From an uncultured Gammaproteobacteria bacterium (GTDB lineage Bacteria; Pseudomonadota; Gammaproteobacteria; UBA9214): a stretch of 64,000 nucleotides of DNA. The position numbers were made by a program, and so were the translations under genes. This document shows, in pieces, positions 1-64,000 of the stretch. The notes beneath the pieces are model-generated. The model had not been told where the DNA came from and did no database searches. It was given only the letters and a program-made list of their open reading frames with translations. The stretch's first letter is position 1; each line of letters starts with the position of its first letter. The stretch covers positions 1 through 64,000 of the forward strand of contig CAVVHS010000002.1 of assembly GCA_963748215.1 (NCBI GenBank), in the 5' to 3' direction.

Positions 1-102
1 CTCTACCTCCTACATGGCCCAGGCCAGTCTCTCGACCGGCACCCGGTCTCACCTTCTCCCTGTAGTCGTGCGCGAAACAATGTTTCCCTGAGCCAGAGCC
101 CC

Positions 103-2262
<2,160 letters not shown>

Positions 2263-2429
2263 GGGGTTACCGGCGGGCAGCGCCAGCGGCGCCCGCGAGG
2301 GTTGCGTTCAGGCCAACTATAACGCCAATGCGCACACAGTCACATAGCGCCGCTGCCGCAGGCAGGGGCCGGGTAACCGGGATGCGGGGGAATGAGGGCC
2401 CCGAACGGACGGGCCTCCGGGTGTGCGGG

Positions 2430-2806
2430 CTAGAGCTCCGCGTCGTCGACGGGCGGTTCGGCCTGGGGTGCGACCTCGGGCGTCGCAGGCTCGGTGCCGC
2501 AGGTGCCGCGGTGGCCTCGGGTGCCGCGGTGGCCTCGGGTGCCGCGGTGGCCTCGGCCAGGATCTCCAGGTCGGCGGCATCGAGTTCCTCCTCGAATACC
2601 GATTCAGGCTTTTCATCCAGAAACGACGGGCCGATCAGGCCTTCGGCGATCTCGCGCAGCGCCACGATGGTCGGCTTGTCATTTTCCCACGGCACCAGCG
2701 GCATGACGCCGTTGGCCAGCTGGCGGGCACGCTTGGTCGCCAGCAGCACCAGCTGAAAGCGGTTATCCACCTTGTCGAGACAGTCTTCTACCGTAACACG
2801 TGCCAT
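2430..2806 (-). CDS. rpoZ: RNA polymerase omega subunit with Ala/Pro/Glu-rich tail (apparent 1-bp frameshift near 2493)
   Basis: [31 protein letters not shown]-terminus; restoring one G at 2493-2494 gives ...[22 protein letters not shown] ending at 2430; as written the ORF runs to 2267. Confidence 0.92.
2502..2555. repeat. 3 x 18-bp tandem repeat (GGTGCCGCGGTGGCCTCG) encoding EATAAP in the RpoZ tail
   Basis: three exact copies visible. Confidence 0.9.
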
Positions 2807-2863
2807 GTTGCTCTCCGGGTTTCCGCCTGACCGCGGCTGAATGGGCGTGCGAGTTTAACCGAA

Positions 2864-4374
<1,511 letters not shown>

Positions 4375-4467
4375 GCGGACTCCGGGGGACGGTTACTGAC
4401 GAGGCGGCAATGGTAAGCCATTCGCGCGCGGATGGAAAAGCGGCCTGTACCCGCCCCGAAAACGACA

Positions 4468-4500
4468 AGGCCGCTGCAGCCCTTGCGGGCGCAGCGGCCT
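4468..4500 (-). terminator. probable intrinsic terminator of the 4525-4833 gene
   Basis: AGGCCGCTGC...GCAGCGGCCT stem followed by TGTCGTTTT on the minus strand. Confidence 0.6.
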
Positions 4501-4524
4501 CCGAAACGGCAGGACTGCCCGGGG

Positions 4525-4833
4525 CTAGATATCGCCGAGCGGTCTGACGAAGGTGTACTTCACCGGCCGCATGACCAGCTGATCGGCGGCCTGGTCCACG
4601 TTGCCGCCCAGCGCGGTGAACGGCAGCGAGACGACAAAGGTGACCACGCCGACCACGGTACCGACCAGCATCGTCGGCCGGATCATGAACATATCGGCCA
4701 GCATGGCGCCGCCGCTCGGCCCGTTCTCATCCACGAAAGCGCCTGCGGCTGCCGTGGGAACGTACACCAGCTGGGTGATCGCTAGCAGGGCGGCGAGCGC
4801 TGGGCCGGCCAGTTTCCTGTATGAATGTTGCAT
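4525..4833 (-). CDS. small exported/membrane hypothetical protein
   Basis: signal-like N-terminus; conserved-looking MLADMFMIRP...SLPFTALGGNV...YTFVRPLG; start taken at ATG 4833. Confidence 0.75.
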   Translation of the reverse strand: MQHSYRKLAGPALAALLAITQLVYVPTAAAGAFVDENGPSGGAMLADMFMIRPTMLVGTVVGVVTFVVSLPFTALGGNVDQAADQLVMRPVKYTFVRPLGDI

Positions 4834-5162
4834 AGTCCTGAATCTCCATGTGAGCGATCCGTGCGGGATCCGAAGCAGTACGCGCATGGCGATACATCGT
4901 CCATCCGCCCGGCAACCTTTATAGTGCGGCCTGATCCAGGCATGAAACTGCGACACAGATCCACCCGGACACAGGGTCATCGCGTACCTGGAGCAACATA
5001 ATACAAAGAAAACAGCCATTCAACATCAACAATTTACTGGCCGGCCCGGCATGGTCACGGCACCGGCCGGCACGACGGCACATCGTCCCGGTGCAGTGTG
5101 CGCCTGGCCGGGGCATGATCGCGCTATACTGCGCGCCAGCCAATCAACCACAGGTACCCGCC

Positions 5163-5882
5163 ATGCGCCCCAGCCAACGTGCACCGGACGAGATGCGCCA
5201 TGTCCGCATCACCCGCAACTACACCAAGCATGCCGAGGGGTCCGTGCTCGTCGAATTCGGCGACACCCGCGTGTTGTGCAATGCCACGGTGGAGGACCGC
5301 ATTCCCGGCTTCCTGCGTGGCAAGGGCGAGGGCTGGGTGACCGCCGAATACGGCATGCTGCCGCGCTCGACCAGCAGCCGCATGGGACGCGAGGCCGCGC
5401 GCGGCCGGCAGGGCGGGCGCACGCTCGAGATCCAGCGCCTTATCGGGCGCTCGCTGCGCGCCGTCATGGACATGAAGGCGCTGGGCGAACGCAGCATCAC
5501 CATCGACTGCGACGTGATCCAGGCCGATGGCGGCACCCGCACCGCCAGCATCACCGGCGGCTATGTCGCGCTGGCCGATGCCGTGCGCTCCCTGCTCGAC
5601 AGCAAAGCGCTCACCCGCAATCCGCTCACCGGCCGCGTCGCCTCGGTATCGGTCGGCATCTATAAAGGAACACCGGTACTCGACCTCGATTACCCGGAAG
5701 ACTGCAATGCCGAGACCGACATGAACGTGGTGATGAACGATACCGGCGATTTCATCGAAATCCAGGGCACCGCGGAAGGCCACGCCTTCAACCAGGATGA
5801 ACTCAATGCCATGCTGGCGCTGGCCAGGAAAGGCATCACCGAACTGCTGGCCGGCCAGCACGACGCGCTCGAGCAGGGCTGA
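5163..5882 (+). CDS. rph: ribonuclease PH
   Basis: [49 protein letters not shown]. Confidence 0.97.
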
Positions 5883-5918
5883 CCAGCCTTTTCAGACAGA
5901 CTCCGGGAACATGACACC

Positions 5919-6516
5919 ATGAAAGACATCGTTCTCGCCAGCAGCAACCCGGGCAAGGTGCGCGAGATCAACCAGCTGCTGACCGGGCTCGCCTTGCACG
6001 TACGGCCACAGGGCGAATTCGGCGTTGCGGATGCCGAGGAGACCGGCCTGACCTTTGTCGAGAACGCCATCCTCAAGGCGCGCAATGCCGCGAGCCATAC
6101 CGGCCTGCCGGCAATCGCCGATGACTCTGGCCTGGAGGTCGATGCCCTCAACGGCGCACCCGGCATCTACTCGGCACGCTATGCCGGCAGCGGTGCCGGC
6201 GACCAGGCCAACCTGGAGAAACTGCTCGAGGCCCTGCAGGACGTGCCGGAGGCACAGCGCACGGCAAGATTCCAGTGCCTGCTCGTCTACATGCGCCATG
6301 CCGGCGATCCGACCCCGCTGATCTGCCAGGGCACCTGGGAAGGACGCATCCTGACTGGCACCGCGCGGCGAGCAGGGTTTCGGCTATGACCCGGTGTTCC
6401 ACGTGCCGACCCACGACTGTTCCTCGGCCGAGCTGGCACCGGAGGTGAAGAATTCGCTGAGTCACCGGGGACAGGCACTAAGAAAGCTGGTGGCTGCGCT
6501 GCAGCAGCACAGGTAA
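5919..6516 (+). CDS. rdgB: non-canonical purine NTP pyrophosphatase (frameshift at about 6357)
   Basis: [38 protein letters not shown]; after removing one G the frame continues GFGYDPVF...SHRGQAL to TAA 6516. Confidence 0.93.
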
Positions 6517-6584
6517 GTTAAGTGCCAACTAAACTCCAGCTAGCTCTACCCAAACTTTCAGGCACAACATAAATCCATGACAGG

Positions 6585-7089
6585 TTTCGCCCTGTCGGGC
6601 GAGGTACTTTCTCTTGTGTGCCCAAGAGAAAGTACCCAAAGAGAAGGGCAGCCCGGTGCCCGCGTCGGCGTTCGTACTACAAGGCCGCTTCGCAGCCTTG
6701 CCCTGCGTTCCACGTCAAGCCGGGGCGCGCACAACTCGGAGCCGGAGCGGGATTGGCTAATCCCGCTCCGGCTTGCCTCGGACAGGGCGCGCGCCTTTCC
6801 CCGGCTTGACTGCGGTACTCGGCGCGGCCAACGGGGCCTGGGGGTGGCGCCTTCCAGCATCCCGTCAGGCGCTGCCGAGCATCGCAGGCATTTTGGGATG
6901 GAGCGAGCCGCCCTGTCGAGCTGGATTTGCAAGCCGGAACGGGCCGGGTGCCATTCTCTTGGGTACTTTTCTTGGCGCACGCAAGGACCAATTCGCCGGG
7001 AGCGAATTGGGACATCCGCAGGATGGCCCGCAGGGCGAAGTCCAGGGATGGACTTCGCAAAGAAAAGTACCTCGCCCATTAGGGCGAAA
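6585..7089. mobile_element. MITE-like non-autonomous element, copy 1
   Basis: about 30-bp imperfect terminal inverted repeats TTTCGCCCTnnnGGGCGAGGTACTTT; internal palindromes; related copy at 31843-32429. Confidence 0.75.
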
Positions 7090-7127
7090 AACCAACTATC
7101 ATTGACGCATAGCCTGCAACATCACCC

Positions 7128-8313
7128 ATGTTCAATTTCACCACCACACCACCGCTGACCCTCTACATCCACATCCCGTGGTGCGTGCGCAAGTGCCCGT
7201 ACTGCGACTTCAATTCACACGAGCTGCGCGACGGCATCCCGGAACGTGACTACATCAGCGCCCTGCTCGCCGACCTGGAACAGGAACTGCCGGCGGCCTG
7301 GGGTCGCCCGGTGGACAGCGTGTTTTTCGGCGGCGGCACACCCAGCCTGTTTTCACCGGAAGGTATCGATCGACTACTGGGTGAACTGCGCGCCAGACTC
7401 ACCCTGCAACCGGGTGCGGAGATCACGCTGGAGGCCAATCCCGGCACCGTCGACCAGGAACGCTTCGCAGGGCTACCACGCGGCCGGCATCAACCGCCTG
7501 TCGATCGGTGTACAGAGTTTTCAACCCGAATTGCTGGAAAAGATCGGGCGCATCCATGACCGGAGCGACGCGATCCGCGCGGCCGAGGCCGCGCATGCCG
7601 CCGGCTTCGACAATTTCAACCTCGACCTCATGTTCGGCCTGCCGGGCCAGACCCTGCCGCAGGCCATGGCCGACCTGCGCATCGCGATGGACCTCGAGCC
7701 CACGCATGTTTCCTGGTACGAACTCACCATCGAGCCCAATACCTGGTTCCACCGTCATCCCCCGCAACTACCGGATGACACACAGCTCTGGTCGATGCAA
7801 ACGGCTGGCCGGGAACTGCTGGAAGCGCGCGGCTATACACGCTACGAGGTGTCGGCCTATGCCCGCGCCGGCCGGCATTGCCGGCACAACCTCAACTACT
7901 GGCTGTTCGGCGACTACCTCGGAATCGGCGCCGGCGCACATGGCAAGCTGACTGACACCGCACACCAGGTCATCCGTCGCAGCAGTAAAGTCCGTCATCC
8001 ACGGGATTACCTGGCTGCACGCAACAACGGCGTATTCCGTACCATGCAGCAGAATCTTGTACCGGCGGATGTGGCGCTGGAATTCCTGATGAATGCGCTG
8101 CGTCTCGACCGCGGTTTCTGCGCAGAGGATTTCACGACTGTCACCGGGCTGCCGCTCGACATGCTGGAACCGGGCGCGGCCGGCGCAATCGACGCCGGGC
8201 TGCTGATAGAGGACAATGGACAGTGGCAGGCCTCGGAAAAGGGTCAACGTTACCTCAATGACCTGTTACAGTACTGGTTGCCGGATACAGACAACGATGC
8301 TCGCACAGGTTGA
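7128..8313 (+). CDS. hemW: radical SAM heme chaperone HemW (frameshift at about 7470)
   Basis: LYIHIPWCVRKCPYCDFNSH, FFGGGTPS, EANP; second frame has NRLSIGVQSF, YEVSAY, HNLNYW, YLGIGAGAHGK. Confidence 0.93.
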
Positions 8314-8479
8314 TTGCCCGTACTGCGGCGAATGCTACACAGCCGTCGTCGAGACATTCGACGGCAGCCAGGACTATATCGAGGACTGCCCGGTATGCTG
8401 CCGGCCGATCGAGTTTCACATCGAGACCGGCACGGCTGGCGAACTGCTTACCCTGACTACCCGACGCGACGATGACTGA
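8297..8479 (+). CDS. CPXCG-motif cysteine-rich zinc-ribbon protein
   Basis: CPYCGE...QDYIEDCPVCCRPI. Confidence 0.85.
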   Translation: MLAQVDCPYCGECYTAVVETFDGSQDYIEDCPVCCRPIEFHIETGTAGELLTLTTRRDDD

Positions 8480-8720
8480 TTACGTACCGATAGACTGCGC
8501 CGTACACAGCGGCTATGAACTTGCCATCATGCATCGCCAGCAGCTACGCCTGGCCTGGCAGGACAGGGATGGAATCATCCATATCAAGATGGTTACACCG
8601 ACCGACCTCCGCACGCAGAATCACGAGGAATTCCTGGACGTGACCGACGAGCGGGGTGACATCTACAGCATCCGCCTCGACCACATTCATAACCACAAAA
8701 TCCTGCAGCCGGCCGACTGA
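8472..8720 (+). CDS. rof: Rho-binding antiterminator (Rof/YaeO family)
   Basis: MTDYVPIDC...YELAIMH...EEFL...IRLD pattern typical of Rof. Confidence 0.8.
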   Translation: MTDYVPIDCAVHSGYELAIMHRQQLRLAWQDRDGIIHIKMVTPTDLRTQNHEEFLDVTDERGDIYSIRLDHIHNHKILQPAD

Positions 8721-8765
8721 CCTGACGATAGCTATCCCGACGGACATTCAGCCCGGGATGAAACA

Positions 8766-10238
8766 ATGAACGACCTGCACGACCTGGAACTGCTGCTGCG
8801 CTCGCGCGTGCCGCTGATCACGATCGAGACCCGCGACGAAAAGCGCGTCACGCAGCTGTTCGGCAGCCTCGCGGTCCGGCTCGCCATGCCGGTCATGGCA
8901 TGGTCTGCGACCACCGGACTGCAGCGTATCGATCTCGACCTCGCACCGCAGCGCCACGCCAGCGATCCGCAACAGGCACTGGGGCAGATCAAGGCGACCA
9001 ACTCGCCGTCCATCTACCTGCTGCTCGACTTTCATCCCTACCTCGAGGACGCCTATAACGTACGCCTGCTGAAGGAAATCGCGCTCGACTATCACAGCCT
9101 CGGGCACACCCTGGTCTTCGTCAGTCACGAAATCCGACTGCCGGCGGAGCTCGATGGCCTGGCCGCGCATTTTGCGCTCTCGCTGCCGGACCGGGAACGA
9201 CTCGAGGCGCTGATCCGCGAAGAGGCCGCACACTGGTCGAGAGTCAATCCCGGCAAACAGGTAAGGACCGACCGCAAGACACTGGATCTTGTCACCAGCC
9301 AGTTGCGCGGGCTTACCGTCGGCGATGCGCGGCGCATCATACGCAGCATCATCTTCGATGACGGCGCCATACGCGCCGATGACCTGGAACGGGTCACGCG
9401 CGCACGCTACCGGCTGCTCGAGGCCAACGGTGCGATATCCTGTGAATTCGATACCACGGACTTCGCTGCCGTCGGCGGCCTGAACAACCTGAAACGATGG
9501 ATCGAGCGCCGGCGCAGCGCCTTCGTGGACGGCGCGGCCGGCCCCGACAAGCCCCGGGGCATCCTGCTGGTCGGCGTACAGGGCAGCGGCAAGAGCCTGG
9601 CTGCCAGGGCCGTGGCCGGCATGTGGTCGCTGCCGCTGCTGCGACTCGACTTCGGCACCCTGTACAACAAGTTCTTTGGCGAAACCGAGCGCAACCTGCG
9701 CGAGGCGCTGCGCGCTGCCGCGGCCATGGCGCCGTGCGTGCTGTGGATCGATGAAATCGAGAAGGCGATCGCTTCGGGCGATACCGACAGCGGCACTTCG
9801 CGCCGTATCCTCGGCAACCTGCTGACCTGGATGGCGGAACGCAGGGAACCGGTATTCATCGTGGCCACCGCCAATGCCATCGCCGAACTGCCACCGGAAC
9901 TGGTCCGCAAGGGACGGCTGGATGAAATCTTCTTCGTCGACCTGCCGGACGCTGCCACGCGCGCCGAGATCTTCGCCATTCACCTGCGCAAGCGCGACTA
10001 CAAACCCATCGACTTCGACATCCTCGATCTGGCCGGTCTCAGTGACGGCTTTTCCGGTGCTGAGATCGAGCAGGCCATCGTGGCGGCCAGCTACCTGGCG
10101 CGTGAACAGCAGGTTCCACTGGATACGGACCATATCCGCCACGAAATCCAGCAGACCCGCCCGCTGTCACGGGTCATGGCGGAAAAGATCACCGGGCTGC
10201 GGCAGTGGGCACAGGATCGCACCGTCCCGGCCAACTGA
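8766..10238 (+). CDS. Ycf46-like AAA+ ATPase
   Basis: LLDFHPYL N-domain, Walker A GVQGSGKS, Walker [33 protein letters not shown]-terminal LRQWA. Confidence 0.9.
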
Positions 10239-10314
10239 CACAAATCAAACATCTGTGTTGCCGCAAGACCACAGCACACGCATACCTCGCCTCCGTAAGC
10301 TACTGTTAATACTA

Positions 10315-10335
10315 TTATCCACCGGCTTATCCACA
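10315..10335 (+). promoter_or_regulatory. tandem DnaA boxes
   Basis: TTATCCACC-GGC-TTATCCACA in an AT-rich intergenic region. Confidence 0.5.
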
Positions 10336-10484
10336 AGCCACTCCAAAATATCTTGTTGTTTTATATTGAGTTAACGCCCATTGCCGCCATTTTTTCGGCA
10401 CAGCCTGTGGATTTTTTGTGCTAGCATGGAAATCACTCCAGTAAAACAACAACAGCCGCACCAGCGGCAGGTGAGGAGCCCATC

Positions 10485-10841
10485 ATGCAAGACCCGTACG
10501 CAAGTCCGCCATTCGACTTCGATGCGTGGACGAAACTGTTCACCGACGATCCGCAAGCCTTTGAAAAGCAACGCACCCGCGCCATCGAGCAGCTGATACG
10601 ACAGGCTCCGACCCACAAGCAGCAGCGGCTGCGCTGTCTGCAATGGAAACTCGACCAGATCCGGCACACCGCGTCCAATCCGCTGGCGGCCAGCCTGCGC
10701 ATGAACCAGCTGCTCTGGGACAGCCTGGCCGGTCCCGATGGCCTGCTGGAGCGATTGCAACAACCGCTTGAGGCCAGACGCCGGCGACAACCAGCCAGGG
10801 TGATCCCGTTTCCCGCCGGCTTGTCGCAAGCACAGGATTAA
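10485..10841 (+). CDS. DUF3135 family protein
   Basis: FDFDAW..L...DPQAFE..R...LRCLQWKLD..R...NPL; C-terminal ARVIPF. Confidence 0.8.
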   Translation: MQDPYASPPFDFDAWTKLFTDDPQAFEKQRTRAIEQLIRQAPTHKQQRLRCLQWKLDQIRHTASNPLAASLRMNQLLWDSLAGPDGLLERLQQPLEARRRRQPARVIPFPAGLSQAQD

Positions 10842-10913
10842 CGTATTATTCCCGGCCTTTTCCAGGGTGCCGGCGACGGCATCCACGGCAACCGATCACA
10901 GTTCGAGGCAGTC

Positions 10914-11117
10914 ATGAAAGCTGATACACATCCGGCATACGCAAGCGTCAAGGTCACCTGCAGTTGCGGCGAATCCTTCGATACCCGCTCCACCGCGGGC
11001 ACTGACCTCACGATCGAAGTCTGCTCCAAGTGCCACCCGTTCTACACCGGCAAGCAAAAGATGGTCGACACCGGCGGCCGCGTGGACAAGTTCCGCCAGC
11101 GCTACGGGAACAGCTGA
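10914..11117 (+). CDS. rpmE: 50S ribosomal protein L31 (zinc-binding type)
   Basis: [28 protein letters not shown]. Confidence 0.98.
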
Positions 11118-11128
11118 CCGCCCGGCGG

Positions 11129-11956
11129 ATGCGGCTGACATCTCTCTGCAAGGGGGCGCCCGCTACGGCCGCCCCTTTTTCATTTGCGGCAGGGTGCGCC
11201 TGCCTGCTGGCCACTGCAGCGGCTTCGGTCTTCGCCAGTGACTGTCCCGCCGTGCGCGTCGATGAACGCATTCAGGTCGTCTACGTCTATGACGGCGACA
11301 CAGTCAAACTCAAGGACGGCCGACGCCTGCGCCTGATTGGCATCAATACCCCGGAAACGGCCCGCACAGGCGAAACCGGCGAACCGCTCGCCAGCGCGGC
11401 CCGCGCCAGTCTGCAGACCATGCTGGACCGCGGCAACCGCGTACTGCACCTGCAGTATGGCGCCCAGCACAATGATCATTACGGCCGCCTGCTGGCGCAT
11501 GCCTTTCTCGAGAACGGTGACAACGTCGCCGCCGGGCTGCTGTCGCACGGCCTGGCAACCGCGCTGGTGGTACCCCCCAACACCTGGGCTATGGACTGTT
11601 ACCGGCAGCTCGAGGATGACGCACGCATCGACCGGCGCGGACTGTGGGCACTGCCGCAGTACCAGGTACAGGCCAGCTCAGGGCTGACCACCGACGCGAC
11701 AGGTTTTCACATTGTGCGGGGATCGGTTACGGCAGTTCGCGGGGCCTCCCGCAGCACCTGGCTCGATCTGCAGGGACCGCTGGTCCTGCACATCAGCCAC
11801 AGGGACCAGACCAATTTCGCACCCCGTTACCTGGAAGCGCTGACCGGCCAGCAGGTCGAGGCGCGCGGCTGGATCAAACCCGACCGGGACGGCCTGCGCA
11901 TGAATATCCGTCACCCGGCGGCACTGGTTGAAATTTCCCCCGGTAAACTCCAGTAA
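11129..11956 (+). CDS. thermonuclease (SNase) family protein
   Basis: VYDGDT, RLIGINTPE, DHYGRLLAH, RRGLW; C-terminal OB-like domain; start uncertain. Confidence 0.88.
   Translation: MRLTSLCKGAPATAAPFSFAAGCACLLATAAASVFASDCPAVRVDERIQVVYVYDGDTVKLKDGRRLRLIGINTPETARTGETGEPLASAARASLQTMLDRGNRVLHLQYGAQHNDHYGRLLAHAFLENGDNVAAGLLSHGLATALVVPPNTWAMDCYRQLEDDARIDRRGLWALPQYQVQASSGLTTDATGFHIVRGSVTAVRGASRSTWLDLQGPLVLHISHRDQTNFAPRYLEALTGQQVEARGWIKPDRDGLRMNIRHPAALVEISPGKLQ
11150..11180 (+). terminator. rpmE intrinsic terminator
   Basis: GGGGCG...CGCCCC stem followed by TTTTT. Confidence 0.65.
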
Positions 11957-11965
11957 ACTAGGCGT

Positions 11966-13432
11966 ATGACACCCCTCCTGCCGCGCCTCCGCTCACTGCT
12001 GGCCGCCGCCCTGTCGCTGCTGCTGGCGGCCTGCGCCACCAACCCGGTCACCGGCGGTTCAGACTTTGTGCTGATGTCGGAGGAACAGGAAATCAGCCTT
12101 GGTCGCCAGTACAGCGCGGAAATCGTCAAGGAGATGCCGGCCTACGATGACCCGGAGCTCACCTCGCTGGTGCAGTCCGTGGGTGACGCGATCGCGGCGC
12201 ACAGTCATCGGCCGGACCTGATCTACCGTTTCACCGTGCTCGATAGCACGACGGTCAATGCCTTTGCCCTGCCCGGCGGCTATATCTACATCACGCGCGG
12301 GCTGCTGGCCTACCTGAACTCCGAGGCCGAACTGGCAGCGGTCCTCGGTCACGAGATCGGCCACGTTACCGCCCGGCACAGCGTGCGCCAGCACAGCACA
12401 GCTACCATGACGGGGATTCTCGGTGCCGTACTGGCTGCATCCACCGGTATCCAGGGCGCCGACACGCTCACCAACCTGGCCGGTACGGCGATCGTGCGCG
12501 GTTACGGCCGTGAACACGAGCTGGAGGCCGACCGGCTCGGTGCCGAGTACATCGCGAAGACCGGCTATGATCCCAAAGGCATGCTGGAAGTGGTCGGGGT
12601 ACTGAAAAACCAGGAGGAGTTCGACAAACTGGTCGCGGAAAAGGAAGGCCGCGAACCCAATGCCTATCACGGGCTGTTTTCCACCCATCCGGATAACGAT
12701 GCGCGTTTCCGGGAGGTGGTGAGTGCCGCAGATAAGTTCCACAGTGCGGATACGGTACGCGTTGACCGCGATGCCTTTCTGCAGGCGCTCGACGACCTGA
12801 CCTTTGGCGACAGCGACGAGGAAGGCATCGTCAGGAACCAGCACTTCTACCACAAGGCGCTGGATTTCTCGGTGACATTTCCGGAAGGCTGGCGAATCGA
12901 TAACAAGGCGGAGCGCATTATCGCGCGTTCCTCGAATAATGACGGCATCGTTCAGGTCACAGTCACCGATCTTAACAAGCGCATTACACCCGAGGCATTC
13001 ATGACCGAGCGCATGAAACTCGAGGACATGACGCGCGGCGAGCCGATCACGGTCGGCGCCTTCAACGGCTACACCGCGATCGCGGACGGCAAGACACCGT
13101 ATGGAGAACGTCCGGTACGCTATGTCGTGATCTTCAGGGATTCGAAGGCATGGATAGTCGCCGGGGCGGCAAAAGACCGGCGCAATCCGCAGCAATACGA
13201 TGCCGCCATCCTGGCAACCGCGCGCAGTTATCACCCCTTGAGCGACGCGGAACAGTCGCTGGCCGAGGCACAGCACCTGCGTGTCATCCGCGCACCGGCC
13301 GGCGCGCACTATGCCGACCTGGCGAAACAATCGCCGCTGGCAAATTTCCCCGAGGAACAGTTGCGACTACTGAACGGCAATTACCCGGCCGGGGAACCGA
13401 AACCAGGCAGCCTGCTGAAAATTGTTCGCTAG
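11966..13432 (+). CDS. M48 family zinc metalloprotease lipoprotein
   Basis: lipobox LAAC, NAFALPGG, HEIGH, ELEAD, STHP; LysM-like C-terminus. Confidence 0.9.
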   Translation: MTPLLPRLRSLLAAALSLLLAACATNPVTGGSDFVLMSEEQEISLGRQYSAEIVKEMPAYDDPELTSLVQSVGDAIAAHSHRPDLIYRFTVLDSTTVNAFALPGGYIYITRGLLAYLNSEAELAAVLGHEIGHVTARHSVRQHSTATMTGILGAVLAASTGIQGADTLTNLAGTAIVRGYGREHELEADRLGAEYIAKTGYDPKGMLEVVGVLKNQEEFDKLVAEKEGREPNAYHGLFSTHPDNDARFREVVSAADKFHSADTVRVDRDAFLQALDDLTFGDSDEEGIVRNQHFYHKALDFSVTFPEGWRIDNKAERIIARSSNNDGIVQVTVTDLNKRITPEAFMTERMKLEDMTRGEPITVGAFNGYTAIADGKTPYGERPVRYVVIFRDSKAWIVAGAAKDRRNPQQYDAAILATARSYHPLSDAEQSLAEAQHLRVIRAPAGAHYADLAKQSPLANFPEEQLRLLNGNYPAGEPKPGSLLKIVR

Positions 13433-13510
13433 CAGCCGTACCTATATACTCCAGCACCTGCATAGCGTTGCCGACACAAAGGCATTATCGCCACAAAAAC
13501 AGGATACGTG

Positions 13511-14431
13511 ATGAACAAGATCACCATTATCGGCGCCGGTCGCGTGGGGGAAACCACCGCTCAAATACTTGCGCAGCGGGACATGTGCCACGAGGTGGTA
13601 CTGCTGGATGTTCGCGACGGGGCCGCTGCAGGGGCGGCGCTGGATATTCGCCAATCCGCCGCCTTGCACCGCTTTGACTGCCGGGTGTCAGGCGGCACCG
13701 ATCCCGCCCTGATGTCCGGTTCGGATCTGGTCATCGTCACGGCCGGTTCGCCACGCAAGCCCGGCATGTCGCGCAGCGATGTGCTGGACGTAAACCGGGC
13801 GGTCATCGACAGCATCGTCGACCAGGTCCTGGAACACGCGCCGGACTGCCTGCTGTTGCTGGTCACCAATCCGGTCGATGTGCTGACCTGGCATGCCTGG
13901 AAACGCACCGGCTGGGACCGGCGGCGCGTGTTCGGGCAGGCCGGCGTGCTGGATGCCGCACGCATGGCCAGTTTCATGGCCGAGGAAACCGGCATCTCGG
14001 TCCGGGACATCCACACCATGGTCATTGGCGGTCATGGCGATTCCATGGTCCCGCTGACCCGCTTCAGCACGATCAACGGCTTGCCGGTCAGGGCCTTCAT
14101 CGACGAGAAAACCATCCAGCATATTAACGAGAAAACCCGGCACGGCGGCGCAGAAGTGCTGGAAATGCGCCAGCACAGCAGTGCCTACAATGCACCGGCC
14201 GCGGCGGTTGCCGCCATGGTGGATGCCATCCGCAGCAACCGCGCCCGCCTGTTGCCCTGTGTCTGCATACTGGATGGCGAGTACGGTCAGCGTGACATCA
14301 CGGCCGGTGTGCCGGCCATCCTGGGACGGACGGGCATCGAGCGGATTGTCGAATTGCCCCTCGACGAGACCGAAGGCCCCGGCTTCCAGGCGTCAATCGA
14401 CAGCATTCTGAAGGACCTGGAGCAGCTCTAG
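13511..14431 (+). CDS. mdh: malate dehydrogenase (LDH-like)
   Basis: GAGRVG, TAGSPRKPGMSRSD, VTNPVD, LDAAR, GGHGD. Confidence 0.9.
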   Translation: MNKITIIGAGRVGETTAQILAQRDMCHEVVLLDVRDGAAAGAALDIRQSAALHRFDCRVSGGTDPALMSGSDLVIVTAGSPRKPGMSRSDVLDVNRAVIDSIVDQVLEHAPDCLLLLVTNPVDVLTWHAWKRTGWDRRRVFGQAGVLDAARMASFMAEETGISVRDIHTMVIGGHGDSMVPLTRFSTINGLPVRAFIDEKTIQHINEKTRHGGAEVLEMRQHSSAYNAPAAAVAAMVDAIRSNRARLLPCVCILDGEYGQRDITAGVPAILGRTGIERIVELPLDETEGPGFQASIDSILKDLEQL

Positions 14432-14531
14432 CCTAGCCCAGGCGACACGCACGGTCCCGGGCGCTTGCAACACGTAGCGATCATCCAGACAATCCGGCCC
14501 AGGAGCCGGTGCGTTGCGTGAGAAATGCGGA

Positions 14532-16961
14532 CTAGAACAGCTGGTCGGTGACGCTTTCCCCGGCACCGGTGGCACCCGCCGCCATGGAGCGACTGGTCTT
14601 GGTCGGCACGCTCTCCACCATGAACGTCTCGAAGATAGCATCGCGCTGACCACTGCCGGCAAGCAGGCCGGTGGCCGGGTCGATACGCACTGTCACCAGT
14701 CCTTCCGGCGGTTCCTGCTTGAGTTCGGCAACGCCTTGCAACGCGTAGGCCATGTAGTCGATCCACATCGGCAGCGCTGACCGGCCGCCGGTCTCGCCGC
14801 GCCCCAGCGGCTCGAGTCGGTCGAAGCCTACCCACGCCGTGGTAACCAGCGCGTGATTGAAGCCGGAAAACCAGCCATCCATCTGGTCATTCGTGGTGCC
14901 GGTCTTGCCAGCCAGGTCGGACCTGCCCAGTGAACGCGCGCGCGTACCGGTGCCGCGCTGAATGACGTCACGCATCATCGAGGTCATCAGCCAGACATTG
15001 CGCGGCGACAGCGTCTGCGTTGCCGGCAACACCGGTTCCGCTTCGGACGTTTGTTCAGTGGTGTCGGCAGCCGCCACCGGTTCAGCAACCGGCGCCTGCT
15101 CCTCGCCCTGCCCGCACTGCGGGCATGCAACTTCCGGTCGGGCCTTGAAGATCATGGTGCCATTGGCATCGCGGATTTCCTTGATGACGTAGGGCTGTAT
15201 CAGGTATCCACCATTGGCCAGCACCGCGTAGGCACGCGCCATTTGCAACGGTGTGACCGAAGCGCTGCCCAGCGCCAGTGTCAGATCCTTCGGTAGCTGC
15301 TCCGCCGAAAATCCGAATCGCTCGGCGTATTCAGCAGCATAGGCAGCACCGATGGAGCGCAGGATACGGATCGAGACCAGATTCCTGGACCGGTACAATG
15401 CCTCGCGCAGACGCGTCGGACCGTGAAACTGGCCGCTGTAGTTTTCCGGCCGCCAGGTGGACTCCAGCTCGGGATCATCGAACACTACCGGGGCATCATT
15501 GATAATACTGGCTGGCGTAAATCCCTTTTCCAGTGCCGCCGAATAGATGATCGGCTTGAAGCTGGAGCCGGGCTGGCGTTTCGCCTGGACGACACGATTG
15601 AACTTGCTGTTATTGAAGTCGAAGCCCCCTACCAGAGACAGGATGGCGCCGTCGTCGGGCCGCAGCGAGACCAGCGCGCCCTCGACACCCGGCATCTGGG
15701 CAAGCTCGTAATGCCCCTCGTCCAGTGCGCGCAGGCGCACGACATCGCCGGCCGTCAATATTTCGCCGGCAGTCTTCGGAGCGGCGCCCAGGCTGTTGGC
15801 ACTGCGGTATGGACGCGCCCAGGACAGCGCATCCCAGTCGAGCGACAGGATTTCACCACTGGCCAGCAGCACGGTCGCGGACTGTTCGCCAACGACAGTA
15901 ACCAGTGCCGCTGGCAGTCCACCCAGCGTCGGATGCTCGGCCAGCAGGCCCGGCCAGTCTTGCTCCGGGACGCTGTTGAGTTCGACGCGAGCCTCGGGCC
16001 CGTGGTAACCATGACGCATGCTGTAATCGAGCAGCGCATTCCGCAACGCCCGGTTGGCGGCTTCCTGGTGGCCGGCATCGATGGTGGTGATGATCTCGAA
16101 CCCGGAGGTATAGGCTGCCGCATCGAACCGTTTGACGATCTCGCTGCGCACCATTTCAGCCACGTAGGGCGCACTGGCCTCGGCGTTGACCGTGTGCGGG
16201 GAGGCATCGTCAACCTCGGCAACCGCCGCGGCGTGTGTTGCAGCGTCGATGTAGCCAAGCTGCAGCATGCGGTCAAGGATATAATTGCGCCGCTCCAGCG
16301 ACGCCTGTGGGTTATTGATCGGGTTGACACGCGAGGGTGCCTTGGGCAGTGCGGCAATCATGGCCATTTTTGCCAGGCTGAGCTCGCTGATCCCCACGCC
16401 GTAATAGACGCGGGCGGCCGCCTCCACCCCGTAGGCACGCTGCCCCAGGTAGATCTTGTTGAAATAGAGCTCGAGAATCTCGTCCTTGCTGAGCGAGTCC
16501 TCGATTCGGAACGCCAGCAGAATCTCGGTCAGCTTGCGCAGGTAGGTCTTTTCGCTGGAGAGGAAGAAATTGCGCGCCACCTGCATGGTGATGGTGCTGC
16601 CGCCCTGGCGTTTCTTGCCGGTGCGGGCCAGCTCCAGGGCGGCACGCATCAACCCCGGCATGTCCACACCGGAATGCTCGAAGAAGTGATCATCCTCGGC
16701 CGCCAGAAATGCCTTTACCAGCAGCGGCGGCACATCACCGATATGGACCGGCGTGCGGCGCTTGTCACCAAATTCAGCCAGCAGCCGATGGTCATGCGTG
16801 TAGACCCGCAGGGGTTCCTGCAAGCGTACGTCCTTCAGCATCTCGATGGAGGGCAGTTGTGGCTCGATCCTGATATAGATGACCGCAGCGACAACCGCCG
16901 TCAAAAATATGCCTGTGAGCAAGAGTGATAGCAGGTACAGACCTGCGCGACGAAAGTTCAT
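14532..16961 (-). CDS. mrcA: penicillin-binding protein 1A
   Basis: EDDHFFEHSG, QGGSTITMQ transglycosylase; SSFK, SRN, KTG transpeptidase motifs; divergent from pilM. Confidence 0.96.
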   Translation of the reverse strand: MNFRRAGLYLLSLLLTGIFLTAVVAAVIYIRIEPQLPSIEMLKDVRLQEPLRVYTHDHRLLAEFGDKRRTPVHIGDVPPLLVKAFLAAEDDHFFEHSGVDMPGLMRAALELARTGKKRQGGSTITMQVARNFFLSSEKTYLRKLTEILLAFRIEDSLSKDEILELYFNKIYLGQRAYGVEAAARVYYGVGISELSLAKMAMIAALPKAPSRVNPINNPQASLERRNYILDRMLQLGYIDAATHAAAVAEVDDASPHTVNAEASAPYVAEMVRSEIVKRFDAAAYTSGFEIITTIDAGHQEAANRALRNALLDYSMRHGYHGPEARVELNSVPEQDWPGLLAEHPTLGGLPAALVTVVGEQSATVLLASGEILSLDWDALSWARPYRSANSLGAAPKTAGEILTAGDVVRLRALDEGHYELAQMPGVEGALVSLRPDDGAILSLVGGFDFNNSKFNRVVQAKRQPGSSFKPIIYSAALEKGFTPASIINDAPVVFDDPELESTWRPENYSGQFHGPTRLREALYRSRNLVSIRILRSIGAAYAAEYAERFGFSAEQLPKDLTLALGSASVTPLQMARAYAVLANGGYLIQPYVIKEIRDANGTMIFKARPEVACPQCGQGEEQAPVAEPVAAADTTEQTSEAEPVLPATQTLSPRNVWLMTSMMRDVIQRGTGTRARSLGRSDLAGKTGTTNDQMDGWFSGFNHALVTTAWVGFDRLEPLGRGETGGRSALPMWIDYMAYALQGVAELKQEPPEGLVTVRIDPATGLLAGSGQRDAIFETFMVESVPTKTSRSMAAGATGAGESVTDQLF

Positions 16962-17129
16962 TGTAAGTGGCGGAAACCTGTGATCGGGTTCAAAGAATGC
17001 AGCGGAATCGAATCATAGATTACAAATTATCCGGTGTGCTGCGTATTTTTACTAAACAAAATTGACGTGCGCCCGATAAGCTGTCTGGTAACACAGCTCT
17101 GTCGAACGAATCGTTTAATTACACATTAG

Positions 17130-17158
17130 TTGACAATCAGTTGGCAATGTCCTCTAAT
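17130..17158 (+). promoter_or_regulatory. sigma70-type promoter of pilMNOPQ
   Basis: TTGACA-N17-TCTAAT, 50 bp upstream of pilM. Confidence 0.7.
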
Positions 17159-17193
17159 GCGGCGAACTACCTGTGCTGTTCAACAGCGGGTAA

Positions 17194-18279
<1,086 letters not shown>

Positions 18280-18280
18280 T

Positions 18281-18862
18281 ATGGCACATATCAACCTGCT
18301 ACCCTGGCGCGAAGAGCGCAACAAGCAGAAGCAGCGCGAATTTGCCTTTATTGCAGGCGGCAGCGTTGTTATCGCCGCCCTGATCGTGCTGTTTTCCCAT
18401 ATTCATTTCGATGGCAAGATCGTCACCCAGGATCAGCGCAATGCATTTCTGCAAAATGAAATCAGCGTGCTGGACAAGCGGATCGGCCGCATCAAGGAAC
18501 TCGAGTCCCTGAAGGAAGATCTGCTGGCACGCATGAACGTCATACAGGAGCTGCAGAGCAGCCGCCCGGAGAGCGTGCACCTCATGGATGAACTGGTCAG
18601 ATCCATACCCGAAGGTGTCTACCTGAACTCGTTCGCACAGAAAACGCGCAGCATCGAGATGGCCGGCGTGGCACAGTCGAACGCCCGCGTTTCCGATTAC
18701 ATGCGTAATATTGACAGCTCCGAGTGGCTTACCGATCCACGTCTCGGCCTGATCAGGACTACCGAGTCGAATCGTCGTCGCGTAGCGAACTTCACCCTGC
18801 AGGGCAGCCAGAAAGCCCGCCCAACTACCGAGCAGGAAAGCAGTATGGACGAGGCGGGGTAA
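18281..18862 (+). CDS. pilN: type IV pilus assembly protein PilN
   Basis: INLLPWRE motif, TM helix, AQSNARVSDYMRN. Confidence 0.95.
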   Translation: MAHINLLPWREERNKQKQREFAFIAGGSVVIAALIVLFSHIHFDGKIVTQDQRNAFLQNEISVLDKRIGRIKELESLKEDLLARMNVIQELQSSRPESVHLMDELVRSIPEGVYLNSFAQKTRSIEMAGVAQSNARVSDYMRNIDSSEWLTDPRLGLIRTTESNRRRVANFTLQGSQKARPTTEQESSMDEAG

Positions 18863-18868
18863 TCAATT

Positions 18869-19468
18869 ATGGATCTCAACGAACTTGATTTGACCAATGT
18901 TGCGCGCTGGCCGGCCACTGCACAGGCCGTTGTCATACTGCTGCTGATGGCCAGCGTTATCTTCCTGGGATACTGGTTCCATACCAAGGACCAGCTGGTC
19001 GTACTGGAAGATGCCGAGAAAAAAGAAGAGAACCTGAAGCTGGTCTTCGAGAAGAAAGCCAAACAGGCGGTCAATCTCGAAGCCTATGAAAAACAGCTGG
19101 AGGAAATGCGTGAATCCTTCGGTGCCATGCTGCGCCAGCTGCCGAACGAGACCGAGGTTGCCGACCTGCTGGTGGATGTGTCCCAGACCGGCCTGGCGAG
19201 TGGCCTCGAATTCGAGCTGTTCCAGCCGGGGGGAGAGAATCCCCGCGAATTCTACGCCGAGATGCCGATCAACATCCGCGTTATCGGGAACTATCACGAG
19301 TTTGGTGATTTTGTCAGTGGCGTTGCGGCCTTGCCCCGCATCGTGACACTTCACAACATCCGAATCGGCCGGGTTAGCGCTACCAGCACCACCCTGGCGA
19401 TGGACCTGACTGCCAAGACCTACCGTTACCTTGAAGATAACGAGAGGGGTGGGGAGGCTGCAAAATGA
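18869..19468 (+). CDS. pilO: type IV pilus assembly protein PilO
   Basis: MLRQLP..TEV..LL, FYAEMPI, LPRIVTL, AKTYRY. Confidence 0.95.
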   Translation: MDLNELDLTNVARWPATAQAVVILLLMASVIFLGYWFHTKDQLVVLEDAEKKEENLKLVFEKKAKQAVNLEAYEKQLEEMRESFGAMLRQLPNETEVADLLVDVSQTGLASGLEFELFQPGGENPREFYAEMPINIRVIGNYHEFGDFVSGVAALPRIVTLHNIRIGRVSATSTTLAMDLTAKTYRYLEDNERGGEAAK

Positions 19469-20010
19469 TGGCCGCTTTCAATATCAGAATCTGCCGTATT
19501 ATCCTGGCGGCTGCAGCAACAGCCGGACTTGCCGGATGCTCGGGCGATCCGACCGCAGACTTGATAGATTATGCGGATAAGGTGAAAAACCAGCAGGTGT
19601 CGCGTATCGAACCGCTGCCGGAATTCAGGCCGTACGAGTCATTCCTGTACGCGGCATCCGATCTGCGTGATCCCTTTACCATACCGACTTTTACAAACCA
19701 GCAGGCGCTGGCACTGCCGACCGCAAGCAATGGCATTACGCCGGACTTCGACCGTCCGCGCGAACCGCTCGAGGAATTCCCACTCGACAGCCTGCGTATG
19801 GTCGGAACACTGGAGCAGCATGAAGCCAACTGGGCACTGATCAATGACACGGACGGCACCATCCACCGTGTACAGGCGGGCAATTACGCCGGACAGAACT
19901 TCGGAAAAATAACACGCGTGAGCGAATTCGAAGTCGAGCTTACAGAAATCGTTCCAGATGGTATCGGGGGCTGGATGGAGCGCCAGGCCACGATTGCGAT
20001 AAGTGAATAA
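19465..20010 (+). CDS. pilP: type IV pilus lipoprotein PilP
   Basis: lipobox LAGC, IEPLP, RDPF, EPLEEFPLDSLRMVGTL. Confidence 0.95.
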   Translation: MMAAFNIRICRIILAAAATAGLAGCSGDPTADLIDYADKVKNQQVSRIEPLPEFRPYESFLYAASDLRDPFTIPTFTNQQALALPTASNGITPDFDRPREPLEEFPLDSLRMVGTLEQHEANWALINDTDGTIHRVQAGNYAGQNFGKITRVSEFEVELTEIVPDGIGGWMERQATIAISE

Positions 20011-20019
20011 TCCCACAGG

Positions 20020-22164
20020 GTGACAGCAATGATCGGAAATATTTCTCGCCGTTTGCCAGCAAGCGAAAATTCTTTTGTGCAGACAGACAGGCGCCAGGGC
20101 CGGACGCTATGGCGCAACCTGTTGACTGCCGCATACCTTATGTTTGGCGGCATCATTACTGCTCATGCAGCGGGCAACACGCTGCAGTCCGTTGATTTCA
20201 GCAGCCTGCCTGGCAACAAGGCCCAGATCACCCTGACAATGAGTCAGCCGGCCGCAGCACCGCTCAGTTTCACCATCGACAATCCGGCCCGGATTGCGCT
20301 GGATTTCCCCGATACAGCCAACGGCCTTGCCAGCCGCTCCCAGGATATCGGCATCGGCATGGCGGACAGCATCACCGTCGTGGAGGCAAAAGGCCGTACG
20401 CGGGTCGTTGTCAACCTGGTTGACATGGTTCCCTACGAGGCCCATGCGGATGGCAACAAGGTTGTGCTGACCATACAGAATGCAGGTCGTGACCTCTCCG
20501 ATGCTGCGGCTGTTGCGGCACAGGCGACCGGCGGTAGCAGCAACATGATCAGCAACATCGATTTCCGGCGCGGCACCGGCGGCGAGGGCCGTGTGATCGT
20601 GACCCTGTCGGATCCTTCCATTCCTGTTGACATGCGCCAGGAAAGCGGGCTGGTCGTGGTGGATTTCTACCGTGCCCAGCTTCCGCGTGAACTGGAGCGC
20701 CGCCTGGATGTGCTCGATTTTGCCACCCCGGTCAAGACCATCGATGCCTATACCAAGGGCGAAAACGTCCACATGGTCATCACGCCGATGGGCAACTACG
20801 ACTACATCGCCTACCAGGCCGACGACCAGTTCACCATCGAGGTGCGTCAGCTGACCAAGCAGGAAGTCGAGGAGAAGAAGAAGGACGAGTTCGGCTATTC
20901 AGGCGAGCGCCTGTCCCTCAATTTCCAGGATATCGAGGTCCGCTCGGTGCTGCAGCTGATAGCCGACTTCACCGGCATCAACGTTGTGGTGAGCGACACC
21001 GTCACGGGCAGCCTGACCCTGCGACTGAAGAACGTGCCCTGGGACCAGGCGCTGGACATCATTCTCAAGACCAAGGGCCTCGCCATGCGCCAGACCGGCA
21101 ATGTCATGCTGGTTGCGCCGAGCGAGGAAATCGCGGCCCGCGAAAAACTGGAGCTTGAATCCCAGAAGCAGATCCAGGAACTGGAGCCGCTGTATTCCGA
21201 ATATCTCCAGATCAACTACGCCAAGGCATCGGATATTACCGCGCTGCTGAAGAGCGGGGACACCACCCTGATGTCCGATCGCGGCATGGTCACGGTAGAT
21301 GAACGCACCAACACACTGCTGGTGCAGGATACGGCAGCGAAACTGGCCGAAATCCGCAAGCTGATCGCCCAGCTGGACATCCCGGTCCGCCAGGTGCTGA
21401 TCGAGTCCCGCATCGTACTGGCCAACAATGACTTCGCTCGCGAACTGGGTGTGCAGTTTGGCGTGGCCAAGCGGACCACCTACGACAACGACCATATCCT
21501 GACTATCGGCGGTACGCAGGAAAACGGCTTCGAAGTCACCGGCCCGCAGACCGGCTTCAACCCGGGTGACGATACAGAAGGTCTGCTGGTTGACCTGCCG
21601 ATTGCTTCAGCTGGCAGTTCGATCGGCCTGGCCATCGGCAAGCTGGGCAGCCACCTGCTGCAGCTCGAGCTGAGTGCTCTCGAGTCGGAAGGCAAGGGCG
21701 AAGTGATTTCCAGCCCGCGCGTGCTGACCTCGAACCAGAAAGCCGCCTACATCGAGACCGGCACCGAGGTTCCGTACCAGGAAAGCACCTCCAGCGGCGC
21801 CACCAGCATTTCATTCAAGAAGGCCGTGCTCCGGCTCGAGGCCACGCCGCAGATTACCCCGGATGATCGCATCATCATGGATCTGCTCATCAACAAGGAT
21901 GCGGTCGGCGAGATCACGGCCACAAACGTGCCGACCATTGATACCAACGAGATCTCCACCCAGGTCCTGGTCGACAACGGCGAAACCCTGGTACTGGGCG
22001 GCATCTACGAGGAAACCAACACCCAGGCCATCACGCGCACACCATTCTTCGGAGAGCTGCCCGTGATCGACTGGTTGTTCAAGCGCACGGTCAAGGAACA
22101 CGACAAGCAGGAATTGCTGATCTTCGTGACCCCCAAGATCGTCAAGGAAGATTTCCGCCTCTGA
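20020..22164 (+). CDS. pilQ: type IV pilus secretin PilQ
   Basis: AMIN domains, LSLNFQDIEVRSVLQ, VPWDQALD, secretin ELLIFVTPKI; start uncertain. Confidence 0.95.
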   Translation: MTAMIGNISRRLPASENSFVQTDRRQGRTLWRNLLTAAYLMFGGIITAHAAGNTLQSVDFSSLPGNKAQITLTMSQPAAAPLSFTIDNPARIALDFPDTANGLASRSQDIGIGMADSITVVEAKGRTRVVVNLVDMVPYEAHADGNKVVLTIQNAGRDLSDAAAVAAQATGGSSNMISNIDFRRGTGGEGRVIVTLSDPSIPVDMRQESGLVVVDFYRAQLPRELERRLDVLDFATPVKTIDAYTKGENVHMVITPMGNYDYIAYQADDQFTIEVRQLTKQEVEEKKKDEFGYSGERLSLNFQDIEVRSVLQLIADFTGINVVVSDTVTGSLTLRLKNVPWDQALDIILKTKGLAMRQTGNVMLVAPSEEIAAREKLELESQKQIQELEPLYSEYLQINYAKASDITALLKSGDTTLMSDRGMVTVDERTNTLLVQDTAAKLAEIRKLIAQLDIPVRQVLIESRIVLANNDFARELGVQFGVAKRTTYDNDHILTIGGTQENGFEVTGPQTGFNPGDDTEGLLVDLPIASAGSSIGLAIGKLGSHLLQLELSALESEGKGEVISSPRVLTSNQKAAYIETGTEVPYQESTSSGATSISFKKAVLRLEATPQITPDDRIIMDLLINKDAVGEITATNVPTIDTNEISTQVLVDNGETLVLGGIYEETNTQAITRTPFFGELPVIDWLFKRTVKEHDKQELLIFVTPKIVKEDFRL

Positions 22165-22221
22165 CACTACCCGGCTGGCAATACTTGCCAGCCGGCCGTT
22201 ATTCTGGCATACCTGCCCGGC

Positions 22222-22734
22222 ATGAAAGTGCCGGGCAATTTGTTTTTAACGGGCCCTATGGGGGCCGGCAAGTCCACCATAGGTCGCCAGTTGTCCAGGC
22301 AACTGAATATGCCCTTTCACGACAGCGACCATGAAATCGAGCAGCGTACCGGCGTCGACATCCCGCTGATCTTCGAACTCGAGGGTGAGGCAGGGTTCCG
22401 CAAGCGCGAAAGCGCCGTCATCGACGAATTGACCCAGCTCGATGGCATCATCCTGGCAACCGGCGGAGGGGCGATACTGGATCCGCAAAACAGGGAACAT
22501 CTCGCCAGCCGGGGCACGGTGATATACCTGCATGCCTCAGTCAACCAGCAGCTCAAGCGCACCGGCCGGGACCGCAACCGGCCGTTACTGCAGACCCCCG
22601 ACCCGCGCAAAACACTCGAGGAACTGATGGCAACCCGCGACCCCCTGTACCGGGAAAGCGCCGATATCATCATCGACACCGACGGCATGCGCGTCATGGA
22701 CGTGGTCAAACAGATCATCAGGCAGCTCGAATGA
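22222..22734 (+). CDS. aroK: shikimate kinase
   Basis: GPMGAGKSTIG, IFELEGEAGFRKRE, ATGGG, RPLL. Confidence 0.96.
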   Translation: MKVPGNLFLTGPMGAGKSTIGRQLSRQLNMPFHDSDHEIEQRTGVDIPLIFELEGEAGFRKRESAVIDELTQLDGIILATGGGAILDPQNREHLASRGTVIYLHASVNQQLKRTGRDRNRPLLQTPDPRKTLEELMATRDPLYRESADIIIDTDGMRVMDVVKQIIRQLE

Positions 22735-22806
22735 CAGTCCCGTTTTTTTGCCTGCCACCTGCCTTTTTCGCTATGCTGGACTCGTTTTCCTGACAGCTAC
22801 AGACCG

Positions 22807-23883
22807 ATGCAAACACTAACCGTCGACCTCGGGGAGCGCAGCTACCCCATCCATATCGGGCAGGGATTGCTCGCCAACAAGGCATTGCTGACGCCGCACA
22901 TCCGCGGGCGGCAGGTCATGGTAGTGAGCAACGAGACCGTCGCACCGCTGTATCTTGAGCCGGTGCTTGGCATGCTGGCAGACCATGATGTGTCCACTGT
23001 TATCCTCCCGGACGGCGAGCAATACAAGAATCTGGAAACCCTGAATACCATCTATACCGCTCTGCTGGAGCACCGGCTCAACCGTGGTTGCACACTGGTC
23101 GCACTTGGCGGGGGCGTGGTCGGCGACATTACCGGCTTCGCTGCCGCCAGCTACCAGCGTGGCGTCGCCTTCGTACAGATCCCCACGACCCTGCTGGCCC
23201 AGGTGGATTCGTCGGTTGGCGGCAAGACCGGTGTCAACCATCCGCTGGGCAAGAACATGATCGGCGCCTTTCACCAGCCACGTTGCGTACTCATAGACAC
23301 CGATACACTGGACACGCTGGATGACCGCCAGCTTGCCGCGGGACTCGCGGAAGTCATCAAGTACGGCCTGATTCACGATGCGGACTTCTTCAACTGGCTG
23401 GAACAGAATATCGAGGCATTGAAGGCGCGCGACAAGCAGGCCCTGGCCCATGCTATCGAGCGTTCCTGCGCCATCAAGGCGGAAATCGTTGCCGAGGATG
23501 AACGTGAAAGTGGCAAGCGAGCCCTGCTGAATCTAGGCCACACATTCGGTCACGCCATCGAAACCGGCACGGGCTATGGCAACTGGCTGCATGGCGAAGC
23601 CGTGGCTGCCGGCATGGTCATGGCGGCGGACCTGTCAGCACGCCACGGTTGGCTGGCACAAACCGACGTCGAGCGAACCGCCGCCCTGCTGCGCCAGGCA
23701 AACCTGCCAGTCGCGCCACCGCCGGAGATGAACGAACAGCAATTCCTCGACCTCATGGCCGTCGACAAAAAGGCCGTCGACAGCGGCCTGCGCCTGGTCC
23801 TGCTCAAGGCCATCGGCACGGCAGTGCTGACCGCCGACTACCGGCCCGAGCTGTTGAGTGCAACATTCAGTGCAACAGCCTGA
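22807..23883 (+). CDS. aroB: 3-dehydroquinate synthase
   Basis: [43 protein letters not shown]. Confidence 0.97.
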
Positions 23884-23886
23884 AAC

Positions 23887-25053
23887 ATGAACACGGTCAC
23901 CGGCAGGGAACCGCAGCTGGCTTGCTATGCGGCCACCACGATCCGCTCCAGGGGCCGCCGCTACCCGGAGCCCGCCCCTGCCTATCGCAGTGAATATCAG
24001 CGTGACCGGGACCGCATCATCCACTCGGCCGCTTTCAGGCGTCTCGAATACAAGACACAGGTCTTCGTCAATCACGAGGGCGACCTGTTCCGTACCCGCC
24101 TGACACACTCGATAGAGGTCGCGCAGGTTGCGCGCTCCATCGCCCGCGCATTGCAGCTGAACGAGGACCTGACCGAGGGCATCGCACTGGCACACGACCT
24201 CGGTCACACGCCCTTCGGTCATGCGGGTCAGGATGCGCTGAATGACTGCATGCAGGATTACGGTGGCTTCGAACATAACCTGCAGTCACTGCGCGTGGTC
24301 GACGAGCTTGAAGAGCGCTATGCGGAATTCCCCGGTCTCAACCTGACCTTTGAAACACGCGAAGGTATTCTCAAGCATTGTTCGCGCAAAAATGCGGAAA
24401 CCCTGGGTGAACTGGGCGAACGTATTCTGAACCGGCTGCAGCCTTCTCTCGAGGCGCAGCTGACCAACCTGGCAGATGAAATCGCCTATAACAGTCACGA
24501 CGTAGATGATGGCCTGCGCTCCGGCCTGATCGATGTCGAGGCCCTCACTGAAGTCACCCTGTTCCGCGAGCAATACGACATCGTACGCAACAGCTATCCG
24601 CAGCTGGCCGCGCGCCGCACCATCCACGAGGTGGTGCGGCGCCTGATCGGCTGCCAGGTGATCGACCTGGTCGAGACCAGCGCGGCGCGGCTGGCCGAAA
24701 CGGCACCGGCCGATATCGAGGCTGTGCGGGCATACAGGGAACCACTGATCACCTTCAGCGAAGCCATGCGTGAAAAAAACCAGGAACTGAAGCGCTTCCT
24801 GCGCACCCGCCTCTACCGTCACTACCGCGTTCACCGCATGACAACGAAAGCCGCGCAGACCATCACCGCCCTGTTCAGCACATTTCTCAAAGACCCGCGC
24901 CTGCTGCCGGATGATGCCTACCGGCATGTACAGGAACTGCAATCTGCCGGCGGGGACAGCGGCCAGGCACGTGCCGTGGCCGATTACATCGCCGGCATGA
25001 CTGACCGCTATGCCATCGCCGAATACGACCGCGTGTTCAACCCGGCGATATAG
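23887..25053 (+). CDS. dgt: dGTP triphosphohydrolase family protein
   Basis: [47 protein letters not shown]. Confidence 0.93.
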
Positions 25054-25074
25054 GACCAGATCATAACAACAGAC

Positions 25075-25229
25075 TCTCGCGCAAAGACGCAGAGAACGCA
25101 GAGAACGCAGAGAACGTGGCAATATTCGACACTACAGGCATGTATAAAACAGAATAAATACCTCATGAGTTTCATTTCCACCCGAAATTTTTCATATTTT
25201 TCTCTGCGCCTCTGTGGCTCTGCGCGAGA
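25075..25229. repeat. inverted-repeat element with 9-bp ACGCAGAGA sub-repeats
   Basis: left arm TCTCGCGCAAAG(ACGCAGAGA)x3; right arm TCTCTGCGCCTCTGTGGCTCTGCGCGAGA; AT-rich spacer. Confidence 0.7.
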
Positions 25230-25257
25230 TATGTATTGCACATTTGGGCGATAACTC

Positions 25258-25506
25258 ATGCGCATCTACATGCAGATCCCGCCACAGGACGACAAGGCGC
25301 CACGCTTCTATCACCTGCACCTGCAGGAGGACCTGATCGAGGGCTGGTCGCTGATCCGCGAATGGGGTTACCAGGGCGCGCGCGGCCGGGTCGTGCGCGA
25401 AAACTTTCCGGACCGTGACAGCGCGGAGGCGGCGCTGATTCGGGCGCGTGACGAACAGCTCAAACGCGGTTACCGTGTCGTCTTCATCCAGACCCGGTCC
25501 GAATAG
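25258..25506 (+). CDS. WGR domain protein
   Basis: RFYHLHLQEDL..GWSLIREWGYQG...KRGY. Confidence 0.8.
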   Translation: MRIYMQIPPQDDKAPRFYHLHLQEDLIEGWSLIREWGYQGARGRVVRENFPDRDSAEAALIRARDEQLKRGYRVVFIQTRSE

Positions 25507-25744
25507 CCTGCCGGCCATCGTCCATATCCCTGATAAGAAAGGGGAAAAACAACTCCGCTCAAATTGAACCACCGGCCCCGCGGCGCTATACTGTTTGGCC
25601 TTTTGCGCGGGTGCCGGTAACTGCTACAGCACCCCAAAAGCGCAACTGTGGGAATATTGCATCTTGTTGTTTAATATGGTGTTTTATGGTATTCGACAGA
25701 ACGCCCGTCTGGTACCCTGGCACATAATAAAGAAGGTATCCCCG

Positions 25745-30386
<4,642 letters not shown>

Positions 30387-30388
30387 AC

Positions 30389-31840
30389 ATGGGTAAGCCA
30401 ACCGGTTTCCTGGAGTACCCTCGTCACGAGCGGAGCTATGCACCGGCCGCCGATCGTGTACAGCATTTCCGCGAATTCGTGATCCCTCTCGCTGAGGATG
30501 AAATCAGGGTGCAGGGCGCACGCTGCATGGATTGCGGCATACCGTTCTGCCACCAGGGCTGTCCGGTCAACAATATCATCCCGGACTGGAACGACCTGGT
30601 CTACCACGGCAACTGGCAGGAAGCGCTCGCCGTACTGCAGTCGACCAACAACTTTCCGGAATTCACCGGCCGTATCTGCCCGGCCCCTTGCGAAGAGGCC
30701 TGCACACTCAACCTCGACGACAATCCGGTCACCATCAAGACCATCGAGTGCGCCATTGTCGACAAGGGCTGGGAGCAGGGCTGGATACAGCCACAGCCGG
30801 CCGCACACAAAACCGGCAAAAAGGTAGCCGTCGTCGGTTCCGGCCCTGCCGGCATGGCCTGTGCACAGCAGCTGGCGCGCGCCGGCCACGACGTCGAGGT
30901 ATTCGAGAAAAGCGACCGTATCGGCGGTCTGCTGCGATATGGCATTCCCGACTTCAAGATGGAAAAGCACATCATCGACCGGCGCATGGCGCAGATGGAA
31001 GCCGAGGGTGTCACTTTCCATACCAATTCGCACATCGGCGCCGGCATTCCGGCCAGCAAGTTGCTGGGCAGCTTCGATGCCGTTGCGCTGACCGGCGGCT
31101 CGGAACATTCGCGTGACCTCGAAGCCCCCGGGCGTGAACTGGACGGTGTGCATTTCGCCATGAGCTTCCTGCCGCAGCAGAACAAGCGTAATGCCGGCGA
31201 CAGCATCGACCCGTCCGTAGCGCTGAGCGCAAAGGACAAGCACGTCATCGTCATCGGTGGCGGCGATACCGGCTCCGACTGCATCGGCACCTCCTTTCGC
31301 CAGGGCGCACTGTCCGTTACCCAGCTGGAGATCATGCCCAAGCCGCCGGAGAAAGAGAACAAGGGCCTGACCTGGCCGGAGTGGCCGAACAAGCTGCGCA
31401 CCTCCAGCTCGCAGAATGAAGGCGCCGTGCGTGACTGGTCGGTCGCCACAAAATCCATCGAAGGCAAGGACGGCAAGGTCACCGCGATCGTCTGCGTGCG
31501 CGTGGACTGGCTGAAAGATGCCCAGGGCCGCTGGCAGATGCAGGAAATCCCGGGCAGCGAGTTCCGGCTCAAGGCCGACATGGTACTGCTGGCGATGGGC
31601 TTCGTGCACCCGGTACATCAAGGCATGCTGGAGGAACTGGGCGTCGAGCTCGATCCGCGCGGCAACGTCAAGGGCAGCACCGAAGGCACCAATGCCTACC
31701 ACACCACGATCGACAAGGTATTCACCGCCGGCGATATGCGCCGCGGCCAGTCGCTGGTGGTCTGGGCGATCCGCGAGGGTCGGCAGTGCGCACGGGCCAT
31801 CGACGAGTATTTAATGGGTACTTCGGAATTACCGAGATAG
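30389..31840 (+). CDS. gltD: glutamate synthase small subunit
   Basis: [47 protein letters not shown]. Confidence 0.97.
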
Positions 31841-31842
31841 GC

Positions 31843-32429
31843 TTTCACCCTGTCGGGCGAGGTACTTTCTCTTGCGCACCCAAGAGAAAGTACCCAAAGA
31901 GAAAGCCACCCGGTGCCCGCGTCGGCTGACGCCGGTGCCCTGCGTTCCTCGTCAAGCCGGGGGCGCGCACAACTCGGAGCCGGAGCGGGATTAAAATCCC
32001 GCTCCGGCTTGCCTGCGGTACTCAGCGCGGCCAACGGGACCGGGGATGGCAGTATCAAGCCCCGTCAGGCGCTGCCGAGAATCGCAGCCAAATCCTGCGT
32101 AGCGGGATTTCAGTATCAGCGCGAGCCGCCCTGTCGAGCTGGATTTGCTAGCCGGAAGGCGCGGCAAATCCTGACGAGCAAGCCTGCGTAGCGGGCTTGT
32201 AGGAATGGGCCCAAAATGGCGAGAAGCGCATGGGCAAGGCTGCGCAGCGGCCTTGTCTATTCGGATGTTTTGGCAACCAAGCCTTCGGGTCCGCCTTTCT
32301 TTTGGGTACTATATGCGAAGTCCTTCCCTGGACTTCGCCCTGCGGGCCAGCCTGCGGCTGTGCCAATTCGCTCCAGGCGAATTGGTCTTTGGTGGAGCAA
32401 AGAAAAGTACCTCGCCCGATAGGGCGAAA
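31843..32429. mobile_element. MITE-like non-autonomous element, copy 2
   Basis: same terminal inverted repeats and shared internal blocks as 6585-7089. Confidence 0.75.
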
Positions 32430-32498
32430 CCTGCAATTTGCCCATACAATTGGGCTTGCAAGTTACTCCTGCAGCAATAATAGGAACGACATACAACA

Positions 32499-33563
32499 AT
32501 GCAACCACTACAAAACGACCGCTTCCTCCGCGCATTGCTGCGCGAGCCCGTCGACGTCACCCCGATCTGGATGATGCGCCAGGCCGGGCGCTACCTGCCG
32601 GAATACCGCAGGGTGCGCAAGCAGGCGGGCAGCTTCATGGACCTGTGCACGAACCCGGAACTGGCCTGCGAAGTGACGATGCAGCCGCTCGACCGCTACC
32701 CGCTCGATGCCGCCATCCTGTTTTCCGACATCCTCACCATCCCGGATGCCATGGGACTGGGCCTGTACTTCGAGGAAGGCGAAGGTCCGCGCTTCAGCAA
32801 GCCGGTACGCAGCGCGGCGGACATCAAGGCGCTCGGACGGCCCGACCCGGAAAACGAGCTGCGCTATGTCATGGATGCCGTCCGCCTGATCCGCAGCACG
32901 CTCGCCGGCCGCGTACCGCTGATCGGCTTTTCAGGCAGCCCGTGGACGCTGGCCACTTACATGGTCGAGGGCGCTTCCACCAAGACCTACTCGAAGGTCA
33001 AGGGCATGCTCTACGGCGAACCGCGGCTGATGCACCAGTTGCTGGATACCATCGCCCTGTCCGTTACTGACTACCTCAACGCACAGATCGCCGCCGGCGT
33101 GCAGGCGGTGATGGTCTTCGATACCTGGGGTGGCGTGCTGACACCGGACGACTACCGCGATTTCTCGCTGCACTACATGCAGCAGATCGTGGACGGCCTG
33201 ACGCGCGAGGCGGACGGCCGCAAGGTCCCCGTTATTCTGTTCACCAAGGGCGGCGTCCAGTGGCTGGAGCAGATGGCCGACACCGGCGCCGATGCGCTCG
33301 GCATCGACTGGTCCACAGACCTTGCGCAGGCACGCAGGCGTGTCGGCGACCGCGTTGCCCTGCAGGGCAACCTCGACCCGGCCGTGCTGTATGCGCCCCC
33401 GGAGATCATTCGCGAACGCGTCGCCGGCGTGCTGGCCGCGTTCGGCCACGGCCCCGGTCATGTGTTCAACCTGGGCCATGGCATCAACCCGGACGTCGAT
33501 CCGGAGCACGCCGGCGCGCTGGTCAGCGCCGTGCACGAGCTGAGCGTGCAATATCACAGGTAA
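32499..33563 (+). CDS. hemE: uroporphyrinogen decarboxylase
   Basis: [45 protein letters not shown]. Confidence 0.98.
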
Positions 33564-33589
33564 CGGTAACCCGTGCCGAGCTGCGACAA

Positions 33590-33942
33590 CAACAGAACCG
33601 CCATACTTTGCCGGATGTCTTTCACCCTGCAATGTAGCAATTGATTCCGGTTGTGGCGGGTCACCACCTGGCTTTGTCCTGACTGATCGAACAGCATCCG
33701 CAGAAAATGCGTCTCGTCCCGATGAGCATCCCGCACACCTTGCACCGTCTCTGCCTCCGGGTGACTACCCGTCCGCACGGAGTCCTCATCAAAAACACAC
33801 CAGGGTCGCTGCCTCACCATCGATGACACCCCGAAGGCCAGGTGCGAGGGCGTAAACATGAAGTGTTCGCCGGAAAACCCGGCACTTAGGCAACCACTTG
33901 GAACCCGGGGCGGCAAGTGCCTGCACTACCGGCACCCCCGAA
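33590..33942 (-). ncRNA. candidate structured small RNA (GGA-rich, unclassified)
   Basis: successive hairpins whose mismatches become G-U pairs only on the minus strand; C(UUCG)G loop; TATAGT -10-like hexamer at 33950-33955; no convincing ORF. Confidence 0.35.
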
Positions 33943-34184
33943 AATAAAAACTATAAGGTATCAGCTCTCTTTACGTGATTGCATACCAGGCTGTACAGGT
34001 TATTTACCGGAGTCAGTGGAAGCCGGGTGCATAACACGCGTATGATTTCTCCCGATTCCCGTGCCGCCTGGTGAACGGGATGGCGATTTCCGGCAGTGTA
34101 CAGCCTTCGCCGAGCGGTTGAGATGGCGATGAGGAAAACGTCACCCTCTCTTGATATTCACCCTTAAATGAAGTTTCATCCCGT

Positions 34185-35630
34185 ATGCACTGGCGCGCGA
34201 TAACACGGCTGTTCGGAATCCTGCTCATTTTCTACAGCCTGGGTTTTCTGCCCTCGCTCGGCATCGCCCTGCTGTACCAGGACGGCCAGTGGTCACTGTT
34301 CGCTGTCTCCCTGTTCTTGACCAGCGCGGCCGGCCTGGCGCTGTGGCTGCCAAACATCAACCAGCACAGCGAGCTGTCCGTGCGCGACGGCTTCCTCTTC
34401 GTCACCCTGTTCTGGGCAATACTGGGCATCGTCGGCTCGCTGCCTTTCATCCTCGGGCTGCATCTCGGAATTACCGATGCCATTTTCGAATCCATCTCGG
34501 GATTCACTACCACCGGCGCCACGGTCATTGTCGGACTGGACAGGCTGCCGCCATCCATCCTCTATCACCGACAACAGATCCAGTGGCTCGGCGGCATGGG
34601 CATCATTGTCCTGGCGGTTGCCATCCTGCCGCTGCTCGGCGTGGGCGGCATGTCATTGTACCGGGCCGAGGCCTCGGGGGTGTCCAAGCAGGAAAAGATC
34701 ACGCCCCGCATCGCGGAAACAGCGCGCGTATTATGGATTATCTATTTCACCCTGACCCTGGCCTGCACTCTGGCATTCTGGATCGCCGGCATGACACTCT
34801 TCGATGCCGTGGGACACGCCTTCGCAACCGTTGCAACTGGCGGCTTTTCAACCCACGATGCCAGCCTCGGCTACTACAACAGCCCGCTGATCGAGTCCAT
34901 AGCCATCGTCTTCATGCTGGCCGGTGGCGTGAATTTCGCCATCCATTTCATGGCCTGGCGACGATTGTCGATTGCACCGTACGGTACCGATCCGGAAGTA
35001 CGCGTTTATGGCCTGATCTTCCTGCTATCGACCCTGTTCGTTGCGGCGAGCCTGTACTGGGCCGGCGCCTACACCGGCACCTGGGAGTCGCTACGCTACG
35101 CGGCCTTTCAGGTGGCGTCGATCCTCTCCAGTACCGGCTTTGGTACTGCCACCTTTGCCGACTGGCCGCTGCACATCCCGCTGATCCTGGTGATACTTTC
35201 GTTCACCGGGGGATGTGCAGGGTCGACAGCGGGCGGAATCAAGGTCTTGCGCATCATGCTGCTCGCCAAGCTCGGCCTGCGCCAGCTGGAGCAGCTGGCC
35301 CATCCCCAGGCTGTGTACCTGGTCAAGCTGGGCAGGCGGCCGGTATCGGAAGATGTGGTCCTGTCCGTATGGGGTTTCTATGTCCTGTATATCGTCACCT
35401 CGCTGCTGCTTACCGTGGCGATGATGGCGGCCGGACTGGACCTCGATTCGGCCTTCGGTGCGGTGGTGGCCACCATCAATCTGCTGGGACCCGGCCTGGG
35501 CGAGGTGGCGACCAACTTCGCTTCCGTCAGTCCGGTGGTGAAATGGCTGAGTATATTCAGCATGCTGGTCGGACGGCTGGAAGTCTTCACCCTGCTGATC
35601 CTGTTCCTGCCGTCCTACTGGCGGCACTGA
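34185..35630 (+). CDS. trkH: Trk system potassium uptake membrane protein
   Basis: FESISGFTTTGAT, QWLGGMG, ATGGFS, GGCAGSTAGGIK, GRLE. Confidence 0.95.
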   Translation: MHWRAITRLFGILLIFYSLGFLPSLGIALLYQDGQWSLFAVSLFLTSAAGLALWLPNINQHSELSVRDGFLFVTLFWAILGIVGSLPFILGLHLGITDAIFESISGFTTTGATVIVGLDRLPPSILYHRQQIQWLGGMGIIVLAVAILPLLGVGGMSLYRAEASGVSKQEKITPRIAETARVLWIIYFTLTLACTLAFWIAGMTLFDAVGHAFATVATGGFSTHDASLGYYNSPLIESIAIVFMLAGGVNFAIHFMAWRRLSIAPYGTDPEVRVYGLIFLLSTLFVAASLYWAGAYTGTWESLRYAAFQVASILSSTGFGTATFADWPLHIPLILVILSFTGGCAGSTAGGIKVLRIMLLAKLGLRQLEQLAHPQAVYLVKLGRRPVSEDVVLSVWGFYVLYIVTSLLLTVAMMAAGLDLDSAFGAVVATINLLGPGLGEVATNFASVSPVVKWLSIFSMLVGRLEVFTLLILFLPSYWRH

Positions 35631-35655
35631 GCATGCCTGTAAATCCGGAGTCAGT

Positions 35656-37029
35656 ATGAAAATCGTTATCCTTGGGGCCGGTCAGGTCGGCAGCACCGTC
35701 GCTCAGGCACTTGCGAACGAGGCCAATGACATCACCGTAATCGACCAGAATGCACATCTGCTGACGGCGCTCCAGGAACGCAGTGACATCCGCACTATCA
35801 CGGGCCATGCCTCGCACCCCGACGTGCTGCAGCAGGCCGGTATCGAGGATGCGGACATGATACTGGCCGTCACAAACAGCGATGAGATAAACATGGTTGC
35901 CTGCCAGGTTGCCCACTCACTGTTTCATACGCCGCTGCGACTGGCGCGCGTGCGATCCCGGGACTACCTGGCTTACCCAAAGCTGTTTTCGCCGGATGCG
36001 GTGCCGATCAATTTCATCATCAGCCCCGAGCAGCTGGTTACCACCTTCATCCAGCACCTGATCGAATCGCCCGGCGTCCTGCAGATCCTGGATTTTGCCG
36101 ACGGCAAGGCCCAGCTCGCGGCCGTCCAGGCCCATCATGGGGGTGCGCTGGTCGGACAGGAGCTGCGCGCCCTGCCGGAGAAGATGCCCGGCGTGGAAAC
36201 CCGGGTGGTCGCCATCTTCAGGCGCGAACGGGCCATCATCCCAGAGGGCGACACCGTGATAGAGGCCGGCGACGAGATCTTCTTCCTCGCTGCGCACCGT
36301 GATATCAAGTCTGTGGTGGCGGCGTTTCGCCACTCCGACAAACGTAACCGCCGGATCATCATCGCCGGTGGCGGCAATATCGGCCAGCGCCTGGCAGAGA
36401 TGATCGAGCGCGACTATCACGTCAAGCTCGTCGAGCTGGACATCGGGCGCTGCCGGGAACTGGCCGAATCTCTGCACCGGACCATCGTGCTGCACGGCGA
36501 TGCAGCGGACCAGGACCTGCTGAAGCAGGAGGATATCGAGGATACCGACCTGTTCTGCGCCTTGACCAATGACGACGAGGCGAACATCCTTTCCGCCATG
36601 CTCGCCAAGCGGCTTGGCGCGCGCAAGGTGATGTCCATCATCAACCGGTCAAGCTACGTGGACCTTGCCCAGGGAACGGCCGTAGATATTGCACTGTCAC
36701 CCGCGCAGGTTACCATCGGCGCACTGCTGGCCCACATACGGCGCGGTGACGTGGTGGCCGTGCATTCACTGCGGCGGGGTGCGGCCGAGGCCATCGAAAT
36801 CGTTACGCACGGCGACCGCGATACGTCGCAGGTCGTCGGTCGGCGCATTGACGAGCTGCCGCTTCCCGACGGCACGTCCTTAGGCGCCATTGTCCGCGGA
36901 GACAAACTGATATTCCCGCACCGGGAAACCGTAATCGAACCGCAGGACCACGTCATCCTGTTCCTCGCTGACAAGCGCAAGATTATTGATGTTGAACGGC
37001 TGTTCCAGGTCTCGATATCGTTCGTTTGA
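35656..37029 (+). CDS. trkA: Trk system potassium uptake protein TrkA
   Basis: MKIVILGAGQVG, second GGGNIG, SLRRGAAEAIE, VERLFQV. Confidence 0.96.
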   Translation: MKIVILGAGQVGSTVAQALANEANDITVIDQNAHLLTALQERSDIRTITGHASHPDVLQQAGIEDADMILAVTNSDEINMVACQVAHSLFHTPLRLARVRSRDYLAYPKLFSPDAVPINFIISPEQLVTTFIQHLIESPGVLQILDFADGKAQLAAVQAHHGGALVGQELRALPEKMPGVETRVVAIFRRERAIIPEGDTVIEAGDEIFFLAAHRDIKSVVAAFRHSDKRNRRIIIAGGGNIGQRLAEMIERDYHVKLVELDIGRCRELAESLHRTIVLHGDAADQDLLKQEDIEDTDLFCALTNDDEANILSAMLAKRLGARKVMSIINRSSYVDLAQGTAVDIALSPAQVTIGALLAHIRRGDVVAVHSLRRGAAEAIEIVTHGDRDTSQVVGRRIDELPLPDGTSLGAIVRGDKLIFPHRETVIEPQDHVILFLADKRKIIDVERLFQVSISFV

Positions 37030-37169
37030 ACAACAGGGAATTCTCTTGATCCTGCTGCAGACACCCGTAACGGGAATGCAGTGCCTGTTTTCGCCGCGAC
37101 TAACGGATCAGCGCAGTTGCAGTGACCATCACAACCCGTCGCCCAACACATGGGATTGGCATAACGACC

Positions 37170-37382
37170 GTGAAAGAGTTGAACGAACACGAACTTGAGT
37201 GCCTGCGCAAGATCGCAACAGGGAGGACTGACTTTATCTCGCCCTGTGCGACGCACATTCTGGAACAGCTTATAAAAGCCGGGCTTGTCGAGCGGGCGCC
37301 GCATATCTGGCTGCCGGCGCAGGTGATCCGCATGTCATACCGGCTCACGTCCGCGGGCGAAGCGGAGCTTTTCCGTCGCTAG
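37170..37382 (+). CDS. small hypothetical protein, winged-helix-like
   Basis: GTG start; LEQLIKAGLVE...YRLTSAGEAEL resembles a wHTH wing. Confidence 0.5.
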   Translation: MKELNEHELECLRKIATGRTDFISPCATHILEQLIKAGLVERAPHIWLPAQVIRMSYRLTSAGEAELFRR

Positions 37383-37776
37383 ACCGCATTTCTCAACGGG
37401 CAGAAGCAAGACAACGTGAATCAACAATCTGAAAGCAACTGGCACCTTGCCACCGGGCAACGCAGCCTTTGAGGGACGCATCGACAATCTCTATCACGAT
37501 ATCGCACGGGCGCGCCGCTGGCACCGATGCCTGAGCAGGCGGGCGGTCGCCCGCACTCCGGTTATGACGCACAACTGGCATCAGTCTGGTTCAACCGCAT
37601 GAACCGGTGCTGCGCACGCTGGCACATTGTCATGATAACAATGGTGATTTGCTGTCGAGGTGCAGAACAGCAGTGTATCGTGGGATTCTGGCGACCTGAT
37701 GCTGCGCTTTGATTCGGGGAACGCACGCAACGGCCGCCGGCGGGACAGTATGTATTCTTCGTCTGAACAGGCAGGG

Positions 37777-38925
37777 TCAGGCCACGCAGGCGGCGTGGAT
37801 CAGCGCGGCATAAAGACGCGCCGCGTCGCAGGTTTCCTGCAGCGAGACATGCTCGTGACGCGTATGCGCCACTTCCAGCCGCCCCGGCCCGCAGATCACC
37901 GGCACTGAACCCTTCTGGTGAAACAGGCTGCCATCGGAGTGCGAACGAAAAGCCGCCGGCGACCAGTCCAGTCCCGTGGCATGGTACGCCTGTCGCACCG
38001 GGTCGAGCAGCGGGTCGTCCGGCGCGTTGGCATAGCCTGTCGCCCAGTACAGGTTCTCGAACTCCAGCTCGCAGCGCGGATGAGTAGCCTGTGCCTTGTC
38101 ACGCGCCTGCTCGATCAGCCGGTCGATGACCGTGTGATCTACGCCGGGCGGCGCGTGGATGTCGATGGCCGCCTCGCATTCCTGCGCCACCATGAACAGG
38201 CCGGCGCCGCCGCGAATCTCGCGCGGGTTGATGGTCAGCCCGTGCGTGGCCTCGCCGCCCGCCTCCATAATCTGCTGCATCCAGGCAAGCATGGCATGGA
38301 TGGCGCTGGCGCCCATTTCCGGCAGTGCGGCATGCGCACGCGCGCCCTGCACCGTCATCCTGCACTCATAGTAGCCGTAGTGATCCACACACGGTACGAG
38401 CCCGGTCGGCTCGCCGATCACGGTAAGCGGCGCGGTACGCCAGTCGAGCAGGGCCTCTGAACCGTCACCGTACTCTTCCTCACCGACCACCAGTGCCACG
38501 ATCAGGCCACGCCTGAGTTCCGCCCCCGACCTGACTACCGCGATCACCGCCTCGACGATGGCCGCGCAGCCCGATTTCATATCCGCCGTGCCCAGCCCGT
38601 GCAGGATGTCGCCCTCGCGGTGCAGGCGCTGCTCCTCCTCGTCGATAAGCGGCACGGTATCGACGTGCCCGACCCACATCAGCGCGGCGGGCTGCGGTCC
38701 GAGCTCGATGATCAGGTTGGCCCGGGTATCCGCTACCGGACCACCGCCCGGCGGCAGTGGCTGGCGCATGTAGCGCACGCCGCACTCACCGAGCCGTTCG
38801 GCGAACACCTCCATGGCCGGCTCCTCGGCATAGGACGGACTGTACTGCTCGACGGCGTCGGTCAGCAGCGTCACCAGCTGCGCATCGTCGATCAGGGCGA
38901 GTATGTCTTTCAGTTCGCTAGTCAT
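37777..38925 (-). CDS. M20 family metallopeptidase/deacetylase (ArgE/DapE-like)
   Basis: GHVDTV, GTADMKSG, GEEE, GEPT, C-terminal AHT. Confidence 0.9.
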   Translation of the reverse strand: MTSELKDILALIDDAQLVTLLTDAVEQYSPSYAEEPAMEVFAERLGECGVRYMRQPLPPGGGPVADTRANLIIELGPQPAALMWVGHVDTVPLIDEEEQRLHREGDILHGLGTADMKSGCAAIVEAVIAVVRSGAELRRGLIVALVVGEEEYGDGSEALLDWRTAPLTVIGEPTGLVPCVDHYGYYECRMTVQGARAHAALPEMGASAIHAMLAWMQQIMEAGGEATHGLTINPREIRGGAGLFMVAQECEAAIDIHAPPGVDHTVIDRLIEQARDKAQATHPRCELEFENLYWATGYANAPDDPLLDPVRQAYHATGLDWSPAAFRSHSDGSLFHQKGSVPVICGPGRLEVAHTRHEHVSLQETCDAARLYAALIHAACVA

Positions 38926-39454
38926 CCTGCTTCCTGCTGCGACGCACTACCTGTTTCTGGCTGCGCAATCGCTGGTAGTCGGGGTGGTAGGTCAGGTTCT
39001 TGCTGAGGTAGACGTGACGGTCCTCACTCAGGAAGTCATGCTTGCGGAACAGCTTGATAGCCGGCTTGTTGTCGGCGTCGGTGTCGACGATCATCATGCG
39101 CGCTCCGGCGCGGATAAAGGCCTCGGTGATGCCCTCGATCAGCAGGCTGGCAATGCCGCTGCGTTTCAGTTCCGGATCGACCGCCAGCCAGGTCAGGTAG
39201 CCATAGCTCCAGGCGCTGTTGCGCTTGTCGATGAGTGAGCCCAGCGCAAAGCCCACCAGCCGGTCCTGGTACTCGGCGACGAGGCAGAACTCGCCATCCG
39301 AGTGGAACAGGCCAACGGCCTCGTATTCATCCCAGGTCCGGTACAGGCTGGGCCACTTGTCAGCCGTGAATACGCGCTCACCCAGCGCATAGACGGCCGA
39401 CAGGTCCTCCAGCTCCATTTCGCGCACCTCGACGCCTTTTTGAACGGCACTCAT
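38918..39454 (-). CDS. GNAT family N-acetyltransferase
   Basis: WLAVDPELKRSGIASLL acetyl-CoA motif, N..AIKLF; overlaps the M20 start by 8 bp. Confidence 0.88.
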   Translation of the reverse strand: MSAVQKGVEVREMELEDLSAVYALGERVFTADKWPSLYRTWDEYEAVGLFHSDGEFCLVAEYQDRLVGFALGSLIDKRNSAWSYGYLTWLAVDPELKRSGIASLLIEGITEAFIRAGARMMIVDTDADNKPAIKLFRKHDFLSEDRHVYLSKNLTYHPDYQRLRSQKQVVRRSRKQDD

Positions 39455-39592
39455 CACAGCTTCACCACGGCCTGTATCGACCGGAAAAGTATACCTGCAT
39501 TTATGGTCAATGCGATTCACAAAACGCCGACTGGATTCCCGGGAAACGCCTGGAGTATGCTAGGCTCGTTCCCATTCCCGACCCGCCCCGCC

Positions 39593-41371
39593 ATGCCCAA
39601 CCCCCGCATCCTGCGCCTCCTGCTGCCCATCCTGTCCACTGCGCTGTTCTACGCCCTGTATTACGCGATCAGCGCCATGGGTTTCGATGTCGTCATCGTG
39701 CCCAAGGCCATCCCGCGCGATTACCTGCTGAACCTGGTGCTGGCCTATGCGCTCATTGCATTGTCACGGCGTCTCTGGGTCTTCCTGCTGCTGCAGGGTC
39801 TGCTGATGGCCTTGCTGTACATAGGCAATGCCGTCAAGGTCAGCTTCTTCGGCGGCCCGATCATGCCGGATGATGTATATGCCCTGCGCACGCTGTTGCT
39901 GCTGCTGGAAGGCTGGCAGTTCTATCTTGCTGCGCTGCCGCTGGTCGGCATCGCCAGCCTGCTGATCTTCAATTTCAGCCTGCGTAACTGGGGTTCCTGG
40001 CTGGCACTTGCCGCATTGCTGTTGCTTGGTGTCACGCTGGTATACCAGCCGCGAAACATCATCAAGCCGCTCGATCACTACGTCGGCAACGTGGTCTGGG
40101 ACCAGCGCTCCAACTACCTGCAGCGCGGCGCCATGCTCTACTCGCTGATGGAAGGTGCACGTTACTTCGCCGACCGCGTACCGCCGCCCGACCGCGAGGC
40201 CGTGCGTGCGTCGCTTGCGCGCCTGCGGGCGGGCCTGCCGCCACACCACTTGCCGGCCGGGGAATTCACGCCGCGGAACGTGCATATTATATTGCTCGAG
40301 TCGTTCTGGGACCCGTCGCCGCTGAAAGCCGGCCACTACTCGCGTGACCCGTTGCCGAAGGACTTCCGTGCGCTATGGAAGCAGGCCGGTAACAGTCGCA
40401 TCCTGTCGCCGGTGTTCGGCGGCTATACCGCCAATGCCGAGTTCGAGGCGCTATGCGGCTTCCCGGTACTGCAGGATGCCGTCAAATTCGAGCGCGATCT
40501 CAAGAATGACGCGCCCTGCCTGCCGCGCATCCTGGCACAGCAGGGTTACACCACGATCGCCTCGCACCCCAACGTACCGGTGTTCTGGAACCGCGTGAAC
40601 GCCTATCGCCGGCTCGGCTTCGGGACCTACTGGTCGCTGGACGATTTCGAGAAAGTCGACATGGTGCGCAACTTCATGAGCGACGCCTCGCTCTACCGCC
40701 AGGTGCTGGACAAGATCGAACCCTGGCTCGACAGCGGCAAGCCGCTGCTGAACTACATCGTCACCTACTTTGGTCACTGGGACTATCCGCTGCGCGGCGA
40801 GCGTACTCGCGTCATCGATGATGCATCAGGCGTGCCCGAGGTCGGCAGCTTCGCCAACACGGCGTACTACAAGGCGAAGGAGTTGATGGAATTTCTCAAG
40901 GAACTCACCGGGCACGACCCGGACGCGCTGATTGTCATATTCGGCGATCATCCACCCTACCTCGGCTCGAACTTCTCCGGCTATGCCGAATCCGGTGTGC
41001 TGGCGGACAACCGCAGCAAGTTCACGGCGGAAATGTTCGGCGTCTACAATGCGGCACCGCTGATCGTCATCGACGGCAAACGCGGCGCCCGGAAATTTGG
41101 CACGCTGGCGCTGTATGAGCTGCCGGCCCTGCTGCTGCAACTGCTGCACCTCGACAACGCCGGGCCGATCGGACTGACCGCCCCGGAGACCGGGATGCAT
41201 GTACGCCCGATCCCGGGCCTGCATTACCTGGTCAGCGACACGGGCGACGTCGACGTGTGCAAGGAACCACCCTGGTCGGAGGACTGCAGCCGCAGCGCCG
41301 CCTGGCTAAAGGATGTCGTCACCGTCGGTGACGATTTATTTGTCGGGGGGCAGTTTACGCTCGGTGAATAG
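39593..41371 (+). CDS. LTA synthase / phosphoglycerol transferase (sulfatase-fold) family membrane protein
   Basis: about 5 N-terminal TM helices; LLESF, GGYTANAEFE (catalytic Thr), GHW, FGDHPP. Confidence 0.87.
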   Translation: MPNPRILRLLLPILSTALFYALYYAISAMGFDVVIVPKAIPRDYLLNLVLAYALIALSRRLWVFLLLQGLLMALLYIGNAVKVSFFGGPIMPDDVYALRTLLLLLEGWQFYLAALPLVGIASLLIFNFSLRNWGSWLALAALLLLGVTLVYQPRNIIKPLDHYVGNVVWDQRSNYLQRGAMLYSLMEGARYFADRVPPPDREAVRASLARLRAGLPPHHLPAGEFTPRNVHIILLESFWDPSPLKAGHYSRDPLPKDFRALWKQAGNSRILSPVFGGYTANAEFEALCGFPVLQDAVKFERDLKNDAPCLPRILAQQGYTTIASHPNVPVFWNRVNAYRRLGFGTYWSLDDFEKVDMVRNFMSDASLYRQVLDKIEPWLDSGKPLLNYIVTYFGHWDYPLRGERTRVIDDASGVPEVGSFANTAYYKAKELMEFLKELTGHDPDALIVIFGDHPPYLGSNFSGYAESGVLADNRSKFTAEMFGVYNAAPLIVIDGKRGARKFGTLALYELPALLLQLLHLDNAGPIGLTAPETGMHVRPIPGLHYLVSDTGDVDVCKEPPWSEDCSRSAAWLKDVVTVGDDLFVGGQFTLGE

Positions 41372-41449
41372 AAATACGGCATACCGTCCTGCCGGCAGTC
41401 CGCAGCTTCTATTCAGGCCGGAAGCAATCGAAAATTTCCTGAAACAGCC

Positions 41450-41767
41450 TCATACGTCCGGCTTGACCATATGCAGACCGGGCCCCGAACGCAGACGTTT
41501 CGCAGCCGCGTATTCCTCGTCCGTCATCTGGCTACCGACGACATTGCGCAGCAGTTCCGCATCCTTGTCACCCTGATCAACTGCCCGTGAAAGCCAGTAA
41601 TGGGCCTGCGCCATGTCTATGGAAACGCCCCGCCCCTCTGCATACACCAGGCCAAGCGCGTACTGCGCATCCACCTCGCCACGTTGTGCCGCTTCCAGAA
41701 TGGCAGGCACCTTGGAGGGATCGTTGCGCAGCAGGACCAGGTCCTTGAGATAGCCGTTATCGCTCAT
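41450..41767 (-). CDS. Sel1-repeat protein
   Basis: AQYALGLVYAEGRGV..D..QAHYWLSRAVDQG. Confidence 0.82.
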   Translation of the reverse strand: MSDNGYLKDLVLLRNDPSKVPAILEAAQRGEVDAQYALGLVYAEGRGVSIDMAQAHYWLSRAVDQGDKDAELLRNVVGSQMTDEEYAAAKRLRSGPGLHMVKPDV

Positions 41768-42077
41768 GACTGGGATTGCCCGGGACGAGAGAGATACGAT
41801 TGTACGGTATGCGGCAGGACGGCGCGAACCCGTTATGGCACGAGTACGCACGGAGTTCCTCGACAACATGAGGTGCCGGCAACACGCGGCATGCGTTATG
41901 GGTCACCTTCCCCTTGATAATTCACTGGAATATTTTGCAGATATTGCGCACCAGCCGAATATCCATCGGCGCAGGCGCTTATGAGCGACACCACCGGACG
42001 GATCCTGTCAGCAGACCTGCATCGGAACGGCACGTGCCGGGAAACCCCTGGCCATATGTAGCGCAACCTGCGCTGAT

Positions 42078-43340
42078 TCAGGTAGCCGCACTCACACCAG
42101 CGACCCGGGCCATCACCTGCCGGTATTCATCACCCAGGCGCAGCAGCGTCACCAGCCACGCCAGGCATACGGCAAGCACCAGCCAGCTCAACTCGCCGGC
42201 GCTGATGCTCCACGGCAGCCACTGTGTCAGCAACAGGATCAGCACCGAGCCCAGCACCTTGAACAGCCGGTAGCCAAACATGTCGATCCAGGCCTTGGCC
42301 TGGAAAATCAACAGCGGATCGATCGGCACATACAACAGTTCCTTGGAGGCACGGTTGATGGAATACGACAGGCCGCGATCGGAGATCTTGAGGAAGGCAC
42401 CGGCCTGCAGAGTGGCATGCGACATGTACCAGAAACTGCCCGCCAGCACGGCCAGCGGCTGGGCGAACATGCCACCGAGCGCACCCAGCCAGCGGTGCAC
42501 CAGCGGCGTGATCAGCAGGTTGATGCCGATGGCGACGCCGCTCAGCAGGCTGAAGAAACCGCCCAGGTAGGCGGTGCGCGCCTCGCGATCGCTGATGGTC
42601 GCTTCCACCACCTTCATGAACTGGAATTCCACCAGCGGTTCGACCATCTGTGCCAACAGCAGTATCAACGCAATCAGGAACAGGTAGCGATGCCTGAGGA
42701 TGTCGCGCCAGTGACCGCTGTTTGCGTCGTTGTGATTGCGTACGCCGGCATGCTCGGTATACAGACCGAGCCGTCCCATCAGGAGAGTCAGCAGCACGAG
42801 CACACCGATGATGCCGGCGGCGACCAGCAGCAGGTCGGTGGTGTCGAGTTGAAATTGCGTGATGAGCACACTCGACAGGCTGCCGCCGGCCACACCGCCC
42901 AGCAGCCCGCCGGTCGCGATCAGCCCGTACCAACGCTTGCCGGCCTGCGTGTCGTAGATGGTATTGGTGAGACTCCAGAACTGCTCAACCAGGATCACAC
43001 TCAGCATGTCGACAAACATGTAAAACATGAACGCCTCAACGAATCCGCCGTTGTTGAGCTGCGGATAGAACGCCAGCAGGCAGACGATGATGATGGCACA
43101 GGTCCCGAGCACAACATTGATGCGTGAATGACGCGCGACGAGTCGGTTATAGAGGCTGATGATCAGGGCCAGCGCGACGGCGGTCGCTATCCACACATAC
43201 GGCAGGTTCGCACTGCCCAGCGAACTGATGAACAGGGAACGGCTCGCCGGCTTGAGGTGATACAGCGCCGTGATAATAAGAAAGAAATTTGTGAACAGGA
43301 GCACACAACGGCCGATATGTTCAGTGCGAAGATATGACAT
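42078..43340 (-). CDS. NTT/TLC family (ATP/ADP translocase-like) nucleotide transporter, stand-alone
   Basis: about 12 TM helices; LKPASRSLF, VEQFWSL, KRWYGLI..GG..G, YSINRASKELLYVP, AKAWID...R..K motifs characteristic of the TLC family. Confidence 0.82.
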   Translation of the reverse strand: MSYLRTEHIGRCVLLFTNFFLIITALYHLKPASRSLFISSLGSANLPYVWIATAVALALIISLYNRLVARHSRINVVLGTCAIIIVCLLAFYPQLNNGGFVEAFMFYMFVDMLSVILVEQFWSLTNTIYDTQAGKRWYGLIATGGLLGGVAGGSLSSVLITQFQLDTTDLLLVAAGIIGVLVLLTLLMGRLGLYTEHAGVRNHNDANSGHWRDILRHRYLFLIALILLLAQMVEPLVEFQFMKVVEATISDREARTAYLGGFFSLLSGVAIGINLLITPLVHRWLGALGGMFAQPLAVLAGSFWYMSHATLQAGAFLKISDRGLSYSINRASKELLYVPIDPLLIFQAKAWIDMFGYRLFKVLGSVLILLLTQWLPWSISAGELSWLVLAVCLAWLVTLLRLGDEYRQVMARVAGVSAAT

Positions 43341-43447
43341 GAGTTGTAATTGAGCAGCGTGAGAAATGAATGAGCAGTAATAAAGCTTTGACTTATATAC
43401 GTTAATCGGTTAGCATCGTTGGAATTTTTTGGGTTCAGGAGGTCGTA

Positions 43448-44365
43448 ATGCTATCGGGACTGTTAAAGGCAATTGGACTCTCTCTGGGAATAATCGTTAC
43501 CCTTCAGACAGCTTCCGCGCAAAGCTCCTTCCCCGTCCTGCGTGAAGCCAAGAATCCGTCTCTACAGGCACAGCTCGAAAACCGTCTAAAACGCCTGAAA
43601 CTTGACGGCGCTGTGCGCAGCGGCGACCTTGCCGTGGCTCTGGTCGATGTCACCGATCCCCAGCATCCACAGCTTGCCCAGGTCAACGGCGACGATATGG
43701 TGTATGCCGCGAGCCTGCCGAAGATCGCCATCCTGCTGGCGGCCTTCGAGCGTGTGCATGAAGGCAAACTGCCGCTCGATGACGAAACGCGCCAGTTGAT
43801 GACGGACATGATCCGCCATTCTTCCAACAGCGCGGCAACGACCCTCATCCAGAAGGTCGGACGCAAGTATATCAACAATGTTTTACGCTCGCCGAAATAT
43901 CGCCTGTACGACCCGGCCCACAACGGCGGCCTGTGGGTAGGCAAGGAGTATGCACAGGGCGTGGCCTATCAGCGTGACCCGCTGCATAACCTGTCGCACG
44001 GTGCCACAGCCATCCAGGTGGCGCGCTTCTATTACCTGCTTGAAACCGGTCAACTGGTAACGCCGGAGCTCTCCAGGGAGATGAAGGCGATTCTGGGGAA
44101 TCCGGGTATCCACCATAAATTCGTGAAAGGACTGGAAGCCAACTTCCCCGATGCACAGATCTACCGCAAGTCCGGCAGCTGGCGCAACTGGCACGCCGAC
44201 AGCGCCATTGTCGAGCACGCGGGCCGCACCTATATCGCCGTTGCGCTGGCGCAAAGCCCGCAGGGCGGCGAATGGCTGAAGAACCTGATCTGCGAACTGG
44301 ATGGCATCATTTTGCAGCAGCCGGTGCGGACCGCCAGTCTGTCAAGAGCCGGTGCAGCCGAGTAG
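43448..44365 (+). CDS. exported serine hydrolase, class A beta-lactamase/PBP fold
   Basis: signal peptide (ASA); SxxK (SLPK), SxN (SSN), KSG. Confidence 0.87.
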   Translation: MLSGLLKAIGLSLGIIVTLQTASAQSSFPVLREAKNPSLQAQLENRLKRLKLDGAVRSGDLAVALVDVTDPQHPQLAQVNGDDMVYAASLPKIAILLAAFERVHEGKLPLDDETRQLMTDMIRHSSNSAATTLIQKVGRKYINNVLRSPKYRLYDPAHNGGLWVGKEYAQGVAYQRDPLHNLSHGATAIQVARFYYLLETGQLVTPELSREMKAILGNPGIHHKFVKGLEANFPDAQIYRKSGSWRNWHADSAIVEHAGRTYIAVALAQSPQGGEWLKNLICELDGIILQQPVRTASLSRAGAAE

Positions 44366-45602
44366 CGAACGTCTGGTGCTCGACCGCCGAGTTTTTCTTC
44401 AGCACATTCGAAGTCAGCGAAACCATGTAGAACATCCGCGGCTCGCCCGCGGGTGATTCCACAATCGCAACCGAGTTCATCAGGTTATCCCGGTTCCCCA
44501 TATATTTCTTGCACACATAGCCTTCCTCCGCCTGGCAGCGGTACAGCGATCCCGACTTGAAATACAGCGCCGCGTCGTTCAGTGCCGGCGACGAGGCATA
44601 GCGTATGCGACGCTGGGTGATATACATCAGGCGCTTGATCTGCAGGCTCGACCAGGCATCGACCAGCCGACCCTGTTCCAGCAGCAGCAGGTAATGCATC
44701 AGCTCGCGCGTGGTGGCAATGCTGTTGGTGCCCGGCACACGGCGCTTGCCTTCTGACGTGAAGAAACTGCCCTGACGCAGGCTCTCAATGTCCAGCCCGT
44801 TGCGTGTCAACGGCGTCAGCAAACTATCGACCAGCAACTCACCGAGCGCCTTGCGCCCGGTGTCACGAAAGAACGCCGCTTCCTGCTCGGCAGACACCGG
44901 GTAGGCGGCGCCAAAGTGGCGCAACAGCAGCAACTGCTTGATCACCATGCTCGCGGCCGCATTGGAACTGGCCGACAGCATCCAGTCCAGGTAGGTCCAC
45001 AGATTTCCGGTATCGCCCGTGCGCAATTCACGGCGCGGCATGCGATTCAGCTCCGGTTTCCAGAACGGCACCTCGTGGTGATCGGTGCGGATGAAGGCAT
45101 CGGCAGTGACCTGCGTGTCCCTGAGCACGCGTATTCGCGCCTCGATGTCATCGGGATATATGTCAGCCAGTGCCTGGAACACCGCCAGTGCCACCATCAG
45201 CTTGCCGACACTGCCGGGATTGCGACGCGTGAGCCCGTTGTGTTCCGCAAAAACGGGATGGTCCGGATCGCTGAGATCCAGCACGCTGACACTGTAGTGC
45301 TTCGCCTCGGCACCGAGCAATGCGACGATCCTGCGTGTCAGGTCGGGATCGGCTTCAGGCAGTCGTAAATCCGCTTGCTGCTGCAGGCGCAGCTGGATCT
45401 GACCGGTATTCAGCAACGCCCCTGGCCGCAAGCGGTTTCCCGCCACCTTGCCTTCACTGGCGAGGCGGTAACCTTCCAGCCGGGCGATCCCCGTCTCGGC
45501 GTAACCGTCGACGGGGTAGGCCCAGGCCTGACCCGTGACGCCAGCCAGCACGGCAGCTGCCATCAGCCAGCGATTGAAACAGTCCCTTGAAATTATAGTC
45601 AT
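44307..45602 (-). CDS. exported serine hydrolase, beta-lactamase/PBP fold with insertions
   Basis: signal peptide (AWA); SxxK (SVGK), SSN, KSG; Cys pair after KSG; start uncertain (45602 or 45617). Confidence 0.83.
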   Translation of the reverse strand: MTIISRDCFNRWLMAAAVLAGVTGQAWAYPVDGYAETGIARLEGYRLASEGKVAGNRLRPGALLNTGQIQLRLQQQADLRLPEADPDLTRRIVALLGAEAKHYSVSVLDLSDPDHPVFAEHNGLTRRNPGSVGKLMVALAVFQALADIYPDDIEARIRVLRDTQVTADAFIRTDHHEVPFWKPELNRMPRRELRTGDTGNLWTYLDWMLSASSNAAASMVIKQLLLLRHFGAAYPVSAEQEAAFFRDTGRKALGELLVDSLLTPLTRNGLDIESLRQGSFFTSEGKRRVPGTNSIATTRELMHYLLLLEQGRLVDAWSSLQIKRLMYITQRRIRYASSPALNDAALYFKSGSLYRCQAEEGYVCKKYMGNRDNLMNSVAIVESPAGEPRMFYMVSLTSNVLKKNSAVEHQTFATRLHRLLTDWRSAPAAAK

Positions 45603-45781
45603 CTGAATTTTACACATCGTTCCTTATCACCTGACATTCTCCCGTGTCGTCATAGCGTGGTACGAAGTGAGCAGGAAATCCACCATCGGCGTGCCCTTGC
45701 ACAGAGAGCAGTCTCGCACCAGGAATTGCCTGGCTGTATTTGCAATGACGAGGTTCATGAACGTCCGGAGCCAACCTGATA

Positions 45782-48763
45782 CTAGTCCGCAACGGGGGGC
45801 AGTGGCGACTGACGCAGGTCAACCACGGCATCCGGTCCACTGTCGCCGCTGCGATCGATGTCAATCAGGTACTGGCTGCGCCGCGCACGCTGGCTTTCAA
45901 CGAAGGGGCGGATCTGGAACAGGGCGAGTTTGCCATCGCGAAATCCGAACTCGATATCCGCCGGCGCCGGCAACGCGCCCTTGCCCTGAGCAACCGGCAT
46001 CGGGAAGCGCCGCTCCACGTCATCCGACAGCCTCCGCAGCTGCTCGATCTCGTCCGGCTCCAGCACCTGCGCCCGACCGCTGGCCGGCACCTTGCGCATG
46101 CCACCGGCAGCTTCGGGTTCGGCACGCAACGGTGCCGTGGCCTGCGCCAGCAATCGTACCTCGCCGGCGGTGCGTCGCACCCGCAGTTCCTCGGCCGCCT
46201 GCCCTTCAACCGCACCGCCAACGCCTTCGCTGACCGCAATCGACAACCACTGGCGATCGCCGTTTTCCACGTCCGCCGTCACCAGCACGCCGGATTTATC
46301 CGAGGCAAAAGTCTTGAGGAGCAGCACCGCCGGGTAAACATGCTCCGGCTGCTCCATGTGCGCCTGGCGCCAGGCGTAGGCACGCTCCGTGAACGGCGAG
46401 GCCCATACCTTTTGAATGGCCTGCACGACGGCATCGAAGCCGACCACGTTGGGAACGGTGAGATTCAGGCCGGCACCGGTGAAACCGGGCAGGTCCTCGA
46501 CATTGGTGTCGCTGCGCACGAAGACACCGACCGTCTCGGCATCACCGAAGGCCTGCTGCATGGCAGCGCGCAGCTGTTCGCGGAACGCCGTTCCCGGCTC
46601 GGCACTGCTGATCCACTGGCGCAACCGTTCCAGAAACTGGCGCGTCTCGGCCTGGCGCTGCGCACCGTCCGGCAACGCGCGTAACCGCGTGTATTGCGCA
46701 CGCAGCCAGTCAAAGGCGGAGGATCCACCCGCCTCGATCGGCTGGTCCAGCAGGGCACGGAACACACCGAACGGTATGACCACGCCGGGATTCACCGCGT
46801 CCGGATAATGATGCAGCAACTCACCGAGATTGGCGGCCTTGGGACCGACGATGCGTCCGGAATCCGTGGCACGGATGGCGTCCAGCAGCAGCGGGGCGGT
46901 ATACGCAAGATCGAGCTTCTGCAGGTCCGGCCGGATCACCACATCGGCATCAAGCGCCTCGCGGCCGAAAATCCGGTCCCAGTGCGGGCCGTCGGTGGAG
47001 ATCTGTACCGTGCCGCGCGGGCTGACCGCAAGCACGATGCGCTCGCCGATGTGCGGCTGGAATTGCTCGACCAGCCGGTCGTCCACCACGACATTCGGGA
47101 TACCGAGATTGCGCGCCAGCAATTGCACGTGCGACAGCGAGCTGCCCTCGCCGCGGGTAAGAATGCCGGCAATCGGCGGCAACTCCGGCGTAGTCGATGG
47201 CAACAGATAGATACCATCCTTGCGAAAGTCCTCACCTTCCCGCGGCGCGGCAAGCAGTACGCCGCGCCGCAGGCCTGGATTGAGTGCGCGCAGTCCGCCG
47301 GCAAGCTTGCGCTCGAACAGGTATTGCCGGGTGCCGACCAGCTGGGCAGCGTCCTGCATCAGGACGTCCAGCACGCGTGTATAGGCAAGCAGCGGACTGC
47401 CACGCAGCCGATCCGGGACGTAGTGCGCCGCCGACGGCGTCAGGTCGAGCCACTGCTCGACCGTTGGTTCGAAATGGAATTCCAGCGCACGCTGCGCCCA
47501 TTGCGGCACGCGTGCCAGGTAGCTCAGCGTACTGTAGTAGTCCTCGGTGCCGGGCATGTCGCTGGCCTCGATGGCACCAAGCCGCTCGTCCAGGAAGCCC
47601 CACTGCCGGTCTGACAGGAACCCGCTGGCCTGCAGCGATACCGCCAGGCTGCGCAGCCACTGCAGGCGCGTGAGACGATCGACAGCGGGCATCTGCTCCA
47701 GCAACTGGTTGGCAGCGGCATAGACTTCCTGCTCCAGGGCAAGATTTGCCTGCAGCAGCCGTAGCTGGTTGGGTGGACTGAAACGATTGGTCTGCGGCAT
47801 CAGCCTGCGCAGCTGTAATGCAGCTTCCGCGGCGCTGCGCAGACGCACCTGCAGGTCCGGTGCGTCACGCAGGCTGGCGATGATTTCATTCAGGATTGGC
47901 GCGATCGGCTTGCTGCCACGTTCGGAGATCAGCGCTTCCAGCTGCAGGACGGCCGTGCGCGGCGCATACAGCGTATCGAGTTCGGCCGCGAGGCGCCGGT
48001 ACTGCCCCGCCAGTTTCGACAGGCCTTGCCTGGCGGCATAATCACGCACCCGCTGCGGATCGCTGGCATCCGGAAGGCCGTGCAGCTTCACGCGTAACGT
48101 CTGGAAATCCGGATCGGCATCGGCGATCTCGATCGCGAGCTGGCGCACGGTGACGGCAGTGGGCGGTTCCGTGCCGACAGGCAGCAGGCGCGCGGCCTCG
48201 CGCAGCAGCAGGTAGCGCGCCGGATCCAGCCAGTCCGGATCCTGCACCATGGCCAGCAGCAACAGGCGGGCCGCGGCGCGCTCGTCCTCGACCTGCAGGG
48301 CACCGCGATAGAAACGGGCCTGGCGGAACACCCAGCCGTCATCGTTCAGGATCAGAAACTGCTCCAGCAGCACCTGGCGCAGCACGTCAAGCTGCGGATA
48401 GGCACCGACGAACTTCAAGGCATTCAGGTCCGTCAGCAGGGTGGCGATCAGATAGCCCTGGTCGCGAATGGCAAGGGTATGCGCATTCCACTCGCCATGC
48501 TGCACACCCCCGCCGTGCTCGACGCAGGCGCCCTCTTTCGGTGGCAAGATACTGCCGTCGAAGCAGAACCAGCGGATGCGCTCGAACGGACCGCGCGAGG
48601 CCGCCTTCATCTGACTGATCCAGCTCCGCATCTGCTGCAGGTCGGGCACGGGCGGAGTGGCGTCGGCCGCGACCGGGAGCGAGGCAAACACACATACTGC
48701 CAGCACCAGTGCCGGCAGCAGACGACGGGGAGACAGATGAGATTGTATGTACAGGATTGGCAT
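45782..48763 (-). CDS. exported PEP-utiliser-family dikinase with glucan-water-dikinase-like domain order
   Basis: signal peptide; phospho-His motif GSSLSHVQLLARNLGIP; C-terminal PPDK_N ATP-grasp GPKAANL, VRSDTNVEDLPGFTGAG, VWAS, DIEF, FQIRP. Confidence 0.85.
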   Translation of the reverse strand: MPILYIQSHLSPRRLLPALVLAVCVFASLPVAADATPPVPDLQQMRSWISQMKAASRGPFERIRWFCFDGSILPPKEGACVEHGGGVQHGEWNAHTLAIRDQGYLIATLLTDLNALKFVGAYPQLDVLRQVLLEQFLILNDDGWVFRQARFYRGALQVEDERAAARLLLLAMVQDPDWLDPARYLLLREAARLLPVGTEPPTAVTVRQLAIEIADADPDFQTLRVKLHGLPDASDPQRVRDYAARQGLSKLAGQYRRLAAELDTLYAPRTAVLQLEALISERGSKPIAPILNEIIASLRDAPDLQVRLRSAAEAALQLRRLMPQTNRFSPPNQLRLLQANLALEQEVYAAANQLLEQMPAVDRLTRLQWLRSLAVSLQASGFLSDRQWGFLDERLGAIEASDMPGTEDYYSTLSYLARVPQWAQRALEFHFEPTVEQWLDLTPSAAHYVPDRLRGSPLLAYTRVLDVLMQDAAQLVGTRQYLFERKLAGGLRALNPGLRRGVLLAAPREGEDFRKDGIYLLPSTTPELPPIAGILTRGEGSSLSHVQLLARNLGIPNVVVDDRLVEQFQPHIGERIVLAVSPRGTVQISTDGPHWDRIFGREALDADVVIRPDLQKLDLAYTAPLLLDAIRATDSGRIVGPKAANLGELLHHYPDAVNPGVVIPFGVFRALLDQPIEAGGSSAFDWLRAQYTRLRALPDGAQRQAETRQFLERLRQWISSAEPGTAFREQLRAAMQQAFGDAETVGVFVRSDTNVEDLPGFTGAGLNLTVPNVVGFDAVVQAIQKVWASPFTERAYAWRQAHMEQPEHVYPAVLLLKTFASDKSGVLVTADVENGDRQWLSIAVSEGVGGAVEGQAAEELRVRRTAGEVRLLAQATAPLRAEPEAAGGMRKVPASGRAQVLEPDEIEQLRRLSDDVERRFPMPVAQGKGALPAPADIEFGFRDGKLALFQIRPFVESQRARRSQYLIDIDRSGDSGPDAVVDLRQSPLPPVAD

Positions 48764-49109
48764 ATTCAGGGGACCGGCCGTTCCGGACAGTACCGGGCAG
48801 GTTCGCGGTCAGACGAAGATAAAACCGGCGTCAGGCGTAATATCGAAACAATGCTGTCGGGTGACTCATAATAAACAACACTTTAGCGGGTCGTGCCGTG
48901 CAGTTGCAACCTCCATACCCGGCGACGGACAGCCAGAGTTACCGAAAGCGACGATCCGACCCGTCACACAAGCGGCAATTCACGGATTTACATGGATAAT
49001 TAAAGCGTAACGCGCGCGGAACGAAAACCCCCTTGGCCCGGGAAGCACCCTGCATGAGATGCGGGTGTGACACAAACCATCTCAACCCGGCCTTGCCTTC
49101 CCGAATGGG

Positions 49110-49898
49110 TCATTTAACCTCTTCGAAGTAGTCATACTCATAATTCACATCGAAACTGCCATCCCCGTCCGAATCATATTCAGCGGAAACCAGTTTTCCC
49201 ATATGAAATCTCTGGCGTTTTTTACGCCGGTCCCGGCCTTCGCCGAGGATTATGACCTCTTCGAGATTGCCGTACCTGAACGTGGCCCTGAGATCCGTAT
49301 CCCCGTCCTGGTTCAGATCCGACGTCTGGAAACCCGCCTGGCCGTCCACATAGGTATAGCGTGTTTCATAGACTCCGTCGAAATCGTCATCGTGCTCGGC
49401 AGTTTTCACCAGGCCGTGGCGATCGTAGTGATAGACAAGATCGGTTTTAGCGTCGTAATTCCTGTCGACTTCCAGCCGGCTCATCCGCTTGTCCCGGTAA
49501 ATCCACTTCTCATCCGGCACCCCGTCGCCGTTTACATCGATACCTTCCTCGGTAACCGGGGTGTTATACGCCCAGAACATTACACCGCCGCCAACCACAA
49601 GGCCGGCGATGAATCCGGCAATACCGCTGGCCGGCTTGCGGGCTGCCGTTGCTGATTCCTGTTCGACCTGGATCGACTCCCAGTCACTGATTATCTGCCG
49701 CGCCCGCGGATAATCCGGCTCGTCGACCATGACCCGTACCAGGTTGATCGCCTGCAGCTCGCCCACACCGCCCGGCAGGTACTCGCCGTCCACCCTGCCG
49801 GTGATGCCTTCCTGCTCCAGCAAATTCAGGATCATGTGCGCGTCCAGCGCGGTCGCGGCCTCGTAAACGCTTTTCACTTGCTGCCCGGCCCGACGCAT
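49110..49898 (-). CDS. DUF2007 domain membrane protein with DxDxDG-like repeats
   Basis: N-terminal DAHMILNLLEQEGI...GELQ...RVMV; TM helix; five D-x-[DN]-x-D-[GA] loops. Confidence 0.75.
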   Translation of the reverse strand: MRRAGQQVKSVYEAATALDAHMILNLLEQEGITGRVDGEYLPGGVGELQAINLVRVMVDEPDYPRARQIISDWESIQVEQESATAARKPASGIAGFIAGLVVGGGVMFWAYNTPVTEEGIDVNGDGVPDEKWIYRDKRMSRLEVDRNYDAKTDLVYHYDRHGLVKTAEHDDDFDGVYETRYTYVDGQAGFQTSDLNQDGDTDLRATFRYGNLEEVIILGEGRDRRKKRQRFHMGKLVSAEYDSDGDGSFDVNYEYDYFEEVK

Positions 49899-49932
49899 TC
49901 ATCGACAGATGGCACGGCACGGCGTTGCTGTC

Positions 49933-51513
49933 TCATTCGCCCTTCCAGAACACGTGGTACAGATCATGCCGCCGGTCGCGCAGGTTCTTCACCGTGCCAT
50001 TGTTGCGGGCATCGAGCAGGGTTGCCGGACGCAGGTCGGCTATCGCTACCATTTCCGTGTTGGGTGTCGTGTCAGCGGCAATGCCGTCACGCGCGAACGG
50101 CAGGTCGCATGGGGTCAGGATGCAGCTCTGGGCATACTGGATGTCCATGTTCGCCACGTTCGGCAGGTTGCCGCAGTTGCCTGCCATGACCACGTACACC
50201 TGGTTTTCCACGGCGCGGGACTGGCAGCAGTAACGCACCCGCAGGTAGCTCTGGCGCTCGTCGGTGCAAAACGGCACGAACAGGATCTGCGCGCCCTGGT
50301 CGGTCAGGTGGCGCGCCAGTTCCGGAAACTCCGCATCGTAGCAGATCAGCACACCGATCGGCCCGCAATCGGTCTGGATCACATCCAGCTCGCTGCCGCC
50401 CTCGATGTTCCACCACCAGGCCTCGTTCGGCGTCGGATGGATTTTCGCCTGCGTGTGGATGCTGCCGTCGCGCAGGAACACGTAGCAGATGTTTTCCACC
50501 CGCCCGTTCGGCATATGCGTCGGGTGCGAGCCACCGATGATATTGATGTTGTAGCGCAGGGCGAGGTCGCGCATGGCCTCGGTGAACTGCGGGGTATACC
50601 GGGTCAGCGCGTCGATGGCCTGCACCGGTGTCAGTTGCTGCGATTCCATGGACAGCAGCTGCAAGCTGAAGAGCTCGGGAAAGACCACGAAGTCACCCTT
50701 GTAATCGGCGACCACGTCGACGAAGTAACGCACGATATCGATGAATTCCTCGAACGACTTCACGCGCCGCTGCTTGTACTGCACGGCGCCGATCCGCACG
50801 CAGTCAGGCAAGCGTCCACCATAGGACTTTTCCTGCGTCCCGGCCTCCTCCTGCCGGACCTTCGGATTGCGCCAGGCCATGTGGATGCCGTAGCCGAGCG
50901 ATTGCGTATCCACGTCCAGGTAGTGCGGAATGATGCCGATGACTTCAAAGCCGTTGCGCAACTGGAAGGACAGCACCGGGTCGCGCTGTGATTTGTCCTT
51001 TATCGCATCGATGTAGGCCTCCACTGTGCCGAAACGCTTGATGCGCCGCGCCAGAGTGGGCAGTCGCCCGGCGAACACGATGCCTTTCAGGCCCAGGTCC
51101 TGCGCCAGCCGCTTGCGCGCGTTATACAGGCGCTGCCCGATACGGTAGCCGCGGAAATCCGGGTCGACGCACACCTCCATGCCATACAGCCACTCGCCCG
51201 CAGGGTCGTGGGTGGAGGCATAGCCGTTACCGGTGATCGCACCCCAGGTGTGCGTCTTCATGCACACCTGCTCGCTGACCCGCAGGGTGGCGCAGTAGCC
51301 GACGATCCGCTCGCCGGCCGTCACCACGAACTGGCCGGCGGGAAAGTGGTTGAGCTGGCCGGTCAGCATCGGTTCCGAATGACCGTACATGCCGGTGTCG
51401 CGATAGACGCGCGAGGACAGCGCAGCGATCTGCGGGATGTCCTCCATCACAGCATTGCGCACCTGCAGCTGGAGTTTCTGGTTCGCGAGTGGACTGGCGG
51501 TTTTTTTACTCAT
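49933..51513 (-). CDS. bifunctional GNAT acetyltransferase / carbon-nitrogen hydrolase
   Basis: VCVDPDFRGYRIGQRLY (GNAT); FPE, AKIH, ICYD nitrilase catalytic triad. Confidence 0.9.
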   Translation of the reverse strand: MSKKTASPLANQKLQLQVRNAVMEDIPQIAALSSRVYRDTGMYGHSEPMLTGQLNHFPAGQFVVTAGERIVGYCATLRVSEQVCMKTHTWGAITGNGYASTHDPAGEWLYGMEVCVDPDFRGYRIGQRLYNARKRLAQDLGLKGIVFAGRLPTLARRIKRFGTVEAYIDAIKDKSQRDPVLSFQLRNGFEVIGIIPHYLDVDTQSLGYGIHMAWRNPKVRQEEAGTQEKSYGGRLPDCVRIGAVQYKQRRVKSFEEFIDIVRYFVDVVADYKGDFVVFPELFSLQLLSMESQQLTPVQAIDALTRYTPQFTEAMRDLALRYNINIIGGSHPTHMPNGRVENICYVFLRDGSIHTQAKIHPTPNEAWWWNIEGGSELDVIQTDCGPIGVLICYDAEFPELARHLTDQGAQILFVPFCTDERQSYLRVRYCCQSRAVENQVYVVMAGNCGNLPNVANMDIQYAQSCILTPCDLPFARDGIAADTTPNTEMVAIADLRPATLLDARNNGTVKNLRDRRHDLYHVFWKGE

Positions 51514-51641
51514 ATCCCGGGCACCGTGAATTCATGGTGTGACTAAAGTAGTGAACCGGGTTTCCGTTTACAAGCGCAGATTGTGCCGGAAACATCACCT
51601 GCACAAAGAGCCGCGCCCTGGCGGTCCATGCAGGGTCGACA

Positions 51642-52520
51642 TCACCGCAGCTCGGCCAGCAGGCTGTCAATCATGCCCTGCGCCTGGCCAAGATAACCGC
51701 CGCCGAACAGGTTAAGGTGATTGAGTACGTGGTAGAGGTTGTACAGCGGCTTGCGTGCACGATAGCCGGGATCCAGCGGCCAGGCCTCTTCGTAGGCGGC
51801 ATAGAAGCCGCTGCCGAAGCCGCCGAACAGTTCGGTCATGGCGATATCGGTCTCGCGGTCGCCATAGTATACCGCCGGGTCGAAGATGGCCGGCTCGCCG
51901 GCCTGCGTCCAGGCATGGTTGCCTGACCACAGGTCGCCGTGCAGCAGCGAGGCAGCCGGGGTGTAGCCATCGAACAGCTGCTGCAAGCCGTCCAGCAATA
52001 ATTCACCCTGCGCCTGCAGGCGCCCGCCGTGACCGTGCTGTGCCGCCAGCTCGAGCTGAAAACGCAGGCGCTGTTCGCGCCAGAACCCGATCCAGTCGTC
52101 AGTCAGCGGGTTGAGCTGCGGCGTCGAGCCGATGGTGTTGTCGCGCTCCCAGCCGTAGCGGTCCTGCGTGATACGGTGCATGGCGGCCAGGCCCGCACCC
52201 AGCGCACGGGCGTTGCCATGCCCGCCGAGTGGCAGGTATTCCAGTACCAGCCAGGCCGACTGCACATCGTTGCCAAAACATACCGGTGCGGGAATCCTCA
52301 ACTCACTGCACTGGCGCAGCGCCGCCAGCCCGGCCGCCTCGGCGGCAAACATGTCCGCCTTTCGCGCATTATTGAGCTTGACGAAGTAATCGGTATCGCC
52401 GTAGCGGATACGGCTTGCCTCGTTGATGCAACCGCCACCGATCGCGCCCTGCTGCTGCAGCTGGGCTGTGACACCGGTCGTCGCGGCGATGTCGTGTGCG
52501 ATGTTTTCCCAGAGAGACAT
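51642..52520 (-). CDS. fructosamine kinase family protein
   Basis: GGCIN, YFVK, LLHGDLWSGN, FDPAVYYGDRE.DIAM..LFGGF, LNHLNLFG. Confidence 0.92.
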   Translation of the reverse strand: MSLWENIAHDIAATTGVTAQLQQQGAIGGGCINEASRIRYGDTDYFVKLNNARKADMFAAEAAGLAALRQCSELRIPAPVCFGNDVQSAWLVLEYLPLGGHGNARALGAGLAAMHRITQDRYGWERDNTIGSTPQLNPLTDDWIGFWREQRLRFQLELAAQHGHGGRLQAQGELLLDGLQQLFDGYTPAASLLHGDLWSGNHAWTQAGEPAIFDPAVYYGDRETDIAMTELFGGFGSGFYAAYEEAWPLDPGYRARKPLYNLYHVLNHLNLFGGGYLGQAQGMIDSLLAELR

Positions 52521-52538
52521 AGTTGACTAACAAATTAA

Positions 52539-52780
52539 GCCACAGAGATCACGGAGGACACAGGGAAAATCCTTGCTGCGGACTCAATCCCGCTGTTAGT
52601 TTCCAACAATATACCTCACCGAGGCATGAATCATCTGTCTCGCGAAGTGACGGGCCAAACGGAAAACCGGCAACCACGGAACGGGCTTAAAAGCTGAAAA
52701 TAATTTGTTTCTCTGTGCATTCCGTGACCTCTGCGGCAAGTATTTGGATTTTCTTTGCGCCTTGGTGTCTAAGCGCGAGA
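52539..52780. repeat. inverted-repeat element related to 25075-25229
   Basis: GCCACAGAGATCACGGAGGACACAGGGAAA ... TTCTCTGTGCATTCCGTGACCTCTGCGGC, plus an extra right arm TTTCTTTGCGCCTTGGTGTCTAAGCGCGAGA. Confidence 0.6.
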
Positions 52781-52793
52781 CTGTTTTCAGCAC

Positions 52794-53687
52794 CTACAGT
52801 GTACGCACCAGCCGCGCCGCGGTCATGCGCCCCAGGCCAAGCCGTTCACACGCTACTGCGACATCCTCCGCATTCACCTTGCGTCGCCGCACGTCACGCA
52901 CGCCGGCACTGAGATCGGGATCGGTCGCGATACCGGTCAGCTTGCGCGCCAGCAATGCCGCCTCGCGATGCTCGCCGAGCAGGCGCTGCACGCGCGCGGC
53001 ACCACGCAGTTTCATATCCGCCACGCGTTCCAGGCCATCGAACAGTGCGTCCAGCGAACCGAATTCCGCCAGCAGCGCCGCGGCGGTCTTGGCACCGATA
53101 CCAGGCACACCGGGAATATTGTCCACCGCGTCACCGGTCAGGGCCAGCCAGTCCGCGACCTGCCCGGCATGCACGCCCAGCCATTCGATAACCTTTTCAT
53201 GGTGATGTTTGCGATTGCGCGAGTAGTCCCACAACAGGTCGCCCGGCGCAAGCAGCTGCGCAAGGTCCTTGTCGGCACTCAGGATTACCACGGAAAACTC
53301 ATGCCGGCGCAGGCGCGCAGCGAGCGTTCCGATCAGGTCATCGGCCTCGAAGCGCGGACTGGAAAACGCTGCAATGCCGAGCACGTCCACCAGCGAGCGG
53401 CAAAAGGCGAACTGCCGTTTCAGTTCCGCCGGCGGTGTTTCGCGGTTGGCCTTGTAGGGCGGGTAGATCTCGTTGCGAAACGAGGTGGTGAGACTTTCGT
53501 CGAATACCACGGCCAGGTGTTCCGGTTTGGCCTCGTCGAGCAGACCGCCCAGGAAACCGGCAAAGCCGTGCAGGGCGTTGATCGGTTCGCCGTCCGCATT
53601 GGTCAGCGTATCGGGGACCGAGTACCAGGCGCGGAAGATGTAGATGCTGGCGTCGACCAGGTAGACGCGCCGCTGGCTGCCTGACAC
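52794..53687 (-). CDS. stand-alone 5'-3' exonuclease / flap endonuclease
   Basis: LVDASIYIFRA, FRNEIYPPYKANR, EADD, SADKD, GDAVDNIPGVPGIGAKTA. Confidence 0.92.
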   Translation of the reverse strand: MSGSQRRVYLVDASIYIFRAWYSVPDTLTNADGEPINALHGFAGFLGGLLDEAKPEHLAVVFDESLTTSFRNEIYPPYKANRETPPAELKRQFAFCRSLVDVLGIAAFSSPRFEADDLIGTLAARLRRHEFSVVILSADKDLAQLLAPGDLLWDYSRNRKHHHEKVIEWLGVHAGQVADWLALTGDAVDNIPGVPGIGAKTAAALLAEFGSLDALFDGLERVADMKLRGAARVQRLLGEHREAALLARKLTGIATDPDLSAGVRDVRRRKVNAEDVAVACERLGLGRMTAARLVRTL

Positions 53688-53694
53688 GTCTCCG

Positions 53695-54294
53695 TCAGCC
53701 GCTCAGCGCCAGCCGTTCGTGCAACGGACTGCTGCGCGGAAAGTGCGCACGCAGGAATTCCATCTGGTCGGCAAGCACGCGCCGACCCTGCAGGTAAATA
53801 TACTCGGCGTGCGTCGGCGTGAATGGCACGGCCAGCAACTGCATGCCGGCCTGTTCCGGTGTGTGTCCGGCCTTGTGATTGTTGCAGCGCCGGCAGGCGG
53901 TGACGACGTTGTTCCAGGCATCCTGTCCACCCTGGATCACCGGCGTCACATGATCGCGCGACAGGTCGCGTACGTGAAAGGTCTCGCCGCAATACAGACA
54001 GAGGCTGGAATCGCGGCGGAACAGCGCCGGGTTGTTGAGTGGCGGCACGTAGGCCGAGCGCAGCTTGAGCAGCTCGCGGTTGCGGCCGTGGGTGGCGATG
54101 ATGGAATTGACCTCGATCACGCTCTGCCTCCCGGTCCTGGCGCAGATCCCGCCATGCACCCGGTACAGCAGCGTGCCGCAGGTATAGGCCACCTGCTCGA
54201 GATGGTAGAGACGAACCGCATCCTGGTAGCCGATCCATTCCAGCGGCATACCGGACACATCGGTGCGCAACACCTGATGACTTAAATCAACCAT
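53695..54294 (-). CDS. HNH endonuclease family protein
   Basis: RRD..CLYCG, DHVTP..QGG...W.NVVTACRRCNNHK. Confidence 0.9.
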   Translation of the reverse strand: MVDLSHQVLRTDVSGMPLEWIGYQDAVRLYHLEQVAYTCGTLLYRVHGGICARTGRQSVIEVNSIIATHGRNRELLKLRSAYVPPLNNPALFRRDSSLCLYCGETFHVRDLSRDHVTPVIQGGQDAWNNVVTACRRCNNHKAGHTPEQAGMQLLAVPFTPTHAEYIYLQGRRVLADQMEFLRAHFPRSSPLHERLALSG

Positions 54295-54498
54295 GCCACT
54301 ACCTCGCGGACCGCATCAGGCAGCTGCCACCTGCAGCCCGCATACCCCTTGTAATTGTGTTTTTTCAGATTTCACCGAAGCCTAGCATGTTCAATAATCG
54401 CGCACCAGACAGGTACCGCGCCGCTACGGATTGTTTTCCTGCACCGCCCGTTACAGTAAGATGAGGCCCATAAAACATAACCGGGGCAGGGACTCACC

Positions 54499-56424
54499 AT
54501 GGCAGACAAGTTGACCTTCCGTCGCTATGCCGACGACGACCACGTCTGGAAGCGCTGGTCCGAGGACATCTTCAACGAAGATACCTCCTACAAGTGCCCG
54601 ACCTACGTCCACCGCACCCCGCCCTGCCAGGGAAGCTGCCCGTCCGGCGAGGACATCCGCGGCTGGCTGCAGATCGTGCGCGGCATCGAGAAACCGCCGG
54701 CCGGCATGCCCTGGCAGGAGTACGCCTTCCGTCGCTCCACCGACGCCAACCCCTTCCCCGCCATCATGGGGCGGGTCTGCCCGGCGCCCTGCCAGGAAGG
54801 CTGCAACCGCAACGAGGTGGAGGACTTCGTCGGCATCAACGCGGTGGAACAGTTCATCGGCGACCATGCCCTGGCCGCCAGGCTCGCCTTTCAGCGCCCG
54901 CCACAGGAGACCGGCAAGCGGGTCGCCATCATCGGCGGCGGCGTGGCGGGCCTGGCAGCCGCCTACCAGCTGCGCCGGCTGGGCCATGGCGCCACCCTCT
55001 TCGACGAGCGCGCGGAACTCGGCGGCATGACCCGCTACGGCATTCCGGGTTACCGCATGCCGCGCGACGTCATGGATGGCGAGATCCAGCGCATTCTCGA
55101 TATGGGCGTGGACGTCCACATGAACACCCGCGTCGGTCGCGACATCAGCTTCGCACAGCTGGAAAAAGACTACGACGCCATCGTGCTGGCCATCGGCGCG
55201 CAGCAGGGTCGCAACCTGGACATCCCCGGCGGCGAGGCACCCAACTGCGTGAGCGGCGTGGCCTTCCTGGCGGCCTTCAACGAGGGCCGCATGCACTTCA
55301 CCGCGGGCAAGGTCGTGGTGATCGGCGGCGGCGACACCGCCATGGACGTGGTCTCGGTGGCACGCCGCCTCGGCCACATCAGCACCACCCACGAAAACGA
55401 TCGCCCGGAGGCAGTCATCCGCAACCATACCGCACATGACGTCGCCGCCACCGCCAGCCGCGAGGGCTCCGAGGTCATGCTGATCTACCGCCGCCCGATC
55501 GAGAACATGCCGGCGGCCGAGCACGAACGCGTAACCGCGAAGAAAGAAGGTATCGAGCTGCGCGGCAATCTGGCGCCGGTGGAACTGGTGCTGGGCGAGG
55601 ACGGCCGCGCCAGGGCGCTGCGCGTCATCGAGGTTGACTGGAGCAGCGGCAGGATGGTCGAGAAGGCCGGCTCGGAATTCGACATCGAGTGCGACCTGGT
55701 CGTACCGGCCGTGGGCCAGTCCGGCGACCTGACCGGCCTGGAGCAGTTCGACAATGGCCGCGGCCTGATCGACGCCGACCAGTTCTTCCAGCTCCCCGAC
55801 AAACCCGGCTACTTCGCCTGCGGCGATATCGTGCGCCCGCACCTGCTGACCACCGCCATCGGCCAGGCAGCTGTCACGGTCGACAGCATCGACCGCTACC
55901 TGCGCGAGGCCGGGACCGGCCGCCGGCCCAAGGTCGACGTGCATCACTTCAACCTGCTGGAGAAACTGCGCGAAACCAGCCTGGCCCCGGCGGAGTATGC
56001 ACACTTCCAGGAGTGGGGCACTGACAGCGCGTCCTATGCGGTGCACAACTACGAGGACCGCTCGCAGAGCGAAATCATCCCGCACGAACTGCTCTACCTG
56101 GGACATTTCCCGTTCACACCGCGCAACCAGCGTCTCGAGACCGGTGTCGGCGCCGACCAGGTGCTGGGCCATTTCGAGGAACGCTTCCGCGGCCTGGGCG
56201 AGGAACAGGCACAGGCCGAAGCCGAACGCTGCATGAGCTGCGGCATGTGCTTCGAGTGCGACAACTGCGTGATCTACTGCCCGCAGGACGCCGTAAAGCG
56301 CACGCCGAAGGACCGCGCGACCATGGGCCGCTACGTATACACCGATTATGACCGCTGCATCGGCTGCCACATCTGCGCCGAGGTCTGCCCGACCGGTTAC
56401 ATCAACATGGGCATGGGTGCCTGA
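54499..56424 (+). CDS. dsrL: DsrL-like iron-sulfur flavoprotein NAD(P)H oxidoreductase
   Basis: KCPTYVHRTPPCQGSCPSGEDIRGWL..VRGIEKPP, GGGVAG, GGGDT, RPHLLTTAIG, RCMSCGMCFECDNC and CIGCHICAEVCP ferredoxin domain. Confidence 0.88.
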   Translation: MADKLTFRRYADDDHVWKRWSEDIFNEDTSYKCPTYVHRTPPCQGSCPSGEDIRGWLQIVRGIEKPPAGMPWQEYAFRRSTDANPFPAIMGRVCPAPCQEGCNRNEVEDFVGINAVEQFIGDHALAARLAFQRPPQETGKRVAIIGGGVAGLAAAYQLRRLGHGATLFDERAELGGMTRYGIPGYRMPRDVMDGEIQRILDMGVDVHMNTRVGRDISFAQLEKDYDAIVLAIGAQQGRNLDIPGGEAPNCVSGVAFLAAFNEGRMHFTAGKVVVIGGGDTAMDVVSVARRLGHISTTHENDRPEAVIRNHTAHDVAATASREGSEVMLIYRRPIENMPAAEHERVTAKKEGIELRGNLAPVELVLGEDGRARALRVIEVDWSSGRMVEKAGSEFDIECDLVVPAVGQSGDLTGLEQFDNGRGLIDADQFFQLPDKPGYFACGDIVRPHLLTTAIGQAAVTVDSIDRYLREAGTGRRPKVDVHHFNLLEKLRETSLAPAEYAHFQEWGTDSASYAVHNYEDRSQSEIIPHELLYLGHFPFTPRNQRLETGVGADQVLGHFEERFRGLGEEQAQAEAERCMSCGMCFECDNCVIYCPQDAVKRTPKDRATMGRYVYTDYDRCIGCHICAEVCPTGYINMGMGA

Positions 56425-56684
56425 TTCAAGGGGGGGCGGCCAGCGCCGATAATTCAGCCCGTGACCAGGAATCGAAAAATATATCACCTGCGAACCACTT
56501 GTTTGCGTGCAGCGAGTTAACAGAAACGTGAAACAGAGCACTTTTTTTCTGAATTGAAATGGGCTAATATTCCCAAACCTGTCGGGACGCAGCACCCTCA
56601 AGAACTGCTGACCGGCACCCGTAAACAACCTGACATGTAACTTGCCCCGGGCCGCAGGCACGACAAGTCGCATCGGAGATCGCT

Positions 56685-57818
56685 ATGCCGATACGAATTG
56701 CCGTGCCCGATGAACTGACCCCCGATGAGCGCCGCGTCGCGCTCGTTCCCTCCGTCGCCGAACTGCTGTCGAATCAAGGCTTGCAGGTCCGCATCCAGGC
56801 CGGCGCCGGCTGCGCCGCCTACTACCGTGACCGCGATTACACCACCGCCGAAATCGTGGAGGACCGGGCAACATTGCTCGGCGAGGCGGACATCGTACTG
56901 ACGGTGGACCCGCTTGAGCTGAAAGACATCGCCCTGCTTCGCGAGGGCACCATTGTTATCGGCTTTCTGCACCCGCACGAATTCGACGACCGCATCAGTG
57001 CCCTGCGCGACCACAACATCACCGGCTTTGCCATGGAACTGGTCCCGCGCATCTCGCGCGCCCAGAACATGGATGCGCTCTCGTCGCAGGCCTCGATCGG
57101 CGGCTACAAGGCGGCACTGATGGCGGCGAATCGCACAGCGCGCTTCTTCCCCATGCTGACCACGGCCGCCGGCACCATCCGGCCGGCCAAGGTGCTGATC
57201 ATCGGTGTCGGCGTGGCCGGCCTGCAGGCCATCGCGACGGCAAAACGGCTCGGCGCCAGGGTCGAGGCCTACGACGTACGCCCGGAAACGCGTGAACAGG
57301 TCGAATCGCTGGGCGCGAAGTTCGTCGATGTGAAGGTCAATGCCGTCGGCGAGGGCGGCTATGCCCGCGAGCTGTCCGAGGATGAAAAACGTCAGGAAAT
57401 GGAAGTGCTTGCAGAGCACGTGGCGCAGGCCGATGCCATTATCTCGACCGCCGGCGTGCCCGGGCGACCTGCGCCGAAGATCATCACCACCGCCATGGTC
57501 GAGCAGATGAAGCCCGGCGCGGTCATCATCGACCTGGCCGCCTACAGCGGCGGCAACTGCGAGCTGACCATTCCCGGCGAATCCTTCGGCCATGAACTGG
57601 TCATGATCTACGGTCCGCTCAACGTGCCGGCCATGATGCCGGTGCACGCCAGCGAGATGTACGCCAAGAACCTCTACAACTTCCTGTCGCTGATCGTTCA
57701 CGACGGCGAAATCAAGCCGGACTGGGAGGACGAGATCGTCGCCAGCAGCGTGCTGACCCGCGACCGGAAGATCCAGCATGAACTCACCCGGCAACGGATC
57801 GAAGGAGGTGCCGCATGA
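56685..57818 (+). CDS. pntA: NAD(P) transhydrogenase alpha subunit, part 1
   Basis: ERRVAL, PRISRAQNMDALSSQ, FPMLTTAAGT, GVGVAGL, GGYA, GGNC. Confidence 0.95.
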   Translation: MPIRIAVPDELTPDERRVALVPSVAELLSNQGLQVRIQAGAGCAAYYRDRDYTTAEIVEDRATLLGEADIVLTVDPLELKDIALLREGTIVIGFLHPHEFDDRISALRDHNITGFAMELVPRISRAQNMDALSSQASIGGYKAALMAANRTARFFPMLTTAAGTIRPAKVLIIGVGVAGLQAIATAKRLGARVEAYDVRPETREQVESLGAKFVDVKVNAVGEGGYARELSEDEKRQEMEVLAEHVAQADAIISTAGVPGRPAPKIITTAMVEQMKPGAVIIDLAAYSGGNCELTIPGESFGHELVMIYGPLNVPAMMPVHASEMYAKNLYNFLSLIVHDGEIKPDWEDEIVASSVLTRDRKIQHELTRQRIEGGAA

Positions 57819-58107
57819 TTGCCGGCATGACAGCACTCTATATCTTCATGCTCGCGGCCTTTACCGGCTACGAGATCATCAGCCGGGTCCCGGTCATCCT
57901 GCACACGCCGCTGATGTCCGGTTCCAACTTCGTGCACGGCATCGTGCTGGTCGGCGCCATGGTCGTCATGGGTCATGCCCACAGCCCGCTGGAGCAGGTC
58001 ATCGGCTTCCTCGGCGTCATGCTGGCGGCCGGCAACGCGGTCGGCGGCTACGTCGTCACGGAACGCATGCTGGACATGTTCAAGAGCAGCAAGAAGGGGG
58101 CAAAATA

Positions 58108-58108
<1 letters not shown>
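57815..58108 (+). CDS. pntA: NAD(P) transhydrogenase alpha subunit, part 2 (membrane)
   Basis: LHTPLMSGSN, GGYVVTERMLDMF. Confidence 0.93.
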
Positions 58109-59478
<1,370 letters not shown>

Positions 59479-59490
59479 GCACCGACCGGA

Positions 59491-59527
59491 CCGACCCGCA
59501 GTCCAGCCACGACGGACTGCGGGTCGG
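59491..59527 (+). terminator. hairpin after pntB (probable terminator)
   Basis: 14-bp perfect stem CCGACCCGCAGTCC / GGACTGCGGGTCGG. Confidence 0.65.
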
Positions 59528-59759
59528 TTAGTATTTCTCGCCGACATCAATCCCTCTCCGGCAACGCAGTGCTATCATGGCCCGCGCCTTACCCGATCCG
59601 GCGGACCGGGCATTCTGATCGTGGCTCAAAATGGTGCATAAATTCCCCCGTTTATAGCCTGTAAATTGACGCTGAACGACCCGCAAACCACCGCGAACGA
59701 CAATCGCCACGGCTGCGCTTATACACAGCGGGCGGTTGACAAGGGAAAATCGCCGTCAA

Positions 59760-59773
59760 TTGATCCGGATCAA
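59760..59773. promoter_or_regulatory. FNR/Anr-type binding site
   Basis: perfect TTGAT-N4-ATCAA. Confidence 0.55.
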
Positions 59774-59894
59774 TATTAGCAGCTTATAATTTATTGCATC
59801 TTATTGATATTATACATAATTATTAAATGGATAAAAATCAGCCAATCTAACATCTGTGCTGAAAATATAGGGGTTTGGCTAGCTTTACCCCAAA

Positions 59895-59929
59895 CAATCC
59901 ACAAAGTTATCCACAGGTTTTGTGGATAA
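59895..59929. promoter_or_regulatory. DARS-like DnaA-box triplet
   Basis: CAATCCACA-N3-TTATCCACA-N5-TGTGGATAA; further box TTATACACA at 59719-59727. Confidence 0.7.
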
Positions 59930-60038
59930 CAAACCCTGCTCAATTGGATGAAGAGCTTAGCTCTCAATAGTGAGAAGTTTTCTCAATCAGTGACTGTAAA
60001 GTGACTTTGTCACCACGCCATTTTCACCTGACCTCGCC

Positions 60039-62234
<2,196 letters not shown>

Positions 62235-62312
62235 CCGGTTGCAAGATATCCGGCGGGCCGGATAATAACCGGCTTGGCCCTGCGCGGCACCGTTCCTGTC
62301 GGAGTGTCTAGG

Positions 62313-62474
62313 TGTAGGAGCGGATCTCATCCGCGATTGACTTTCCGGACAGGTCATCGCGGATGTTATCCGCTCCCGCACAGGTGCATTTATGAATGAA
62401 TATTGTGGTAGGAGCGCTTCTCAAGCGCGATCGTCTTTCCGGACAGCTCATCGCGGATGAGATCCGCTCCTACA
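62313..62474. repeat. two GTAG-family REP doublets (REPIN-like)
   Basis: GTAGGAGCGGATCTCATCCGCGAT...ATCGCGGATGAGATCCGCTCCTAC type pairs with a shared CTTTCCGGACAG spacer. Confidence 0.8.
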
Positions 62475-62550
62475 GATGCAATTGTGGTCGCACGGGTCCG
62501 ACCCAATACCTAATTCGCGCGGCTCGGCCGCGCCCGCATATCAGGATCAC

Positions 62551-64000
62551 GTGAAAGAACATATCTCCAGCATACTGGCCGACGCGGTGTACCGGTTGCA
62601 GCTCGCCGGGTCGCTGCCCTCCGCAGACCTGCCGGACATCCAGGTCGAGCGCACGCGCGAGCGTGCACACGGCGATTTCGCGACCAACTTCGCCATGCTG
62701 CTGGCGAAGCCGGCACGACGCAAGCCGCGTGAACTGGCCGAGCTGCTGGTGGCTGCCATCGAGCCCGGCGCCGGGATCAGCCGCATTGAGATCGCCGGCC
62801 CCGGCTTCATCAACTTCTACCTGGCTGCCAACGCCTGGCACGGCGTGGTACGCGACGCGCTGGAGCACGGCGCCGGGTTCGGTCGCAGCAAGCACGGCAC
62901 GGGCCAGCGCGTGCAGGTCGAATTCGTCTCCGCCAATCCCACCGGGCCGCTGCACGTCGGCCACGGCCGCGGCGCGGCCTACGGCGCCGCCGTCGCCGAC
63001 CTGCTCGAGGCGATCGGGTTCGACGTGCACCGCGAATACTACGTGAACGATGCCGGCCGCCAGATGGACATCCTCGCCGCCAGCGTCTACCTGCGTTACC
63101 TCGAACTGTGTGGCGATACCGTGGTGTTCCCGGCCAACGGCTACCAGGGCGATTACGTGTGGGACATCGCTGCCACGCTGCATCGCGAAGGTGGCGACGT
63201 GCTGCGTCATCCGGCGGACGTGGTGTTCGAGGGCGTACCGCCAGACGCGCCGGCAGGCGGCGACAAGGAAGAACACATCGACGGTCTTATCGAACGCATC
63301 AAGGATCTGCTCGACGCCAGTAACTACCGCCACGTCTTCGACGAGGGACTTGGCGCCATCCTCGACGACATTCGCCGCGACCTCGGGGAATTTGGCGTGA
63401 CCTATGACGAGTGGTTCTCGGAACGCTCGCTGACCGAAAGCAACGCGGTCATGCGCTGCATGGACCGGCTGCGGGACAGCGGCCACGTCTACGAAAAGGA
63501 TGGCGCACAGTGGTTCCGTTCCACTGACTACGGCGACGAAAAAGACCGCGTCATCGTGCGCGACAACGGCCAGACCACCTACTTTGCCTCCGACATCGCC
63601 TACCACGCCAACAAGCTGGAGCGCGGCTACCACCGCGTTATCGACATCTGGGGCGCCGATCACCACGGCTACGTGCCGCGCGTGAAGGCCGCACTCAGCG
63701 CGCTGGGCGACGATCCCGGCCGGCTCGATGTGCTGCTGGTGCAGTTCGCGATCCTCTACCGCCATGGCGAGAAGGTGCAGATGTCGACGCGCTCCGGCGA
63801 ATTCGTCACGCTGCGCGAACTGCGCCACGAGGTCGGCAACGATGCCGCGCGCTTCTTCTACGTCATGCGCAAGTGCGAACAGCACATGGACTTCGACCTG
63901 GACCTCGCCAAGTCAGAGTCCAACGACAACCCGGTGTACTACATCCAGTATGCGCATGCGCGCGTGCGCAGCGTGTTTCGCCAGCTCGCCGAAAAACAGC
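62551..64000 (+). CDS. argS: arginine--tRNA ligase (partial, runs off window)
   Basis: GTG start MKEHIS; [61 protein letters not shown]. Confidence 0.96.

What the first reader, a model, noticed from the sequence alone, without database searches (positions are those of the whole stretch)
42078..48763. Candidate extracytoplasmic ATP-dependent phosphorylation system: NTT translocase, exported dikinase and two exported PBP-fold enzymes
Seen in sequence: four adjacent genes encode a TLC/NTT-type nucleotide transporter, two signal-peptide serine enzymes with intact SxxK/SxN/KSG motifs, and a 993-aa signal-peptide protein with phospho-His and ATP-grasp dikinase domains. Established: PEP-utiliser dikinases need ATP; the periplasm is generally regarded as lacking its own ATP supply; NTT proteins exchange nucleotides across membranes. 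Inference: the transporter supplies ATP to, and may recover AMP/ADP from, an exported dikinase that phosphorylates an envelope substrate such as peptidoglycan fragments, periplasmic glucan or an antibiotic, with the PBP-fold proteins acting on the same substrate. I know of no described pathway with this composition.
Basis: partly seen in the sequence, partly recalled or inferred. Interest (0 to 1): 0.88.

Follow-up and report, generated by a model that had tools for sequence, protein, structure and literature searches.

The report
Exported dikinase module with ATP-carrier homologue
Four genes that travel together in many Gram-negative bacteria encode an ATP-using phosphorylating enzyme that appears to be exported, two penicillin-binding-type hydrolases and a relative of ATP/ADP carriers, which suggests that these cells feed ATP into the periplasm, a compartment usually thought to have none.

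Summary
Window 42078-48763 holds an NTT/TLC-type transporter (420 aa), two paralogous PBP-A/class-A-beta-lactamase-fold proteins (305 and 436 aa) and a 993-aa protein. That protein reads signal peptide, new all-helical domain, phospho-His domain, then C-terminal ATP-grasp.

The four genes form a conserved module:
- All four kinds lie together in 30 of 34 fully flanked loci, from several diderm phyla.
- In 300 genomes of the window's class, the dikinase domain is in 27 and the large PBP-like protein in 26, all among those 27.
- The orthologous transporter class is in 25, all among those 27, and in none of the other 273.

N-termini of 105 of 113 homologues look like signal peptides with a positive-inside charge bias. 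The ATP-grasp and His motifs are invariant.

Transport, export and the substrate remain untested.

In passing, other NTT-like genes sit beside Tat-signal aldo/keto reductases (19 of 36 loci) or signal-peptide CotH kinases (2 of 36). My ten paper searches found no description of the module.

The parts
42078..43340 (-). NTT/TLC-type (AAA family) transporter homologue, 420 aa. Proposed ATP exporter or nucleotide exchanger of the inner membrane.
   Evidence: Pfam TLC 54.5 bits against cut-off 21. The family profile A5 matches solved NTT chains 9j3n/9j3j at E 4.5e-33 and 1.9e-27 over positions 18-426. It is the only NTT-like gene in the 3.52-Mb own genome. Sources name its orthologues Npt1/Npt2 nucleotide transporter, ATP translocase or ATP:ADP antiporter.
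43448..44365 (+). Small PBP-A/class-A-beta-lactamase-fold serine enzyme, 305 aa, with a signal peptide.
   Evidence: Pfam Beta-lactamase2 84.1 bits. S89xxK92, S125-S126-N127 and K241-S242-G243 are invariant in 39 sequences. It is a paralogue of the 436-aa protein (hhalign probability 97.8%).
44307..45617 (-). Large PBP-A/class-A-beta-lactamase-fold serine enzyme, 436 aa, with a signal peptide. It is the operon partner of the dikinase.
   Evidence: Pfam Beta-lactamase2 29.1 bits. S136xxK139, S217xN219, K354-S355-G356 and the pair C361/C369 are invariant in 47 sequences. The AF2 model has pLDDT 92.4. The best Foldseek match is PBP-A 2j8y at E 1.4e-10, TM 0.75 on the target. The family is in 26 of 300 class genomes, all of them dikinase-positive.
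45782..48763 (-). Exported dikinase-like protein, 993 aa.
   Evidence: There are 804 clusters at 50% identity that carry its N-domain.
48665..48763 (-). Predicted Sec-type signal peptide of the dikinase, residues 1-33, with V-A-A before the likely cleavage site.
   Evidence: This is read. Of 113 homologues, 105 have a hydrophobic 12-mer ahead of the conserved GPF..WFC anchor. K+R against D+E is 180:17 before the core and 92:259 after it.
47249..48631 (-). N-terminal domain of about 460 aa: a small beta unit with the invariant pair C67/C80, followed by an all-helical body. Presumed acceptor-binding domain.
   Evidence: The AF2 model has pLDDT 89.7. No Foldseek PDB match reached E <= 0.001. VIA-wide gave only helical-bundle matches, best Z 10.5 over 89 residues. 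The domain was found only in front of the His and ATP-grasp domains.
47084..47206 (-). PEP-utiliser mobile (phospho-His) domain. The H545 codon is at 47129-47131.
   Evidence: Pfam PF00391 26.8 bits. H545 is invariant. It aligns with the catalytic TSH motif of PEP synthase 8a8e.
45878..46852 (-). C-terminal PPDK_N ATP-grasp (nucleotide-binding) domain.
   Evidence: Pfam PF01326 117.5 bits. The profile matches PEP synthase and rifampin-phosphotransferase-type chains at E 2e-27 to 5e-25. The GPKAANLGEL, VRSDTNVEDLP and DIEFGF...FQIRP motifs are invariant.

Best explanation
This is a four-gene envelope module for ATP-dependent phosphorylation outside the cytoplasm.

Proposed mechanism:
1. The 993-aa enzyme is exported through Sec and works like a glucan-water-dikinase-type enzyme.
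2. Its C-terminal ATP-grasp binds ATP and the beta-phosphate goes to His545 on the swivel domain.
3. The phosphate passes from His545 to an acceptor held by the new N-terminal helical domain, releasing AMP and phosphate.
4. The NTT-type inner-membrane carrier supplies the ATP from the cytoplasm, probably by exchange against spent nucleotide and/or phosphate.
5. The two paralogous PBP-A-like serine enzymes act on the same substrate, most likely an acyl-D-aminoacyl or ester bond of an envelope component.
6. In some lineages a periplasmic class-B acid phosphatase and an amino-acid-type symporter complete the cycle.

Shown here: domain content, intact catalytic motifs, signal-peptide-like N-termini, strict co-occurrence and conserved gene order.

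Inferred: export, ATP transport and its direction, and hydrolase action on the same substrate. The substrate itself is unknown.
For: Linkage and co-occurrence:
- Of 34 loci with at least 5 kb on both sides, 32 hold the large PBP-like gene, 32 the small one, 31 an NTT-like gene and 30 all four. The window's order and orientation recurs in 23 loci.
- Clustering of all flanking ORFs finds no other widely shared family. The next most common is in 8 loci.
- The loci come from Gamma-, Zeta- and Betaproteobacteria, Desulfobacterota, Myxococcota, Nitrospirota and Spirochaetales records.
- In 300 genomes of the class, the dikinase N-domain is in 27 and the large PBP-like family in 26, all among the 27.
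- NTT-like genes are in 67, including all 27. The orthologous class (445 bits or more) is in 25, all among the 27, and in none of the 273 others. The remaining two (G148, G204) have an NTT-HEAT form beside the dikinase.
- In G088 the carrier lies about 1.05 Mb from the dikinase yet is retained.
- The own genome has a single NTT-like gene, this one.

Export:
- 105 of 113 homologues have a hydrophobic N-terminal segment. Charge is 180 K+R against 17 D+E before it and 92 against 259 after it. All 105 have a small-x-small site.
- C67 and C80 are invariant, and mature proteins have a median of 2 Cys.
- All listed carriers of the module are diderm lineages, except one contig in an archaeal bin.

Catalytic competence:
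- The ATP-grasp and phospho-His motifs are invariant and align with those of PEP synthase.

Transporter identity:
- The family profile matches solved NTT carriers full-length at E 4.5e-33. No other transporter in the PDB scored below E 0.09.

Accessory genes that fit the model:
- A HAD-IIIB acid phosphatase sits directly behind the small PBP-like gene in four loci and elsewhere in the locus in two more. An SDF+SBP_bac_3 symporter lies inside the module in 8 loci.

Parallel cases:
- Other NTT-like genes of the same class lie next to a signal-peptide CotH kinase (2 loci) or a Tat-signal aldo/keto reductase (19 loci), out of 36 examined.
Against: - No transport, export or kinase activity has been measured.
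- The transporter is a distant NTT relative. As a single sequence it matches the solved carrier only at E 0.16. It scores 35.9 bits against a cut-off of 387 for the NTP/NDP exchanger model TIGR00769. Its substrate could therefore differ.
- A water dikinase releases AMP. As far as I recall, AMP is not a usual NTT counter-substrate.
- ATP is small enough to leak through porins, and the common view is that the periplasm holds no ATP. That phrase occurs in several papers listed.
- 3 of 34 fully flanked loci showed no NTT-like gene by tblastn within 8 kb.
- The signal-peptide call rests on my own heuristic, not on SignalP or an experiment. 8 of 113 homologues lack the hydrophobic segment. These have short N-termini, which may reflect gene-start calls.
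- The acceptor domain has no recognisable fold relative, so nothing points to a substrate.
Confidence: 0.55

Rival explanations
1. The module is real and the dikinase is exported, but the NTT-like protein does not deliver ATP. It carries something else, for example importing the phosphorylated or hydrolysed product, or AMP or adenosine. The dikinase would then get its phosphoryl donor another way, such as ATP leaking or released from cells, or by running in reverse.
For: TLC/NTT proteins belong to the MFS clan, and the window protein also scores on MFS_1 (22.1 bits, below cut-off). It falls far below the curated NTP/NDP exchanger cut-off. A second transporter (SDF+SBP_bac_3) is embedded in 8 loci, so uptake of a product is part of some versions. 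NTT family members with non-ATP substrates are described, according to passages of PMC5381601.
Against: The best and only convincing structural relatives by sequence profile are ATP/ADP carriers. The orthologous carrier class is confined to dikinase-positive genomes, 25 against 0 of 273. Other NTT-like subfamilies pair with other exported nucleotide-dependent enzymes. The common denominator of those partners is a nucleotide cofactor, not a shared product.
Confidence: 0.2
2. The module is an envelope detoxification or antibiotic-inactivation set. The dikinase phosphorylates a xenobiotic, as rifampin phosphotransferase does, and the two beta-lactamase-fold proteins hydrolyse beta-lactam-like or ester compounds. 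The energy supply could still be as in the best explanation.
For: The rifamycin phosphotransferase model is among the best NCBIfam matches (95.9 bits), and the solved chains 5hv1 and 5fbs, which I recall as rifampin phosphotransferases (the PDB labels them phosphoenolpyruvate synthase), match. One source names a homologue rifampicin phosphotransferase. The closest folds to the 436-aa protein include many class A beta-lactamases.
Against: All equivalog scores are far below cut-off, 95.9 against 999. The domain order and the acceptor domain differ from rifampin phosphotransferase. Two distinct PBP-like paralogues stay at roughly 50-60% identity across phyla in fixed order with the dikinase. That looks like a housekeeping pathway with an endogenous substrate rather than a mobile resistance set, and no mobile-element genes recur in the flanks.
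Confidence: 0.12
3. The dikinase is not exported. Its N-terminal hydrophobic stretch is a membrane anchor that leaves the catalytic domains in the cytoplasm, where ATP is plentiful. The carrier and the periplasmic PBP-like proteins would then be linked to it only through a shared substrate that crosses the membrane.
For: No experimental localisation exists and no dedicated predictor was available here. ATP-grasp enzymes are otherwise cytoplasmic, as far as I recall.
Against: The charge distribution argues for an N-in, C-out orientation: 180 K+R against 17 D+E before the core and 92 against 259 after it, in 105 homologues. Small-x-small cleavage-type sites are present in all 105. An invariant Cys pair lies right after the segment, and Cys content is very low and typically two per mature protein.
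Confidence: 0.08

Closest known systems
Plant alpha-glucan, water dikinase (GWD/PWD) working with the plastid NTT ATP importer
   Same: Both have acceptor-binding modules at the N-terminus and the PPDK-type nucleotide-binding domain at the C-terminus (passage of PMC5575247 on cassava GWDs). Both lack a PEP/pyruvate TIM-barrel domain. Both are associated with hydrolases, and in some loci here with a phosphatase. From recall, GWD primes starch for amylases, phosphoglucan phosphatases follow, and plastids import ATP through NTT.
   Different: Pfam finds no CBM45 or CBM20. The N-domain is a new helical fold. The partner hydrolases are serine PBP-fold enzymes, not glycosidases. The compartment would be the bacterial periplasm, so the carrier would have to export ATP.
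PEP synthase / pyruvate phosphate dikinase and rifampin phosphotransferase
   Same: They share the ATP-grasp and swivelling phospho-His domains and the same catalytic motifs.
   Different: The domain order is permuted. There is no PEP-binding or rifampin-binding domain. Equivalog scores are far below cut-off: 105 against 883, 103.9 against 598 and 95.9 against 999. A signal peptide is present.
NTT/Tlc nucleotide transporters of Chlamydiae, Rickettsiales and plastids (TC 2.A.12)
   Same: The profile matches solved carriers full-length. Pfam TLC is above cut-off. Sources name the orthologues ATP:ADP antiporters.
   Different: This protein is shorter (420 aa against about 500), very divergent and sits in a free-living 3.5-Mb genome. 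NTTs of free-living bacteria were reported as widespread but of unknown role (PMC5381601, abstract and passages).
PBP-A of Thermosynechococcus (Tll2115) and class A beta-lactamases
   Same: They share the fold (Foldseek E 1.4e-10, TM 0.75 on the target) and the SxxK, SxN and KSG motifs.
   Different: Identity is only 12-16%. The 436-aa protein has about 130 extra residues and a conserved C-x7-C pair. Both families are closer to each other than to any solved protein.
CotH-type extracytoplasmic kinases
   Same: They are ATP-using enzymes with signal peptides, found next to NTT-like genes in two genomes here. An ATP-ADP antiporter gene is also reported beside the Zetaproteobacterial stalk cluster that includes a CotH-domain protein (PMC8250860, passages).
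   Different: The fold and chemistry are unrelated: a protein-kinase-like fold, not a His-relay dikinase.

Membership tests
PEP-utilising dikinases (PPDK_N + PEP-utilizers) | ATP-grasp nucleotide-binding domain with its Lys, Arg and Glu/Gln/Arg motifs | tested here: met
   PF01326 scores 117.5 bits against cut-off 27. K642, R750, E756, D757, D936, E938, Q950 and R952 are invariant and align with PEP synthase.
PEP-utilising dikinases (PPDK_N + PEP-utilizers) | Swivel domain with the catalytic histidine | tested here: met
   PF00391 scores 26.8 bits against cut-off 23.1. H545 is invariant and aligns with the TSH motif of 8a8e.
PEP synthase / PPDK proper | C-terminal PEP/pyruvate-binding TIM barrel and an equivalog-level score | tested here: not met
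   Pfam finds no such domain. NF004881 scores 105.2 against 883, NF005057 103.9 against 598 and TIGR01418 95.5 against 739.75.
Rifampin phosphotransferase | Order ATP-grasp, rifampin-binding domain, C-terminal His domain, and an equivalog score | tested here: not met
   The order here is N-domain, His, ATP-grasp. NF041857 scores 95.9 against 999.
Glucan, water dikinase | Acceptor-binding region at the N-terminus, His domain, and the nucleotide-binding domain at the C-terminus | tested here: met
   One search gives the order here. The passage of PMC5575247 gives the GWD layout.
Glucan, water dikinase | Starch-binding modules (CBM45 or CBM20) | tested here: not met
   Pfam finds no CBM at E <= 0.01. 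The N-domain model has no carbohydrate-binding-module match.
NTT/TLC nucleotide transporters | Sequence membership of the family | tested here: met
   PF03219 scores 54.5 bits against cut-off 21. Profile A5 against 9j3n gives E 4.5e-33 over positions 18-426.
NTT/TLC nucleotide transporters | Score at the level of characterised NTP/NDP exchangers | tested here: not met
   TIGR00769 scores 35.9 bits against cut-off 387.2.
NTT/TLC nucleotide transporters | Transport of adenine nucleotides | not testable with these tools
   This needs uptake or exchange assays.
Class A beta-lactamase / PBP-A fold serine enzymes | The fold and the SxxK, SxN and K(S/T)G motifs | tested here: met
   The fold was tested for the 436-aa protein only.
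Class A beta-lactamase / PBP-A fold serine enzymes | Deacylation base of true class A beta-lactamases (Glu166 equivalent) | tested here: inconclusive
   An invariant R176-D177-P178 stretch in the small paralogue may correspond to it. That alignment was made by eye from the recalled class A motif.
Sec-exported proteins | N-terminal n-h-c signal peptide | tested here: met
   My own heuristic was run on 113 homologues. No dedicated predictor or experiment was available.

The most novel reading that the evidence does not exclude
NTT-type carriers of free-living diderm bacteria may be a general supply line of cytoplasmic nucleotides to the periplasm. Each subfamily would be dedicated to an exported nucleotide-dependent enzyme: ATP for this dikinase module and for signal-peptide CotH kinases, and possibly NAD(P)H for Tat-exported aldo/keto reductases. 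If so, the periplasm of many bacteria would host ATP-driven, and perhaps NAD(P)H-driven, chemistry. That would explain why NTT genes are widespread outside intracellular parasites.
Probability: 0.35. Interest if true: 0.95.

Novelty: categorically new. Interest (0 to 1): 0.85.

Why it matters
Textbook envelope biology assumes there is no ATP in the periplasm. Known envelope machines therefore borrow energy from the inner membrane or from activated lipid donors.

A widespread, dedicated pairing of an ATP/ADP-carrier homologue with an exported ATP-grasp dikinase would mean that many environmental Gram-negative bacteria deliberately fuel periplasmic phosphorylation. The N-domain family has at least 389 clusters at 50% identity with E <= 1e-30. 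About 9% of sampled genomes of one class carry it.

It would also give a first testable role for the NTT genes of free-living bacteria, which Major et al. 2017 left unexplained (PMC5381601). It would add a new dikinase class with an unknown acceptor domain and two new PBP-fold families. The parts are few and soluble apart from the carrier, so the idea can be tested directly.

Tried and rejected
- Complex prediction of the dikinase N-domain with the 436-aa protein gave no answer (score 0.00). The earlier hand-ins met a full queue.
- Foldseek against the PDB found nothing at E <= 0.001 for the N-domain. VIA-wide gave only generic helical bundles, best Z 10.5 over 89 residues. The fold therefore gives no lead, and this does not show that the fold is new.
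- The ESM Atlas returned only fragments of the same family, at 0.88 and 0.79.
- Single-sequence PDB searches for the two PBP-like proteins found nothing. Their family profiles gave only E 0.06-0.19.
- Rfam found no RNA family in 41000-50000 at E <= 1.
- Promoter-like and terminator-like sites were at chance level: 2 against 2.1 expected and 6 against 6.1 expected.
- One metatranscriptome library (X20) holds contigs 90-99% alike over parts of the small PBP-like gene, the carrier gene and the dikinase gene. This does not prove transcription, the uncovered parts say nothing, and depth cannot rank the genes.
- Paper searches found no description of this module, of an exported dikinase, or of an NTT feeding the periplasm (one search was a malformed query). 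The library lacks most subscription journals, and supplements could not be read.
- I considered Tat export for the dikinase. Twin arginines are present in only some of the 17 aligned N-termini, so Sec is more likely.
- I considered a lipoprotein signal. No conserved lipobox is present.
- I did not map published ATP-binding residues of NTTs, because the structure paper was not found in the library.

Full report
**What is there.** The stretch 42078-48763 holds four genes.

- 42078-43340 (-) encodes a 420-aa polytopic membrane protein. It matches Pfam TLC (ATP/ADP transporter) at 54.5 bits against a cut-off of 21.
- 43448-44365 (+) and 44307-45617 (-) encode proteins of 305 and 436 aa. They match Beta-lactamase2 at 84.1 and 29.1 bits.
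- 45782-48763 (-) encodes a 993-aa protein. PEP-utilizers (phospho-His) lies at residues 520-560 and PPDK_N (ATP-grasp) at 638-962. About 500 residues in front match nothing.

The three soluble proteins begin with n-h-c signal-like stretches. The 305-aa gene lies on the other strand, converging on the 436-aa gene with a 59-nt overlap. The dikinase has its His domain before the ATP-grasp, the reverse of PEP synthase.

**The dikinase family.** A word-indexed search found 555 relatives, of which 120 were listed. Where named, they are called PEP/pyruvate-binding domain-containing protein or phosphoenolpyruvate synthase. Named sources include Thioalkalivibrio, Guyparkeria and Mariprofundus.

A full scan with the N-domain profile found 804 clusters at 50% identity (E <= 0.001), 389 of them at E <= 1e-30. 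In the roughly full-length proteins of about 920-1050 aa among the 150 listed, the domain starts at residue 22-74, or at residue 1 in a few calls that look N-terminally truncated.

In a 17-sequence alignment, H545 is invariant. So are the ATP-grasp motifs: K642 in GPKAANLGEL, R750/E756/D757 in VRSDTNVEDLP, and D936/E938/Q950/R952 in DIEFGF...FQIRP. These line up with the corresponding motifs of solved PEP synthase. The protein therefore looks like a working His-relay dikinase.

It is not PEP synthase, PPDK or rifampin phosphotransferase. It has no PEP-binding or rifampin-binding domain, and all NCBIfam equivalog scores are about a tenth to a sixth of their cut-offs. Its layout is that described for plant glucan, water dikinases: acceptor region at the N-terminus and nucleotide-binding domain at the C-terminus (passage of PMC5575247). 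It has no starch-binding module.

The N-domain folds with confidence (pLDDT 89.7) into a small beta unit plus a large helical body. It has no Foldseek match in the PDB at E <= 0.001. An exhaustive structural comparison gave only generic helical-bundle matches.

**Is it exported?** All 17 aligned homologues have a hydrophobic N-terminal stretch ending in a small-x-small site, followed by an invariant Cys pair, C67 and C80.

Of the 120 listed homologues, 113 carry the GPF..WFC anchor. Of those, 105 have a hydrophobic 12-mer (mean Kyte-Doolittle 1.7 or more) ahead of it, and 81 pass a stricter filter. The 8 without it have only 6-47 residues before the anchor, which fits mis-called starts.

Over those 105, the flank before the core holds 180 K+R and 17 D+E. 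The flank after it holds 92 K+R and 259 D+E. This is the positive-inside pattern of an N-in, C-out signal. The mature part has a median of 2 cysteines. Twin arginines occur in only some N-termini, so Sec is more likely than Tat.

This is a heuristic and not a measurement, but it is consistent across the family. All carriers listed are diderm lineages, apart from one contig in a Nitrosopumilus-labelled bin.

**The other three proteins.**

- The transporter family profile (32 sequences) matches the two solved NTT ATP/ADP carriers over its whole length: 9j3n at E 4.5e-33 and 9j3j at E 1.9e-27. Nothing else in the PDB scored below E 0.09.
- The single sequence barely matches, at E 0.16. The curated exchanger model is far from met, at 35.9 against 387 bits. 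Public sources call the orthologues Npt1/Npt2 nucleotide transporter, ATP translocase or ATP:ADP antiporter.
- The two PBP-like families are paralogues of each other (hhalign probability 97.8%, 25% identity). The SxxK, SxN and KSG triads are invariant in both.
- The 436-aa protein folds (pLDDT 92.4) into the PBP-A/class A beta-lactamase fold. Its best match is PBP-A 2j8y at E 1.4e-10, TM 0.75 on the target and 12% identity. It also carries about 130 extra residues and a conserved C361/C369 pair.

**Are the four genes a unit?** A scan of one genome per species found 566 stretches encoding a relative of the dikinase, and the best 80 were fetched.

- By tblastn, 73 of the 80 loci hold the large PBP-like gene, 63 the small one and 55 an NTT-like gene (26 orthologous, 29 distant). 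Many loci end at contig edges.
- Among the 34 loci with at least 5 kb on both sides, the counts are 32, 32 and 31, and 30 hold all four.
- The incomplete ones are L009, L021, L049 and L055. L021 does have a 731-aa MFS/HEAT protein next to the dikinase, which scores just under the TLC cut-off.
- The window's arrangement (dikinase, large PBP-like gene, then the small one on the other strand, then the carrier) recurs in 23 loci.
- All-against-all clustering of every flanking ORF found only these four families to be widely shared. The next is in 8 loci.
- Of 8 transporter-like neighbours sent to Pfam, 6 pass the TLC cut-off. Some are about 720-770 aa long, and of the three sent to Pfam two show C-terminal HEAT repeats.

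**Genome-wide test.** I searched 300 genomes drawn evenly from the window's class.

- The dikinase N-domain is in 27.
- The large PBP-like family is in 26, all of them among the 27.
- NTT-like genes are in 67, including all 27.
- The high-scoring orthologue class (445 bits or more) is in 25 genomes, all dikinase-positive, and in none of the other 273.
- The two remaining dikinase-positive genomes (G148, G204) have a roughly 735-aa form of the carrier a few kb from the dikinase; forms of that length show HEAT repeats where tested.
- In G088 and G279, of one genus, the carrier is unlinked, about 1.05 Mb away in the closed G088 chromosome, yet kept.
- The own genome (3.52 Mb, 95% complete) has exactly one NTT-like gene, this one.

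Relatives are not independent, so I give counts and no statistics. The positives do spread over 23 genera. G039 (in the 27, the 25 and the 67) and G296 (in the 67) are flagged as unpublished by the tool. Without them the counts read 26, 24 and 65.

**Accessory genes.**

- A HAD-IIIB class-B acid phosphatase follows the small PBP-like gene directly in L027, L029, L031 and L046. It lies in the locus in L032 and L060.
- A fused sodium:dicarboxylate-family symporter with an SBP_bac_3 domain lies inside the module in 8 loci.
- A secreted Gly/Met/Trp-rich repeat protein precedes the dikinase in 5 loci.

A periplasmic phosphatase and an amino-acid-type importer fit a cycle of phosphorylation, hydrolysis, dephosphorylation and uptake. 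They do not name the substrate.

**Parallel cases.** I examined 36 NTT-like loci outside the dikinase module. Twelve surrounded the best hits in dikinase-negative genomes. Twenty-four more included six second copies in dikinase-positive genomes. One further fetched locus, L112, showed no NTT ORF.

- In 2 loci the NTT-like gene starts at the stop codon of a CotH kinase gene with a signal-like N-terminus. These sit in a cluster with a GH113 and another secreted protein.
- In 19 loci it is adjacent to an aldo/keto reductase. All 19 reductases carry an RRxFL-type twin-arginine N-terminus.
- The other 15 have mixed or unknown neighbours.
- Independently, a pan-genome study of Zetaproteobacteria reports an ATP-ADP antiporter gene directly beside the stalk-formation cluster, one of whose genes encodes a CotH-domain protein. 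The study draws no link between them (PMC8250860, passages).

The recurring partner of NTT-like genes is therefore an exported enzyme that needs a nucleotide.

**How it most likely works.** The carrier lets cytoplasmic ATP reach the periplasmic face of the inner membrane. The exported dikinase takes the beta-phosphate onto H545 and passes it to an acceptor held by the N-domain, giving AMP and phosphate. The two serine enzymes cut or remodel the same substrate.

By analogy with starch phosphorylation, which I recall rather than tested, phosphorylation may make an ordered or insoluble envelope polymer accessible to the hydrolases.

Shown: composition, motifs, signal-like N-termini and co-occurrence. 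Inferred: export, ATP transport and direction, and a shared substrate. Unknown: the substrate.

I put this at 0.55. The rivals are:
- The carrier moves something other than ATP (0.2).
- The module is an antibiotic or xenobiotic inactivation set (0.12).
- The dikinase is anchored in the membrane but faces the cytoplasm (0.08).

**Against.** The NTT relation is distant. As far as I recall, AMP is not a usual NTT counter-substrate. ATP could leak through porins. The absence of periplasmic ATP is the common view. The phrase occurs in several papers listed. One review, however, lists two reported periplasmic ATP-dependent processes and notes that ADP/ATP carriers are commonly denied to free-living bacteria (PMC4289276, passages).

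**Novelty.** Major et al. 2017 reported NTT genes in free-living bacteria, including Gamma-, Delta- and Zetaproteobacteria, and left their role open. The word 'periplasm' does not occur in that paper (PMC5381601, abstract and passages).

My ten searches of the held library found no description of this module or of an exported dikinase. The library lacks most subscription journals, and supplements were closed. The parts belong to known superfamilies. The system would be of a kind not described: a nucleotide carrier feeding an exported His-relay dikinase together with dedicated PBP-fold enzymes.

Noticed in passing
L084-L093, L095, L096, L098, L099, L101, L102, L114, L117, L118 (NTT-like gene at about 4000-7300 in each locus): In 19 of 36 NTT-like loci outside the dikinase module, the NTT-like/MFS gene is adjacent to an aldo/keto reductase gene. 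All 19 reductases have a twin-arginine (RRxFL-type) N-terminus, so they are probably Tat-exported. This suggests a periplasmic NAD(P)H-dependent reductase paired with a nucleotide-carrier homologue. Thioredoxin/AhpC-like genes follow in L086 and L117. In L114 the reductase is split in two.
   Followed up: partly
L082:768-7329 and L083:768-7314: A five-gene cluster: a membrane protein, a GH113 glycosidase with a signal-like N-terminus, a secreted 281-aa unknown, a CotH kinase (595/610 aa) with a signal-like N-terminus, and an NTT-like carrier that starts at the kinase's stop codon.
   Followed up: partly
L027:16800-17732, L029:8117-8998, L031:14287-15120, L046:8094-8945, L060:14599-15465, L032:438-1490: A HAD-IIIB class-B acid phosphatase gene (Pfam confirmed for L046 only; the rest assigned by clustering) sits directly behind the small PBP-like gene in four loci and nearby in two.
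   Followed up: partly
L038, L051, L053, L057, L061, L062, L063, L079: A fused sodium:dicarboxylate-symporter-family plus SBP_bac_3 protein of about 740 aa is embedded in the module. In several loci it lies between the carrier and the dikinase, in the lineages that have the distant carrier type.
   Followed up: partly
L020:7318-7863, L023:221-946, L028:2495-3472, L031:5410-6138, L067:1-579: A secreted protein with Gly/Met/Pro/Trp-rich MSPWSG-like repeats and a conserved C-terminal domain of about 90 aa lies just upstream of the dikinase in five loci. It has no Pfam match.
   Followed up: no
L020, L021, L023, L027, L029, L031, L036, L070; also G015, G098, G129, G148, G204, G271: A longer carrier form of about 720-770 aa lies in or beside the module, sometimes together with the 420-aa type; HEAT repeats were seen in L036 and L021, the others being assigned by length. 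L109 holds an NTT-HEAT-cNMP-binding fusion of 1023 aa.
   Followed up: partly
window 44307-44365: The 3' ends of the convergent 305-aa and 436-aa genes overlap by 59 nt. The same overlap (53 nt) is seen in L001.
   Followed up: no
window 39302-41371, 41450-41869, 49110-49898, 49933-51513, 51642-52520: The flanks of the module in the window are not shared with most other loci. They are a 689-aa sulfatase-family membrane protein, a Sel1-repeat protein, a DUF2007 protein, a GNAT plus carbon-nitrogen hydrolase fusion (a like fusion also lies at L087:8290-9846) and a fructosamine kinase.
   Followed up: no
L044 (contig labelled Nitrosopumilus sp. MAG): This contig carries the complete bacterial-type module, although the bin is labelled as an archaeon. 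It is probably a mis-binned contig.
   Followed up: no
L105:5244-6965, L106:2167-3825, L104:5304-5891: Other NTT-like genes lie divergent from GMC (FAD) oxidoreductase genes or directly before a nitroreductase gene. I saw no clear signal peptides on these partners.
   Followed up: no

Follow-up and report, generated by a model that had tools for sequence, protein, structure and literature searches.

A conserved four-gene set suggests ATP-driven dikinase chemistry in the periplasm of some free-living bacteria

Four genes, encoding a candidate exported His-swivel dikinase (DIK), two serine enzymes (BL436 and BL305) and a nucleotide carrier of the TLC/NTT family, constitute a widely conserved set that is present in the window, the whole stretch of 64,000 nucleotides that was analysed computationally. 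The set suggests a delivery of ATP to the periplasm of some free-living bacteria, where it would power chemical reactions. In textbook bacterial physiology, the periplasm is without ATP, so that envelope processes are taken to draw their power from the cytoplasm or from substrates activated beforehand. With its intact ATP site and its linked ATP/ADP-type carrier, DIK would provide a direct and testable counter-example to an ATP-free periplasm, and a periplasmic ATP economy, if real, would overturn the rule that ATP is unavailable for periplasmic chemistry. A literature search found no description of a module that combines the dikinase, BL436, BL305 and TLC.

Domain architecture and predicted export of DIK

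DIK is a protein of 993 aa that is encoded, from an ATG start, by an open reading frame at positions 45782..48763 of the minus strand, as are all of its parts given below. Its signal-like N-terminus (residues 1-35; 48659..48763), which displays a positive n-region, a hydrophobic core and an Ala-x-Ala site in the alignment, is followed by the N-domain (residues 46-505; 47249..48628), the PEP-utilizers mobile His domain (residues 520-560; 47084..47206) and the PPDK_N ATP-grasp nucleotide-binding domain (residues 638-962; 45878..46852). The His domain matches PF00391 with 26.8 bits against a Pfam cut-off of 23.1, and the ATP-grasp domain matches PF01326, to which 20 of 20 relatives also respond, with 117.5 bits against a cut-off of 27. 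The ATP-grasp domain aligns to the solved PEP synthase (PEPS) structure 8a8e (E = 5.4e-19), and the His domain to those of solved PEPS and rifampin phosphotransferase (RPH). With both the ATP-grasp and the swivelling His domain present, DIK is assigned by its sequence to the PEP-utilising dikinase superfamily. An earlier note on this DNA had described the same order, with a His domain preceding a C-terminal nucleotide-binding domain, had placed the key histidine at about residue 545 (codon 47129-47131) and had seen no pyruvate-binding barrel. These observations hold: H545, the predicted catalytic residue, lies at that position and is kept in 238 of 239 relatives, and no PEP/pyruvate barrel family is reported in DIK or 20 relatives.

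The conservation of DIK was evaluated using 239 full-length relatives with identities down to 29%. In the ATP-grasp domain, K642, R750, E756, D936 and R952 are kept in all 239 proteins, and E938 and Q950 in 238. Three N-domain residues, R153, E161 and H228, are likewise invariant (239/239). The likeness to DIK extends far beyond chance, given that 5238 library representatives match it at E ≤ 0.001 and 435 at E ≤ 1e-30. DIK defines a large, conserved and unnamed family, whose members carry no annotation beyond 'PEP/pyruvate-binding domain-containing protein' or 'phosphoenolpyruvate synthase'.

What is the role of the N-domain? It is presumed to be the substrate and phosphotransfer domain of DIK. 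The AlphaFold2 (AF2) model of residues 46-505 (mean pLDDT 89.7, pTM 0.87) consists of a small N-terminal beta element that bears the C67/C80 pair, followed by approximately 20 helices (22 in the model), in line with the large helical N-terminal region that had been read from the sequence. No Pfam family was found in 64 N-domains. Searches with the N-domain yielded no clear match to any solved structure by sequence or by fold, and the fold matches that they did return are made only through four-helix bundles. Structures 9HA9 and 9QVI, of the central domain of the plant glucan dikinase GWD1, are not among the matches of the N-domain, a model of more than 400 residues, in libraries that may not include them. 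DIK would thus contain an acceptor domain of approximately 460 residues with no clear counterpart among solved folds.

Several features of the DIK N-terminus support its identification as an exported His-swivel dikinase. A crude signal test, which was applied to the DIK, BL436 and BL305 open reading frames, detects a signal-like N-terminus in 54 of 63 DIK and 44 of 47 BL305 sequences; for BL436, 46 of 53 sequences are positive, but the control failed, with 45 of 53 also positive from residue 121. In an alignment inspected by eye, all 20 DIK homologs display a charged n-region, a hydrophobic core and a small-x-small site, and the core is present in 214 of the 239 relatives. The earlier note had left the choice between a Sec and a Tat signal. 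The signal-like N-terminus stands, and it looks Sec-type rather than Tat, because an Arg-Arg pair directly precedes the core in only 37 of the 214 core-bearing relatives and a Tat-like RRx-hydrophobic pattern is found in 11. The Cys pair that had been noticed behind the signal is also real: of the 239 relatives, 235 retain C67 and 236 retain C80, and exactly two cysteines follow residue 40 in 153. Thus, DIK probably resides in the periplasm, as judged from these N-terminal features.

DIK shares the ATP-grasp and mobile His domains with PEPS and pyruvate phosphate dikinase (PPDK), and PEPS chains are its best solved sequence matches. However, PEPS places the ATP-grasp domain first, followed by the His domain and a PEP/pyruvate barrel, whereas DIK displays the reversed order and has no barrel. 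DIK was rejected as a PEP synthase on the basis of this reversed order, the missing barrel family and its scores, which reach 105.2 against a cut-off of 883 bits for NF004881, 103.9 against 598 for NF005057 (both NCBIfam) and 95.5 against 739.75 for TIGR01418. Separate PEPS-like and PPDK-like genes are located elsewhere in the genome from which the window derives. RPH and the phenolic phosphate synthetase BsPPS resemble DIK in their three-part organization of ATP-grasp, helical acceptor-binding and swivelling His domains, and the DIK ATP-grasp domain aligns to the RPH structures 5fbs and 5hv1. In RPH, however, the ATP-grasp domain comes first rather than last, and its RIF-binding domain has no sequence or fold match with the DIK N-domain. 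DIK was also rejected as an RPH given the different order and a score of 95.9 bits against a cut-off of 999 for NF041857, obtained over the ATP-grasp domain only. Unlike RPH and BsPPS, DIK is predicted to be exported.

Partner proteins and genetic linkage

BL436 (436 aa; 44307..45617, minus strand) and its paralog BL305 (305 aa; 43448..44365, plus strand) are predicted exported proteins that match PF13354 with 29.1 and 84.1 bits, respectively (cut-off 22 bits). BL436 lies downstream of DIK on the same strand, and BL305 is convergent with BL436, their 3' ends overlapping at 44307-44365. Both proteins carry invariant serine-enzyme motifs, S136xxK139, S217-S-N219 and K354-S-G356 in BL436 and S89xxK92, S125xN127 and K241-S-G243 in BL305, and BL436 contains an additional Cys pair, C361/C369, that is invariant in 45 of 45 sequences. 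The two are related to each other by hhalign (97.8%). The AF2 model of BL436 (pLDDT 92.6) retrieves the class-A beta-lactamase precursor LRA-5 and the peptidase PBP-A (Tll2115) by Foldseek with E values of approximately 2e-11 to 5e-11 and TM scores by target of 0.70-0.77. By sequence and model, BL436 and BL305 are thus assigned to the class-A beta-lactamase/PBP-A fold, with the SxxK, SxN and K(S/T)G motifs of a serine enzyme. Their identity to PBP-A and LRA-5 is only 13-16%; BL436 is set apart by large insertions, by an extension at its N-terminus and by a Cys pair of its own, and both BL436 and BL305, unlike PBP-A and LRA-5, are always dikinase-linked.

The fourth gene encodes a multi-pass membrane protein of 420 aa (42078..43340, minus strand) that matches PF03219 with 54.5 bits against a cut-off of 21 and is the sole TLC match in its own genome. 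Its profile aligns to the solved ADP/ATP carriers 9j3n (E = 4.9e-34, over profile positions 18-428 of 433) and 9j3j (E = 4.4e-27, end to end). The whole-length alignment with the NTT/TLC ATP:ADP antiporters of Chlamydiae, Rickettsiae and plastids, including the FW..AN and KE..Y.P.D...KA.ID motifs common to both, identifies the carrier as a true NTT homolog at the sequence level. It differs from known NTTs in its shorter length, its free-living host and the outward direction that we propose. We infer this direction, as well as the carrier's substrate. TLC-like genes in other Pseudomonadota adjoin aldo-keto reductases and short-chain dehydrogenases, so that belonging to the family is not enough to define the substrate. 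RNA-library contigs from a close relative cover 43435-44541, which includes BL305, as well as small parts of DIK and of TLC, and weakly hint at expression.

The linkage of the four genes was analysed in 80 one-per-species loci from Gamma-, Beta- and Zetaproteobacteria, Desulfobacterota, Myxococcota and others. BL436 is found in 72 and BL305 in 60 of these loci; a TLC gene of the window type occurs in 50, and any TLC-type gene near DIK in 60. When only the 39 loci in which DIK is flanked by 5 kb or more on each side are considered, the counts are 37 for BL436, 35 for BL305 and 35 for any TLC, and no TLC-type gene lies nearby in the other four of these long-flank loci (L012, L053, L062 and L077). 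BL436 is located downstream on the DIK strand in 68 of 72 loci and abuts or overlaps the DIK gene in most of them, the median distance between the DIK stop and the first BL436 codon in the alignment being 51 nt. Gene order and approximately 50% identity are kept across phyla in otherwise differing chromosomal surroundings, and no mobile-element genes recur around the DIK loci. The HAD-IIIB acid phosphatase family PF03767, which we take to be of a periplasmic type, joins the module in seven loci. The conserved partners of DIK, a gene context that the earlier note had missed, are the PBP/beta-lactamase-fold enzymes and the nucleotide carrier rather than glycoside hydrolases.

A sample of 401 genomes, 28 of which contain the dikinase, displays a corresponding phyletic pattern. 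TLC matches of at least 400 bits are found in 15 genomes, all 15 with the dikinase N-domain, and some TLC match is found in 26 of the 28 dikinase genomes against 34 of 373 others, counts that overstate independence because 21 of the 28 dikinase genomes belong to one genus. Eleven dikinase genomes of one genus contain only a TLC paralog of approximately 300 bits. The two dikinase genomes with no TLC match (G340 and G090) encode distant homologs with 28% and 33% identity. The distribution of the dikinase is patchy, covering 7 of 212 genera in the sample.

Proposed mechanism and rival explanations

We propose that DIK is a periplasmic, ATP-driven His-swivel dikinase that is fed with ATP by the carrier and works on an envelope substrate together with the two exported serine enzymes, a reading to which we give roughly even chances. 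Its steps are modelled on PEPS, glucan water dikinase (GWD) and RPH. The C-terminal ATP-grasp domain would bind ATP and transfer the beta-phosphate to His545 on the swivelling His domain, with release of AMP and phosphate. The His domain would then swing to the all-alpha N-domain, where R153, E161 and H228 may help to pass the phosphate to the acceptor. Because the periplasm is held to lack ATP, DIK would travel with a TLC/NTT-type carrier, which may operate as an antiporter that moves cytoplasmic ATP outward against a spent adenine nucleotide or phosphate; AMP, the expected dikinase product, is not known as a usual NTT substrate. BL436 and BL305 would act on the substrate of DIK before or after its phosphorylation. 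With low confidence, we suggest that the acceptor is part of the cell envelope, for example a peptidoglycan peptide. If the acceptor is a cell-wall component, DIK would catalyze a new kind of envelope modification.

Is DIK instead a bacterial counterpart of GWD that phosphorylates a periplasmic or surface polysaccharide, such as osmoregulated glucans, exopolysaccharide or glycan strands, so that this becomes accessible or charged? The core of the plant plastid enzymes GWD1 and PWD has the domain order of DIK, and passages of the GWD1 study (PMC13553574) describe a central all-alpha domain, a His domain and a C-terminal ATP domain, the first of which likewise matches solved structures only through four-helix bundles. 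The presumed chemistry is also shared, with ATP converted via a phospho-His into AMP, phosphate and a phospho-acceptor. Phosphatases accompany GWD during starch turnover, and a phosphatase joins the module in the seven loci given above. The GWD/PWD architecture of the earlier note is right as to domain order but not as a feature special to GWD, since large bacterial clusters in a protein atlas, one with 1143 members, contain both the His and the ATP-grasp families. Furthermore, GWD carries CBM45/CBM20 starch-binding modules at its N-terminus, whereas a search at E ≤ 10 detects no carbohydrate-binding family, either in 64 N-domains or in 20 full DIK proteins. The His domain is of the PF00391 type in 20 of 20 relatives and of the GWD1_pHisD type (PF22973) that is characteristic of GWD in 0 of 20 at E ≤ 10; PF22973 has no match at the DIK locus and only two weak ones elsewhere in its genome (E = 0.198). 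DIK also differs from GWD in its signal peptide-like N-terminus, its Cys pair and its nucleotide-carrier partner, and its conserved enzyme partners have a peptidase/PBP fold rather than a glycosidase fold, with no recurring glycoside hydrolase or glycosyltransferase in the 80 loci. We therefore consider a GWD counterpart unlikely. From the earlier proposal of a polysaccharide or cell-wall dikinase, the His-swivel dikinase survives, and the polysaccharide part loses ground with the absence of CBM, GWD1_pHisD and glycoside hydrolase partners. If the alpha domain of DIK is related to the central domain of GWD1, it would inform on a bacterial ancestry for starch phosphorylation.

The module could alternatively serve salvage or energy harvest, with TLC importing nucleotides as in parasites and the dikinase using a non-ATP donor or running towards ATP from AMP, phosphate and a phosphorylated donor, so that no ATP is exported. 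The dikinase reaction is reversible in PPDK, a precedent within the superfamily, and the acid phosphatase that sometimes accompanies the module is of a periplasmic type. Moreover, all characterised NTTs import nucleotides according to passages of Major et al. 2017 (PMC5381601). However, the hosts are free-living autotrophs or heterotrophs with complete genomes, and the tight linkage to two PBP-fold enzymes is left unexplained. No high-energy phosphate donor is known in the environment or the periplasm, and the retention of all ATP-site residues makes it likely that a nucleotide is bound at some periplasmic step in either direction; we give the salvage reading only a small chance. We see an even slimmer prospect for an extracytoplasmic drug-inactivation island, in which an RPH-like enzyme would phosphorylate an antibiotic or xenobiotic beside two beta-lactamases. 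The RPH model match, the fold similarity of BL436 to the class-A beta-lactamases LRA-5 and CTX-M and the patchy distribution fit such an island, but the RPH score is far under its cut-off and confined to the ATP-grasp domain, and BL436 and BL305 are only very remotely similar to real beta-lactamases (best sequence E values of 0.13 and 0.0064, respectively). Among their closest folds are those of the DD-peptidase PBP-A and of LRA-5, a weak precursor, and the order and identity kept across phyla, with no recurring mobile-element genes, are unlike mobile resistance islands. It is very improbable that the signal was misread and that DIK is cytoplasmic or membrane-anchored facing inward, with the carrier and exported enzymes as neighbours for some other reason. 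The crudeness of the signal test and the 25 of 239 relatives without a hydrophobic core would allow this, but the three signal elements in every aligned homolog, the conserved Cys pair, with just those two cysteines in most proteins, and the operon-like arrangement with BL436, itself signal-bearing and equipped with a conserved Cys pair, point to export.

A second TLC paralog and a possible periplasmic ATP economy

Our preferred reading of DIK as a carrier-fed periplasmic dikinase may extend to a broader principle. We tentatively propose, at somewhat less than even likelihood, that some free-living Gram-negative bacteria maintain a periplasmic ATP economy, in which NTT/TLC carriers, to date known solely as importers of nucleotides in parasites and plastids, export ATP to the DIK module and, in Zetaproteobacteria, to a CotH kinase. 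If true, this proposal would assign a function to the NTT genes of free-living bacteria, whose role was stated as unknown in 2017 in passages of PMC5381601. The atypical kinases of the CotH family likewise use ATP, but their fold and family are unrelated to those of DIK, and they are not members of the module; an own-genome search found no CotH kinase in the genome of the window. In Zetaproteobacteria, 19 of 20 loci place another TLC paralog immediately downstream of a gene for a CotH kinase, and the kinase displays a signal-like N-terminus. This pairing fits a second case of the same principle, and in the 401-genome sample the CotH/TLC adjacency occurs in 23 of 30 CotH genomes, from three genera in two families.

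A conserved four-gene module with a proposed envelope role

DIK is a 993-residue dikinase that is encoded on the reverse strand (45782..48763) and belongs to a large family. Of the library representatives, 5238 are related to DIK at a threshold of E<=0.001 and 435 still pass E<=1e-30; 566 of 599 pattern-matching stretches from one-per-species genomes code for a relative. Where these relatives bear a public name, it is 'PEP/pyruvate-binding domain-containing protein', 'phosphoenolpyruvate synthase' or 'hypothetical protein', and 'rifampicin phosphotransferase' is used once. The conserved four-gene envelope module that couples the putatively exported DIK to a nucleotide carrier is a more important finding than the glucan reading of DIK in the earlier note.

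The module was delineated from 80 DIK loci, one per species, drawn from Gamma-, Beta- and Zetaproteobacteria, Desulfobacterota, Myxococcota, one spirochaete and one Gemmatimonadota bin; 39 of them retain at least 5 kb on both sides. Cultivable bacteria with the module include Guyparkeria, Mariprofundus and Agaribacterium. Three neighbours of DIK recur across the 80 loci. BL436 (44307..45617, 436 residues), a protein of the beta-lactamase/PBP-A fold, is encoded near DIK in 72 loci and in 37 of the 39 long-flank loci, and its smaller counterpart BL305 (43448..44365, 305 residues) in 60 and 35, respectively. The membrane protein TLC in the form found in the window (42078..43340, 420 residues) is encoded near DIK in 50/80 and 33/39 loci, and any member of its cluster in 60/80 and 35/39. 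BL436, BL305 and the window-type TLC occur all together in 31 of the long-flank loci. The gene order is also maintained. Where DIK and BL436 occur together (72 loci), BL436 directly follows DIK on the same strand in 68, and a median of 51 nt separates the DIK stop from the first BL436 codon in the alignment, indicating that the two genes abut or overlap. BL305 is usually convergent with BL436, being adjacent to it on the opposite strand in 40/58 cases; in the window, the convergent genes overlap at their 3' ends by 59 bases (44307-44365). A search of a literature collection with few subscription journals found no description of an exported dikinase, a TLC-linked periplasmic kinase or such a module.

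Other neighbours in the window, namely the LtaS-like, GNAT, M20 and DUF2007 genes, are common only to the closest relative (locus L008) and were thus ruled out as module members. The gene upstream of DIK (49110-49898, reverse strand) encodes a DUF2007 protein that has a membrane segment and whose C-terminal part is rich in Asp and repeat-like, and the reverse-strand gene at 49933-51513 encodes a 526-residue fusion of a GNAT acetyltransferase domain and a carbon-nitrogen hydrolase domain. Adjoining the carrier gene, a forward-strand gene (39302-41371) encodes a 689-residue membrane-anchored sulfatase-family protein of the LtaS/phosphoglycerol-transferase type.

Domain organization of the dikinase and comparison with GWD

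DIK contains a PEP-utilizers mobile domain at residues 520-560 (Pfam, 26.8 bits against a cut-off of 23.1) that is followed by a PPDK_N ATP-grasp domain at residues 638-962 (117.5 bits, cut-off 27). These placements, together with the position of the His545 codon at 47129-47131 exactly as the earlier note stated, establish that the order of His domain and then ATP-grasp domain is real. The Pfam search reports no pyruvate-binding barrel in DIK, in agreement with the earlier reading. Among 239 full-length relatives with identities down to 29%, 238 retain His545. In the ATP-grasp domain, K642, R750, E756, D936 and R952 are present in all 239, and E938 and Q950 in 238.

The N-terminus of DIK was previously described as resembling a Sec or Tat signal and as followed by a Cys pair. 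The Cys pair is borne out by the relatives, with C67 kept in 235/239 and C80 in 236/239, and 153 of the 239 contain exactly two Cys residues beyond residue 40. The signal-like character also stands, given that a hydrophobic core is found in 214/239 relatives and that all members of a 20-sequence alignment combine a charged start with such a core and a small-x-small site. An Arg-Arg pair precedes the core in only 37 of the 214 relatives having one, and a Tat-like pattern occurs in only 11 of them; we therefore read the predicted signal as Sec-type. The mature protein would begin near residue 36.

What is the N-terminal domain of DIK? The AlphaFold2 model of residues 46-505, built with 64 sequences (mean pLDDT 89.7, pTM 0.87), consists of a small beta element that bears the Cys pair and 22 subsequent helices, and the large helical N-terminal region noted earlier is thus correct. 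No known domain matches it. Pfam offers no family, with none matched by more than 4 of the 64 members at E<=10; a sequence comparison with solved structures gave nothing at E<=10 beyond noise, and the best Foldseek match of the model to a solved structure is no better than E 0.31. The protein atlas returned only the domain's own family, and a search of the genome with the RPH model, meant to probe homology of the N-domain to the RPH acceptor domain, matched PEPS ATP-grasp regions only. R153, E161 and H228 of this domain are kept in 239/239 relatives, Q88 in 238/239 and R207 in 237/239. By analogy to the Glu/Arg and Asp/His residues of GWD1, RPH and BsPPS that are discussed in a published study (PMC13553574), we infer that these five residues are a candidate phosphotransfer site.

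The earlier note assigned DIK the architecture of plant glucan-water dikinases (GWD/PWD), and this reading is supported in part. According to the same study, GWD1 comprises a pair of CBM45 modules, a central all-alpha domain with 20 helices, a His domain and an ATP domain (PMC13553574). DIK and GWD1 share the order of the three-domain core, and each has a helical domain of a comparable orphan type. However, DIK lacks a CBM, and in 20/20 relatives the His domain matches the ordinary PF00391 family, with GWD1_pHisD matched in 0/20. Moreover, the ATP-grasp domain of DIK scores best against the PEPS and RPH models. Because of these three differences, and because the reversed order with the His domain before the ATP-grasp domain is common in other bacterial clusters too, DIK is not filed as a GWD, although by analogy it appears to work like GWD in outline. 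A quick ATP-grasp tree, in which a long branch parts 15 dikinase domains from eight PEPS domains and two standalone ATP-grasp ORFs, is given little weight in view of some wrongly chosen ORFs and long-branch artefacts.

The ordinary PEP synthase ATP-grasp region of the same genome (C7:401128-402116) is split into three pieces, of which one contains an in-frame TGA; this pattern points to a frameshift in this gene or to its misassembly. A distant dikinase homolog with 28% identity (locus L140, genome G340, C1:462155-463492) stands alone, with neither a BL nor a TLC gene within about 9 kb, and this type may be a separate subfamily.

Partner enzymes of the PBP/beta-lactamase fold

BL436 and BL305 are predicted exported serine enzymes with a PBP/beta-lactamase fold. 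BL436 keeps S136xxK139, S217-S-N219, K354-S-G356 and the Cys pair C361/C369 in 45/45 aligned sequences, and BL305 keeps S89xxK92, S125xN127 and K241-S-G243 in 40/40. The two proteins are remote paralogs (hhalign 97.8%) and, judged by their best E values against solved proteins (0.13 to OXY-1 for BL436 and 0.0064 to PBP-A for BL305), are very distant from anything solved. The Foldseek matches of the BL436 model (pLDDT 92.6) include LRA-5 (a precursor of class-A beta-lactamases), PBP-A (a DD-peptidase) and CTX-M enzymes, with E values of about 2e-11 to 1e-10, TM scores by target of 0.70-0.77 and identities of 13-16%. In a crude test, signal-like N-termini were found in 44/47 BL305 ORFs and in 46/53 BL436 ORFs, the latter count carrying little weight because the control of the test failed for BL436.

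Two unusual BL436 homologs (the P0271/P0272 pair) were observed, each a single case. One is longer and contains a sub-threshold PG_binding_1 peptidoglycan-binding domain (20.9 bits against 23); the other forms a fusion with a C-terminal dikinase part and may be a frameshift product. A further longer homolog, P0270, was set aside as probably out-of-frame owing to its Arg-rich N-terminus.

The nucleotide carrier and a proposed periplasmic function

The membrane protein TLC is, by sequence, a TLC/NTT nucleotide carrier. It matches PF03219 with 54.5 bits (cut-off 21), and a profile of 36 family members matches the solved 'ADP,ATP carrier protein 1' (9j3n) over positions 18-428 of 433 with an E value of 4.9e-34 and a chloroplast carrier (9j3j) with 4.4e-27, having conserved motifs in common with both. 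A literature search found no paper on these two structures.

Given its complete ATP site, predicted signal peptide and conserved Cys pair and its two predicted exported partners, DIK should act in the periplasm, a compartment generally regarded as devoid of ATP. We propose that the recurrent carrier would supply the missing ATP as an antiporter that exports ATP from the cytoplasm in exchange for spent nucleotide or phosphate. With this ATP, DIK would phosphorylate His545 and transfer the phosphate on to an acceptor bound by the N-domain; BL436 and BL305 would share this substrate. A cell-wall peptide is weakly suggested as the acceptor by the two PBP-like partners and by the one fusion with a peptidoglycan-binding domain. 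A HAD-IIIB acid phosphatase could reverse the phosphorylation or dispose of AMP. Such a gene (PF03767, 118.7-135 bits) lies inside or beside the module in 7/80 loci (L063:11798-12649, L078:14599-15465 and five more), and none is present in the window's genome.

The core of this proposal, namely that a periplasmic dikinase depends on ATP delivered by the carrier, has in our estimate an even chance of being right. In 401 genomes of the phylum that were searched for the dikinase N-domain and TLC, the N-domain occurs in 28 genomes (7/212 genera) and a TLC-type gene in 60. A TLC hit is found in 26/28 dikinase genomes versus 34/373 others, and all 15 genomes with a TLC hit of at least 400 bits contain the dikinase. 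Relatedness inflates these counts, since a single genus accounts for 21 of the 28 genomes with a dikinase. Against the carrier-fed reading, a nearby TLC gene is absent in 4/39 long-flank loci, two distant dikinase homologs are without TLC altogether, and TLC-like genes of other Pseudomonadota adjoin reductases and dehydrogenases. The accessible part of PMC5381601 presents characterised NTTs as importers; it leaves the NTT role in free-living bacteria open and mentions neither export nor the periplasm.

The carrier-fed reading predicts that an unrelated ATP-using enzyme with an export signal could also stand beside its own TLC paralog, and this arrangement is observed in Zetaproteobacteria. There, a CotH-kinase family gene (PF08757, 145.6 bits) whose likely start is a signal-like sequence is followed immediately by a second TLC paralog (L104:3697-7254 in genome G009 for the pair). 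This adjacency is found in 19/20 loci (L120-L139), the twentieth being without upstream sequence, and by comparison of coordinates in 23/30 CotH genomes of the 401-genome sample, which represent three genera in two families. The window's genome contains one predicted exported dikinase, the window's TLC as its sole TLC-family gene, and no CotH.

Metatranscriptome contigs of a close relative cover BL305 almost fully and the carrier and DIK in small parts. Because DNA may be present in RNA libraries, the coverage is no more than a hint of expression, and the fact that the contigs leave most of DIK, BL436 and TLC uncovered is no sign of silence. Rfam found nothing over 41500-49300, including no riboswitch, PADLOC defence-system families matched none of the four module proteins, and promoter and terminator scans did not rise above shuffles.

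Several variations of carrier genes were also observed. Two TLC-type genes are present in 6/60 TLC-bearing loci. Some module loci encode a TLC-HEAT form of roughly 720 residues or a TLC-STAS form (L025:4594-6756, L027:13371-15671, L018:14593-17094 and others), sometimes in addition to the short carrier. In two dikinase-free Gammaproteobacteria (L118:7175-8749 and L119:4243-5799), a TLC-like membrane protein adjoins a 519-525-residue PF00144 beta-lactamase-family protein, and in about nine others the genes next to it encode an aldo-keto reductase or a short-chain dehydrogenase, with LysR regulators frequently in the vicinity. Genes for GH113, ManC and an AmiC-type amidase lie near the CotH-TLC pair of Zetaproteobacteria.
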